A stretch of DNA of 64,000 bases, from positions 77,934,001 through 77,998,000 of the forward strand of contig NC_042997.1 of NCBI RefSeq assembly GCF_006345805.1, in the 5' to 3' direction. The notes below the pieces were generated by a model. That model was not told the DNA's origin and ran no database searches. It was given only the letters and a program-made list of their open reading frames with translations. The stretch comes from Octopus sinensis. Its lineage: Eukaryota. Shown piece after piece: positions 1-64,000 of this stretch; the first letter of the stretch is position 1, and each line of letters opens with the position of its first letter. Made by a program: the position numbers and the translations under genes.

Positions 1-1335
1 TAATTATTCATACCTAATGTAGCAGTTTACAATGGTGCCGCTACACCAGTCATTGGGTATGACTCCTTCATGTATCACCTGGTTGACTATATGGGTGACT
101 AGACTATAGCCGACACTGCCAGATATTTTAAGCATCTCTGCGGTGATTCCTGATGGACCAGAGGCTTTCCCTGTCTTCATACCCTTAATTGCTTTATCAA
201 CCAAGGTACTGCCAATTAGGATAGCTGTTTCTTTTCCTTAATAGCTCTGTCAACTACATTGTTCCACCACCACGTTACGTTGGGTCAAGAGATGATTTTG
301 CGCCATCCACAGATCTGGTCAGTAGCCCTCAACAGGTTGTTCTGTAGGAACCTCCAGTTGTCTTCCACATCATGTGATGCTATATCCTCCTCTATTTTGT
401 CAAAAGCTTCGAGTAATATGTCTCTAAATTTCTGTCCATTCGCAAGACCCTTAAGCTTCCAGACCATTCTCTGTGCTGGTTGTCTTCTGGGCATCCATCT
501 AGCCCTGATCCTGAATTCGCTAACAACTCATCTATGTTGTGGGGTGCATTCTTCACCTGGGAAGGTTTTGGCATTTATAAGTAGCCATCCTTCCCATTTC
601 CTGGTGAGGATGTAGTCAATTTGATTAGTGTGTTCACCAGATCGGTAGGTGAATAGGTGACTGGCAGGTTTCTTGGTGTTAGTATTATAAACGATAACAT
701 CATTTGCATCGCAGAACTCCAGCAGCCTGGTCCCCTCCTCATTGGGGGAACCAAAACCATAGCCTCCATGGAAGCCCCTTGCATGTTGTCCAACATGCCC
801 AATGAAGTTGCCAGCAAAGAGAAGGTCCCTGTCATTCATCAACGAGGTAGTCTGCAAGAGGGTGTCATAAAATCGGTCTTTCTGTTCACCAGGTAGCCCT
901 GGCTGAGGGGCATAAGCCAAAATAATGGTTGCTAATCCATGTTGCAACACTAATTTAATCTTAAGTATTCTATCACAGACTCTGACTACTTCAGTTACCT
1001 TATCAAATCATTTCTCTGCAAGAAGTATACCCACACACCCGGCCCCATCAGTGTTCCCTGGCCAGAAAATCTTATACCTATGTTCTTTGCCTGTGAGGAA
1101 ACTAGCAGAACTTCCTCTCCACCTTGCTTATTAGATGCAGCACATATCGACACATCTACGTTGAAGCACCTCAACAATCTAACCAGACCTACTTTTCAGT
1201 GTGCCACCTCTGAGGGTGTGGGCCTGTGAGACCCTGGGATGGGGACTGCTCGCATTTGGCAGAACTCATAAACTTACAATAGCCTTCAACCTGCATACAC
1301 TACACCATCATTTTATGTGCTACATAACCACTACA
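1..1335 (-). mobile_element. RTE-clade LINE, 5' part (AP endonuclease and start of RT), disrupted
   Basis: AYAPQPG...LLFAGNFIGHVG, NQIDYIL and KASGPSGITAEMLK in broken frames; same family as the copy at 63400-64000. Confidence 0.85.
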
Positions 1336-1484
1336 CTACATAGGATATAAACCCCATCATAACTACTTAATGGTAATTAAATGATAATTATAATTACACA
1401 AATGATATCTATGATTGCTGAATTGAATACTAAAATTATTTAAATGATGATTATAGTTATTCAAATAATAATTAAATTACTTAA

Positions 1485-1875
1485 ATCATCATCATCATCA
1501 TCATTTAACGTCCGCTTTCCATGCTAGCATGGGTTGGACGGTTCAACTGGGGTCTGGGGAGCCCGAAGGCTGCACCAGGCCAGTCGGATCTGGCAGTGTT
1601 TCTACAGCTGGATGCCCTTCCTAACGCCAACCACTATGAGAGTGTAGTGGGTGATTTGATGTGCCACCGACACAGGTGCCAGACGAGGCTGGCAGACGGC
1701 CACGCTCGGATGGTGTTTTTTATGTGCCACCGACACAGGTGCCAGATGAGACTGGCAAACGGCCACAATCGGATGGTGTTTGTTACGTGCCCACAGCATG
1801 GAGGCCAGTCGATGCGGTACTGGCTACGGCCACGTTCGGATGGTTTTCTTATGTGCCACCGGCACTGGTACCACA
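1485..1875 (-). mobile_element. SINE-like repeat with RTE-type (GAT)n tail and internal ~63-bp tandem units
   Basis: catcatcatttaacgtccgctttccatgctagcatgggttggacgg; related copies at 43249 and 59797. Confidence 0.8.
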
Positions 1876-1915
1876 AAGATACAAATTCCATTAAATGTTA
1901 ATGATAATTACTTAC

Positions 1916-2094
1916 CGATGACTTGAAGGGTCTTGTTTGATGATAATGCTTCTGCCAGCTGTTTGGCTCCATGATGGGTGACCTGGTTATTTCTGATATC
2001 AAGTCGCCTGAGGTTGCAGTTAGCTTGAAGACCATCACAAAATACAATGAACGGTGTTTCTAGTATGCCAAGGTCATTCCATTCAAGGCAAATA
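1916..2094 (-). CDS. LRRC45: LRRC45 coding exon 5 (179 nt)
   Basis: catcaag| acceptor, G|GTAAGT donor; LEWNDLG...LDIRNNQV LRR repeats. Confidence 0.9.
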
Positions 2095-5000
2095 CTTGAT
2101 GCAGGAGGATATAAAATTCATTTTGTAAATAACAAAGTGATGCTTAACACAATCTGTTTAAATAATTAGTGTTTACATCAGGCTGTCACACTACCATTAA
2201 ATATATTTCTTATTGGTGCTGCTAGTGAAGATGACAATGGCTGTGAAACTGATGAAAATGATGATGGTGGCTGCAGTAAGGATGATGCTAGGTAAAATTA
2301 TGACAATATATTATCTAATTTTTGTGAAATAATGAACCTTTTATTACATAGGCTACAAATTATTGTTGTTATTTTAGTAGTTTCAACTATTTCTGATTTA
2401 GTCAATTTTTCTTCGAGTAGTAGTGCCTTATGTGAAAATTTACCATAACTTACAGAAATTGTCTATGGACTGAGTTTCCAACTACTGTCTGTGTCTTTGC
2501 TGCAGACTTAAATTAAGAAGCTAAATATGTTTTATCATTTTAAATACTTTACTGTGAATAATAGGAAAACTATTTTCATACTACCCAGTTTCTGTTTTCC
2601 TTTAAAATCAATATTTTTTTAATGGTTTATTTAAAACATGTCAAGTAAATAGTTTAAAATTTATGTCAATTTAAGGAACATCTAAATTGATTTTCATTAG
2701 TAGCCACTATATTTAGCTGAAGATGATACTAGGTTTGACTGACTTGAATCACTGCCTCTTATTTTCAGCAGTTTTTTGTCTATAATGAAGCTTATCCCAA
2801 AATAGCATATGCTTTCTGTTCTCACAGCATAACATTTTTGACGGCATTTCCTTAGCTCCAATCAGAATCTAATGTGACATATTTAATACTTAGGGGTCAT
2901 ACAGTTTGTCCTTTGTAAATCTTATTGCAAATCGATGGAATGATACAGATACAATTTTTCAATTCTTTCATCTCTTAAACTGGTTTAATGCTGGTGATAT
3001 ACTATGGAATGCAGTGTTATTCATGAACACCTATTCTGCTGTTATTTTGACCAGAAATACATTGTATATTCCTAGCCAGATCATTACAATAAAACAGAGC
3101 CACAGTGGATTCTGCTTTTATTTCAATCTGATCTTTGTGAGTGGATAGAGGTGTTAGGTATTGTGCTGAGCTTTAATTTTCCAAAATGTCCTAAAAATAT
3201 GTAGTAAATCAAATTTTAAGTCAATAAATAAGAATTTAGCTCCTTGACTACAGATTAACTCTAATAAATTATTTGAACCTAATCTTTACAACGTGATTTT
3301 TAAGACTTTGTTTTTTAGCTATGAGAATATTCTAAATTGACCCTGGGAATATAATTTTGTAATTTTGTTATCTCCATATCTAAATGAACATGTGTTTAAG
3401 AAAAAATCTGAAATACTGAAATTCTAAAATTCAAGATCAGTCATGAGGACGGAATATATAAGATACCAGGGTATAAGAGATGGATATATGGCTTAGGAAT
3501 AGCATTTTAAACTGAACCTAATATGTACAGATTTTTTGTATGCCTCTTGTCTCATGCATTTCCTGCTAGATGTGAGATAGGCCATAAGTTATCCCAGTTT
3601 GCACAACATTAAGGATTTGGAAAACATTTTTCTTGGGCATAGCTGAGCACATTAATTATAATAATCAAACAGTTACATATCAGTTATCTGACAAAAGGTA
3701 CCTGTTTACAGATGAATGGAGAAAGCGTACATATTTTAATCACTCTTGGAAATGCAGCCACCATCTAGCTGATATTTAAATAAAAACAAGGTTCAAAAGT
3801 ACTACTATTCATTCAAAAAGTAGAGAGCAACATTTCAATAGCTTATAGAATTTTCTTTGTTCCTTATATTCCTATAGTCAGTAAAAGGGTTATTGAATAA
3901 TCAAACAGAAAAAGAAAATTCACCTGGTCAAACAGTTGTTGTTGCGAAGCATGTATCCCAAACTTTCAACAGTGTTACCTCTTATTTGATTTCCCTGTGA
4001 AGACAAAAGACAAACAGTAACAAATAATAATTAAAAAAAGTAGACAGAATAATAGACTAGTTTTAGTAACTACTTCCAGCTTAAGATGCATGCTTTTCAA
4101 TGTCTTTTTTTATGTACATATAGGAATATATGTTCATTTTAAATTATTAAACATTATGAGCCCTAATTAAAATAAAAATTAATAAAAATAGTGCTAAGTG
4201 GTTGATGACTTTATCTGAGAAACAAGTGAGATACTTGTAGAGATTGAATATGACAATCAAATACCTAATTTGAGAAATCAAGCTAGCATGTGTAACTGTA
4301 GTTGTAGTTCTTACTAAGCAAGAGATACATACATAGTTCAAGTCCAGTCAATGAGTCTGCGGTAGTCTTTAAGTCTCAATTAACTGCTTAAAATGTTTAC
4401 TATTGATTACATTAATACCATATCTGTTAATTTATAGCATAAAGATATATACAAGGTGGTATCAAAAAGTTCCCAGACTAGTTATGTTTAATAAAAAATA
4501 ACTTGTGTACCTAAGTTTTAACATTATCTCCTGCAACAATTTACTGGTTCAAGGGTTCCTGCCACTTTTGGAATCTGGCCTAAAATTCATTTTCCATGAG
4601 TTGAGGACTTTCAGCAATTCGCTTTTGATCATGACAACGGTGTTAAAACAGTGACTTTTAGCTGCATTTTCATCTTGGGCAAGAGATGGAAGTCTATAGA
4701 TTCTAAATCCGGTGAATAGTGTGGGTGTGGAAGTAATACCATGTTGTTTCCGGTAAGAAACTTGTGAGTGAGGAGAGCTTGGTGACAGGGTACATTGTTG
4801 TTGTGAAGAATCCAGTTCTTCATGCCCCACAGATCTGGTCACTTTCACCAAACGTCCTCCCTCAAATACTTCAAAATGTTCATTGTCCTCTGATCCTCTT
4901 TATGCACAAGCTGATTAATTTTCTCCACATTTCTGGGGGTGATACTCATGGCAGGTTTTCTGGATTGCTCATTGTCATTCAGAGATGTTCTTCCATTTTT

Positions 5001-8000
5001 TAAGTGCTCGTGCCACTAAAAACATTGCATACCACCCATTGCCTTGTCGCCATAAGTTTGCTGAAACATGCTCAATGTTCCTGTAGCAGACTTCACAATT
5101 TTAAAATTTCACATTGGCTCTTTGTTCCAACTTCCTATCTATGACAAAAATTGTAGACTACAGCATACATGTGATCACAAAAACACAAATCTTGAGAAGT
5201 AAACACTGCGATATCACTCAGCACACTGCCTCATGAAGGTCACTGCCCGCTCTCACTGTGCACGCGACTGAGTACTGTCATCTGTTGGCACATTACAGAA
5301 CTAGTTCAGAAACTTTTTGATACTATCTTATATGTTAATGGGTGCTTTTTTGTACCACCTTACAGTATACAGGGTAGAATGAGTTTATTGTTGTGAGAGG
5401 ATGGCATTAGAAGTTGCAGTATGATGGTACGAAGGGTGGAGAGTGATGGGGTAATGGAAACAGAGAGAGTGTGGGCAAGAAGGTGCTGCAAACATTCCTT
5501 CTCATTAAGGTTTATTTTCAATGTGTCAAAAATTAATTTTGGTTCACTACATGAAGTATGTCAGACTGCACTTTATATGTTTTTCATGTAGGGAAACATC
5601 CCAGTGTCATCAATTTAAGTATGTAAATCAGTGAATTATCTTCACAAAAAAAACTATATCCTTTCAGTCATTCTATGATCTAATGAGTATATATTAAACT
5701 ATATTTCACTGATGAGGTCTAATAATACTAAAACATGTCCTGAATTGATATGGCACCAAATATCAGACTTACTCTGCACTTCTTATCTCCATATATGAGA
5801 GGGTGCCCAAAAGGAACCGGAGTTTTGTGATATAATTTTATTCATTTAGTTTTACATGTTTACACTTTTATCACCTTCAAAGTATTTTCTATTTGAAGCA
5901 ATGCATCTGTCCAGGCACATTTTCCACTATTTGAAGCAGTGCTGAAACTCTTGCAAAGTGATGCTTTTCAACACCTCCATCATTTTTTTTCTTCACTTTT
6001 TCTACATCTTCAAATTCCATAGCACTAGCTTTTGTCACCAGTGATAACCTTCAAAAAAGGTCCAGATCAACTTCCAACTGTTCTTTCAGTTCACGGCATG
6101 AATTCAGTCATGACTGCTTTTGATTTTCTGTGAGCAAGTGAGGCACAAATTTTGCTGCAACTCTTTTCATTTGCAATTCCTCACTTAAAATTTGTTGGCA
6201 AGAGCTCCAGGGCACACCAGTCATATCAACAAGTTCGTCAATTGTTTGGTGACAGTCTTCCAAGATCAGTTCATGAATTTTCCTGATGTTTTCATTTGTT
6301 TGGGAGGTTGACAGTCACCCTGAACGAGCTTGGTCTTCGAGTGACAAGTGACCATTCCTAAAGCATGGAAACCACTCATAAACTTGTGTTTTGCTCATGA
6401 CACCATCCTTGTAAGCTGTTTAAAGCATGAAAGTGTTTCAGCTGCTGTTTTCCCAGCAGAAAACAGAATTTCACAGAAGCATACCAGTCATATCAACAAG
6501 TTCATCAATTGTTTGGTGACAGTCTTCCAAGATCAGTTCATGAATTTTCATGATGTTTTCATTCGTTTGGGAGGTCAACAGTTGTCCTGAATGAGTTTGG
6601 TCTTCAAGTGACAATTCCTAAAGCATGGAAACCACTCATAAACTTGTGTTTTGCTCATGACACCATCCTTGTAAGCTGTTTAAAGCATGACAAGTGTGTC
6701 AGCTACTGTTTTCCCCAGCAGAAAACAAAATTTCACAGAAGCACACTGTTGTTTTGTTTCAGCCATTGCAAAAATCAATGAATAGGGAAGAAGCACTGCA
6801 AAACAAAGATGCACCACTTGTCAGTAGGACTACACCTGATGCAGCTGGTTGGCAGACTGGTATGTGGCTTCTAGTGGTGGAAGCCTGAACTACAACAGGT
6901 TTGTCCCACAGAGAATGCTTCTGGTTACTTTTGGGTATCCCCTCATGATTTTTAAATAATTTAAATTTCAAATGTCTCTCACTTGCCTTCTCTGACAAGA
7001 AAAATTATTAAACATTAATGATTTTCCTTTTGATGGATTTTATTTCAATTGGTTAAGGATTACTTTTGACTCACTTACATTAAGTATATCAGCTGGAATT
7101 AACCAATTTATATTGTTGCAATTTTTCCCTTTTAGTGACTAAATATTTTTCAATATCTATATGTTGTGTTTCACTTGTTTTAATATTTTATAAAATGTGT
7201 TGGGTGTATCTATGTAATAGTTTTTATATACAGTTCGCATCAGATATCAATAGTTTCCTCAGTTACGTTAAGCAACATAACATTTTGTTGTTATGTGATC
7301 GATGAGTCTAAATTCATTCTTGATTAAGCAGATCTAGAGCATGTAGCTAACTGGCTGAATAACTATGTGCAATTAACAGATCATAGCTCCAGATATGCCA
7401 TACAGCCATCTAGTTGAAGATAATAGAGTACATCTCATATGCAGAGTATAATTGTAGTGGTGCAGTGTTGTAGTTTATGAATTTTTGCTCTTTAAGAGAC
7501 AGAACTTTCTAAAACAGGGTACACTGTTCATAAACTTCTATATTATCTCCAGCTATCTCATATTTTTGCATTCACAAACTGTTGTTTAAATATATGCCAT
7601 TTATATTTAAAATAATGCTCAAGTCTACTTTTTTTATGATTTTGGCTTTACTATATTTCCATGCTCAAAGATATGACACTGCTTTATAAAGATATGTGAA
7701 CTCAAGTGATAATGTTTGAAGCAATGATCAACAAAAGCAGAGATCATCATTTATATATATAATCAGAAGATATTTTAATGTGCAATTAGTATGAAACTGT
7801 GTTTTATATCAATTTATATTATATAGTTTTGTAGTTAGTATTATCTGATAGAGATGAATTGTTGACAGAATTCTTGAACATAAAAATAGCTTACTTTTAG
7901 GTTTAGCTTTCTAACAGAAGTATTGGAGGCCAATCCATGAAGAATTGCTTGCATTCCTGAAATACGAGGAAACAATGAAATATGATTTGGGATGGTTTTT

Positions 8001-9322
8001 AAGTACTAACATGATTACACATATTTAGATTGAGTAAAGTTTTGTAAACAAAAATGTTTATTCACAGAACTGTACTGACCCTATTTTGCTTCCATATTAT
8101 CTCTTACAGTTTTAAACCCAGTTTCTCAGGTTATAATGGCTGGAATAACTTTTGTTAATTTTATCATTTATGTATTGTTGAAGTAACTGTAACAACATAG
8201 TATCTTATCTGCCATGAATCACTCAACTGTTATAAAGTGGCTGAAAAAGGGTTCTTATAAAATCAAAAATATTTAGAATGCTCGATACAGACTACTACTA
8301 AAAATCTGTGGAGCTAGTAATATTAGTGTAAACACACAAATAAAAATCATTAATGTAAACACACAGATGAAAATACAGGGAAGAGTATTTGTGATTCTTT
8401 CTATGAGAAAAGTGTGTAAAATATGAGCAATACTTTTCTTTAAGAAACATTAATGAACAACAAATAGATATACTGATAGCTTTGTTCAATAAAATGGTTT
8501 TTGTTTTTTAAAATAAAAGGAAAATGCAATATAAAAGTTATTGTGATGGTCTGATACTATTAGTCAAGACTATAGGATACAGTAAACCATAATAATTTAA
8601 AATGTAGCTAGGTAAAGAGAAGAATGATAGAATGTTATACCTTCTGGACATATCATACAGTCTGAGAATCTTAATTCATTGATAGTTTCATCAAAAGACA
8701 GAGCTTTGCCAAGGATACCACACATGTCAGCACAGATACTCATATGAGATAAGTCAAGCAACAAGGTGTCATTTCTATAAGGCAAAAATAACAGTGACAA
8801 CTTTTTGCTTACAGTGAAAATATTTAAATCATTGATACAGTGCGTAATAATTGTGCTAGTTTGATTTTAGTTTTTGTTAATGTGACATTTGATAATAACA
8901 ATATGTTAGCCCAATGTAAAGTATGACACCAAACTAGTGCCAGTAGGGGAACACCTTATGTCATTACTTAACCTGCTAGAATTAGCAGCTAAATTTCTCA
9001 CATATCATTACCATCTTATAAAAGGAAAGATTTGGATAATGAATTCCTAGATACATTATGTCGGAATAAACATTTTAAAAATATATGATAAATTAGATAT
9101 TTATGCAGGAGAACAAATGTACAGACACAAGATCTTAAAATATATTCATATACACATGTGATAAAGTTGATTTTTTCCCAAACTTTAGAGAGGCAATAGA
9201 CTAAAGGAAGATTAAAACAAAAACAATGTTACTTACCGTGGGAGTCTTTCTAAAAGCTCAGAATCTGGCTTAAGATGCTTTTCTTTACAGAGTTTCAGGA
9301 ATAAAGTGAAGAACATACCCAT
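1916..9322 (-). CDS. LRRC45: Leucine-rich repeat-containing protein 45, 5' part; join(9322-9237, 8774-8641, 7956-7895, 3994-3924, 2094-1916); continues beyond the left edge
   Basis: Manual splicing gives a phase-consistent frame with GT-AG introns: MGMFFTLFLKLCKEKHLKPDSELLERLPR-NDTLLLDLSHMSICADMCGILGKALSFDETINELRFSDCMICPEG-MQAILHGLASNTSVRKLNLK-GNQIRGNTVESLGYMLRNNNCLTS-ICLEWNDLGILETPFIVFCDGLQANCNLRRLDIRNNQVTHHGAKQLAEALSSNKTLQVI. This matches the LRRC45 N-terminus as I recall it (LSDCML, LEWN.LG, LDLRNNQI motifs). Confidence 0.9.
3924..3994 (-). CDS. LRRC45: LRRC45 coding exon 4 (71 nt)
   Basis: cttcacag| acceptor, CAG|GTGAAT donor; GNQIRGNTVESLGYMLRNNNCLT. Confidence 0.9.
4452..5330 (-). mobile_element. 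Mariner element, internally deleted
   Basis: Imperfect TIRs caaggtggtatcaaaaagtt / aactttttgatactatctta with TA flanks; WILHNNNVPCH and PHYSPDLESIDF remnants. Confidence 0.8.
5796..6945 (-). mobile_element. Mariner element, deleted, with internal tandem duplication
   Basis: TIRs tgagagggtgcccaaaaggaaccgg / ctggttacttttgggtatcccctca; MKRVAAKFVP remnant on the minus strand. Confidence 0.75.
7895..7956 (-). CDS. LRRC45: LRRC45 coding exon 3 (62 nt)
   Basis: tttcag| acceptor, |GTAAGC donor; GMQAILHGLASNTSVRKLNLK. Confidence 0.88.
8641..8774 (-). CDS. LRRC45: LRRC45 coding exon 2 (134 nt)
   Basis: ttatag| acceptor, AAG|GTATAA donor; LDL...FSDCMICPEG. Confidence 0.9.
9237..9322 (-). CDS. LRRC45: LRRC45 first coding exon (86 nt coding)
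   Basis: ATG at 9322; donor CG|GTAAGT at 9237/9236; phase 2. Confidence 0.8.
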
Positions 9323-10329
9323 TGTTTAACTGACTACCTACAAACTTTTCCAAAGTGATCAGATTTTTATTAATGCTGTTAAAAATAAAAATTGGAAAAT
9401 ATGTATATGGAAATGCTAAAACCAAGAGTAGTTTACCTGGTTATTTTTATAAATAATGTTATTAAAATATGCTGTTTGTTAGGAAACCAGTTGAATTAGT
9501 AGGCTTGTCATAGTCTGCATCAACCCTTTTGATATCAATCCACCTGAGATTGCCCTTAGTTTTATAATATAAATTTTCTGTGTTAAAGTACTGTATGTAC
9601 TTGTGGACATGTTGCACCAGTGGATAGGTCGCACCCTTAGTTTGGGGTTGTCAAAATAGGTATTTCTGGTTGACTTGCAGATAGATTGCCCTATAAAAAA
9701 ATGTATTAATTGTTTTTTATCAAATTTGGTACATTGATATAATTTTTCAAGTTGAATCTGATTTATTTCCTCACTTGTTCCAGAAAAATTTTAGAAGAAT
9801 GTTCACTAAAAATATGTGACTAATTGATTAACCCCAGGTCATCCACTGGTTGTACTGACCATAATCACCAAACCTAAACACAAAGTCTAACCCTGAACCC
9901 TAACTCAATTCCTAAACCCTAAACACCAACTCTAAACTCGAACTCTAGTGTATCTCAAACTTTCATTTCACATGACTTTACTAATTTAAACTTATTAAAA
10001 CTTCAAAACATTTTACAACCTTTGTCTTCATAATATATTGCTTATATTTTGTTTAATAAAAATTATCGCACAGAAAATGCCAACTTCCAAATCCTGTTTT
10101 CTGATTGGATACAAATAATTAAACTTTAAACCCCTGTAACATTTTGCTAAAATTTTTCTTATGAAAAATTCCATCAATATACGGAATTTGAAAATATTCA
10201 CTTAATTTTAAAATTTCAAAAAGTGAAAACCAAACAGAAAAGATCCATAAGTTAAATATTTAATTTTAACCCACTTAATTCTTTTTGGAGTAAATTACTG
10301 CTCTAAAGATTGTGTTGGTATCATCCCCC

Positions 10330-11860
10330 AAATACAATCCAAAACTCTTGATCTCTTTCTCACTGCCAAACTGTCACCGCCTTGCAGCTATCAGTTCATC
10401 TGGCCATAACATAATCAAGGCTACCCACTGTATTTCTACTTACTACACAACACCCTGCCTCACAAATACAATGGCACTTTGAGTTAGCCAACCGGTTAAT
10501 ACTCTGCAAGTGTTATGACAACTATCCTTGCAAATGACCTTCACACCCAACTAATCCATGACAGCTAAGCAAGTAACCAAAACCATCCTGTTATGTATGA
10601 CCTTTCACATTTGTCATACAAACAAAGCATATAACCCAAATTCTTCAATGTAGTTATACTACAATAGTATAGGTTCACATAAAAATCTTGGTTCTTTCAA
10701 CAAAACAAAGTCATAATCACTGATCATCTTTATCTAGTACCTCACTCTTTCCGATTTTGAAAACAATAATACAGGTGGAAAGCATGGCCTACATGAAAAA
10801 AAGTGACCCTACCCATTGGATAGCTATTGCTCTACATACTGAGTACAGCCTGTAAGATTTCCCTTAAGAGTCTTTACAAACTTTGTGAAATCCTTGTATC
10901 TATCACTCTTGAACTATAATGGCTCTGTAAGCATACATAGGAAGAGAAAGCATCTGTTGCCTACTTTGCATCCAACTCTGCAACACACACAGAGAAAAAC
11001 TCCACGAAAACCATCCTTCTTTCGCAAACCAGTCTCATTACCACATACAAGCAAAGTATAAAAATATCTCCAGTAGCTTTAAACTAATAAGACCATCACT
11101 GTCCCTACTATTACTTTCAAATAGTGTGCTCCAGAGCTAGCCCCTATGTTTGGCAAACCTTTGAATCTTTCCATCTCTAGAGGGATCCATTGCCATCTTT
11201 GGAAACATGAAACTCTATGTCCTGTTCTCTAGAAAGGTAGCTGTTCCAACTGCCCACCTATCACTCTCATTTCCACTATCTCACCTCCAACACCAGGAAT
11301 CTTTTTCCCCTACTCAATGAACACAACAAGGTTTCTGCAGAGCAAGATCTACTGACATCAAATCACCAGTGGTTCTTAAGTGAAAAATCTAAGGAAAGTA
11401 ATGTCATTACATTTACATTGAGTAAAATATCTGTGTCTGGACAGAGACTTTGGGGGCTAAGTTAACTGCTTACAAGCTTATCCATCCCTTAGGTTGGATG
11501 CTTCTTGTCAGAGTACATTACTAAGTGTGCATTGATGAAGCTCTCATTGACCCACACTTTCAACCTACTAACTGTCACCTCTACTGACAGTCACATCTTT
11601 GCAGATAATGCCATTCCTTCCTAACCTTCTGTACAAAGGTGAAATCCATATGTGCACCTAAACACATCATATCAAACCTGCAGCATCTCAGCAAACAGAG
11701 ATCTTCAAATATTTTCACCTGGAACATAAAAATCTTGGTTCTTTCAACAAAACAAAGTCATAATCACTGATCATCTTTACCTAGTACCTCACTCTTTCCG
11801 ATTTTGAAAACATATAATTAAAATTCTCAAAGATGCTACTATATACCAAACCTCACAACA
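10330..11860 (+). mobile_element. Decayed LINE RT fragment (clade not assigned)
   Basis: IFADNA (FADD-like) near 11600 and other degenerate RT-like peptide pieces; no long ORF. Confidence 0.45.
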
Positions 11861-11902
11861 ACTACTGACTTGTCTCAGCAATCTCATGTTCATAGTACAA
11901 CA

Positions 11903-12155
11903 CTGAGGTTCTCAACCATTTTTTGCCTTTGGACCCCTTTGATTCCTATTTTACTCTACAGGATCTCCACAACCATTCACAGTATATAAAAAAATATCAC
12001 TGTATTTTTATACTCAAATATTATTAGGAATTGTATAAGAAAAATTTTAATATTTTGTGTATTGCAGAAGTACAACCAATTTATTGCGCATAAATTTTAA
12101 CAAAATCTTATATGGACTCCCCTAGAACAATATGAATCCCGGTTGAGAACAGCAC
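11903..12155. mobile_element. hAT-like MITE
   Basis: Terminal inverted ggttctcaacc / ggttgagaac, resembling Charlie-type ends. Confidence 0.5.
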
Positions 12156-13149
12156 TAAGCATATACCCATGCTTTATGTTGCTAACGCAGACATCAACTC
12201 ACTAGTTTCAGAGGGCCTGCGTTGGTCACGGGCACAGCTCTTTCTTTCAGATTAAACCAACGAAAAAAAAAAATCAATTTGATTAGCGTCATTATGTCAA
12301 TGTCCTGTTGGAAAAGCAATATATTTTAAAGAGAGAAGGATATTGTGAGCTTCCTTAAAGCACTGACTATCATTTCAATGCCTCATCACTCTTCTAATAA
12401 TGTTAATTCCTCATATTGGAGAAGGATGACAAATTAGTAGAGACAGGCATTTTTGGTTGGTTAAAATGAAATTCAGTATTTTATACGAGCTTATTTTATT
12501 GACATCCGAAAAATAAAAGATAAAAATTTACACTAAGAAAGTAAAAGGACTAAAATAAATTGTGGAAGATATTTAGGAGAGAATATAGTCTAAGTTAAAT
12601 AAGGAATTGAAGTGAAAGAGTAATGGTAATATGTGGGTGGGGGTGAGAGTATCAGCCAAGAGAAAGAGGAAGGAGAAAGCTAGAATTAAAAAGAAGGTAG
12701 GGAAAGTCAGGTAGGCAGTGAGGTGGTGTACAGTGGAGAGAAGATGAGGAAGCAACAAACCGACCACACCTAGAAAGCTGTAGTTTACATTTACAAAAGT
12801 GACATGGGAGTGAGGTGATCTAACGTTTCTGCCACTGCACTGCACTTCTAAAATTATTTGAAAGTAAAACTTTAATATCAAATTTGAAAATATAAATTAA
12901 GTTTTAAACTTTTTAATAGATTTATATACTCACAATCACAAAAGTTTTGTCGGATATTTGTAGCGGACATCTTTTTAGCTAGTGACATATTTTCATAATG
13001 TTTTACCAGTGACAATAAAAAAATTTTTACAGTGCATTATAAAGGACAGCTTTGCTGCTGCTATAACAACGTTGTTTTATACACCTGGGACAATGATAGT
13101 GGCGGTGGGTAATTAAGTTGTTATGACAACATAACATATTTTTACTTTT

Positions 13150-13350
13150 TGGTGGAGAATAACTTCCGCTTCTTTCCCTCGCCGGACGTTTTCGTTCTGT
13201 TCTTTTCTGCTGATGTTGCCATTTCGTCCTATTTTGATTTTACCTTGGAACTCCTTTATTTTACGTGCTAGTGTAGCGGAAAATACCGTAGTTTTACGGC
13301 TGAAACTAATTTAATCATCGTGTACCTCACAAGAAACGTTAAAAGCACTC
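13150..13350 (-). promoter_or_regulatory. Candidate LRRC45 promoter / 5' UTR exon
   Basis: Local CpG enrichment, Ets-like CTTCCG and CGGAAAT motifs, and a minus-strand donor AAG|GTAAAA at 13244. The first coding exon has an upstream acceptor, so a non-coding exon is needed. Confidence 0.3.
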
Positions 13351-13389
13351 GCACATACAATTGGGAAATTTAACTAATATCCTGGCAAT

Positions 13390-13900
13390 GTAGTTTATTG
13401 AAAATTTTGATAATTTAATAATTATACATACAACAAGTATATAATACAAAACCACATTAAAATACAACTCCCAAACCGAAGAAAACAACCATGCGCGAAG
13501 AGAAAAAAAACCCATCAATTCAACACTAAATGCTCCAGCTGGTCACACACCACAAGGTTCAACGAAACTTACTGAAGCAAGCCAACACGCTCGTAGCATT
13601 ATCACGGGTGATGGCGAGGCTGAGGCACTGTAACAGCCAAGCACCCTCACCGGCATCCACCTAATATCCCGGTGAGGCGAGCTGCTAACGATGACAAAGA
13701 ACTTCGCTATTACCAGCCCAGCCTCTCCAAACGTCTCAAATGCCACAGGCTGGAAGAAATGGTTTGCTAACAAATCCCGATACTTAAGGGTTTTGTTCCG
13801 TTCAGCTGCGGAAGCAGTGAACCCATTTACGGCAGATTCTAAGATGTGGAAGGGAGCAATGGAGTCAAGCTGTGGCATCCCAAACCTATTTCTCACCTTT
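13390..13900 (-). mobile_element. 3' fragment of an RLE-type (CRE-like) non-LTR retrotransposon
   Basis: SAAERNKTLKYRDLLANHFFQPVAFETFG restriction-like endonuclease tail; AATAAA downstream. Confidence 0.7.
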
Positions 13901-14431
13901 CAGTTGCATTTGTGCCATTTTATTTTGCTAAATAATGTACCAAATCTATTTTTATTAGTTTCATATTGTCCTACCATATGTGGATTTACCTAAAAATTAA
14001 TTTGATCTATATTTGAACATAATAAATTTCATTAATTTCAAAATTAGACGAATTTCTTTATTTTGTATAAGTAACATGAAATTTGAAAGAGGTGAAATTA
14101 TAACTATTGCATCTTTGTGCTTTCTTTCATCTTTTGTTTCAATCATTAGACTGCGGCCACGCTGCAGCACCGTCTTGAAGAATTATTTTAGTCAAATGAA
14201 TCGATCCCAGTACTAACTTTTAAAGCCTGGTATTATTCTATCAGTCTCTTTTGCTGAACAACTATGTTATGGGATGTAAACACACCAATACTGGTAGGGG
14301 GATAAAATAGGCATAAAGACATTATATAAGAAAAGAAATGACACAGGAAAAACAAAGATTATGTCATGAACTTCATTACAGCTGTTTCTGCTTTAAGAAG
14401 CAGTGGTCTCTTGAGTACCTGGCTAACATCC

Positions 14432-14652
14432 TGTTATGTGTAGTTGGGTTCTAATGGGATAGACAACCAATATGAAAGCCATTGTTATTGTTTACGTGTT
14501 TATTTACTTTTTCATGTTACACGGACTTGTCAACATTCAGCGTAGTGATACACTATATACTTTACACACAGTTGTACTGTTCACTAACAAAATAGTGCCA
14601 AGAGTGGGAATGTATTCTATGCACGTATACACATAGATATGAATGTGTAACA
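14432..14652 (-). repeat. 3' LTR (221 bp)
   Basis: TG...CA ends; TATA-like and AATAAA motifs on the minus strand. Confidence 0.95.
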
Positions 14653-14839
14653 TCCCTTCTTCTTGAAAAAAATTAAAGGGGTCTTCTGGCAGTGATGACA
14701 ATATAAGTAGTCTCCCTTACACTAATGGATTGTCAGCGCCAGGTGGCAATCCTGTAGCAGAAACCGTGAGATTATTCTGCCTCTGCTTTGTAATCTAGCT
14801 GAATTAGTTACTTATCTTTTCATTTTCTTCCATTTTTCT

Positions 14840-17473
14840 TTAACGGTATCGAACCGGTGGCAGAATGTTCTTTCTCCATCTGGTGGATCTTGTGCTTCGC
14901 ACTGGTGTCTGAGGTGTGTTGTTGGGCTGCTGATATGTGGTTGGTGCCCGTTGGGGTGATGATTCTGTGGGTGTTGTCACTGATGCAGCAGGTGTTGTAC
15001 ACGTTGTCCTCGACAGCTTTGGTGTTGGGCGGATGTGGGCTCTGTTATGTCTCAGCTGCTCACCAGATTCCGTTTCTATTATATATGATCTTGGAGTTTC
15101 AGCTCTACTGACAACCTGTGCTGGGATCCATGTTTTAGTTATGGGATCTTGAGTATGCACATGTTGTCCTCCAAGCATCTCAGGTAAATATTGTGCATGT
15201 TTGTTGTAATACCTCTGTGATTGTTCTTGAGTGGCTGCTAGCTTTGCCCTTGTCTCTTCCTGGTCAATAGGAGGTTGGATCTTAGTTGGTAGGGTAGTTT
15301 TGTACTTCCTGCCATTCAGCAATTCTGCTGGGGATTTCATGTCAGCTCTCAGTGGTGTCGCTCGTAGGGACAGAAGTGCCAGGTGTGGGTCTTCCTTAGT
15401 CTCTCGGCATTTGACTAGTGTTCTCTTCACTGTCTGCACCTGTCTTTCTATAAACCCATGACTTTTGGGGTAGTGTGGAGATGAGGTTGTGATATTGAAC
15501 CCATACTCATCGGCTAGCTTTTTGAATTCTTGTGATGTGAACTGGGTTCCATTGTCACATATGATCTGCTCTGGTATTCCTTGCTCTGCTAGAAATCCTC
15601 GAGCCACTGTAGTGATTGTTTTAGCTGTCAGGTCTTTCACTTTTCTCACAAATGGAAATTTGGAGTAGTAGCAGGCCATTATCAAATACCATTCTTGGCC
15701 CTCTGTGAACAGATCTACTCCAATAGTTTGCCATGGCCTTCTTGGGATGTCACTAGATATCATTTCCTCCTTTTGTTGTGAGTTTCTGTACTTTTGACAG
15801 ATGTGGCATGTAGAAACTGTCTTTTCTATGCCTTTGTACATGCCTACCCAATATACTGCTGACTTGGCTTGGAGCTTGCATTTCTCCATTCCTAGATGCC
15901 CTTGGTGGATCTTGTCAAGAATCTCTTTTTGCATTGACTTTGGTATAATGATTCGGGATCCAGCCATCTGGATTCCATTCTCCACTGGTATATCATCATG
16001 GATGGCCCAATATTCACGAATTAGGGGCTGCACCTGATGTCTCTTTTCTGGCCACCCCTGAATCACCATCTGAGTAAGGAGCTGAAGTTCTTCATCTTTG
16101 CTGGTCTCCTCTTTGATTTCCGCTAGCTTTGTGGTTGTCACATTTACAATGTGGTGGACCTTTATGCTTAGTCCTTCCATCTCCTGTTTATCATGTGAGG
16201 ATAGTCTGGAAAGAGCATCCGCCAATATCAGGTCTTTTCCTGGCTTGTACCTGATGTCATAGTCATATGTTTGAAGCCTTAGTAGTAATCTTTGCAGTCT
16301 GGCTGGTGCTTTTGTCAGGTTTTTTCTATGTATTTGTTCTAGCGGGTGATGGTCTGTTTCTATATTGAAATGTCTGCCATACAGGTATGTATGGAACTTT
16401 TCACATCCATATACTACTGCCAGGAGTTCCCTTTCAATATTTGCGTACCTTGTCTCTGTGGGTGAGAGAGCTTTCGAGGCATATGCAATGGGTTTACCTT
16501 CCTGTATCAGTGCTGCGCCAACTCCTCTCATAGAAGCATCGACTTGGAGTGTTACTGGTTTGCGTCTGTCATAGTATTGCAGAGTTGTCTCCTTACTGAT
16601 GAGCTTTTTGATTGTTTTGAAATCATGTGTGTGTGAAGCACACCAATCAAACTCTACGTCATCTTTGTTTAGTTCTCGGAGATTTGCAGTGTGATCGGCC
16701 AGCTTGGGTATGAAGGCTCCCATGTAGTGAATGAGTCCCAGGAAGCTTCTGAGTTCCTTCTTGTCTTTTGGTTCTTTAATGTCTCTGATGGCTTCCACTT
16801 TAGCAGGGTCTGGTTTAACTCCCTCTGCAGAGTATATAATTCCAAAGAATTTGCACTCCTTTTCTTTTATTATACACTTGTCTGCATTGAGTTTGATGCC
16901 TGCTTGTCGGGTTTTCTCCATAGCTTCATGTAAATTGAAATCATGTGTGATTTCATCCTTGCCATGTGCTTGGATGTCATCTGCTATTCCAATTGCTCCC
17001 TTGCAGCCCTGGTTGGTCTCATCTATTTGGCGCTGGAAAACATCTTGGCTCACCTTCAATCCAAATGGGAGTCGGTTGAATCGATATCTGCCAAATGGTG
17101 TGTTGAAGGTAGTGAGCATGGATGACTCTTTGTTTATCTTTACATTCCAGTACCCATTGCTGGCATCCAGTTTACTGAATAATTTGGATCCAGCCAATGA
17201 TGGTGTGATTTCTTCAAGGGTTGGAATTGGATGGTGCTCTCTTTTTAATGCTTTGTTCAGGTCCCTTGGGTCGAGGCATATCCGTAGGGTACCATTGGGT
17301 TTTTCGTTGATTACAATTGAATTCACCCAGTCTGTTGGTTGTGTCACTTTGGTGATTATTTCTTTTTTTCCCATTCTGTCCAACTCTGTCTTCAGCTTCT
17401 CTTTCAGTTCTAGAGGGACGCGGCGAGGTGGGTGAACAATTGGTTTGATATTGGGGTCGACTGTTATATGGTA
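14840..17473 (-). CDS. Gypsy RT-RNase H-integrase (same frame as Gag-PR, after the stop)
   Basis: RT IADDI; RH DASMRGVG, ELLAVV, TDHHPL; IN HQGHLG...CHIC, VDLF, CDNGTQF, IERQVQTVK. Confidence 0.92.
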   Translation of the reverse strand, partial: YHITVDPNIKPIVHPPRRVPLELKEKLKTELDRMGKKEIITKVTQPTDWVNSIVINEKPNGTLRICLDPRDLNKALKREHHPIPTLEEITPSLAGSKLFSKLDASNGYWNVKINKESSMLTTFNTPFGRYRFNRLPFGLKVSQDVFQRQIDETNQGCKGAIGIADDIQAHGKDEITHDFNLHEAMEKTRQAGIKLNADKCIIKEKECKFFGIIYSAEGVKPDPAKVEAIRDIKEPKDKKELRSFLGLIHYMGAFIPKLADHTANLRELNKDDVEFDWCASHTHDFKTIKKLISKETTLQYYDRRKPVTLQVDASMRGVGAALIQEGKPIAYASKALSPTETRYANIERELLAVVYGCEKFHTYLYGRHFNIETDHHPLEQIHRKNLTKAPARLQRLLLRLQTYDYDIRYKPGKDLILADALSRLSSHDKQEMEGLSIKVHHIVNVTTTKLAEIKEETSKDEELQLLTQMVIQGWPEKRHQVQPLIREYWAIHDDIPVENGIQMAGSRIIIPKSMQKEILDKIHQGHLGMEKCKLQAKSAVYWVGMYKGIEKTVSTCHICQKYRNSQQKEEMISSDIPRRPWQTIGVDLFTEGQEWYLIMACYYSKFPFVRKVKDLTAKTITTVARGFLAEQGIPEQIICDNGTQFTSQEFKKLADEYGFNITTSSPHYPKSHGFIERQVQTVKRTLVKCRETKEDPHLALLSLRATPLRADMKSPAELLNGRKYKTTLPTKIQPPIDQEETRAKLAATQEQSQRYYNKHAQYLPEMLGGQHVHTQDPITKTWIPAQVVSRAETPRSYIIETESGEQLRHNRAHIRPTPKLSRTTCTTPAASVTTPTESSPQRAPTTYQQPNNTPQTPVRSTRSTRWRKNILPPVRYR

Positions 17474-18862
17474 TCAACATTTCACAAAGCACCCGACTGT
17501 ATCGTCAAAGCATTCAGAGTACATGCTTATCAGTTCTTCTTTGGTTGTGATTGGTGGTCGGTCTTTGATAGGCATATCACTGTCAATCCTGCTTGGAGCT
17601 GCTTTCACTTCAGCATTGATTGATACAATGTTTAGCTTTTTGCAGGTATTGAGTCCAAGAATTGCTGGTCCTTCTGTTCTTGTGACATAAAAAGAACACT
17701 TGATTGTTTTTCCTTTGTGTGTCCCTGTGATAGTTATTTTACCCAGTTGTGGAATCCTGGTACCTCCGTACGCAGTGAGGATTACATCACTTGGTGTGAG
17801 GATTCCTTCTTTGACTTTATCCTCTTCTGTCATGTGTTCTGAGAACATCTTTTTGTAGAGGTTGACAGGTAAGATATTACTCTGGGCTCCAGTGTCAATC
17901 TTTAGCCTTAAGTCTATGTTTGTTCGTTTCCTGCCAGACTTCTTCTGTATTCTTATTGTTGTGTATGCCTCATTTTCTCTCTGGTCGTCATTTCTCGTCT
18001 CATGCACATTTATTGTGCCGACTGCCAAGAATTCCTCCTCTGAGGTGTTTTGTTGTCGGGCATGTATATCTCTTCTTCTATTTCCGCTCATCTTTGAAAA
18101 TTGGGGTTTGTTTTTCTGGGATTTTGTTAACCTACACATTTTTTCCCAGTGGTTAAGTTTTCCACATGCTTTGCAGTGTGTACCGAATGCAGGACATTTC
18201 TTTCGGTTATTGAATTCATGCTCTATACCACAGTACTGGCATGTTCTTTGTTTGCGGATATGTGTCCTGTGCCTAGATACAATATCTACACTGCTGCCTA
18301 GTGAGCTTGTTTGTAAGCTAAGTGAGGCCACTTGTTTGATAGTAGCTTCGAATGCTCTTGCAGTGTCTACTGCTTCTATCAACTGGAGAGCGTCCTTACC
18401 TATGAGGGATTTCTGAACTTCCTTATGAGCACACCCCCATATTAATTGATCAACGATTCTTTCGTCCTTATCTTTGAATTTGCATTTTTCGGCAACATTC
18501 TTTAGTCTGGACAGGAAATTGTCAATCGTTTCTTGTGGGTCTTGTTTCAGGCCCTGGAATTCGTATCTGTGAATTCTATGGTTCAATCTGGGCTCCAGGT
18601 GCCTTTCAAATTCCTCTATAAGTGTTTCTGGGTTATTGCAATCCGATTCTGACATATCCCAGCTATTGAATAGGTCTAGACTTTTATTGCCCATCCATAA
18701 GAGGATATAGCTTACCTTCTCATCATTAGTCGTGCCTTTCAGGAAACTTTTGAAAGCTAGTTGAGTTTTCTGTTTGAATTTCTTAAATGCTTCCAAAATA
18801 TCATCAGAGTCCCAATTCATGATCAGATGTAGATTCATCTGTACGGCGACGGGGGTTGCCAT
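17474..18862 (-). CDS. Gypsy Gag-protease
   Basis: CCHC knuckle CKACGKLNHWEKMC; protease KIDTGAQSNILP; ends at an in-frame TGA. Confidence 0.9.
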   Translation of the reverse strand: MATPVAVQMNLHLIMNWDSDDILEAFKKFKQKTQLAFKSFLKGTTNDEKVSYILLWMGNKSLDLFNSWDMSESDCNNPETLIEEFERHLEPRLNHRIHRYEFQGLKQDPQETIDNFLSRLKNVAEKCKFKDKDERIVDQLIWGCAHKEVQKSLIGKDALQLIEAVDTARAFEATIKQVASLSLQTSSLGSSVDIVSRHRTHIRKQRTCQYCGIEHEFNNRKKCPAFGTHCKACGKLNHWEKMCRLTKSQKNKPQFSKMSGNRRRDIHARQQNTSEEEFLAVGTINVHETRNDDQRENEAYTTIRIQKKSGRKRTNIDLRLKIDTGAQSNILPVNLYKKMFSEHMTEEDKVKEGILTPSDVILTAYGGTRIPQLGKITITGTHKGKTIKCSFYVTRTEGPAILGLNTCKKLNIVSINAEVKAAPSRIDSDMPIKDRPPITTKEELISMYSECFDDTVGCFVKC

Positions 18863-18969
18863 CTTGAATCCTCGTGTTGTCCGAAGACGAAGCGATGTTT
18901 TGTCTGTTAAATTCCTGGTTCGTTGCGTTTCTGTTTTGTTGTAAAGGCACAGTTTCCGATTAATTATTT

Positions 18970-18982
18970 ACCGCTGCCACCA
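18970..18982 (-). promoter_or_regulatory. Primer-binding site, tRNA-Leu type
   Basis: 13-nt complement of ACCGCTGCCACCA, the 3' end of animal tRNA-Leu as I recall it. Confidence 0.75.
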
Positions 18983-19202
18983 TGTTATGTGTAGTTGGGT
19001 TCTAATGGGATAGACAACCAATATGAAAGCCATTGTTATTGTTTACGTGTTTATTTACTTTTCATGTTACACGGACTTGTCAACATTCAGCGTAGTGATA
19101 CACTATATACTTTACACTCAGTTGTACTGTTCACTAACAAAATAGTGCCAAGAGTGGGAATGTATTCTATGCACGTATACACATAGATATGAATGTGTAA
19201 CT
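18983..19202 (-). repeat. 5' LTR (220 bp)
   Basis: Near-identical to the 3' LTR; adjoins the PBS. Confidence 0.95.
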
Positions 19203-19581
19203 CATCCTATAGCTTTATCGGAGCCTCGAATATGTAAGGCACTTTATTTGGCAAAAAAAGAATTACACTTTCTTGGATACACTTTCCATATACATCAGCA
19301 ATGACTTTCTCATTCTTTGTATATTCCAAAAATGTAATTCTTTTATCTCTAAATAAATTGCACTTCGTATTCAAGGCCCCAATGAAGCCATAGGATGTTA
19401 TTAGGCACTCATCTAAGAGTCATCTTATAGCAGAAAGAGCTGTAAGCTAATGAAGTTCGTTACATAATCTTTGTTTTTCCTATGTCATCTCTTATTACTG
19501 CTCTATACTTATCTAACACTTTGTTCTGAAATATACATATATTGAGTTCTACACCAAGTTATTAGTCTTGCAATGCCTAAA

Positions 19582-19583
<2 letters not shown>

Positions 19584-19646
<63 letters not shown>

Positions 19647-19741
19647 CATATTATTTATTATTTATACACGCACACATATATATATATATACATACATAAT
19701 ACATACACACACACATACATACATACATACATACATACATA
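19584..19741. repeat. (AT)n and (ACAT)n microsatellites
   Basis: Direct inspection. Confidence 0.95.
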
Positions 19742-20225
19742 TGATCTTTACTTTTTGACCTACAGATTTAAAAAATAAATTTTTGTAACTAAACACTTTC
19801 AAACTTCGGACACTGGTAGAATGTGTCATATAAAACATGTTTTAATCTTACCATTTTAGGGTTTTAAGGTTAGGGTTTTAGTGTTAGGGTTTTAGGGTTA
19901 GGGTTAAGGTTTAAGGGTTAGGATTAGGGTTTAAGGGTTAGGGTTGTCATAAATAACAGTGACAAATGAAATATGTACCACCGGAAGTTCTTGATGACAA
20001 ACAACAGCAGTAATTTTATTCAGCTGAATACACGCCATTGATTGGTTAAAATTACCGAAATACGAGAACTTTAAGGTAAAAATGACTAAGTAAATACAAG
20101 TTTTTATAAAAAATGCTAATAGTAAAACATGTTTTATATGACACATTCTACCAGTGTCCGAAGTTTGAAAGTGTTTAGTTACAAAAAATAATTTTTTAAA
20201 TCTGTAGTTCAAAAAGTAAAGATCC
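19742..20225. mobile_element. Non-autonomous DNA element with ~110-bp TIRs and internal TTAGGG-like array
   Basis: gatctttactttttga...acactggtagaatgtgtcatataaaacatgtttta, mirrored at the right end. Confidence 0.8.
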
Positions 20226-20336
20226 TATATATATAGTTAATCCAAACATGAAAACACAGAGCAAACATAACAACGCGAGGACGTGGAACAAGTATAGTGT
20301 TATTGGACGCTCAGAAAAAGAAAGAAAGGAGGAGGA

Positions 20337-20369
20337 TTTAACGTTTCGAGCGGAGCTCTTCGTCAGAAA
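20337..20369 (-). ncRNA. Minimal hammerhead ribozyme-like motif in a Penelope-type terminus
   Basis: UUU CUGACGA AGAGCUCCGCUC GAAAC GUU AAA; helix I only 3-4 bp. Confidence 0.45.
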
Positions 20370-22152
20370 CATATAAAACGGAAAGGTCCAAGGAAGGGAA
20401 GATGGAGAAAGAAAATCGCCAACGATACACATGCGGTTACATATATCTTAAGAGAAAAAAACCCACAAAACAAAACTCTCTTGGTGGGTAACTTCAAGGT
20501 CTCTACTACCCCTCCCACCTTTCTTTTCCAGAAAAATGTGGTTTATGGTGGGTTTGGAGGTCAGATATGTTGACTACACCCGAAAAAAATCTATGGAAAA
20601 ATTTATTCTACTCCGAGGTACAAAATATTTACTGAAACAATAAAATCTTGTACCGATTATACCTGTATTTTAATTAATTCAAATTAATGTACCTCCTCTT
20701 GAAAAGTGGCAAAATTTTTGTCGTTTGCCATCTGGGATAATTTTAGTAACAAATCAAACAGGTAAGAATCATTAAGAAATTTAATTTTAGTGTTTATCCA
20801 TAAAACACCTGTTAATTAAATTTACATGCCCATAAAAGTCAAATTTACTCAGCAAGATCAGCTCTTGTTTTCAAAAATCCCTCCTAAATCACAAAATAAG
20901 TTGGGGAAACGTGCTCTATTTTTCAAATCCTGGCAGTAACACTGAAACTGGAAGTAGGATAATAATCTAATTCTACATTTTATCACATTCAAGAATATAA
21001 ACAAGTTTTTAAGTACAACACATGTGGAGTCAAAAAGAAACATTACCTTTCACCCTTATTCATGCAGTGCTCTCTCTCCCTTGTGTGAAGCTTCCTATCT
21101 CGGACATGTGAGCATGCACACAACAGCCAAACACCGTGTCACTGGAACTGTGAAGTGTGCAGTTCTATACAAGGATTTTTGTATTTTTTTTCATAAACTA
21201 GGGGATGGCTACTGACATTAAGCTTAAGGATTATATAATGTGCAGGTATACAAAAAGAATTATAGATGTGTGAGTGAGAAAGAAATGAGGAGGGAGGCTT
21301 TGGGATGAAACAACAACCAGATCTCCCTTAAACCACATATTTTCCTCTGAAATTATTAACAATTTTTTTAAAACCAAAAATGCTTCTCACACGGGTTTTA
21401 AGTGCGCAGTAAAAAAAAATGGCCAAAATCCTTATGGACTGGGGTGGTGAATGGGTGGTGGGAGTGAAAAAATAAATTTTCAAAAATTTTTTCTCTTTTT
21501 TTTCTTGTGAAAAAATGCCTCCCATCATTCTGAAGACTTTGGGGGCAAACATTGGAAAAATATCTCCATCAAAACAGAGAAATTCCAACTTATGTGGGCC
21601 ATCTGATCCGAAACTCCGTTTTCCAGAAACTCCCCTCCCCCGCATCCTTTCAAAAATTTAGCCAACAAATTTCTTTGTTATCGTAATCTGCACCGTTTGA
21701 AAAGTATTTGTATAAAATTTCATTAAAAAATACCTATTTTCTAGAAAGTTACGAGGTGGAAAATGTCGGGTCCTGTGAACTTTCCGAAACTCTTCTCCCC
21801 AACCCCTCGGAAAATGTTTTTTTTTTCCAACAAGTCCTTATTTACACTCAATCTTCGGGATATAAGCGATTATTTGGTGAAAGTTTCGTTAAAAAGTATC
21901 CATTTTCGTGGAAGTTATGGGGCAACAAAGTCGGTAGGGTATTAAACAGTAGCTATGCCATTTTTTTCAATGAGTTAACGTTAACGGATTCATGATTAAA
22001 GGTGCCCACGTCTGTGTGTGTGTGTGTATAAATGGATGTGTGTATTTTCCCTTGTTTACAATTAACACGGAAAAAATAGATAAACAATTACCAGGGCAGC
22101 AAAAAATCACACAATAAGGACGTTACACCCTGTTTGTAAAGGTAGAAACTCC

Positions 22153-22789
22153 GGATCTTTTCCTTTTGAACAGCAGATGCCAACACAATTTCTTGTTAAC
22201 TAAACACTTTTAAACTTCTTACACTGGTAGAATGTGTTTATAAAACATCAATTTCTCTTGGTTTTATTGAGAACATTCTATAGTTTGTAAGATATTTCGT
22301 CTGAAAATCCGAGCATTTCGGCAATTTTAACCAATCGATTACCTCCATTCAACTAAAATCATTTGCTGCGTCTAAAACTGAGACAACATCCTGTAACTAA
22401 CCCTAAACCTCCCCCTTAACCCTAACCCTAATTTTTTTTTCTTAATTGTTGAATTAATTTAATTCCATTGCTTTAGTTTTTTTTTTACACGCGTAACAAT
22501 TAAATTAATTTAACAATTAAGAAAAAAAAAGGGTTAGGGTTAGGGGGAGGTTTAGGGTTAGTTACAGGATGTTGTCTCAGTTTTAGACGCAGCAAAGGAT
22601 CTTAGCTCAAAAGAGAGCATAGGATTGGTTAAAATTCGAAAAATTAAACTACGTTAAACAAACAAATTGCAATTTTCTCAAGGAAGCCATGAGAAAAAAA
22701 TGTTTTATTTTGACACATTCTACCAGTATACGAAGTTTTAAAGTGCTTAGTTAACTAGAAATTGTCTGCCGTTCAAAAGGAAAAGATCC
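22153..22789. mobile_element. Foldback non-autonomous DNA transposon (Merlin-like ends) with telomere-like repeats
   Basis: TIR ggatcttttccttttgaac; 8-bp TSD GAAACTCC on both sides; inner ~100-bp inverted repeat. Confidence 0.8.
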
Positions 22790-22964
22790 GAAACTCCGGT
22801 TTGATGTGAAATATTTTGTATAATATATATAAATAAATAGAGTTAAACGCAGATGTTATTCAATTTCTTTTACTCCCGACATATATTTCGAAGACAACAT
22901 TGGTATTATTCCAAAGGAATAAAATGGTGTGTGTGTGTGTATATATATATATATATGTGTGTGT

Positions 22965-23270
22965 GGAGGCGCAATGGCCCAGTAGTTAAGGCAGCGGACT
23001 CGCGGTCATAGGATCGCGGTTTCGATTCCCAGACCAGGCGTTGCGTTTGTTTATTGAGCGAAAACACCTAAAGCTACACGAGGCTCCTTCTTCCTGTTTC
23101 TGTTGTATCTGTATTTCAGAGGGCCAGCTGAATCTCCCCGAGAACTACGTTAAGGGTACAGGTGTCTGTGGAATGTTCTGCCACTTGCACGTTAATTTCA
23201 CGAGCAGGCTGTTCCGTTGATCAGATCAATTGGAACCTGCGTCGTCGTAACCGACAGAGTGCCAGAACAA
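22965..23270 (+). mobile_element. tRNA-derived SINE
   Basis: A box TGGCCCAGTAG, B box GGTTTCGATTC; (ACAT)n tail. Confidence 0.8.
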
Positions 23271-23297
23271 AACATACATACATACATACATATATAT

Positions 23298-24359
23298 TGT
23301 TACGCCGCCACTCAGACCCAAGGCCTTCCGATTCCACCACGGACCCTAAGTCGCGACGATGACACTCAGTAAACCGGAAAATCCACCATGAGAAGGGGGG
23401 AGGCGGCGAACGCAGCCAGGAACCAACACAACAACAAAAGAAGAACACAGGCGGAAGTTGCGTAATTCAAACAATTTTTTTTTTGACAAAACCAAAAGCA
23501 TTCAAAACAAAGGTTGACAACATAATACAGAGTTCGGAGAACAAATCATTTGCATTTAAACATAATACAGATTTCGAAAAACAAATCATTTAACGTTTGA
23601 CACAAGGTTCACAATCAACAGTCTCTTAGAGCTCCACTTTCCTCTTACTTTACCACGACAGTTCTCAAAAAGTTCCTTCTCATTTTCAAGTTCTTTTATT
23701 TTCTTCCTTTTCTTTTCTTTAAAAAACAGCCAACTACACGCTTTTTTTTTCTTTTCAACGGTTACGTCAGAGCCTCATCTTTTTTTTTTTTCATTTCAAC
23801 AATAAATCGTCTCTTCTCTTCCTTTTTTTTTACATTTAAACATCAAAATTCAAAACACAATTAAAAAAACATTACCGCATGTTCCACGCCTGCAACACTC
23901 CCTGAACATCACAATCCCCACTATAGTAGTCCAGCTTCTTTACGTGTCTCTCTCTGCCCCTTCACTGTCATCTTCCTTACTACCTCTCGTCCTGTTATCT
24001 CTCACACTCACTGTCTGTCTGTCTCTAGACCCCGACTGTCATCTTCTTGGCTGCCTCTCGCCGACTCAAACTTTTACTTAATGCTAGCCGTATTTATAAC
24101 GGCCAGCAGCTAGAAGAAGAAAGATATCGATGACAGCAGTGTGTAGATTCCCTCCCAACATTTTAATTTTTAAAAAAACTTTCCGTGACCGTGTGGGGGT
24201 CATAATCACTTCCTAGGGCCATTAATAAACGTGCTCTTTGACAGGACATAGGAAATACCATTGTCCTGAACAACTGGAGCGCCAGTTCGATTCCCACTAA
24301 TGGAACAAGGGGCATAATGTTTTTTTTTGTTCGTTTACATTTTCCTTGCGTCCGTAACA
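23298..24359. mobile_element. Probable solo LTR (1062 bp)
   Basis: TGTTACG...CGTAACA termini; ATAT flanks (within a microsatellite, so a weak TSD). Confidence 0.55.
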
Positions 24360-24420
24360 ATATATATATATATATACATAATTGATCAAAATAAAATAAA
24401 AACATGATGCGAAGGATTCA

Positions 24421-24498
24421 GCGGTACATATGTTTCGGGCCTTTATTAGACAGATTTATAACAATGCATAATGTATGTCTGTGGCCTTCTTCAGCCGC
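24421..24498 (-). ncRNA. Type I hammerhead ribozyme
   Basis: GCGG CUGAAGA A-GGCC...GGCC-C GAAAC AUAU GUA CCGC. Confidence 0.75.
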
Positions 24499-25066
24499 GC
24501 ACAACAGCTTCCACAAGGACATGTGTTACATCAAAAATTCTTGGTTGGGGATGCAAATCCTCTCATTCACGTACGACATAATGCGGCAGCAGCATAGAGT
24601 TGAAGCGTCCATCTCTTTCTTCTCTCAATGTAGAATGAGGAAAATTGGATGTTGAGGTAATGTAAATAAATAAATACATATATAGAGGTGAAGATGGAGG
24701 GGCGAGAGTTCGGGACGAGGGATAAAAAATGTATAAAAAGTGTAAGTATAGAATAATATAAAAATGTAGAGGATAAAGGGTTGTAAGTAGATGTAAAGGG
24801 GGTATAAAGAAATATAAAGTAAAAATAGAAATAGAAATAAAAGTAAAAAACCTGATAAAAACATGATAAAAGTGTAAAAGAATGTAAAGATAAGGGATGT
24901 ATAGAGGTTATGGACCAAGCATGGTGGTCAGGAGATTGATAAAATTTAGTTGTAGAATTGTCAGTACATCAACAGTTTCGTCTGGGGACTTAATGCGTTG
25001 TAAATCAGAGCTGATGAGCATTTAATCTGGTTCCTTGAATTAAATGGACTTCTAGTACATACATAT

Positions 25067-25144
<78 letters not shown>

Positions 25145-25380
25145 CATATATATATTATATATACAAATAAGAAAATGGAGCAACAAATTCGTTTCGATCA
25201 TCAACTTACGGATATTACAATTTCATGGGTACTTTACCAGCAGTATATTGGATAACTGATATCCCATAGTGGGTTACCTTCATAACCCCTATCGTACTTT
25301 GTATTTTATTTATATATCTATCTATCTATATATATATATATGTGTGTGTTTTTGTGTGTGTCTGCGTGTGTGCGCGTGTA

Positions 25381-25419
<39 letters not shown>

Positions 25420-25599
25420 GCAGCGGGTTGAGATAGCAAATGAAATAAGCGTGTGGACGACATCAAAGTAAAATAATGGGAAAGTATCGGATTGTGGTTT
25501 AAATAATTTATTTAATCGACACTTGTATTTACGTGTTGTATGCACAAAGAAATCCGCTACATGACATTACCAACTTACTTTGAGTTGGCAAAGTAGACA

Positions 25600-27700
25600 A
25601 TAAACAGGAGAAATATTATGTCGATGTGATGAGATAGAACCGGGCATGTTTTGTGTCTGTGTGTGCGTTGGTCATTCGGTCGTGTCTGTGTATGTTCTGC
25701 GACTGCTACTGTGTTGGATCGTTCATGCTGAGTATGTGGTTCTGTGTTGGCTTCTTGACTGGCGCAAGTTAATTGCTGGCTGTCGACGGTTTGCCGCTTG
25801 CTGGCTGTCTGCTCATCTGTCGTGTCTGACTGTATTTATCATGGTCATCCCAGTTAGAAGGACAGATATACCACAGGAGTAATTTCTACCTCTGTGGGTC
25901 GCCTCCTTTCCACTTGAACCTTAAATGACACAGCTCAGGTCGAAGAGAAAGCCATCCATCATATTTTAACAGGACAAAGAAATTTCTTTCGCGCCTGTTT
26001 GGCCAGTGGTGGATCAGACGAGTAAGAATCTTTAGATTCGGTTTCGTATCTCAGCTCGGAAAAAGAAAGTATTAGTTTTTACACTACTCCCCGTCTAGTG
26101 AGAAAGTCACAGAGATCGAACGATATAGATGCGTGTGATATTGAAAATGTGTGATTTTGTGGGTAATGTAGAAAAATGAATACAGTGTCACTTACAAACA
26201 AATGAATACATGTCAAAAATATGTGAAGTGAAAGAAATAAAAAAAAATGTAAAGCAAAAAATCAACGTTCAGAGTTGATGTGAGCAATATATGTTAGGCG
26301 GAAGCATAAATGTAATATCCTGGCGCGTTGAAAGAGATATGCAACTCTATTGATTACGTGAGCCACTAGAGGTCTAATAGAGGTGAGTTGTCTTTCAGTA
26401 GCGCGGAGAGCAGGTGATAGCACACATGAAAATATGAGTGGTGCAAGTGCCCAATAGGAGAAAGTTGCTGGCTAGCGAGAAAATCTGTCAACACAGGTGA
26501 GCAAGTGAGTGTAGTTGCTGGAAGGAGGCAAGAGTCCAACGATGTCAATATGCACGTGTTGAAAACGTGCATCTGGAGTTGCAAAGGAACCGATGGGAGA
26601 TTTAATGTGTCGGTGAACTTTTACTTTTTGACACACGACGCAGGTCGTACTCCAAACAAGGTCCTTGTTGATGTTGAGCCACATGAAACGGGTCAATATC
26701 AGCTTTTGTGTGGCGCGGACACCAGGATGTGCTACAGAATGCAAAGCAGAGAAAACGGCACATCTATGTTTCTACGGCACATATGGACGTTCATGACTGG
26801 TGGAGTTGTCGCACCAAATATAGCCTGTAGCAGAGGGTATCGGTGATTGCTGACATTTCAGAGATGACAAATTCTGGAGCTGTAATAGTCCTTCATCTTG
26901 TTAATCAGCTGCAATCTGCTGGTGATCAATGGTAGTAGTGGTGTTGATAGCGTTAAGTTCCAGGCGTGACAGGGCATCAGCTGCAGAGTTGTTTGCACTC
27001 TTGATGTGGAGAATGTCTGTCGTGTACTGTGATATGAAGTCTAGATGTCGGACTTCCCTGGGTGAGTGACGATCGGGCTTGGCGTGGAAGGCCAGCAGTT
27101 TATGGTCGGTATAAATGGAGAAAACGCGACCTTCCAGCATGTGTCGAAAATGCTTGACAGCGAGATACACTGCCAGTTATTCTCGACCGAAGGAACTGTA
27201 TTTAGTCTCAGCGGATTTTAAGTGCGTGGAGAAGAAGGATACAGGTTGCCAAATACCATCAGTGAGTTGTTGGAGCACATCTCCAACTCCGGAATCGGAT
27301 GCATCAACTAGTACACACAGTGTGGCATCTGGTTTAGGATACACTAGCATGGTAGCGTTGAATAATGCTTTTTTTCAAGTTAGTGAAAGAGGCAAGTTGT
27401 TCTTCACTCAGGGCAATGTTTTTATTTTTGCTTGTTCGCTATCGCAGCAAATCTGTGAGTGGTTGGGCTGTCTCTGCACAGTGGGGTAAAAATCTCCGGT
27501 AGAAATTCACCAAGCCAAAAAATTCCCACAATTTGCGGAGAGATGTGGGTAGTGGAAAATCCACGATGGCTTTGACTTTCTCGGGAAATGGGCGAACACG
27601 GGTGCAGAAATGCGCGATTCCATGCTCGTTTTCAGCATCACCTTCAGGAAACGACACAGCCAGGAATTGAATACGAGGGAAGTTCCTGGCTCTCACCTAC
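25600..27700 (-). mobile_element. Decayed Gypsy element: RT end, RNase H, partial integrase, PPT and probable 3' LTR
   Basis: GLVNFYRRFLP, TDHKLL, AADALSR, HPGVRAT...CVVCQ, HIDIVG; GGGGAGTAG followed by TGT at 26083; left LTR boundary uncertain. Confidence 0.8.
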
Positions 27701-28093
27701 AAAGTCGCCTGTTTTTCGTTTGCAATCGTGTAACAAGCACGCGTTTCCTTGTTGACACTGGCACAGAAGTCAGCATAATCCCTGTTTCCTGCACTTCAGT
27801 TAGTTGGCGAATATACTTCACGATGTCGCGCTGCTACTGTTTATATCTAGCTCAGAGAGTTATTAAATGTCATTTATATTTCTTTCTTTCGCATTTCCTT
27901 TCATCATTAGTAAGTGTTAATTTACATTTCTTCCTTTTCTCTATGCATGTTGCAATATTTCTGCTCTTTGATTTCGGTCCTTTGATGCGACGTTGCTTTT
28001 GTTATATCTACATTCCTCACACATAAATAGATAACAAAAACAATGTCGTAACTTGAGAAAAGCCTTGCATATTTATAATGTGCAAGTTATGTA

Positions 28094-29362
28094 CGAGGGA
28101 CGTTCAATAAGTAATGCCCCTGACCCACTTGCAATTGTTTGATCTAGCTGAAAGTTTGCATGTGCAATTATTTATATCTCTACAGATTAAGTGGCAAATT
28201 ACAGCTCTGAACTAATTGTGGTGTCTGATTTACAGGTGTTTGAACTGAGTCAAATGTGAACTGAGTCAGTGATCCGGTTTTTGTATTTGAAAGGACGCAC
28301 ACGACAGGAGACTTTTGATGAAATGAAAGTAACTCATGGTGATGATGCCCCATCATATGGCCTTGTAAAACACTGGCATCGTGAATTCAAACATGGTCGG
28401 AAACAACACCCAGATCTGGTCGTCCAACCTCTGCCATTGATGAGGCATCTGTCCGTCAAGTTGAGGCTGCCATTTTGGAAGATCGACGCATAACTATTCG
28501 CCAAATAGCTCATGAGGTCAAGATTAGTACCGGGTCTGTGGAAACTATCATTCATAACCATTTGCATATGCAAAAGGTGTCTGCCAGATGGATTCCCAGG
28601 TTGCTCACACCTTTCCAGAAGCAAGAATGCGTCGAGTGCTCGAGGATGAATTTGGAGATGTGCCAAGAAGATGAGTCAAAATTTTTCAAAAGACTGTCTA
28701 CATAGGATGAAACCTGCGTCCATCACTATGATCCAGAGAGCAAAGCCCAGTCAATGCAGTGGAAGCACCGTGACTCACCTCCTCCAAAGAAGGCAAGGGT
28801 GCAGCCCTCTGCTGGCAAGGTCATGCTCACAGTCTTCTGAGACCAGGACGGAGTAGTGATGACAGATTTCCTGGCAAAGGGTACCACATTTACAGGAGCC
28901 TATTATGCTTCAGTTTTGAGGAAATTAAGAGAAGCTATCAAAATCAAGAGGCGGGGCAAGATCAGCAAAGGCATCCTCTACCTGCAGGACAACGCTCCGG
29001 TCCACAACTCGCGTGTCGCCAGATCAGAAGCACAGGCGTGCGGCTATGAACTCCTCCTCCATCCCCCCTACTCTCCTGACCTTGCACCCTCTGATTTTCA
29101 CCTCTTCCCAGCCATGAAGTTGTTTTTGAAAGGAAAGCGTTTCCCAGATGATGCAGCCTTGATTTCTGAAGTCACGTCGTGGTTGGAGGACCAAGCTGGG
29201 GTCTTCTACAAAAACGGTCTTCAGAGCTGCATCAAACGATGGGAGAAATGCGCAACTCTGTGTGGTTCCTATGTAGAAAAAAAGATTAATAACTGTGCCA
29301 AGTTTCGTTGCTCTACTGCTATGGGAAGTGGGTCAGGGGCATTACATATTGAACGCCCCTCG
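28094..29362 (+). mobile_element. Mariner, full-length (1269 bp), pseudogenised transposase
   Basis: 37-bp TIRs with 2 mismatches, TA TSD; WIPRLL, QDNAPVH, HPPYSPDLAPSDF; frameshifts and VF*DQ stop. Confidence 0.93.
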
Positions 29363-30229
29363 TATGTATGTGTATGCAGTTAGGGTTCGTTCTTACCTGC
29401 TTCATTTGTGTATATAAATTTCCAAGAAGAAAACGAGATTGACGTCGAAAAAGCCGTGTTAGTGATATTCTATTTTGTTAACAGTTGACAACAGATGCTG
29501 TCATTCAAATTCAAAACAGCACTTTTTTTTTTTTTGCTAAATTAAACCTCCAGAAGATCCTGACATCAACTGCAAACTTCTTCAGAAACCATGATATTGA
29601 CAGACTTTATCTCTTCAGATTAGTGCAGACAACCTTTGAGTGATGTGTGATATCACTAAGACAACATCTATTAAATTCATCACCCATGTACTCAAAAGTG
29701 AAGAGAATAACATCTTAAGAGTAGGCTCCTGAAAAAGTACTCACTTCTAAAGACCTGAAAGTGAAAACTCCCGCACACTGCAACAGTTTATGCATAGCTA
29801 CGTTTCGATCCTTGGTTATGAATCCGTTGTATATCTCCTACAAAGGTATAATGTAAATGTTGTATTCCTTATTACTTCATGATTTGTCATGGCTCGTATT
29901 TAAAATCACTATGTAAAGAGGTTTCTCTGATCAATTTTTCTAATTAACAAACACTCCTATCACTTTTTACTAAAAATTTAAAATTTCAAAGCCCAAATTA
30001 AATATGATAGTAGCGTGCAGTCCTAAAAAATAGCATTATCGCCCACATTTGCCCAATCTGGCAAATCTACCCATACCTACTTCTGGGTTTCTTATCAACT
30101 GAAGTTCTTTTTTCTTTTCTTTTTTTCCCCCTGATAATGGAAGCTTCTTTACATAGCGAATATAAATACGAACCAAGACAAATCATAAAAGTAATAAAAA
30201 AATATATACATACTAATCGAAGTGTACAG

Positions 30230-30397
30230 TATTACATATCCATTTTGGCTGATCTTACCAATCGGTTTTGCACTAGGGGTTCAACGGAGCGTTAGGTAAC
30301 AGTCTGATTATGTAATCGTGCGCTCTTCAGAGATGGCAGTTACGGAATCCCTAGTGCGAAACCGATTGGTAAGATCAGCTGTAATGGATATATAATA
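30230..30397. mobile_element. 168-bp hairpin MITE
   Basis: ~50-bp arms gctgatcttaccaatcggttttgcactaggg / ccctagtgcgaaaccgattggtaagatcagc. Confidence 0.6.
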
Positions 30398-30480
30398 TTG
30401 TGCACTTAGATTAATATACCCACTCTACTGACAGATATAGGAGTGCATTTTTTCCTGACTTATGTATTCGTAGACGACTT

Positions 30481-30509
30481 ACACGCACGCACGCACACAC
30501 ACACACACA

Positions 30510-30548
<39 letters not shown>

Positions 30549-31310
30549 TCGATTAGAGGTTGTGTTAACCTCATGAGGGGATGGTTTCATCCAAAGAAAT
30601 ACTGGTTCAATAACTAGTATTTTGGAGGAATTCATTTCCTTAAAATAATAGGTGTATATTCTGTTGTGTCTGGGGAGAGTCATTTCCTTTTTGTGCCTTA
30701 TAATATAACACACTCACCGGTAAAATCTCCACTTTTTTCTTATTTTAATTTTCCTAAAATTTTCATTGCGTCTTGCAACCTTTTCAATAGTTTTGACTCT
30801 GTCCGTTATTTACACTGCGTTCCCTTTTGTTTGTGCGCATTTGTGTGGGTCAGTGTTTGTGTGTGTGTGCCTATACATGCATGCATATACATATGTATGT
30901 GTGTGTTTGCATGTGTATGTATGTATATATGTGTGTATGCATATGTATATATGTATGTGTGTGCATCTGTATGTACGTATCCTGCATATTTATGTGCATG
31001 CATGTCCGTGTTTGTGTATTTTCTATGTATGTGTGTGTGAGAGCATGTGTTTGTATATATGTGCGCCTCTGTCTCCTTGTTTGTGCATGTCTGTGTGTGT
31101 GTGTGTTATGCAACAATCTACCATGTTTGTCTGTATGGATGTGCATCTTTATATGTGTGGATCCGTGTCTCCATATGTGTCTGTTCTTATAGCCTATGTA
31201 CCTATCCGTCTGTATGTTCATCTGTTTATTTATTTATTTTTTTCTGTCTATGTGCTTACATACGGAAAAAAAAAAAGAAAAGGGGGGGAGGTGCACTCAC
31301 ACACACATAC
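30481..31310. repeat. (CA)n and TG-rich low-complexity tract
   Basis: Direct inspection; explains the Cys/Val/Met-rich spurious ORFs. Confidence 0.9.
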
Positions 31311-31379
31311 ATACATTTATCTACCTAACAGTCCACTAACTATTCTACTCTACCTGTGTAAACTGTGGGTATGGAGTTA

Positions 31380-32400
31380 TGGTATTTACTATGTATATTT
31401 CCTATTTAGTATTGTGGAGGTTTCATTTATAAGGATGTACTCCCGTATTTGTCTGAGTGTTGGGTCTTTTGGGTGCTTGGATAAGATGCGGATGTTAAGT
31501 TGACCCAAGTTACCTCCGTGGTGGTCTTTGGCATGTTGGTAGAGTATGGAGGACTGTTTTCTGTCGTCATATTGTCTTAGATGTTCATTTATCTGTTCCG
31601 CAATGCTCCTAGACGTCTTCCCTATGTACGTCATGTTCACGTCCTTACAAGCACTTTCTATGCATCTTATGCTGTAAACTACATTTCGAGTTCTACAGTT
31701 AATGCCAGGGCTAATCCTACATACCATGCAGTTATCATTGGTGCATATGGTATTCTTAAACGGGTACGTCCTACATAGTTGTGATCTGACGGAGTTCCCT
31801 GGCTTTTCAACAATTCTAATGTTGAGTTTGGTCTCCTTCAGAGCTTTTCTAAATCTACGGGCTAGTTCTCCATGGGCTGTGGCCTCTACAAACATCACTC
31901 CTTGATATTTGTCGGTTTTATACCACTGTTTGCTTTGTCACAAGTTCTTTATATTCTATTCCATTCTTTGTTTCTATATCTAGGGCAGGCACCACTGGTA
32001 TCATTACGTATAATGTTATCTAATTTCTTTCTAGCCCCCCTGTATACCCGAACCCTATCTTTTTGATCATATCCATGCGGTGTATGAAGTTCTGGATATG
32101 AAATGAAATGAAGAAACATATACAGGAATATTTCGTTCAGGATACGTACAACTTTATTTGCAATACCTGTCTTCATTTCCCTCCATATGGCCATCCGACT
32201 CGATCCGGAGTCGAACATCGAGAGATATGTCCCCTACCGGTTGTGTGTCATATCCACCGCCAATTACTTTCAGATGGATTGACACTTATCACAGCTCCCG
32301 GCCACTTTTTGAATGCTCTGCCTAGTGACGTTGGAGTCAACCCTTCTGGTAAGATACAGGATTCTATCCACGCCCATATAATGCATGACATGCAGTCTCC
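31380..32400 (-). mobile_element. Penelope-like element fragment (RT end and GIY-YIG endonuclease)
   Basis: NVVYSIRC...YIGKTSRS..EQINEH; upstream CPRYRNKEWNR. Confidence 0.85.
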
Positions 32401-32429
32401 TTAGTTCCGAGTCACTTCACCGACACGCT

Positions 32430-33760
32430 GCAGCTATTCCCCGCTCTGAATCTTCCGGCACCGCCAACTAGGCACTTTCAACCTGGTTAGAATGTGTAAC
32501 ATATTCCTTTCTGAGGGCACAAATATTCCTTTGTGGGCACAAATATTCCTGAGGGCTCAGCTTCAACCAAATTCGGCGGCGGCGCTTTACTAACATCTCT
32601 GCAGCCCCTTTGGTTCGAACCCTCTTTTCATCGGTGATCACTGATCCTACCCATCCAAGCACAGTAGCCGAATCGGTTGGGGTTTCGATGGAGCGCAGCC
32701 CCCATCTCAGGGCCAGAGTCACCCGCTTCAGCACAGCGTTCAGCACTGTGGTTGTAATCAACTGCTTTTCAGAGTCAGGCTGCGTCCTCCTCTTCGACAC
32801 CTCCGATTTCCAGGACAACTCTTAACGCTATGCTGCTAGCATCGCACCATACAGTCCCGTTCTTCAATTTGGGCACAAACCAGCTGCATGTATCTTGATG
32901 TAGCTGCATGTTGTTCGAAGCTGCTCTGCGATTGGATAGTGACCCAGTAGTCTTCCACATATCGAGAATAGTTCTCGTCTGTTGACGCTGGTGTCCAGTT
33001 CCGGGATCTCATTCCCTCTCTGAAATACCAACACACCTGTTGTGTCTCTTTGAAGCTTGAGCCCCAGTACAGCTCCTCCAACCATTGGCTCCGGTGGTTT
33101 CGCAGTCTGCCCGAGCCTCTTTAGGTGACTTATGACCTCTGTGGGAGACACTACAGTCTGGTCTACCAAGATGTTGTCTATATAGGAATTAGTGGTTTTT
33201 TGTACCTTTTCCACTTTTCCCAGGATAGATTTGAGCTATGATTTTTGGCGTAGAATTCAGCCCGAAACCCAGCCTAATCAAACAGTATGTCTGGCCCTTA
33301 TATCGCACCAACTGATACTGTCACAGTTTCTCACTCAAATGGATACCTTCCTTGATCCATCTATCTACCTATCTTTCAAATTCATTCCTGTCATCTCTTT
33401 TCAAAGTATACCGATAACAGCTCAGCCTGTCTTCTGCATCGGGGGTTGCCCTTTCCAGTGCCACTCTACCGTCCACCGCCTGAAAATCTTTATTCTCAAT
33501 GGTGTAAATAGTCCTATCTTCCGCGGAGCTCTTCTCTCTCTCATGTTGGAGACTCATAGCGCATGACGCCCCTAAACCACCAAATGAAACCATGTCTCCA
33601 CTGACACCTTCAAGGCAGTTGATCAATGCCCATCAGTACATCAATTCCGTCTACCACATGGTCGATCATAATCATCCGCAGCCTCAATGCTGTGCCATGC
33701 ACCGCTATCTCCACTTCGCTGCTATCCTTACATCTAATTTCACTGCCATCGACCGCCCGA
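32430..33760 (-). mobile_element. Decayed LTR retrotransposon pol fragment (PR end, RT, RNase H)
   Basis: IDVLMGID, SYIDNILV, VWCDASS, TDSATVLGW. Confidence 0.75.
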
Positions 33761-33769
33761 ACACTACTT

Positions 33770-34254
33770 GTCCCCTTTCATTTTTTGTCACCAGCACGCT
33801 TACAGCGTTGCCGCGGGTGATGGCGAGGCCGATGCGCTAGAACAGCCAAGCGTCCTCACCAGTTACCTCTGCCATGCGAGTTGCCAGTGAAGACAGGAAT
33901 CTCGCAGTTAGTGGTCCGACGCCACCAAACGTCCCGAACGCCACAGGATGAAAGATGTAATTGGCCGACAGATCGGGGTATTTCAGGATTTTGTTCCGCT
34001 TGGCTGCAGCATCCAGGATGTGAGAAGAAGCAAAGGAGTCGCTAACTGATATCCCAGACAAGGCATCTGCCTTGCAACCAAAGACACAAGGTGAGGCCGT
34101 CAGGTCTCTTCCCATCACGTCTGGACAATCCAGATGCTTCCAAGATGGAGAGGATATTTTCCCGGGCCAAGCTTCTCTTGAGTATCAGGTTCAACTCCGT
34201 ATGACGCACGAAGCGACCAGCATTCAGGCAGCAAGAAAGGCCATGGAGGCCTAG
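33770..34254 (-). mobile_element. 3' fragment of an RLE-type (CRE-like) non-LTR retrotransposon
   Basis: DGKRPDGLTL.LW..GRCLVWDISVSDSFA, NYIFHPVAFGTFG, AWLF*RIGLAITRGNAVSVL. Confidence 0.8.
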
Positions 34255-36029
34255 TGATGTGGGTGTTTGTTAATTAGAACTTCCGAACTCAGTTTAAGAC
34301 ATACAAATGAAGTAATGTTTATTTGAATAATTCACAAACAATTAACTAATAAAGTGCTTTTTGAATTGCTTTCTGGGTATTTTTTAGTAAACTAATTTTA
34401 CAAAGATAAAAGTATATTTTTCTGTTGATCTGTCCGAATGTAACATATACAGATAGAGAAACAGGAAAAGTGATGGTATAACTGGTTTTTAAGGATACTA
34501 ATTAACATATCTTTTTTAAATTATTTGTTTACCTTTCAGTAATATCTCGTTTTATGTCTATACAATTGCAAACGACAGCATTATACGGTAAACCCCAAGT
34601 AAACTGTTTGCAAGTTCAGAAGAGATCATTTGAAATTCCAAACGTGGTGCAATTTTTACCTGTGATGAAATTCCTATTGTTTCGGGCTTACTGTTGTTTT
34701 CCTTTCCCTTTGTTGTCGCTTTCTTTTCTATATAGAAATTTCAAGGAAAATTATTGCAATTGACATACGAACCTAGACAGTTTTCTTTCATTAATCGAAA
34801 GAAAACGTAGATTATTATAGCTTCGGCGAACTTATTATTTGAAAGTATAAAGGAAATTTAAAGAAAGCTATGATGTCTTTGCGATATGAGTTTTACGTTT
34901 TAAACACTTTATATATTTGTCGTGGAATTTAAGGTAGGTTTACTTTTCCGTCAAGTTTAAGATCGAAATAAACTAAATATTATACTAGCTTCTATGTTAT
35001 ATAAGGAGGGTAAAGGTTTCAGCCAGCCGAGAATATCTTCCAGTTTTTATCGTTGATTCCTTAGCTGTGTGATTGAAAAAAAACAGTTTAAAATTAAAAT
35101 CAATGATTTATGTTTCAATTATTAAATGAGAGGTAACCTATTGTATTCTTTCTAAATTGCAGTTTTTGATTAGAAGGGAAAAAGCTTCAATTTTGCAAAT
35201 TTGTATTGAAAATAAAATTTATTTGATTTATTTACAGGACTTTAAATCGTATTATTGGAAAGAGTCAATTGCGTCTTAGGTGTGATTCAAATAAAACTTG
35301 AGTATTTTCTTGTGAACGTATACTGAAATAAAGGTATGAAGAGTTGGTATGGTTTTTATTCTGTTAATTTCATATTGTGCAAAACTAGTTGGAATAGGGT
35401 TATCATCGAAATAAAACGCCGGTACTCACGCACTCAGAGTGGACCGCAACAAAACACCAAAGTAAGCATTAAAATAGATTTGGAAAGGAAAAGCCTGGAC
35501 AGTCAAAGAACAGATGAAGGTAAACTAAGAGAAATGCATCATTTATGAGGTAAGAGAGTTGCTATGGACTGGTCTAGTGTCGAAGCTTTCTTTCCCAAAT
35601 GGGAAAAAAATTATTTTCTATCAATAAAGTAAATTAGTTAATAGAAGATGTTTTGAATATTAAAGGAATTGGGATAGTTTTATCAATTAAGAACTCATTT
35701 AGTATAAAAATATATTCAAAGTACTTGGTTACATGTTCAATAGCAAATATCCAAATAACTAACTCGGCTCAATTACAGAAGAGTGAAACGAAATTCACAT
35801 TTCATTTTACAGATCCAGTTTTACCTAGTTCTATTTTAATATTTATATAAAGCGATAAAACTGTCAAACACTATGTCATATACTATATTCAATATTTGAA
35901 ATATAGATACAGCAATAATGAAATGTTTCTAATTTTCTTGTATTATTCCGCCAAACTTTATTCTCTTATTTCATCACACCAAAATGTAGTTTTGATAAAT
36001 ATAATAAATATGACAAAATTAATTTAGTG

Positions 36030-36134
36030 AATGCTTTCGTTTCAGCGTGTTCACGTGATCATAAGGCTTACCGCCATATTCTCATGGCCGCTGCTGGAAA
36101 AGCAGCAAATAGCGGTATATTTATTCTCTTTCAG
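36030..36134 (+). promoter_or_regulatory. Candidate EDC4 promoter-proximal region or 5' UTR acceptor
   Basis: CACGTG E-box, CGCCATATT (YY1-like) and acceptor ttctctttcag at 36134; a possible upstream donor AAG|GTAGGT at 34933. Confidence 0.25.
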
Positions 36135-36379
36135 ATACAAAAAGAAAATCAGTACCATTTGTCTTATTCAAACATCTTTTTATTTTTGTCCTCTTTTTTT
36201 TCTAATTCATTTTTCAATATTACCAGTATTTTATTATTGAATTAAAAAATACAAACGGATTTCCCTTGAAGATAAAAAGACCAAAACAAAGTAAACGATT
36301 GAAAGAAAATTCTTTTTTAAATTTGGAGATTATTTCAGAAGCTACTTGAATTCTGCAACAAAAACGCGATTCTAAACCT

Positions 36380-36845
36380 ATGGATCCTGTCGGGAGTAAC
36401 TGCAGTGAGTCCAGTTTGGCTAACTCTAGTGTATCATCCGTTGTCACCTCGGATGATACCAAGGATGGTGAGAAAACACGTGAAGCTGTTCATGTTGGTC
36501 CATCAATAGTACCATCAGCGGACAAAAGTGTTACTACAACGAAACCTCAAGTTCAGGTAGTTGGCGGTAGTTCCGGTCAAGGCCTAGTGGCAGAAAGTAA
36601 AGATTCTGTAACCAGCTCGACTCCAACAGAACTAACTAGCAGTGTTGATTCTTTAAGTAGCAGTGTGTCTAACACTACTAATGTTAGTTGTAGTAATGTC
36701 ATTACAGGTAACACTAATATGACCGGTACCAAAACTCAAAGTATCGGCGACATGAAATCCGTAACTCAGTTTATAGAAGAGATAAAATCTGTGAACGACT
36801 TGATAAATTGCTCTACTGATTCCACTTCAAAGACTGCACCTTCAG
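36380..36845 (+). CDS. EDC4: EDC4 first coding exon, Ser/Thr-rich low-complexity N-terminus
   Basis: Open frame from ATG 36380 to donor CAG|GTAAAT (phase 1); not recognisably conserved. Confidence 0.75.
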
Positions 36846-38088
36846 GTAAATGTTTCATTCAAACTAATTTATCTTCACCGTTCTATTGGAACAAGTATAT
36901 TTGTCGACTATGCGTGTTGTTGGTGCTGTTTCTTGAAAAAGTCGAAGATGATAAATGTTAGAAACCATTACAGACAAAACAGGAAATATATAGTTGCGTT
37001 TGATAATTCTAATTTATATGCATCTAGATACTTCAGCCTGTTTTTAAATTTCTATGTTGTTCGCCTATTCTGAATATTTATAGATATTGGAAGTGTGCGT
37101 TAAACATACATATGTTGGAGTAATTCAAAATTTTACAAAATTTAGAGTCATCTTTGATCGCTCTACTCAGTTCATTGTCTTAGAAAGTTTCATTTATTTT
37201 TTCTTATATGACATTATTCTTTTGAAGGTAGTTGGTATGATTTTGTTCAATAATAATGCAACTTACGGATTTTGTCAAGTTTACTACTGTGTCAAGATAC
37301 TCATTTATTTTTGTCTAGTTTTAATTAGAAATCAGGGCGGTTTTTTCATTTCTGGTAGTCTATGAAAGAAAAAGTGTTTTATTGAGATCAAAAATGTGAA
37401 AGTGAATTTAAAATGGTTAAAAAAAAAAAAAAAGAAGCAATTTTAATATCTTGTACAACTACGTCTTTAACTAGTATTTGTTTCCTCTTTACTGCCAGGA
37501 TTAATATTTAATACTTGCATCTGCGAAGAGAAAATGAAATACCAAAGAATCAAAAATTTCAATAATGAAAGTAGTGTACTGGTTACATATTCCAGTGTTA
37601 CAGTTCTCATTATTTCAATCGGATCCACAAATTTGGAATTACATCCAAAGCATGTCTATTAACTATGTCAAGAGATATATATATATATATGGCACATTCT
37701 AACTTTGAAAAGAATTGAAATTTGTTTTAAGTAGTTTAGGTGTGAATGGTGAAGGTCACGTAAAAGGGATTAAATTTTAGCTTGATGAAAAGTAAGCGAT
37801 AATTAATTGTGGTTGGTGGAAAAAATAAGCGATTTTTCTTGTATTATCGGAAAATCGGTACTAGTCTGGTTTTTACCAATTTTGAACTGATTTAAATTTG
37901 GACGATTACACACGTACACGTGTGTGTGTCTGTATATATATAAATTCATAAATGAGGGTGAAAAATTAGATATTAATTTAATAATACCATCAGTTTAACA
38001 CCAAGTGGCTGGTGTTAAACAACTTTGGTGGCTATACCAGAAAAAGGAGCTATTTTTAGCACTAGGGTTAACCACTAGCGGTAACTCT

Positions 38089-38131
<43 letters not shown>

Positions 38132-39933
38132 CAACAATTGAGGGTAAAATTAATTAATTATTAATCAATTTCACCAAGTATTCAGTATGCAAAGGGACCA
38201 TTTAAGGCGAATTCAAATTATTACATTATATAAAAGGGCTTAGTAAAATAAATTACTTTGCCGCATACTGAACTCATTAGAAATAGTAGCTAAAAAAACT
38301 TTTTTAAAACTATTTCTAATACTTAAAGAAAACCTCTCTCATATAGTGTTTGCTCAATTCAACTCACGAAAGTATGGGGGTAAAGACATTAAAAAATCAG
38401 TGTTTTCAAATCCAAACCAAGGAGTTCTGAGCTGATGATAGAAATGTCGAGTTGACTAATCTTGAAACGTACGTTCTCAAATAACCTTTGCATTTGATTT
38501 TTTAATGTCTTTACCCCCATACTTTCGTGAGTTGAATTGAGCAAACACTATATGAGAGAGGTTTTCTTTAAGTATTAGAAATAGTTTTAAAAAAGTTTTT
38601 TTAGCTACTATTTCTAATGAGTTCAGTATGCGGCAAAGTAATTTATTTTACTAAGCCCTTTTATATAATATATATATATATATATATATAATATATATAT
38701 ATATATGCATAGTTACAAAGTATCTACATTATTAATTACCTACAGAATTTTAGGTAGTTATGCTGAGTTCATTTGGTGAGTTGTGTTAATACAAAGGTAC
38801 CAAAACTGCAACCATAACATAAAAGAATTTTTGAGGATTTGAAATTATTATTGAACTTAGTGAAAATTTCATTTGGTTTTGTTGAATTTAAATTTCCTAA
38901 GTGTTTTTTCTCATGAAAATCTAATTTTGGTTTAAACGTTTCTACTCATAATGTTTATAACTAAGTTTTATTGATAATTTTCTAAATTGAAAATGAAAAT
39001 AGCCTGACTGATATAAATAGATGATTATTCTAATTTTATCCACCATCAGTGCACTAATAACTATAAATGTAAAATAATACATGTTTGGATGGTACCATCT
39101 TTAACAGAAATCCACAATAAATTACGTAGTTGCTTGTAAACAGATTACCTTTTAAACATTTTTGATGTATTAAAATTATTTTACATATGTAGAAAGTAAA
39201 ATAAAAATGTAAACTAGCGTTTTTATGAAAACACTGTCTTGATTTCAGCATTAAAGTTTAAGTAGGCAGAAAATGTTATGTAGAGGGTAACTGGTGGTTG
39301 AACATTATTGTGTTTGTTGATGTATATTGATTTATATTGTTTATATTGTATTATTGTGTATATGTATATGTATATATATGTAAGGATATGAGTATGTATG
39401 CACTCATATTTATATTTATATGTAAATTATTTTAGGGTTTGTACTCATACTTGCATTAGAATCTCCGAAGAGGCCGTAAGATATTCTTGTTAATGTCTCA
39501 TTTATACCTGCAATATATGGCTAATAGGTTAAATGAGACATACCTATCTTCATGGCCGAAACAGCTGTCAGTTATAACGTATATGTATTTTTATATCTTG
39601 TTATATTTATTTAGTTATATCTCACCATATTGATTGTAATTATTGTACTGTATTAATGTCTAATCTCATTGCTATTGTGTAGTGTTTTAATAAAGTATAT
39701 GATTCGGTATTATCTGATAGTTGATGATTGATTTAGATATATTTCTCCATTTTCTCATTTTGTATTATTAATTTACGGTAAAAATAATTTTACCTTTGCC
39801 CACCTAATACAGTAAATGAATTAATTGCATCGCAATTTTTAACATTTATGTATTAGCTTTGTTGGGTACTTCTCTAGCAGTATATTGGATATATGTTATC
39901 CCATGGAGGGTTGAATTTACAACCCCTATCTCA

Positions 39934-39975
<42 letters not shown>

Positions 39976-42900
39976 TACGATGGGCTTCTTTCAGTTTCTA
40001 TCTACCGAATCCACTCACAAGGCTTTGGTCGGCCCGAGGGTATAGTAGAAGACACTTGCCCAAAGTGTCATGCAGTGGGACTGAACCTGGAACCATGTGG
40101 TCGGTAAGCAAGCTTCTTACCACACAGCCACTTCTATGCCGTATTGAATTTAAATACTGAAATTGTTTATTTCAAACATAAATATTGAAATATTTACTTA
40201 ACATCAAATCCAAAAGTATTAGATTAAACAGTCATCCTGAGCAAACTTGACTGGTGTGTTTGCTAATAATTGATAAATTGTCTTGATACAGGTTATACTT
40301 TTCATAAGGTTGTAGTTTATCAAACTGCTGATCTCCTCTTCAGAACATATATTTGCAATATTTATAACTACACTGTTTTGGTCTCTGTCATCAAGTGTTT
40401 TATTTCCAGATATGTGCACTCATCCAGATTGACTTGTATCCATAAAATATCTTGATCTAAGGGATATAAATACATTAGAAATTAATTACAAATTATTTTT
40501 TTTGTTACTTCCTCCTGGCTTTTTATTTCATTTTCTTAATTTTTCAGGATCTGTTTGCAATCATAATGGTGGAACAAATATTGGAGGAGCTAAGTATGTT
40601 AACAATTTTATTGTTGTTTGTTTCTTAGAGAATATAACAAATAATTCATCTTTAACCCTTTTGATACCAACCCTGCTAAAACCGCCTCTGGCTCTGTAGT
40701 ACAAATGTCTTGTTTTCAAAAGTTCTGAATTAAAATCTTCCACCAAACTTTAGTCACAATCTATGTACCTAACACTAGCTTAATGATAACTAAGTTATTT
40801 TACTAAATTCTTTGTTATATTTAAAATTAATTGAAAGAAACACAGAGCATCTCAGCAGAAATATGGTAACAAAAGGGTGAAGCTGATTTTGAACTTGCAC
40901 TGATTCTTTCTACAACTAATTTAATCAAATTGTCTTAATTTTCTCTTTTGAGAGTTTTAATCATACAATGTAGATATGAAATATCTAGGGTTGTCTAAAT
41001 GTTAACATAATGAATTTCTAAAAATATTAGAATTTTAAGAGAGCTTGAATTTTTTAGTTAAAAAAACACTCAACTTTTACAAAAGTTTAGTCAGCACATT
41101 TGTAATAAATTTCATATCTTTGAATGTAATTTTGGGGAATTTTTTTTAGCCCTTTAGCATTCAAACAGACTATATCAGGCCTAGATATTCTACTACCTGT
41201 TTTATGTTCAAAACACTCTATTAGGCATTGCACCAATTGTAATCTGCTGTTTCAAGATTTTTCAGAACTACAGTTTGAAATACTAAGTAAATCATAGAAA
41301 CACATTGGCTGTGAGTTAATGTTCACTTTCAGTGAATATGTCTTTTTCATTTTCACTGAAAGTAAATTGTTGTGTATTTGAGTAGAACTCTTAATTCTTC
41401 ATAACCCAGATCATCTGTCTGTTGAGAGTATGTGCCTGGTCATCTTCGAATGTTGGGCTATTCATTTTCTTAACATAATGAAATCAAATCTAGATTCTAA
41501 CCTTAACCTCCTCCAAAACATGGGAAACATTTACATTTATTACTATAAGACTTAGGATTAAAATTAATATTTCTTAAATAACAATGTTTGCTAGTATGCA
41601 TTGAGGTTAGGTGTTTAAAATTTCATAATGGTCATATATTGTTTCTTCTGTTGCAACTACATTTCTTTTGTTTTTCCCCACCTCAAATCCTATACTAAAC
41701 ACTTTGTTCTTCTTTCCCAAAACTCCTCTCAACCCACATTTTTCTTAATCCTCATCAAGATTAGAAGTTTATTAAAGCAGATTTAGGTATTATGTTATAT
41801 AGATTGTTATTTAGCTCCAATTCATCCTTCATTTAGCAATACCTTACATGGTACTGGAAGATGTAAAGGATAACTGTATTGTTAGTCTCCTTGTATGCAT
41901 TTTAATATATTCATTACATCAGTGGTGTATAGAGATTTTTGTCACGGGGTATACTGCTGTGCTAGTCCGGCTATTCTTTTCTACTCTAGGCACAAGGCCC
42001 AAAACTTTTAGGGAAAAAGGGTGTTATCTTTTCTACTCTAGGCACAAGGCCTGAAGTACGAGTACAAAAACATATTTTTCTTCTGGGACACAATTATTTG
42101 AATCTGACTTTGTTTCTGAGGGTGTATTAGATTTGAAAACAAATCATAACCAGATTATATTTGTGATACTGTATGAACAGAATTATTTATAATGAAAATT
42201 TACCAACTTGGGTAGGTATGCATCACATACCTATGACAAAGGATGAAGCTCCTTCCCAAGTTATATAGACTCATAAGGGCTGTTTTCTCGTTTCTGTGGT
42301 ATGTATATTTCTCACTGGACACAATTCCAGTCTGTTGTAGAATAACTCATTTTTGCTAGCTGGGTGGACTGGAGTAACATGAAATGAAGTGTTTTGCTCA
42401 ATCACAAGTCCAACATTGTAACCACTAAATCATGTGCCTCCATCACTTACTAGCAAACCCAAAATATATACTCCTGCATTACATAGTCATTATTATCATT
42501 TATTAAGTACATTAAATTTATTAAGTCTATTTTTACTTTTAGAAATTATAATATTAGACATTTCATTTTTTTAAAATTCATTAATTATAAAAGGAACATT
42601 ATGTGGTCAATTAAAAAAATTATCATTGACATGTTTTGCTACTCTGCAGCATCATATTTTGTACATATGCATCATACACTCTGATCTTCATTGAGAGAGA
42701 GAATCCTCTTTTTTCCAACAGAGGTAATAGCTTTCTAAACTTTGTCCATCTCATCTTTCTTTTGGTTTACTATACTTTTAGAACATCCTCTTCCCCTGTT
42801 AAGACCTCTTAGTAACAAGATCTGACCATTTGAAAGAATTTATATTATAGGTGTTCTAATGTTAACTACTCTTGTGCATCTATTACATATGAAACCCCTG

Positions 42901-45900
42901 TTTCTTTGTTGGCCTTCTTGTGCTCTCAGAGCATCCACTTCCCTTACTAATCAGTGTGTCAAAGTAACAGAGGCTAACTACTTCTAATGAGCTTTCCTGG
43001 TATAAGGAATATATTTCATGGATGCTTCTACTGCTAGCTACTCTTGTGCATCTGCTACATATGAAGTCTTTCTTTGTTGACTTGCTTGTGTTACTACTAT
43101 GTCTCATGTGCAGCCACAGTTTATATGTAGTTTACAGCAATGCTTCATAAACTATCTGATGTGGCATACTGGCAGTTTTTTTCCCAATGTGCCAGGGACT
43201 GGTAATATTTCTTAGTAATATTAATTAATACTGGATATAACATATATAATCATCATCATGTTTAACGTCAGTTTTCCATGCTGGCATGGGTCGGATGGTT
43301 TGACTTAGGTCTGGATAGCTAGCGATTGCACCAGGCTTCAATCTGATCTGCCAGTGTTTCTACTGCTGGATGCCCTTCTTAATGCCAACTACTCTGAGAG
43401 TGTAGTGGGTGCGTTTTACGTGCCACCAGCACAGGAGCCAGTCAGGCGGGCCTGACATCAATCAACGTTCGGATGGTGCTTTTTATGTGCCATTGGCATG
43501 GGGCCAGTCAGTGAGTACTGGCATCGGCCACATTTGGATGGTGCTTTTTACATGCCACCGGGACAGGAGCCAGTCAGGGGGCACTGGCCACAGCTATGAT
43601 ATAATATTTAATAAAAGTTGACAATTTCTTATCTTATATTTATTTTGTAAACAAATTATACAATATTACATAAGCATTTTAAAATGTTTCTTTCTTTTCT
43701 GGAAACAAACCATGTACTGGCAGCTGATGGCTTGTGGATCAGCATCAGTCCATGAACCACCACTTTAAGTAGCACTGGCTTATAGTACAGATTTCCTACC
43801 TAGTTCTTTTCTACTTATTGAGTATTGTCACCTCTCTGATACAGTAAAGCCTTATTTTCTTTCTTGCTAACAAAAACTTTTGTCATTGCTTTGTTTATTT
43901 TCAGGCCTTTTGATTCTAGGTTTTGGTGTCACATTTGAAATTTCTTTAATTCTTTGGCTGACTCAGATATGAAGCCTAGGTCATCAGCTGATAGCTTTTC
44001 CAATTGCTTGTCTTAAATCCCTGTGTTATGACCTGGAGAACAATAATGAAAAAAGAGTTGAGAACTGAATTCTAGATACCTATGTGTACACTGAGTTCCT
44101 TTTAACTCTTACTTTTCCAACAGTTTCTCTTAATGTCATTTTCACGTCTCTTATGCCATTTCATTTAGTTTTGTCACCACAGAACTACAGAGCAAGGCTT
44201 TCTCTAGGATAACAAATACTAGATGTATTGGTTTGATCTTTGGCAAGAACTTGTGTACTTATCTTACTTGGAAAAGGACATTGTGGGTACCTTCCACTTG
44301 CTTCTAACTAGGGTATCTCTTGCACTTGTTGTAGTCAATGATACTATTATACCAGTGATTGTGAATGACACCTCCCTGTATTAGTTTGTCAGATATTTTC
44401 AGCATCATAGTGATTATTTTTGATGGTCCACTTGCTTGTCCCTTCCTTTACATTCTTAATTGTTCTTTCAACTGTGTAGTTATCAACTTCATTAGCAAGT
44501 CTCTCAGTATTGTTTATTTGAGACAGTTTATCTTTATTCCATACATTCTCCTCATTCAGCAACCTTTCATGGTAATATTTGTATTACTTTTAGAATCAGT
44601 GAAGGCAAGTGCGGCATCATAATTCCATAAATATTTTTCCCCAACAATATCTGGATTTGCTTTGATACACTGCTTTATATTCAGGAACACCTCACATCTC
44701 TGGTTCTCTCATCATAGAACATTGGCATACTACTTTTAATGTTTCTCTTTGCTATCTATAACTTCTCTTCCATGTAACTGATATTGTTCTTTGCTCTCTT
44801 TTTCAATCTTTCCATTCTTTCATGGCTCTAACTGCTGTACCATTCCACCATCATGCTGCGTCCAGCTGGAACCTTGTGGGATCCATAGTTCCAGTTTGTG
44901 GTTTACAGCAATTTCTTTCAAACTTCTAGTTCTGTATATTATTAGTCTCTATCTCTCTTTTTTGATATATGACTGCTTGCCTGGTTAATAATGAAAGCTT
45001 TAAATGTGTAGAAAACTTAAAGAAAAACAATATAATGTTTTTTGATATTGTGTTATTCATGTAGGATGATTCTTGTAACCTTTATTTTTTTTTCAATTAC
45101 TCATTGGTTCAAAATATTCTGTTGAATATAATTTTATCAGTTTATTAGTGATAATCTTGCATATATATTTATAATATATATTTTATTATAATTGCAATTT
45201 TTTTCTTTATTATTTAGCCATTTAGCACAACCTGCTGCCATTTTTGGTTACCGAAGTTCTAACAACACTCAGAGAATGTAAGTACAACTTTACGAACTTC
45301 TAATATATAAATTTTTTCAATTTACGAATACTTTAGTATGAAAAGAAATGCTAAGTTATAGCTCAATATACAGATTGACTTTTAGGTGGATGAATATTAC
45401 AGTAAATACTAACTTGTAGAAAAAAAAACATGAAGTTTCGTCTTTTGGTACAGTAAAATTATTGTTATTTAAAGTATTTATTCAAATAAAAATATTTGTG
45501 TGATGTTAAATGTATATTGTTAGAATCTAAAGTGGTGGATTTTATATCTTGACTTATATCAAAATAATACAACTTGAAGAATCATTGAATGTTGACTTTG
45601 CTATTGCAGAATTCTTGAAGGAAATGATCGTGCTAATACCTTCAGTGTCAAGAGTAAAGAAGTGGAGGTTATTACTAGCAGATTGAGTAGCAATCCAGAA
45701 AATCAAGCTGGGAGCAACAAGGTAATTTTTTTTTTTGTATGACTTATAAAAAATGAATTTTAAAAATTGTATCTTTTGAGTGCAAATCTATTGTGATAGT
45801 AGTTGGTTTTATAAACTATTTTTTATGTTGCATGTAATAATAGAGAGTACAGCATTCATTTCAAGAACTAAAGTGGTTTTTTTACTTTTTCATTTAAAAA

Positions 45901-48900
45901 CAAAGGAAATTAATAAATTCCTCTTTCAGTTGGTTCTTCTCAAGTTTTTTAATTTGTATATGAAGCCATACGAATCCAGTAAATTGTATTTAATGTTATA
46001 AAGACATTTTACCTGTTCTAGTTAAAATTCTATTCCAAATAGGTATTTACTCAATAGATTTCTTTTACCGTAACTTTTTAAATGATTAAAATAATTTGAC
46101 AGCCTTTAATGAAAGGCTGTCAAACCTCGTTGCTGTTCACAGAAATGGTGTGTTTGTTGCTTATTGCCTTCGAGGTGAGAGTCTTCTTTGTTTCAAATAT
46201 GAATAATATTTGAATATTTTACAAAAACTTAATTTTTATAAATTTATTTGTTGTTACTTGTCTACTCTGATCACTTAAAATGTAACCAGTTTAATCAGTT
46301 TGCCAAGTATAATTTTGATAAGTTGATTGTATTTTATCAGTTCTAAATGCCATAATTTGAACTTAAGTGAACATCTTAGATTAACTGTCTAAGATATTAC
46401 TCTCATTTAAATTGAATATACATTGCAAACTGAGGACAATGTGTAGTGAAGGAAAAAAGTAAAACCTGATTTCTTATATAAAATTGATGAAAATAATTAA
46501 ATAGGAATTTTATTATTCCTGTTTGTATAAGTTGATGGATTTGAATGAAAACATCTAGAAAGTTACTTTACATTAAATACTTTTTTCTTTTTTATTTATT
46601 TTTATAATTTTTAGGTGAAAACAACAACAGTTGTGAAATTTGAGTGGGAAGCTCGGAAATATTTAGGCAACCTCGTTGCTGTTCACAGAAATGGTGTGTT
46701 TGTTGCTTATTGCCTTCGAGGTGAGAGTCTTCTTTGTTTCAAATATGAAGTGTACTCTTGTGAATGTTGGGACTTCAGCATTAACAGTGGGAAACCTGTT
46801 TCAAAACTTTTTTCAAATTGAGTTTGAGCAAGGGTATTGAAAAACTGGTTCTAGCACCTAAATGGCTAAAAGTAGAGGAGAAAAAAGAAAATAGACAGGC
46901 TTTTTGAATGATTAACATATAAATTACCTGTAGCATACAAAACTGATATATGATGATAAATTTTAATCTTTTAAAATCTGGGTTTATTTTGAATTTTGAC
47001 TTGATTGTGTACAGATTCCAGTTGTAATGTAATGCTTTTTCTTTTGGTTACTTGCATCTGAAAATATGGTAGGTCCTACTTATAGTTTATGTTCCCTTCA
47101 TCATCCTCATCATCATTTTATGTTGGTTTTTCTCAGCAGCCATCAGTTGGATGGATTGTCATAGTTTGTTGCTCTTTTAGAATTACTATACTCATACATA
47201 TGTTGAGAACCATGTTTTGCTATGTTCCAATTTTTGGCATGGCTTCTTATCACTGGATGTTCTTCCTATCACCAACAACTTTTTAGACTGTACTGGGACA
47301 CTTTATCATTCTGTGGTTACTAGAAAGGTTGTTTTGTTTCTGACAAGATTAAAGAGTTTACTCTGCTGTATGTTATCTCTATTTGTTCATCAGTATCACA
47401 GAGATTATGATGTCCCTGACAAGATTTAAGAGTCCTCCACCCATATAACTGAATACAGTGCTCCCTCTTTATAACACAGGTTATGGGGTCCAAGAAAACC
47501 AACCGCGTTCTATCCAGGCCACAGATTCACGGGTAAAGGGGTAGGGTGGCAGGCGATAATAGAAAAAAATGAGATATTTGGTTTGATTAGTAAAGTGCAC
47601 GAACAAAAAAAAACATTCAAGTTTAACATTTATTATACTGTACCAATAAATTACTTACAAAATATCATGAATTATAGTAAATACAATAACTTAAAAAAAT
47701 GTTTACATTGTTTATTTCCGTAACTAGTTCCTGTTGACTCTAAAATAAGAATTTTCAATAAATACTTATGAAATGCTTTTACATTGCATTTCTGATGTTA
47801 TACCACCTAGTGAATGAATTGTAAGTGCTTAAAAGTATGTTTGATTAATAAAGTTACATTGTATGAAAGTTCACATTTATTTTTTATTCAATCACATAAA
47901 AAAGTCTGTCAGCTTCTTCTGGCACAATCCTTTCCTCATCTTAATCTGTGTCTGCCTGAGCAGGTTCTTCAGATGCATGGTGTAGACTGGGTCATGGTCT
48001 TCACACTCTGTATTCTATAAGCCACTTGAGATGTGAGATAGCCCCTGTGTGTGTCTTGGCTGGGGCTGGTGTCTCTGATTCCTCTGTGTCATCTGGCTCC
48101 TCCTCAATCTGCTCCACAATCTGGGTCTGTTAGTGTCTCTGTTGGGGGTATGGCTTCTTCTGCTTTCTGCCACCTGTTAACCCAGTCTTTCAGGGTCATT
48201 GTCTCCTCTAGACATTGTTTTGCTGCCCTGGTCTCCTCAGTGAATCCCATGAATTCCTCTTTTTCTGGCCCTAGCTCTGGCTGTTGGGGCTGTGGGAAGG
48301 CTGCATCAAGGGTTTTGTTCCAGCAGTTGGCTATGGTCTTGGTTGACACTGTAGCCCAGGTTCTGCCTGACAAGTAACTGGTATCCTTGATAGTAAGCTG
48401 CTTCAGATAGTCTGGAACACTAAGTGGGGATTCTGTCATTTCCAGGATGAGTTCCTTCTTGCAGGTGGCTTTGAAGGCCTGAATGATGCCAGCATCACAG
48501 GACTGTATTTTGCTGGTTGTGTTCATAGGTAGATAGAGGACCTTGATCTGGCCATCTCTGGTCTGTAAGATGTCTCCCTTTGGGTGGGCGGAGCAGTTAT
48601 CTAGCAAGAGGATAGCTTTCTCCGGTAGGTTGAGGTTCCTAAGGTGGCTCCTAACAATAGGGACAAATAACTTGAAGAACCATTCTTCAAATATGCTTGA
48701 AATTATAATGAATGAAGTGGAATATGGTTTCCTTTTTATATAAATTTGTACCTCCAGGGTGTTAATTACATCCTTTAAATATTAATTTGTTTGACTCATT
48801 TGAACCCCCAATCAAATTGTGGAAAACGAACTGTCAAAAGTGCTCACTGGTCAAAAAGGTGTTGTTTTCATCACAAAATCAAAGAAATTATGCACACAAA

Positions 48901-51900
48901 ACATGTAATGAGCACCAGATTATATGGTAACTGACTGCAATATTTTCAAGCTGTTGATTAAGGTATTTTGTTGAAATTTGCTGAAATTCTGCTTTTAATC
49001 AAGGTTTTTGCAGGTTGTGAGCAATAATGAAGGAAATTCTGCTTCAAATTATTTGGGGTTCATTCAAACCACCTGTGTTATATGCGGGGACGCGGTATAG
49101 CGAGACACCTTATAAAGAAAGAGCACTGTAGGAGGAAAATAAAGTGCTAGAGAGTCTAAAGGAAGGGAGTCATAGTGGAAGTGTGATTAGAAAAGAATGT
49201 AATGTGTGTGTTTGTGTATTAGAGAGAATGGTTACATGATGGTTGTTGGTGAGGGAATTGAAACATGGTTAAGAGACAAGTACATAATGGTTCATAAGAT
49301 ATTGAATAGAAAACATAACCAAGATGGTGTTATAAGAGAGACAATGAGAGTGCTCTGTGCAAGAGAGAGTAATAAAAGATAGAATGAACGACAGCTACTT
49401 GGTGGCTTGGTGATGAAAGAGGGAGTAATGAAAGCAGAAGTGAGTGATGTGTGTCAGTGAGTGATATACTTGAGGTGAGAAAGCGTGATAAAAGTGGAAA
49501 CGAGAGAGAAAGTACAATGGATAGCAATAGAGATAAATCAGAATTCTCTTTCTAATCAGTTATGCTAACTCTTTCAATAGCTTTCATAATCTGATCCATC
49601 AATTTGATACTTTTGTAATTGCTCTTTTGTTTCTCCTTTGTTTTTGTAGCAATTGACAATGATATAACTATGTCAACCATTAGATACACTGTACTACCTG
49701 ATTGACTATGTGATTGCCCTATCTCATCAGTTATTTTCAGCATCTCAGCAACAATCTCTTCATTGCCCAGCTGCCTTCTCTTAGTTCGCTGCACTTAAAG
49801 TAGGCCCTCCCTCTCCCATGTAATTTCATTCAACCTCTTATGGTAGCATATGGTTTTTGACATCAGTGAAGACAAATGCACTGTTATCACCCTGTACACA
49901 CCGCTATTTCAATATCATTGCAGGAACTTATTTTATTGAAGGATGAAAGCCAAGTTGTTTTTAGTAATAGTTCTGAAATTAATAACTCTGATGTTGTTAC
50001 TGACATGAATTGTAGTACTCCTCTGTTCATTTAAGTGATGACTACGATTCTAACAATTGATTGTGTGGCACAATCTTTTGAAAAAAATCTATGTTGTGAT
50101 TAATCTTCTACTTTCATTTTTATGTAAATAAAAAAAAATCTTTTTATATGTTATTGCCTAATCATCTTTTTTTTTATATTGAAAATACAAGCACTTTTTA
50201 TATGTACACAGGTAAATCTGGTGCTAATGTACGCATACTTAATCGGAAAACTGCTGACAGGACATTATTAAAAGATTTCTGTGGACGTGTGACTGACTTG
50301 GCTTTTGCTTTCACTGATAAGATACTGCTTGCAGCCATTGATGAAATGGGAAACCTTTATATACATCAAATTACTGGAGCCTCAGAGGGCAAAATTCAGT
50401 ATCCTTTTGAAACTTCTTTACTTTTTTAGTTGTAATGATTGCATTAATATGAAGCCTTTTCTTGTATGAAAAACAAAGGGAATTCTGGAGTTGGGATTTC
50501 TCAATATTTTAATATGTAAATGGAAGCTTTGGGTTCTATCGAGACAAGATGTTGGGAATAGGGGAGATAATAGCAGTTATAATAAAAATTCCCCAATAGT
50601 TATTGCCCTTGAATTTTTATATTGAACTGAGGCATTTTCAAAGTTTAAATGATTTTAAATTTAGTGATATTTCACCATTAAAATTACACGTTAAACAAGA
50701 TATTCCACATCTCAAGATACTCTTGATTATAATCTGTTGCTTTCATAACATCTTAACACTACCATGATGAAACTTTTTCTTTTAAGATATGATCTTTTTT
50801 TTTCCCAAGTGTATCCTGATTATATTGAGAAATATTAAGTTATCATTTATGTATAGAAAACTTTTTTTTTTATTAAATATGTTAAATTGGGAACAGTTTG
50901 ATATGTACTGGGCTCTAAGTAATTTCAGCATGTAGTTTCAAATGTTTAGATAGAAATAGGTATCAGCGATGTTAATGAAGAATTTCGTTTTTTTTATTTT
51001 TTATTTTTCAAGAATCTCCATTTTTTTGTTATAAAGAAGCTATAATTATTATTCAGTCAATTTGGTGTCACTTTAATTCCTTTTCCCACGATACTAAGTG
51101 GGTGAAAGGCTTGTTAAAAATAGAATACATTTCCCTTAAACTGTGTTTAGATCAAAATTATTGCTGAACATTGTCTCATACAATGATAATCAGTCTGAAT
51201 TTCACAGAGTCTTCTGGTGTCCATACATTCCTGATGAATCTGAAGATGATACTTCTCAGGATAATTCTTTTTCTAAGATGCTTCTTATCACTCATGGAGA
51301 AAAGGTTATTAAATATTATTTTACTACATCCAGCATTATTTTAACTAATTTAAAATTTTTGTTCTTAAATGTTAAATATGTAATTTTATTTTTGAAATTA
51401 AAAAGGAAGTAGTATTTACGATTTGAACAACTGGACTTCAAAAAAATAATTTGTGGTCTGGAGGAAGAGGCTGCATTGAGTCTTCACAGGTCCTCTGAGA
51501 TAATTGAAATTAATGCAGTTAATGTTCTTGAATATTTACAAGTCAATGACTGTAGATGAAATGTGTAGGCAGTGAATTCTAGAGAGCAGTGTTCTGTGGT
51601 GGAAAGAGGAAAGATTGAGTGTTTAGTGTGGGACCTGAGATTGGTAAGGGTGCACATGATAAAGGTGAGGAGTGCTTGAGTAGAAGTGGTATGAGTCAGC
51701 TCTGAGGAGCATATACCATTCTGGTTACAAAGGAAAAGACTGAGAGGGGTCAGCTTCTTTAGAAGTGGTCTTTGGTGTTTGTGTGTACCATCTCATGTAT
51801 CAAAGTAGTATGCTATTGTGGATCCCATTGGAGTTTTCTTGAGAGTTAGTAGTTTTTATGGGCTAATGTATTTTCAGTCTTCTGAAGAGGGAGGGTAGTC

Positions 51901-54900
51901 TTTGTAATGCAGTGGTGGCTATTTTAGGGATGATATTTTGCCAGAAAAGATATTTGGTGGTAATGAGTTCTAATATTTGTAACTAGCAGAGATACCCAGC
52001 ATTGCTTGGGATTAAAATGGCAATGTTTGTATAAATATTACAGTTTTGTTGAAACAGGTGATACGGGGAAAATGAAGCATTGACAATAAAACATTTATGG
52101 AGTAAATGATGGGCTAATTTGACTAAGTGACATTTCATGTATCTGTTTGGAAGAATCCAGGCCTAACCTGTCATGGAAAATTGGGGTTGGGGGATACGTG
52201 ATTTTTGAATGCACCAAAAAGCTCTCAGATATACTCCCCTTTGCAGTGGTTGGCATTGCATCTAACACAACCCATCGTATGGTTGATAGTCAAATGAATG
52301 TAGGTGTTATGGAGATGTATGTAATTGGGTACATTCTACAAATGGGCAAGAATGAGAGACAGCAATGGGGAAGTGAATTGTTGAAATGGTGTGGCTGTAG
52401 AAGAAACCTAAACTGAGCCACACATACTCACATACACATTCATATACAAAATGTAACGACCCTCACATATAATAAGACCAACATACATAACTTTTCACCT
52501 CATTATTTTTTTCAGTTGTCACATATGTATAAGTGTGTATAGATATGTGTTTTAATCCAAATGAAAATTAAAATTATCACATATACATATAGAAAGAGAG
52601 AGACACATACATTCATACATGTCAATTGTCAGGTATATGTACATGTAGATTGTGTGTATTCAATAACGTAACACGGAAACACACACACTCATATACAAAA
52701 TGTGGTGGTGGTGGTGATATAAGTGGTGCTGGTGGTTTAAAATGTCTTTTACTATCTTGTACGTATATCGAACGTGCAAACACAGACACATACACATAGT
52801 TGACTATAGAAAGATTATCCCTATGAAATGTTATATTGTTTTAATTGAAATATAAAGAAAAAAAGTTACATGTTGACACTTGGGTGTAATTCTATACAGT
52901 AAAAGAGACACATACATTCATGTATGTCAGTTGTCACATGTATATGTATGTGTAGATGTGTATATATGTACCTAATAATAATGTACCTAACGTGGAAATA
53001 CACTCACAGTCACATACACACTCATATACAAAATATGATATTGACGTGTTATAAAATGTCCTGTAGTATAGTTGACTATAGAAAAATTATCTCTATAAAA
53101 TATTTTAATCAAAATGAAAAGAAAAAAATTACATGTTGACACTTATGGGGTGTAATACTATTTATTACCTTGTATGCATAGGGAACAGACAGATAGAGAG
53201 ACAAAGAATTGAAGAGACTCACATGGATATACATTCACGCATGTCAGTCATCACATATATAAATGTATGTGTAGATGCTATATTTCGATACTATATTTCT
53301 GACCAAAATACACCCCTCATGAGTTTCAATTCAATTCTAAAATAATCATGAATTTAGACTAGTTTCATTAAACAACTGTAACTTTTTTTACTTATCAACA
53401 TATTAATGTGATATTTGGAACATAATTGAAGAAAGGGTTCTTATTCAATTCTATTGCATAATTTTTGTCTCAAAGTGACTCTAATTACAGGTAAACTGAT
53501 CAAAATATAAAAATATAGTTTAAACATTACCATAGAAAATGAGTCATCAGCTAATATTTAATTGGGTATGCAACAAAATTTTGATACAGAAGAATTGTGC
53601 ACATCACTAGATTATCAGTTGAATTTAATGCACAGAAGAACAGGTGTACCATAAAGGTAAAATAAACTGAAATACTGGAATTTGTTTTTGAAGAAAACTA
53701 GAAGATTAAATACAACTGAATGAAATATACTCACACACATACATGAATACACAGGAACATATATAATAAAGATTTACTATAGAAATTAAATCAAAACTTG
53801 TCACTCACCTTGCCGGCAAATTAAAATTACAGGTAAATTAAAATAAAAAGTAAAACTAAGTAAATTTGAAAAATATTTATGCAATCTAATTATACATATG
53901 TACAAACAATATTCACAATATTTCTATCATGGAAAGTTGTAAAACATCCCACTCTACATATTGCAACTTTGCAGAATGCACATTGGAAAGACGTTTCAAC
54001 TGGCGATCCACTGGGAGTTTCTGTTTGTTGATGTAGACACTGCTTTTTGCGACCCCTGATTTTTTTCTGAACTCAGAGGTATATCTTTCTGGTAGGCTTT
54101 GCTCTTCCTTCCTGCATTTATTTTTTTTGAGGAATAACCTGCCCTCTACTGTGTTGCTACATCTGCTTGGAAATGCAGATGGTTGCACTGCTTGCGAACC
54201 CCTCCTGATTTAGTATGTGATATAAATGCATTTACAATGCTCATGTTTACTATATACCAAACCAGGTATCACCACCATTTATTACCTGGTCTACCAACCG
54301 GATAATAATTATCTGGTTCAGCTGATCCACACCGCCCATATGCCATTTTCATCTACATGGTTGTGCACTGATAGATAGAAAATTTATCTGCCTCTTTTCT
54401 CTGTATGTGGTCGCTAGCAGATTTCCTTTCTGCCATTAGATTATTTCGCCTCTTTTTAAAAAAAATTTTGCTTTTTTTATATCCAACGAAGCCCTTTTCT
54501 ACTAGCAATTAATATAGTACACATGTAGATGTAGTATGAGGTGCCTTGGCTGCATTTTGTTGATACTTGAGTGTGGAAGATTGGTGAAGAATGAACAGTT
54601 GTATTATTTGTGTAAAAGAGTGGAGTTTATTGGTGATGATAGCAAGCTTGTAATTGATGTCTATGAGGAAGAAGGTGAAGGAGAAAATGAATCTTAGTGG
54701 TAAAGCTTAATTGATAGGTCGTTCAGAGAAGGGCATCCTTCAGCACAATCTGTGGTGATGTGAGAGATGAGTAAAACCCAAGCCAAATTCATACATGTAA
54801 CTTCTGTAATTTACTGATCATGATTTCAATTATGAACATTAAACTTCAGTTTTGTTAAATTGAAGTAGAAGAGTAGATTTTAAATTTTTGATCTAAATTG

Positions 54901-55841
54901 TTTGTCTTTTCTTTAGGCTGAAATATGGAATGTAGACATGGTATGCCAAAAATATGGCACAGATAGTGTAATGTCTAATGAAGTAACTTGTGGTGTGCTG
55001 CGAATTAACAGTCATACAAAGCCTATTGCTGATGCAGCATTTTCACCTGATGGATCAGCACTTGCTACAGCCAGTATGGATGGCATGGTTAAATTTTTCC
55101 AGATCACCATGAATGAAGGTCCATCTCCCAGGTAAGAATTATTAATGTTTTCTTTTTATCTAGGATAATTTTCTATTTATGAAGAGGTAAAAAGTATTAA
55201 GTTATTGTTTGTAACTTGTATAATTCAGATCTGCTGAATAGAGCAGTTACATTGACTCAGTTAATATATTGTTAGAAAGCTGTAATAAATTTTTCTTTAG
55301 TGACCTGTTTAGTGGATGTTTGCTTAATGCTGGAAAATTGGGTCTGGCATTGATTTTGTAGATTATTCTAATTTCTTGAAACAATTAGCTATTCAATACT
55401 CTTCAATAAATGTTTAGTATATGCTATTAAACATCTTCAACAACATTTATCATCAGATGTCTCAAAAAAATATTAATTTTTTATACACTCAGAATATAAC
55501 ATACTCTTAGTTCAGATATATTATTGCTATACCAAGTTTTCTTTGAATGCTATTTAAATATGTTCACTTTTTTTTAAAAATTCAATTTAATTTTGTATTA
55601 TAATTATTTGTTCATAAAATTTGAGAAATATTTTTAGTACTCATTGTAGGTGTCTCTTACTAACAAACTTAGGTTTAGTGACTCAGTTGAATATGCTAAA
55701 TGTTGGTGTTATAAAGTTATGTTTTAAACATGAAACTAGTAATTCCTGTAATTTCAGAAGACTCCATGAGTGGTCACCTCATGGAGGACAGCCCCTTTCT
55801 TGTCTTTTCTTCCTTGATGATCACCAGAACCCTCATCCTGA
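36380..55841 (+). CDS. EDC4: Enhancer of mRNA-decapping protein 4 (Ge-1), N-terminus and WD40 domain; join(36380-36845, 40548-40593, 45218-45277, 45610-45721, 46615-46720, 50212-50398, 51151-51304, 54917-55131, 55758-55841); continues beyond the right edge
   Basis: The phase-consistent spliced frame contains KEVEV...GSNKVK...YLGNLVAV, RTLLKDF.GRVTDLAFA, EMGNLY, FHRVFWCPYIPDESED, FSPDGSALATASMDGMVKFFQI and RLHEWSPHGGQPLSCLFF. These are motifs I recognise from the EDC4 WD40 region. Confidence 0.93.
38130..38669. mobile_element. Penelope-type terminus with a perfect 175-bp inverted repeat
   Basis: Arms 38225-38399 and 38495-38669; flanked by (TA)n. Confidence 0.75.
38428..38479 (+). ncRNA. Type I hammerhead ribozyme-like motif
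   Basis: UGAG CUGAUGA [U-AGA...GUC-GAGUU-GAC...UCU-U] GAAAC GUAC GUU CUCA; helix II imperfect. Confidence 0.6.
39460..39575 (+). ncRNA. Hammerhead ribozyme-like motif with C4 core variant and 86-nt helix II
   Basis: CU CCGAAGA GGCC...GGCC GAAAC AGCU GUC AG; helix I weak. Confidence 0.55.
39975..40140 (-). mobile_element. tRNA-derived SINE
   Basis: A box TGGCTGTGTGG, B box GGTTCAGTCCC; ends in a (TA)n tract. Confidence 0.8.
40548..40593 (+). CDS. EDC4: EDC4 small exon (46 nt)
   Basis: ttttcag| acceptor, |GTATGT donor; bridges phase 1 to phase 2 as required. Confidence 0.65.
42880..43140 (-). mobile_element. RTE LINE fragment (Cys-rich insert region)
   Basis: KLWLHMRHS...FICSRC, LEVVSLCYFDTLISKGSGCSES. 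Confidence 0.55.
43249..43600 (-). mobile_element. SINE-like repeat, same family as 1485-1875
   Basis: catcatcatgtttaacgtcagttttccatgctggcatggg plus ~65-bp units. Confidence 0.8.
43640..44960 (-). mobile_element. Decayed LINE RT region
   Basis: LSADDL near 43985, preceded by a degenerate QGS-like motif. Confidence 0.55.
45218..45277 (+). CDS. EDC4: EDC4 small exon (60 nt)
   Basis: tatttag| acceptor, |GTAAGT donor; HLAQPAAIFGYRSSNNTQR, phase 2 to 2. Confidence 0.7.
45610..45721 (+). CDS. EDC4: EDC4 exon (112 nt)
   Basis: ILEGNDRANTFSVKSKEVEVITSRLSSNPENQAGSNK; AG/GT bounded. Confidence 0.9.
46615..46720 (+). CDS. EDC4: EDC4 exon (106 nt)
   Basis: VKTTTVVKFEWEARKYLGNLVAVHRNGVFVAYCLR; AG/GT bounded. 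Confidence 0.92.
47456..49128 (-). mobile_element. pogo/Tigger-like DNA transposon, deleted
   Basis: TIR cagtgctccctctttataa / ttataaagaaagagcactg with TA flanks; LDNCSAHP...YLPMNTTSKIQSCDAGII. Confidence 0.85.
49550..49800 (-). mobile_element. RTE LINE RT N-terminal fragment
   Basis: IVAEMLK...SNYKSIKLMDQIMKAIERV. Confidence 0.7.
50212..50398 (+). CDS. EDC4: EDC4 exon (187 nt), followed by U12-type donor
   Basis: KSGANVRILNRKTADRTLLKDFCGRVTDLAFAF...EGKI; donor |GTATCCTTT. Confidence 0.92.
50399..51150 (+). other. U12-type (minor spliceosome) GT-AG intron of EDC4
   Basis: 5' site GTATCCTTT; branch-like TTCCCTTAAAC at 51131-51141, about 10 nt before the AG; no polypyrimidine tract between branch site and AG. 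Confidence 0.8.
51151..51304 (+). CDS. EDC4: EDC4 exon (154 nt)
   Basis: SKLLLNIV...FHRVFWCPYIPDESEDD...THGEK. Confidence 0.92.
51430..52380 (-). mobile_element. Decayed LINE 3' fragment
   Basis: Purine-rich plus strand; degenerate NSLP-like 3' motif; no ORF. Confidence 0.35.
54917..55131 (+). CDS. EDC4: EDC4 exon (215 nt)
   Basis: AEIWNVDMV...FSPDGSALATASMDGMVKFFQI. Confidence 0.93.
55758..55841 (+). CDS. EDC4: EDC4 exon (84 nt)
   Basis: RLHEWSPHGGQPLSCLFFLDDHQNPHP; donor |GTGAGT. Confidence 0.92.
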
Positions 55842-56665
55842 GTGAGTATACAATCTTTCTATTTCTTTAGATTCTTGTAATTATTGTTAGCAATAAAGAC
55901 TGATCAGCATTTGCACTATAAACCCTAAAGCTTATTTTCCTTTATTCTGTCAGGCTTTTAGAATTATAAGTTGTATATTCTCCATGTTCCTGGAAGAACA
56001 CCTCTCATGGATAAAAACTGTCCTGTGGTTCACTTTTATTATATTCCTATAAAGCTCTAATAAATACTGATTAATGCTATTTAAGCAGCTGTAATATAAT
56101 TTACTTTGCTTGAGATATATAATTTTTTATGCAGTACCAATTAAGATGTACACAACAAATAAATAGTAAAGTGAAGCAAAAATAGAACAGGATAGAACAA
56201 AGAGATATCGAAACTTCTGAAAAAATTAATCATATTGTAATATACATAAGTTTATGTATTGCTTATCCTATTTTGAACAATTTTGAAATGTTTTCCGACT
56301 ATTACAATTTTACCCTTACAGCTAGGAACTCTAAAGGAAAATGTATATTTAGAAGATGTATTTATGTTTGCTGGCCCTGAAACTTCAATGATTTTGTGTG
56401 TGTGTGTACATACACAAACACTCCCAATTTACAAAAGAGCTACAAATAGTTTCATACTTTAGAGATACAATACTTTGGCTGATTTATATAGCATGCCATG
56501 TATCTTTAAAGCATGAAACTATTAATATCTCATTTGTAACTTGTGTATATTAAATATTTATCTATCACTGGATGGAGTACTTTTCTTCATCCATCATACC
56601 CATAACAGAACTGTAAACTAATACATATATACATACATATAATTGTATATATATAATTATATATA

Positions 56666-56700
<35 letters not shown>

Positions 56701-56753
56701 GTATATACAGAAATATGGATATATATAATTGTATATATATAATTATGTATATA

Positions 56754-58069
56754 TATCTGTAAAATAATATGTGACAATTATTCAATAGCCAAGATCTGAG
56801 TTTCGGATGCCGAGGTGGAAATCCACAACACTATCTCTTCGGTTATCTGGCCATCTGAAAAACGCTATGAAAAAAGACCATTATACAAAGGGAAATTACT
56901 GTGTTATAATTCCGCTACTTATATAAAAGCACTAATCCAATGACTGCTAATTATATATACATAAAAAGGTATGTATATAATTATATATACATATAATTGT
57001 ATACATATAATTGTATATGCGACATGGAAAGATGGCTTATCTGGAAAAGCAGCTTAGACCCTACTACATGTCTAAACTCAAGGACAGAACTTTTCAGATC
57101 ATGCCCACATGTGACAAAATTTTTGTTAATTTTTGGTCCCCCCAAGAATACAGATAGAACTTGCTTTCTATATTATGTCCCAAAAAGTTTTTTTTATCTC
57201 ATTATACCTTTTATTTTTTTCATATATTTATATATTTTTACACATAATAATTTTTTCTGTACTCTTCCATCCTGCATTTTTTCCTGTGCTTATATAGACG
57301 TGTATATAGATTCATTTGTACACGTGTATGAATATGTATGAGTGGGCAGGTATGTATGTATGTATATAGATGTGTGCGGGCATAAGAATACATATATATA
57401 TATATATATATATAGACGCTTTTACTCAGTATTTTTACAATTTTTTCGGTTTGGGCGTATGTATAATCCTTTTTTTTGTGTATGCGTATATAAACATGTA
57501 CGGGTATGTACATATATGGGCGTGTGTGTGTGTGCGTGCATAAGGGCATGTCCGTATATGAACGTGGTTTTTACGCTTTGTATACTTCCTTGTTTTTTTT
57601 CTGTTTTGTTGCTTTTTTTCTGTATTGTTACCTTTAACCATGTTTTTTCTTGTGCTTGTGCGTATATAGACGTATGTATGAACTTTTACAGCGTGCGTGT
57701 GTGTGTATGAGTTTGTATATATATGCGTATACATTTGGCAAAAAATGTGAGTGAAGATGTGTATGTTTTCATAGTGACGTACACGTACGCATGTGGGTGG
57801 GCGAGCGCGCATGTGTACGTATGATTATGCTTACGTGTTTACTATGAACTTTTAACCGTATTTTAATTAGCGGTCATTGGATTAGTGCTTTTATATAAGT
57901 AGCGGAATTATAACACAGTAATTTCCCTTTGTATAACGGTCTTTTTTCATAGCGTTTTTCAGATGGCCAGATAACCGAAGAGATGATGTTGTGGATTTCC
58001 ACCTCGGCATCCGAAACTCAGAGTTTTATCTTGGCTATTGAATAATTATCACATATTATTTTACAGATA
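56754..58069 (+). mobile_element. Penelope-type element remnant with ~200-bp inverted termini
   Basis: Arms 56754-56953 and 57864-58069, each carrying a hammerhead-like motif. Confidence 0.7.
57969..58031 (+). ncRNA. Type I hammerhead ribozyme-like motif, C4 core variant
   Basis: AGAUAA CCGAAGA GAUG...CAUC-C GAAAC UCAGA GUU UUAUCU; 6-bp helix I. Confidence 0.6.
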
Positions 58070-58197
58070 AATTTCCTCTATTTACATAATATTGAGGTAT
58101 CTTTCTTTCTTTTGTTATCTTACTGTTTTTACCAATAATTATGTATATATATATAATTATATACATCAAAATAAGCAACAAGAATGACTCCGGTGAT

Positions 58198-58279
58198 TTG
58201 GTACGATCGTTTCGTACTACATCATTTTATTAAATGTTGTATTACAACAGTTTTAAAATGCTGAGCACTCATCAGTCAA
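58198..58279 (-). ncRNA. Type I hammerhead ribozyme (inverted copy)
   Basis: UUGA CUGAUGA GUGC...GUAC GAAAC GAUC GUA CCAA; mismatch at the first helix I pair. Confidence 0.65.
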
Positions 58280-59796
58280 TTATAGAGGTTTTCCATTAAT
58301 ACAAACATTTTCATATCAAGTGGCAACATTATAGAGAAGGTAGATACACAGACAAAGATGTGGATTTAAATTTTAAGAATATTTGGGGTAGTGGAGCCCA
58401 TCAACTGACTGACTGAGATTCAGTTGTTCCAGACTACTGTAAGGTTCTGAGAGGGAAGAACAAATTTATGTCTATACTGGAAAAAAAATTTTCCAGCCTC
58501 CCATAAATATCATAAAATAATTTCTAAAAAATCAGTGAGAATTTCATATTCCACTCTCCCAAATATGGCTACCATAGTAGCTAGACTTAATAGTAAAAAC
58601 ATTAAGCTAGCCAGGAGTGGAATGAATAGTAACAACAATGATAGTAATAATAATTGTAAAAATAGCAATAATAATAATAATAATAATAATGATAATAACA
58701 TTGATGTAAATAGTGATAATAGCAATATCAATAATAGAGGTGGTATAGATAAAAGTATGGTAGGTGATAATAATGAAGATGAATTAATAATTAGTAACCC
58801 TAGTTTGCATAACAACGTAATTACTAATAGTGAAAATAATACTAATACTAACAATAATTTAAATAACAGTAATGGAAGTGAACTGTCCTTAAATAATTCC
58901 AGTACCGGACACTATCCCCCCAGTTGTAATTGTAGGATTAGATCAAAATGTCCGTTATCTGGCCTTTGTTCTGTCCAAAACGTGATTTATAAATGCACGA
59001 TAATAACTTCAAACAATAGCTTTCTTTATTTTGGTTCTTCGGTAGATTTTAAAAAACGTCTAAACAATCATTTTTCCTCTTTTAGGCTCAAACATAAGGC
59101 AGGTTGCACAACATTATCTAGTAAAATTTGGGAACTAAAATACAAATAATATAGAATTCAGCCTAAAGTGGGATATAGTTAGAAGAGCGCAACCTTATAG
59201 AAATAATAGGGATGGTTGTCAACTTTGTTCTATGGAAACTTATGAAATTTTGAAATATCAGGGTAATACAAATCTGTTGAATAACCGTTTGGAGCTGGGA
59301 GTATCTGGTATACATCGTACGACCCGAACGTTTAAATACTTTAAATAATAATTTTGTGAATATTCCTATATTTTTCAAATTTTAATTCTTTATAACCAAA
59401 TAAAAAGGAATATACCATACTAGCTTTCAAATTAACATTTATAGATGACTAAAATAACTTCACTGCAAACTTAAAATTGAATTCTTCTTTTTTTCTAAAA
59501 TTAAACTGTATGAATCAAAATAGTTGGAATCCTAAATAGTATGAATCCCAAATAGTAGGAATACTAAATAGTATGAATCCTATGTCCCTAAAGAAACTAT
59601 TCAGTTCACCTTGATTATCTCACTTCTATTTCTTAATATATAATTAGTCTAAGATATCTTTATAAAATATAGGAACCAAATAGGAACGAATATACCATAC
59701 TGGTTTTAGTTTAACACCCATAAATGATTAAAAAACTTCATTGCAAACTAAAATTAAATTCTTTTTTATAATGTTCTCCAATACTAAGTAGTACTG

Positions 59797-59988
59797 TGCA
59801 GGTGGCACGTAAAAAGCACCCACTACACTCACGGAGTGGTTGGCGTTAGGAAGGGCATCCAGCTGTAGAAACATTGCCAGATTAGACTGGAGCCTGGTGC
59901 AGCCTTCTGGCTTCCCAGAACCCCGGTCGAACCGTCCAACCCATGCTAGCATGGAGAACGGACGTTAAACGATGATGATGATGATGAT
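59797..59988 (+). mobile_element. SINE-like repeat (5'-truncated) inside the Penelope element
   Basis: ...ccatgctagcatggagaacggacgttaaac(gat)n. Confidence 0.85.
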
Positions 59989-60863
59989 TAATCCTATGTC
60001 CCTAGGGGAAACTATTTGGTTCATCTTGATTATCTCATTCCAAATTCTTAACATATAATTAACCTAAGATATTTTTACCTAACTAATTAACTTTTATCCG
60101 CAGGTAGTAAATTTTATTTCCAATAGATCCTATATTTTAAGTCATTAATATCAACTCACTATCCATGAAATTTGAATAATTTACTCTTCTAAGGTACCTC
60201 TCTTCATATTATAAAATATCGCCTTCTACTATACCTTTGAATATCTTCCTTCTTTGATTTTCCCTCTTTCATCTTTCTTAGTATATATTTTGACCCCTAA
60301 TATGTTCACTTGATTAATAAGGCTTTTTCCCCCCAGTTAATAAGTACTATGCCTACTCATAATAAGTGATAGTCTCTTTCTCCAAATTTGAATAAATTTT
60401 AGATTTATATTTTTTCCATTCTTCTAACATGTCAGAGTACTTGGAACTTATAGACCAACTGTTGTGATGATGTGCATAGGGTTTGTAAGGTCTCTGTGAA
60501 TGTTATTGTGACCATTTGACATTGACCTAGTTCTCCTAATGCCGAATCTGTTCATCAAATAGTAGTAATTGGCATTTAGTCGTGACAATGCTGTCTTCCA
60601 CATAAATTCCTTATATGGAGCTATGACATCTCCTTTACCCCATTTCTATAATTAGAAAATCTTTATTGTCTCCTTTCATTTGTTCTTTCCTCTCAAAACC
60701 TTACAGTAGTCTGGAACAACTGAATCTTAGTCAGTCAGTTGATGGGCTCCACTACCTCAAATGTTCTTAAAATTTAAATCCACATCTTTGTCTATGTATC
60801 TACCTTCTCTATAATGTTGCCACTTGATATGAAAATTTTTGTATTAATGGAAAACCTCTATAA

Positions 60864-60949
60864 TTGGCTGATGAGTGCTCAGCATTTTAAAACTGTTGTA
60901 ATACTTAGAACATTTAATAAAATGATGTAGTACGAAACGATCGTACTAA
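60864..60949 (+). ncRNA. Type I hammerhead ribozyme, canonical core
   Basis: UUGG CUGAUGA GUGC...GUAC GAAAC GAUC GUA|CUAA. Confidence 0.8.
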
Positions 60950-61137
60950 ATCACCGGAGTCATTCTTGTTGCTTATTTTGATTATAATCACCCCACGGAT
61001 TTTTATGGATGACACCATACAGAATTCTGGTGCATCTAAATTAAGTACCATATTCATTTGAATCTAAATTTTTGCTGAACTTATATAATTATATATATGT
61101 ATATATATAATTATACACACACACACACACACACACA

Positions 61138-62412
61138 TCAGGTCATCCCATAAGTTGTGCCCGATTTTGCCTTTTTTAAAATTGAACGAAATTTGAATAG
61201 TATTTTAGAATGTCTAATAGAATTAAAAATTATTTTTATGCATTTGTGTACATTTAAACTAATTAAATATTATTTTACAGAATAATAGAATTAAAATTTC
61301 TTTGATTAAAACCCTTTCTTACATGGAAGTATCCAAAGAACATTTGAGGCACATAATGCTTTATGATTATAAAAAAAAGGAAAATCTGCTGCTGAAGCCA
61401 CTTGAAACGTAGTCAGTTTATGGGAAAGAATGCTTGAATGAAAGAACTTGCAGAAGATGGTTTTCAAAATTCAGAAGTGGAGATTTCAGCCTTGAAGATG
61501 AAGATCAAACAGGATGTCTAGTTGAGTTTCATGATAAGCTCCCTGAAGTGTTACTTGATGAAAATCCTGCATTATCAGTTGAAGAATTGGCAATAAAGCT
61601 TAGTTCAAACCATAAAACTGTTCATCGTCATCTTCAACAACTTAGAAAGGTTCCTAAACTTGGAAAATTGGTGCCTCATGAATTGTCCGAAAGCAACTGC
61701 AAATCCCGAGTTGACATCTGCTCTTCTCTCCATTCTCGCAAACTCATTTCACCCTTTTTGGATAGACTTGTGACGAAAAATGGATCTTCTGTCGAAATGT
61801 TAAACGTCATAAACTGTCGCTTGGTAAAAGGGAAAAAGCTCAACCACAACCGAGAAGGGAACTTCATGGGAAAATGGTTCATCTCTCTATCTGGTGGGAT
61901 TGCAAAAGAGTAATTCACTTTGAATTGTTACCACCTAATGCAACAATCAATGCTCAAGTCTACTGTCAGCAATTAGTGTTTGAACCAAGCTTTGAAGAAA
62001 AAAAAGACCCGATTTAGTGAATCGAAAAGGATTGATGTTTCATCAGGACAATGCACGATCCCACACTGCAAAGATCACATCAGAGAAGATCAAAGAGCTT
62101 GGCTGGGAAAAAATTCCTCATCCACCTTATTCTCCCGACCTTGCTCCTTCAGACTACCATTTGTTTCGTAGTTTACAGAATCATTTGGGGGACATAACTT
62201 TTGCAAGCCAGGAAGAGGTCGAAATTGACATTTCAGAGTTCTTCGCTTTGAAGCCAAAAGAGTTTTACATTGATGGGATTAAAAAGCTTGTAAATACATG
62301 GAAGGAAGTCATAGATAATCAGGGAAAGTACATTGACGATTCAATTAAATATAACATTTGACCACTTGTTTTCTTTATTCAAAATTTGGACAGAACTAAT
62401 GGGATGACCTGA
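61138..62412 (+). mobile_element. Mariner (Mos1-like), full-length, pseudogenised
   Basis: TIR tcaggtcatccca / tgggatgacctga; RRWFSKFRSGDFSLED, LVPHELSE, HQDNARSH, PYSPDLAPSDYHLF; frameshifts. Confidence 0.92.
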
Positions 62413-63399
62413 TATATATGTATATATACCACTATATATATATATTTATATATATATATGCATATCATTATGTATATATATATATGTATTTGTATGCTTG
62501 TGTTTGTCCCCCACCATCACTTCATAATCAATGTTGGTGTGTTTATGTGTATGTGTATATATATAAACATATATATATGGTATTTCATTGATTGCTCCTG
62601 TTAACATACTTAAGTTTAATTCATTCTCACTAATTCAGAATTATCTGGTTGTGGTAAATCTACTTCAGCAAAAGGCGGATGTTAATGATAATATGATATT
62701 CTCATTACACAATTACACAGATTTGCAATCAATTTCTATCTATCAAATTTTAGTCAAAAGGCAGTGGTTCACATCAGGCTGGTAGAAATAACTGATTTTT
62801 GGCTTTGTACATAGAGATTGAAACTGGAACTATGTGGGTAATTTGACTTCACTATATCTCCCTCTTCTGATAACCACTTGCTTCGCCTTGATCTCCTCCA
62901 CCATCATTGCCCTGCCTTGACCTCATCCACCATCATCACCCTATTATAAACTAGCGAACGCATAATGGGATTCCCACTCGCTTTCTAACCCTTGCCGAAG
63001 AATAACGGATCGCTCATGAATCAGATAAGATAACGATATTTTTTTTCTTTCAACCTCATTTCATCTACTCACCATTCTTGCACAAATCATTATTCTGTCT
63101 AATGTACTTTTCGTTAGTCTCATTCACTCAGTTATTAAAGTCTTATCACACAGCAACCTCTCTATTCTCTAAAATTTGTCTTTCTCAGATTTTTCAAATC
63201 TATTTTTTTGCTCTCGCATTACACTACGGTTAGCAGACCCTCTTCCTAGTTAGAGGTGCAACCGCCCTCCCACCCCCTCCACCAGTACCGGAAGTTCCTA
63301 TCCTTTGCCATCCCTGGGTTGCTTCCTATGAATACTGCAAAAGGCATTCCACCATCCCCACCCCCAGTCTCGCGCTATCTCCTATGTAAGGTAATGATC

Positions 63400-64000
63400 G
63401 TATAGTGCAAAATATGAAAGGGTAGTGTTATGCAGGTTGAACTGAATCCTACTGTATTGCTTGCTCATGAATTCTGCCAAATGCGAGTTTTCTTTTCAGG
63501 TACATGAAGCTACTGTCCCCCGTCCCAGGGTCTCTAGGGCCCATACCTCTCACACCCTCAGGGTTGACACACTGAAAGGTAGGTCTGGCGAGATTGTTGA
63601 GATGCTTGAACGGAGATGTGTCGATATATGTTGCATCCAAGAAGTGAGGTGGAGAGGAGGTTCTGCTAGGTTCTTCACAGGCAAAGAACACAGGTACAAG
63701 ATTTTCTGGGCAGGGAACACTGACGGGGTTGGGGGTGTGGGTATACTTCTCGCTGAAAAGTGGGTAGTTAAGGTAATTGAGGTAGTCAGAGTATGCGACA
63801 GAGTACTTAAGATTAGATTAGTGCTTCATCATGGATTAGCGACCATTATATCGGCCTATGCCTCTCAGCCAGGGCTACCCGATTGACAGAAAGACAGATT
63901 CTATGACACCCTACTGCAGACTACCTCGTTGACGAATGACAGGGACCTTCTCTTTGTGGCTGGTGACTTCAATGAGCATGTTGGACAACATGCTGGGGGC
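63400..64000 (+). mobile_element. RTE-clade LINE, 5' part (AP endonuclease)
   Basis: RCVDICCIQEVRWRG, GVGILLAEKW, ISAYASQPG, VAGDFNEHVG; internal stop; homologous to 1-1335. Confidence 0.9.

What the first reader, a model, noticed from the sequence alone, without database searches (positions are those of the whole stretch)
60864..60949. Fully canonical hammerhead in sense orientation inside an EDC4 intron
Seen: helix I UUGG/CUAA, core CUGAUGA, helix II GUGC/GUAC extended by CAUUUUA/UAAAAUG around a long AU-rich loop (59 nt in total), GAAAC, helix III ACGAUCGU and a GUA site, with predicted cleavage after 60945. It lies on the EDC4 coding strand downstream of exon 55758-55841. Inference: nascent EDC4 pre-mRNA could be cut within this intron, which might affect splicing or output of a decapping scaffold gene.
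Basis: partly seen in the sequence, partly recalled or inferred. Interest (0 to 1): 0.72.

Follow-up and report, generated by a model that had tools for sequence, protein, structure and literature searches.

The report
Retrotransposon hammerhead relic in EDC4 intron
The hammerhead ribozyme motif is really there, but it belongs to the terminal repeat of a dead, truncated Penelope-like retrotransposon that landed in an intron of an octopus-like EDC4 gene, which is an ordinary place to find such motifs in invertebrate genomes.

Summary
The motif at 60864-60949 (+) exists exactly as described: an intact hammerhead core, a 4-bp helix I, 59 nt between A9 and G12, and a GUA site cut after 60945. It lies on the coding strand of an EDC4 gene, downstream of exon 55753-55842. 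It is not a free-standing host element. It sits in the right arm of a 305-nt inverted repeat (58165-58465 / 60678-60982). That repeat encloses the frameshifted C-terminal remnant of a reverse transcriptase/GIY-YIG protein, and (TA)n flanks the whole unit. Full-length relatives in Octopus sinensis and in marine metagenomes carry the diagnostic motifs of the Hydra clade of Penelope-like elements. Most of them have a hammerhead in their flanking repeats, with compensatory changes in all three helices. So this is a Penelope-like-element (PLE) hammerhead of the known "minimal, dimeric" type: a 2-bp helix III with a palindromic loop. Here it also has an unusually long helix II insert. Cleavage of EDC4 pre-mRNA is unlikely for four reasons: there is only one sense copy, the hammerhead fold is 7.4 kcal/mol worse than competing local hairpins, the strand can pair over 302 bp with the upstream inverted arm, and sister copies are decaying neutrally. 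This is a new member of a known kind, of low interest.

The parts
60864..60949 (+). Type I hammerhead motif with an intact core. Helix I is UUGG/CUAA. Helix II is GUGCU/AGUAC and closes a 49-nt insert. Helix III is 2 bp plus a GAUC loop. The predicted cut is after 60945.
58198..58279 (-). Inverted second copy of the same hammerhead. It has an A.C mismatch at 2.1/1.1, G-C instead of G.U at 2.2/1.2, and a 4-nt deletion in the helix II insert.
58165..58465 (-). Left arm. It is an inverted, 5'-truncated copy of the element's 3' end (pseudo-LTR) and lacks the tail.
   Evidence: (I2, I15)
60678..60982 (+). Right arm (pseudo-LTR part), 95-97% complementary to the left arm.
60983..61080 (+). One-sided 'tail' of the element. 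It is absent from the left arm but conserved in the O. sinensis copies L001 and L007.
   Evidence: PLE tails are described in the papers read
58451..59345 (+). Remnant of the PLE ORF, equivalent to aa 476-809 of the 809-aa L001 ORF. It covers the linker CNCRIRSKC (CxCx5C), the GIY-YIG domain and CQLC. It is broken by a stop and frameshift near 59146 and padded with an Asn-rich low-complexity stretch. No RT part is present.
59803..59984 (-). SINE-like repeat inserted into the element's 3' UTR after integration. It is absent at this position in L007, and other copies lie at 1484-1657 and 43327-43434.
   Evidence: (I7, I17, I19)
58130..58164 (.). (TA)n-rich target on the left flank. TATGTATATATATATAATTATATACA recurs, with TA-unit differences, at 61096-61122 and may be a target-site duplication.
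61081..61135 (.). (TA)n/(CA)n target on the right flank.
55753..55842 (+). Last EDC4 exon detectable in the window (Ge1_WD40 profile positions 220-250 of 329). The element lies in the intron that follows it.

Best explanation
The motif is the hammerhead ribozyme carried in the pseudo-LTR of a Penelope-like retrotransposon (PLE) of the Hydra clade. One insertion event into a (TA)n tract in an EDC4 intron left a composite unit at 58165-61080. The unit consists of an inverted 301-nt 3'-end fragment, then a 5'-truncated sense copy (the C-terminal GIY-YIG part of the ORF, the 3' UTR and a pseudo-LTR with the hammerhead), and then a one-sided tail. In active elements the hammerhead is transcribed as part of the PLE RNA. 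It is thought to self-cleave as a dimer between two sense copies or with help from the element's protein, but its role in transposition is unresolved. In this copy the ORF is dead and the motif is a molecular fossil. It happens to keep every core nucleotide, while sister copies have lost some. Shown here: the anatomy, the homology, the clade motifs, and hammerheads with covariation in relatives. Inferred: a single-event origin, no meaningful cleavage of EDC4 pre-mRNA, and the function in active elements (taken from the literature).
For: (1) Inverted repeat arms 58165-58465 / 60678-60982 (95-97%) contain the motif on both arms. (2) Between the arms lies a GIY-YIG remnant (Pfam PF01541, E=1.8e-5). 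Its only protein hit is from Octopus sinensis. [quoted passage not shown] It is flanked by inverted arms 3587-3843 / 7667-7910, each with a hammerhead motif. (3) A 14-member alignment of relatives shows the motifs listed for the Hydra clade: MRWKA and ADKT in the consensus, and CxCx5C, CxxC and CxH visible in the window and L001 sequences (against the paper's list read). There are weak RT matches: a retron RT at E=0.01 and RVT_1 at 0.0044. (4) The targets are (TA)n in the window and in L001, as reported for Hydra PLEs. (5) I found hammerhead motifs next to the ORF in 6 of the 8 non-window loci where this ORF family was the target: L001 (two), L003, L004 (inverted upstream), L005, L006 (two, direct repeats flanking the ORF) and L009. 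L007 adds a decayed copy of the window's own subfamily. The core is conserved in the relatives, and pair types differ in helix I (G-C / A-U / C-G at 2.1-1.1), helix II (G.U / A-U / G-C at 10.3-11.3) and helix III (C-G / A-U at 15.2-16.2). (6) A 90-94% identical copy in O. sinensis (L007 2708-2948) is a direct upstream pseudo-LTR. Its hammerhead carries G10.1U and A17G, which is neutral decay. (7) The one-sided tail and the shared truncation point of the left arms in the window and L001 fit the published PLE anatomy. (8) The literature reports minimal hammerheads in PLE terminal repeats, often as single or oppositely oriented copies from truncated PLEs, with low activity in vitro.
Against: The window copy has no RT, so its PLE identity rests on relatives. 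Profile tools see the RT only marginally. Rfam hammerhead models give no match. The 4-5 bp helix II closing a 49-nt insert is atypical: the PLE hammerheads described have long helix II stems with short loops. Conservation between the window and L001 subfamilies covers the whole last ~250 nt of the repeat, not just the hammerhead. The comparison within octopus therefore does not single out the ribozyme. No activity data exist for this family.
Confidence: 0.9

Rival explanations
1. Host-acting intronic ribozyme. The sense-strand hammerhead cuts nascent EDC4 pre-mRNA in this intron and thereby lowers or modulates output of the decapping scaffold.
For: The core is intact and in sense orientation in a real EDC4 intron. 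Among the three copies of this subfamily examined, only this one keeps every core position and every helix I pair. PLE hammerheads can be protein-assisted, and a related 809-aa reading frame (L001), open but lacking about 110 N-terminal residues of the family consensus, exists in an octopus genome, so intact protein-coding copies may exist in octopus.
Against: Helix III is only 2 bp and there is one sense copy, whereas this class needs a dimer. The best fold that contains the hammerhead helices is -10.3 kcal/mol against an MFE of -17.7. In the MFE fold, the hairpins GCUGA/UCAGC and UAGUACGA/UCGUACUA sequester the core and the cut site. The strand can form a 302-bp duplex (-507 kcal/mol) with the upstream arm, which is transcribed first, and that duplex pairs 82 of the 86 nt. 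Sister copies mutate at core positions, so there is no sign of selection. Keeping 16 core nucleotides intact at ~5% divergence is expected about 44% of the time (inference). Metazoan PLE hammerheads cleave poorly in vitro. No cut-site reads were seen for an active PLE in vivo.
Confidence: 0.05
2. Chance match. An AT-rich intron happens to contain CUGAUGA and GAAA with short complementary flanks.
For: The helices are short (4, 4-5 and 2 bp) and the spacer is long. The descriptor yields about 0.0125 hits per random 64-kb window, which scales to hundreds per Gb genome (inference). Rfam gives no hit.
Against: The same motif is present in the inverted arm. It is also present at the homologous position of two O. 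sinensis elements. Hammerheads with different helix sequences lie beside distant members of the same ORF family.
Confidence: 0.02
3. The host-level consequence of this insertion is a long intronic double-stranded RNA rather than a ribozyme. The two arms pair in the pre-mRNA, which could create a substrate for dsRNA-binding or editing enzymes, or affect splicing kinetics. This is compatible with the best explanation for the motif's origin.
For: The arms are 95-97% complementary over about 305 nt and lie 2.2 kb apart on one transcript. The predicted duplex has 302 bp at -507 kcal/mol, against -131 for the arms folded separately.
Against: This is purely thermodynamic. There are no expression or editing data, and co-transcriptional folding and helicases could prevent the pairing.
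Confidence: 0.3

Closest known systems
Minimal hammerheads in the pseudo-LTRs of metazoan Penelope-like elements (Cervera & De la Pena 2014, PMC4209133)
   Same: Type I topology. Short helix I of 4-5 bp without a defined loop 1. Helix III of 1-2 bp with a palindromic loop, implying dimeric action. G10.1-C11.1 is kept. Located in the terminal repeats, with many solitary or oppositely oriented copies left by truncated elements.
   Different: There is no unpaired nucleotide between A9 and 10.1. Helix II is a 4-5 bp stem closing a 49-nt, partly structured insert, rather than a 6-8 bp stem with a small loop.
Hydra clade of C-terminal EN+ PLEs (Craig et al. 2021, PMC8557442)
   Same: RWK and DKT motifs, a CxCx5C linker, CxxC and CxH around the EN domain, (TA)n targets, hammerheads present, and aquatic invertebrate hosts including molluscs.
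   Different: The octopus elements are longer than the <3 kb quoted, because of Asn-rich low-complexity expansions and a long 3' UTR. I did no phylogeny.
Conserved intronic hammerheads of amniotes (Rfam HH9 and HH10; own knowledge)
   Same: A hammerhead in sense orientation within an intron of a protein-coding gene.
   Different: Those are single-copy, conserved across species and have a stable helix III. This motif is a multi-copy transposon part with no sign of selection, and it gives no Rfam match.
Non-LTR retrozymes / satellite hammerheads (newt, Schistosoma)
   Same: Type I hammerhead with a minimal, palindromic helix III that acts between tandem copies. They are thought to derive from PLE pseudo-LTRs (abstract read).
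   Different: There is no tandem array of short units here. The motif is tied to an ORF-bearing element, and its second copy is inverted rather than direct.

Membership tests
Hammerhead ribozyme (type I) | Conserved core: C3 U4 G5 A6 N7 G8 A9, G12 A13 A14, A15.1-U16.1, H17 not G | tested here: met
   All positions are present at 60868-60874 and 60934-60945.
Hammerhead ribozyme (type I) | Three helices radiating from the core, with helices II and III closed and helix I open | tested here: inconclusive
   Helix I has 4 bp, helix II has 5 bp plus an extension, and helix III has only 2 bp with a 4-nt loop. The fold containing them is 7.4 kcal/mol above the MFE. Covariation in relatives supports the architecture.
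Hammerhead ribozyme (type I) | Site-specific self-cleavage after H17 | not testable with these tools
   This needs in vitro transcription or RNA-end sequencing.
Hammerhead ribozyme (type I) | Score at or above the Rfam gathering threshold for a hammerhead model | tested here: not met
   There is no hit at gathering or at E<=10. The compact hammerheads of relatives also score nothing, so the test is insensitive for this class.
PLE minimal (dimeric) hammerhead | Helix III reduced to 1-2 bp with a palindromic 15.2-16.2 segment | tested here: met
   The segment CGAUCG is palindromic, and ACGAUCGU is an 8-nt palindrome. L001R has CAAUUG, also palindromic, although both changes are CpG transitions.
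PLE minimal (dimeric) hammerhead | Located in the terminal repeats of a PLE, in sense with the ORF | tested here: met
PLE minimal (dimeric) hammerhead | Unpaired nucleotide between A9 and 10.1; long helix II stem | tested here: not met
   G10.1 directly follows A9. The stem has 4-5 bp and closes a 49-nt insert. Relatives L003, L004 and L009 have a U.U at that position.
Penelope-like element, Hydra clade | [quoted passage not shown] | tested here: met
   GIY-YIG is found in the window remnant. The full-length relative has 809 aa. RT support is weak but present in relatives (YRDD motif). The window copy itself lacks the RT because of 5' truncation.
Penelope-like element, Hydra clade | RWK motif, DKT instead of DKG, CxCx5C linker, CxxC and CxH motifs | tested here: met
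   The A2 consensus shows MRWKA and ADKT. CNCRIRSKC and CQLC are in the window, and CIH is in L001, compared with the paper's list.
Penelope-like element, Hydra clade | 5' truncation, direct or inverted pseudo-LTRs, one-sided tail, (TA)n target | tested here: met
   compared
Penelope-like element, Hydra clade | Phylogenetic placement of the RT within the Hydra clade | not tested
Conserved host intronic hammerhead (HH9/HH10-like) | Single-copy, orthologously conserved in the same intron across species | tested here: not met
   The motif is multi-copy. Paralogous copies sit in unrelated O. sinensis loci and carry core mutations. The orthologous introns could not be fetched.

The most novel reading that the evidence does not exclude
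The one sense copy that still has a perfect core is catalytically competent in vivo. This might work through trans-dimerisation via its 8-nt palindrome with abundant transcripts of the same PLE family, or with help from PLE protein supplied by active copies. It would then cut a fraction of nascent EDC4 pre-mRNA, making a transposon ribozyme a modulator of a decapping-scaffold gene. A milder version is that the conserved ~50-nt insert in helix II defines a new protein-dependent hammerhead variant in cephalopod PLEs.
Probability: 0.05. Interest if true: 0.55.

Novelty: new member of a known kind. Interest (0 to 1): 0.15.

Why it matters
It mostly matters as a caution. Hammerhead motifs with perfect cores are scattered by the thousand through invertebrate genomes by Penelope-like elements, and many will fall in sense orientation in introns by chance. 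A perfect core is therefore not evidence of host function. The locus is a clean textbook example of PLE insertion anatomy: an inverted truncated copy, a one-sided tail and a (TA)n target. It also shows that cephalopod Hydra-clade elements carry a hammerhead with an unusually large helix II insert. That could interest people working on how PLE ribozymes are activated.

Tried and rejected
(1) Rfam cmscan of the window at gathering and of 60600-61200 at E<=10 gave no hammerhead. The only hits were microsatellite artefacts such as mir-297. Rfam also missed all the hammerheads of relatives, so I dropped it as a test.

(2) I built a covariance model (R1) from the compact hammerheads of five relatives. 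It did not recover the 60864 motif, and it mis-aligned the left-arm copy at E=1, presumably because of the 49-nt helix II insert. It did find a second, different hammerhead family in the window.

(3) MAFFT alignment including L009 mis-aligned. I replaced it with an explicit position-by-position parse.

(4) I tried to evaluate the energy of the double-hammerhead (intermolecular helix III). It failed because that topology is pseudoknotted in a two-strand representation. Plain cofolding of two copies does not form it.

(5) I considered a DNA transposon with terminal inverted repeats and a stand-alone GIY-YIG nuclease. I rejected this once the full-length relative showed the RT part upstream and a sister copy showed a direct rather than inverted repeat.

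(6) I looked for further EDC4 exons between 55843 and 64000 with six EDC4 fragments that extend past the last exon and found none. The intron's 3' end is therefore outside the window.

(7) I could not establish the species of the window. The evidence is only that the closest copies of the element are in Octopus sinensis.

Full report
**The observation.** The sequence at 60864-60949 (+) reads UUGG-CUGAUGA-GUGCU...AGUAC-GAAA-C-GAUC-G-UA|CUAA.
- Every invariant hammerhead position is present, G10.1-C11.1 included.
- There are 59 nt between A9 and G12, and the cut site follows 60945.
- A descriptor scan required helix I >=4 bp, CUGANGA, helix II >=4 bp with up to 70 nt between A9 and G12, GAAA, a closed helix III of up to 10 nt, and UH. 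It finds this site and nothing else on either strand.
- The same scan gives 0.0125 hits per simulated 64-kb window (5 hits in 400 first-order Markov windows). That is rare per window but common per genome, so the motif alone proves little.
- Rfam finds no hammerhead at its gathering thresholds or locally at E<=10.
- 'Fully canonical' is too strong. ACGAUCGU is a loop-less palindrome, so a monomer has only a 2-bp helix III around a GAUC loop. Helix I is 4 bp with a G.U.

**The host gene.** The host-gene claim holds.
- Pfam Ge1_WD40 matches + strand exons at 50100-50426, 54917-55132 and 55618-55842, covering profile positions 44-250 of 329.
- The concatenated exons hit EDC4 fragments of Lottia, Helobdella and others.
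- tblastn with those fragments maps exons at 45614-45724, 46615-46722, 50199-50390, 51146-51307, 54917-55132 and 55753-55842, and nothing further up to 64000.
- The motif is therefore in sense orientation in an intron of at least 8.1 kb. The gene must continue beyond the window.

**What the motif sits in.**
- The repeat search shows the motif inside an inverted repeat, arms 58165-58465 and 60678-60982, 95-97% complementary.
- A second copy of the hammerhead therefore lies on the minus strand at 58198-58279. It has an A.C mismatch at the base of helix I and a 4-nt deletion in the helix II insert.
- Between the arms is a + strand reading frame (58451-59345) with a GIY-YIG domain (Pfam E=1.8e-5). 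It is broken by a stop and frameshift near 59146 and padded with Asn-rich repeats.
- A SINE-like repeat has inserted at 59803-59984.
- (TA)n tracts flank the unit.
- On the right, similarity to related copies runs about 98 nt past the repeat boundary, to 61080. This is a one-sided tail.

**What the element is.**
- The remnant's only protein hit is from Octopus sinensis.
- That locus (L001) holds an 809-aa ORF with an RT-like YRDD motif upstream of the same linker and GIY-YIG region.
- The L001 ORF is flanked by inverted arms 3587-3843 / 7667-7910. Each arm carries a hammerhead motif.
- The window remnant aligns to residues 476-809 of that ORF, so the window copy is 5'-truncated.
- Eighteen further homologues (33-50% identity) come from marine metagenome and genome contigs.
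- A 14-sequence alignment has MRWKA and ADKT in its consensus. The window and L001 sequences show CxCx5C, CxxC and CxH. Together with (TA)n targets and readily detected hammerheads, these are the features listed for the Hydra clade of C-terminal-endonuclease Penelope-like elements, which includes mollusc hosts (Craig et al. 2021).
- Generic profile support for the RT is weak: a retron RT at E=0.01 and RVT_1 at 0.0044 in one member.
- The published PLE anatomy matches the window unit point by point: frequent 5' truncation, a partial upstream copy that may be direct or inverted, and a short tail at one end.
- A 90-94% identical sister copy in O. sinensis (L007) has the same 241 nt as a direct upstream repeat. 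The inverted arrangement is therefore a property of individual insertions, not of a DNA-transposon-like element.

**Is the hammerhead a real feature of this family?**
- I found hammerhead motifs beside the ORF in L001 (both arms), L003 (downstream), L004 (inverted, upstream), L005 (upstream), L006 (both flanks, direct) and L009 (downstream). None was found in L002 or L008, which are short contigs.
- L007 adds a decayed copy of the window's own subfamily. It also holds other hammerhead motifs that are not beside this ORF.
- The core is constant in the relatives, while the helices change in a compensatory way:
  - 2.1-1.1 is G-C, A-U or C-G.
  - 2.3-1.3 is U-A, U.G or C-G.
  - 10.3-11.3 is G.U, A-U or G-C.
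  - 10.4-11.4 is C-G, U.G or A-U.
  - 15.2-16.2 is C-G or A-U.
- This is the known PLE hammerhead class: type I, short helix I, minimal palindromic helix III, proposed to act as dimers, and poorly active in vitro.
- The octopus subfamilies differ from the description in having a 39-52 nt insert inside a 4-5 bp helix II. The insert is partly conserved between the window and L001 subfamilies.
- Rfam fails on the compact relatives too, so its silence on the window motif means nothing.

**Is this copy under selection or active?**
- Within the subfamily the three copies differ at functional positions. The left arm has G2.1A. L007 has G10.1U and A17G, both expected to be inactivating. Two of the three copies have CCAA, pointing to an ancestral UUGG/CCAA helix I.
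- Window versus L007 divergence inside the motif (6 of 86) is no lower than outside it (8 of 155). This is neutral decay. The right-arm copy is simply the one that has not yet been hit.
- Thermodynamically, the best structure containing the hammerhead helices is -10.3 kcal/mol against an MFE of -17.7. The MFE contains the hairpins GCUGA/UCAGC, which sequesters the core, and UAGUACGA/UCGUACUA, which sequesters GAAA and the cut site.
- In the EDC4 pre-mRNA the upstream arm is transcribed first. It can pair with the right arm over 302 bp (-507 kcal/mol), covering 82 of the 86 hammerhead nucleotides.
- Only one sense copy is present, so the cis dimer this class relies on cannot form.
- For an active PLE studied biochemically, the ribozyme was protein-assisted and dispensable for insertion in vitro. 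It also left no detectable cut-site reads in vivo.
- I therefore rate cleavage of EDC4 pre-mRNA as unlikely (about 5%). It is not excluded.

**Verdict.** It is a hammerhead in sense orientation in an EDC4 intron, but it is a relic of a Hydra-clade Penelope-like retrotransposon rather than a host regulatory ribozyme. It is a new member of a known kind and of low interest. The one modestly unusual trait is the large helix II insert in the cephalopod family.

Noticed in passing
window 56795-58031: A second, different hammerhead-bearing relic lies just upstream. Its inverted arms are 56795-56953 / 57864-58022 (97%). A hammerhead-like motif at 57968-58031 (+) has a mutated core (CCGAAGA, U4 to C). 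The inverted copy lacks 6 nt including the cut site. An intact homologue is at O. sinensis L007 45594-45657. It was found only by the covariance model built from relatives.
   Followed up: partly
L007 46000-46110 (+), 46407-46445 (-), 20492-20578 (-): There are more PLE-type hammerhead motifs in an unrelated O. sinensis gene region. One has a 10-nt palindromic loop 3 (CAAUGCAUUG) and a ~70-nt helix II insert. One has the U3-A8 core covariant and a CCGCGG palindrome. Long helix II inserts seem common in octopus.
   Followed up: no
window 46123-46203 and 46669-46749: An 81-nt stretch containing the 3' part of an EDC4 exon plus its splice donor is duplicated at 100% identity, 546 nt apart. This is either a very recent tandem duplication or an assembly artefact.
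   Followed up: no
window 61413-62358 (+): A mariner-like transposase remnant (Pfam HTH_48, DDE_3), broken into several frames, lies about 330 nt downstream of the PLE tail in the same intron.
   Followed up: partly
window 14422-19201: An LTR retrotransposon has near-identical LTRs (14422-14651 / 18973-19201, 96-99%). It carries long minus-strand ORFs of 497 and 877 codons, so it may be a young insertion.
   Followed up: no
window 1484-1657, 43327-43434, 59794-59989: A SINE-like repeat family (88-91% between copies) is present. One copy has inserted inside the PLE remnant, and further copies are at L007 20153-20332 and 23200-23370.
   Followed up: partly
window 815-1220 and 63551-63956: A 406-nt inverted pair (86%) sits at the two ends of the window and overlaps ORFs with a weak endonuclease/exonuclease/phosphatase match. 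These look like two copies of a LINE-like element in opposite orientation.
   Followed up: no
window 61076-61146: The sub-threshold Rfam 'mir-297' and 'mir-1277' matches are (TG)n/(TA)n microsatellite, not microRNA genes.
   Followed up: yes
L005, L006, L009 (marine metagenome contigs): Rfam release 15 hammerhead models give no score at all, even at E<=10, for compact, clearly paired PLE hammerheads. This is a blind spot worth knowing about when using Rfam to check hammerhead candidates.
   Followed up: yes
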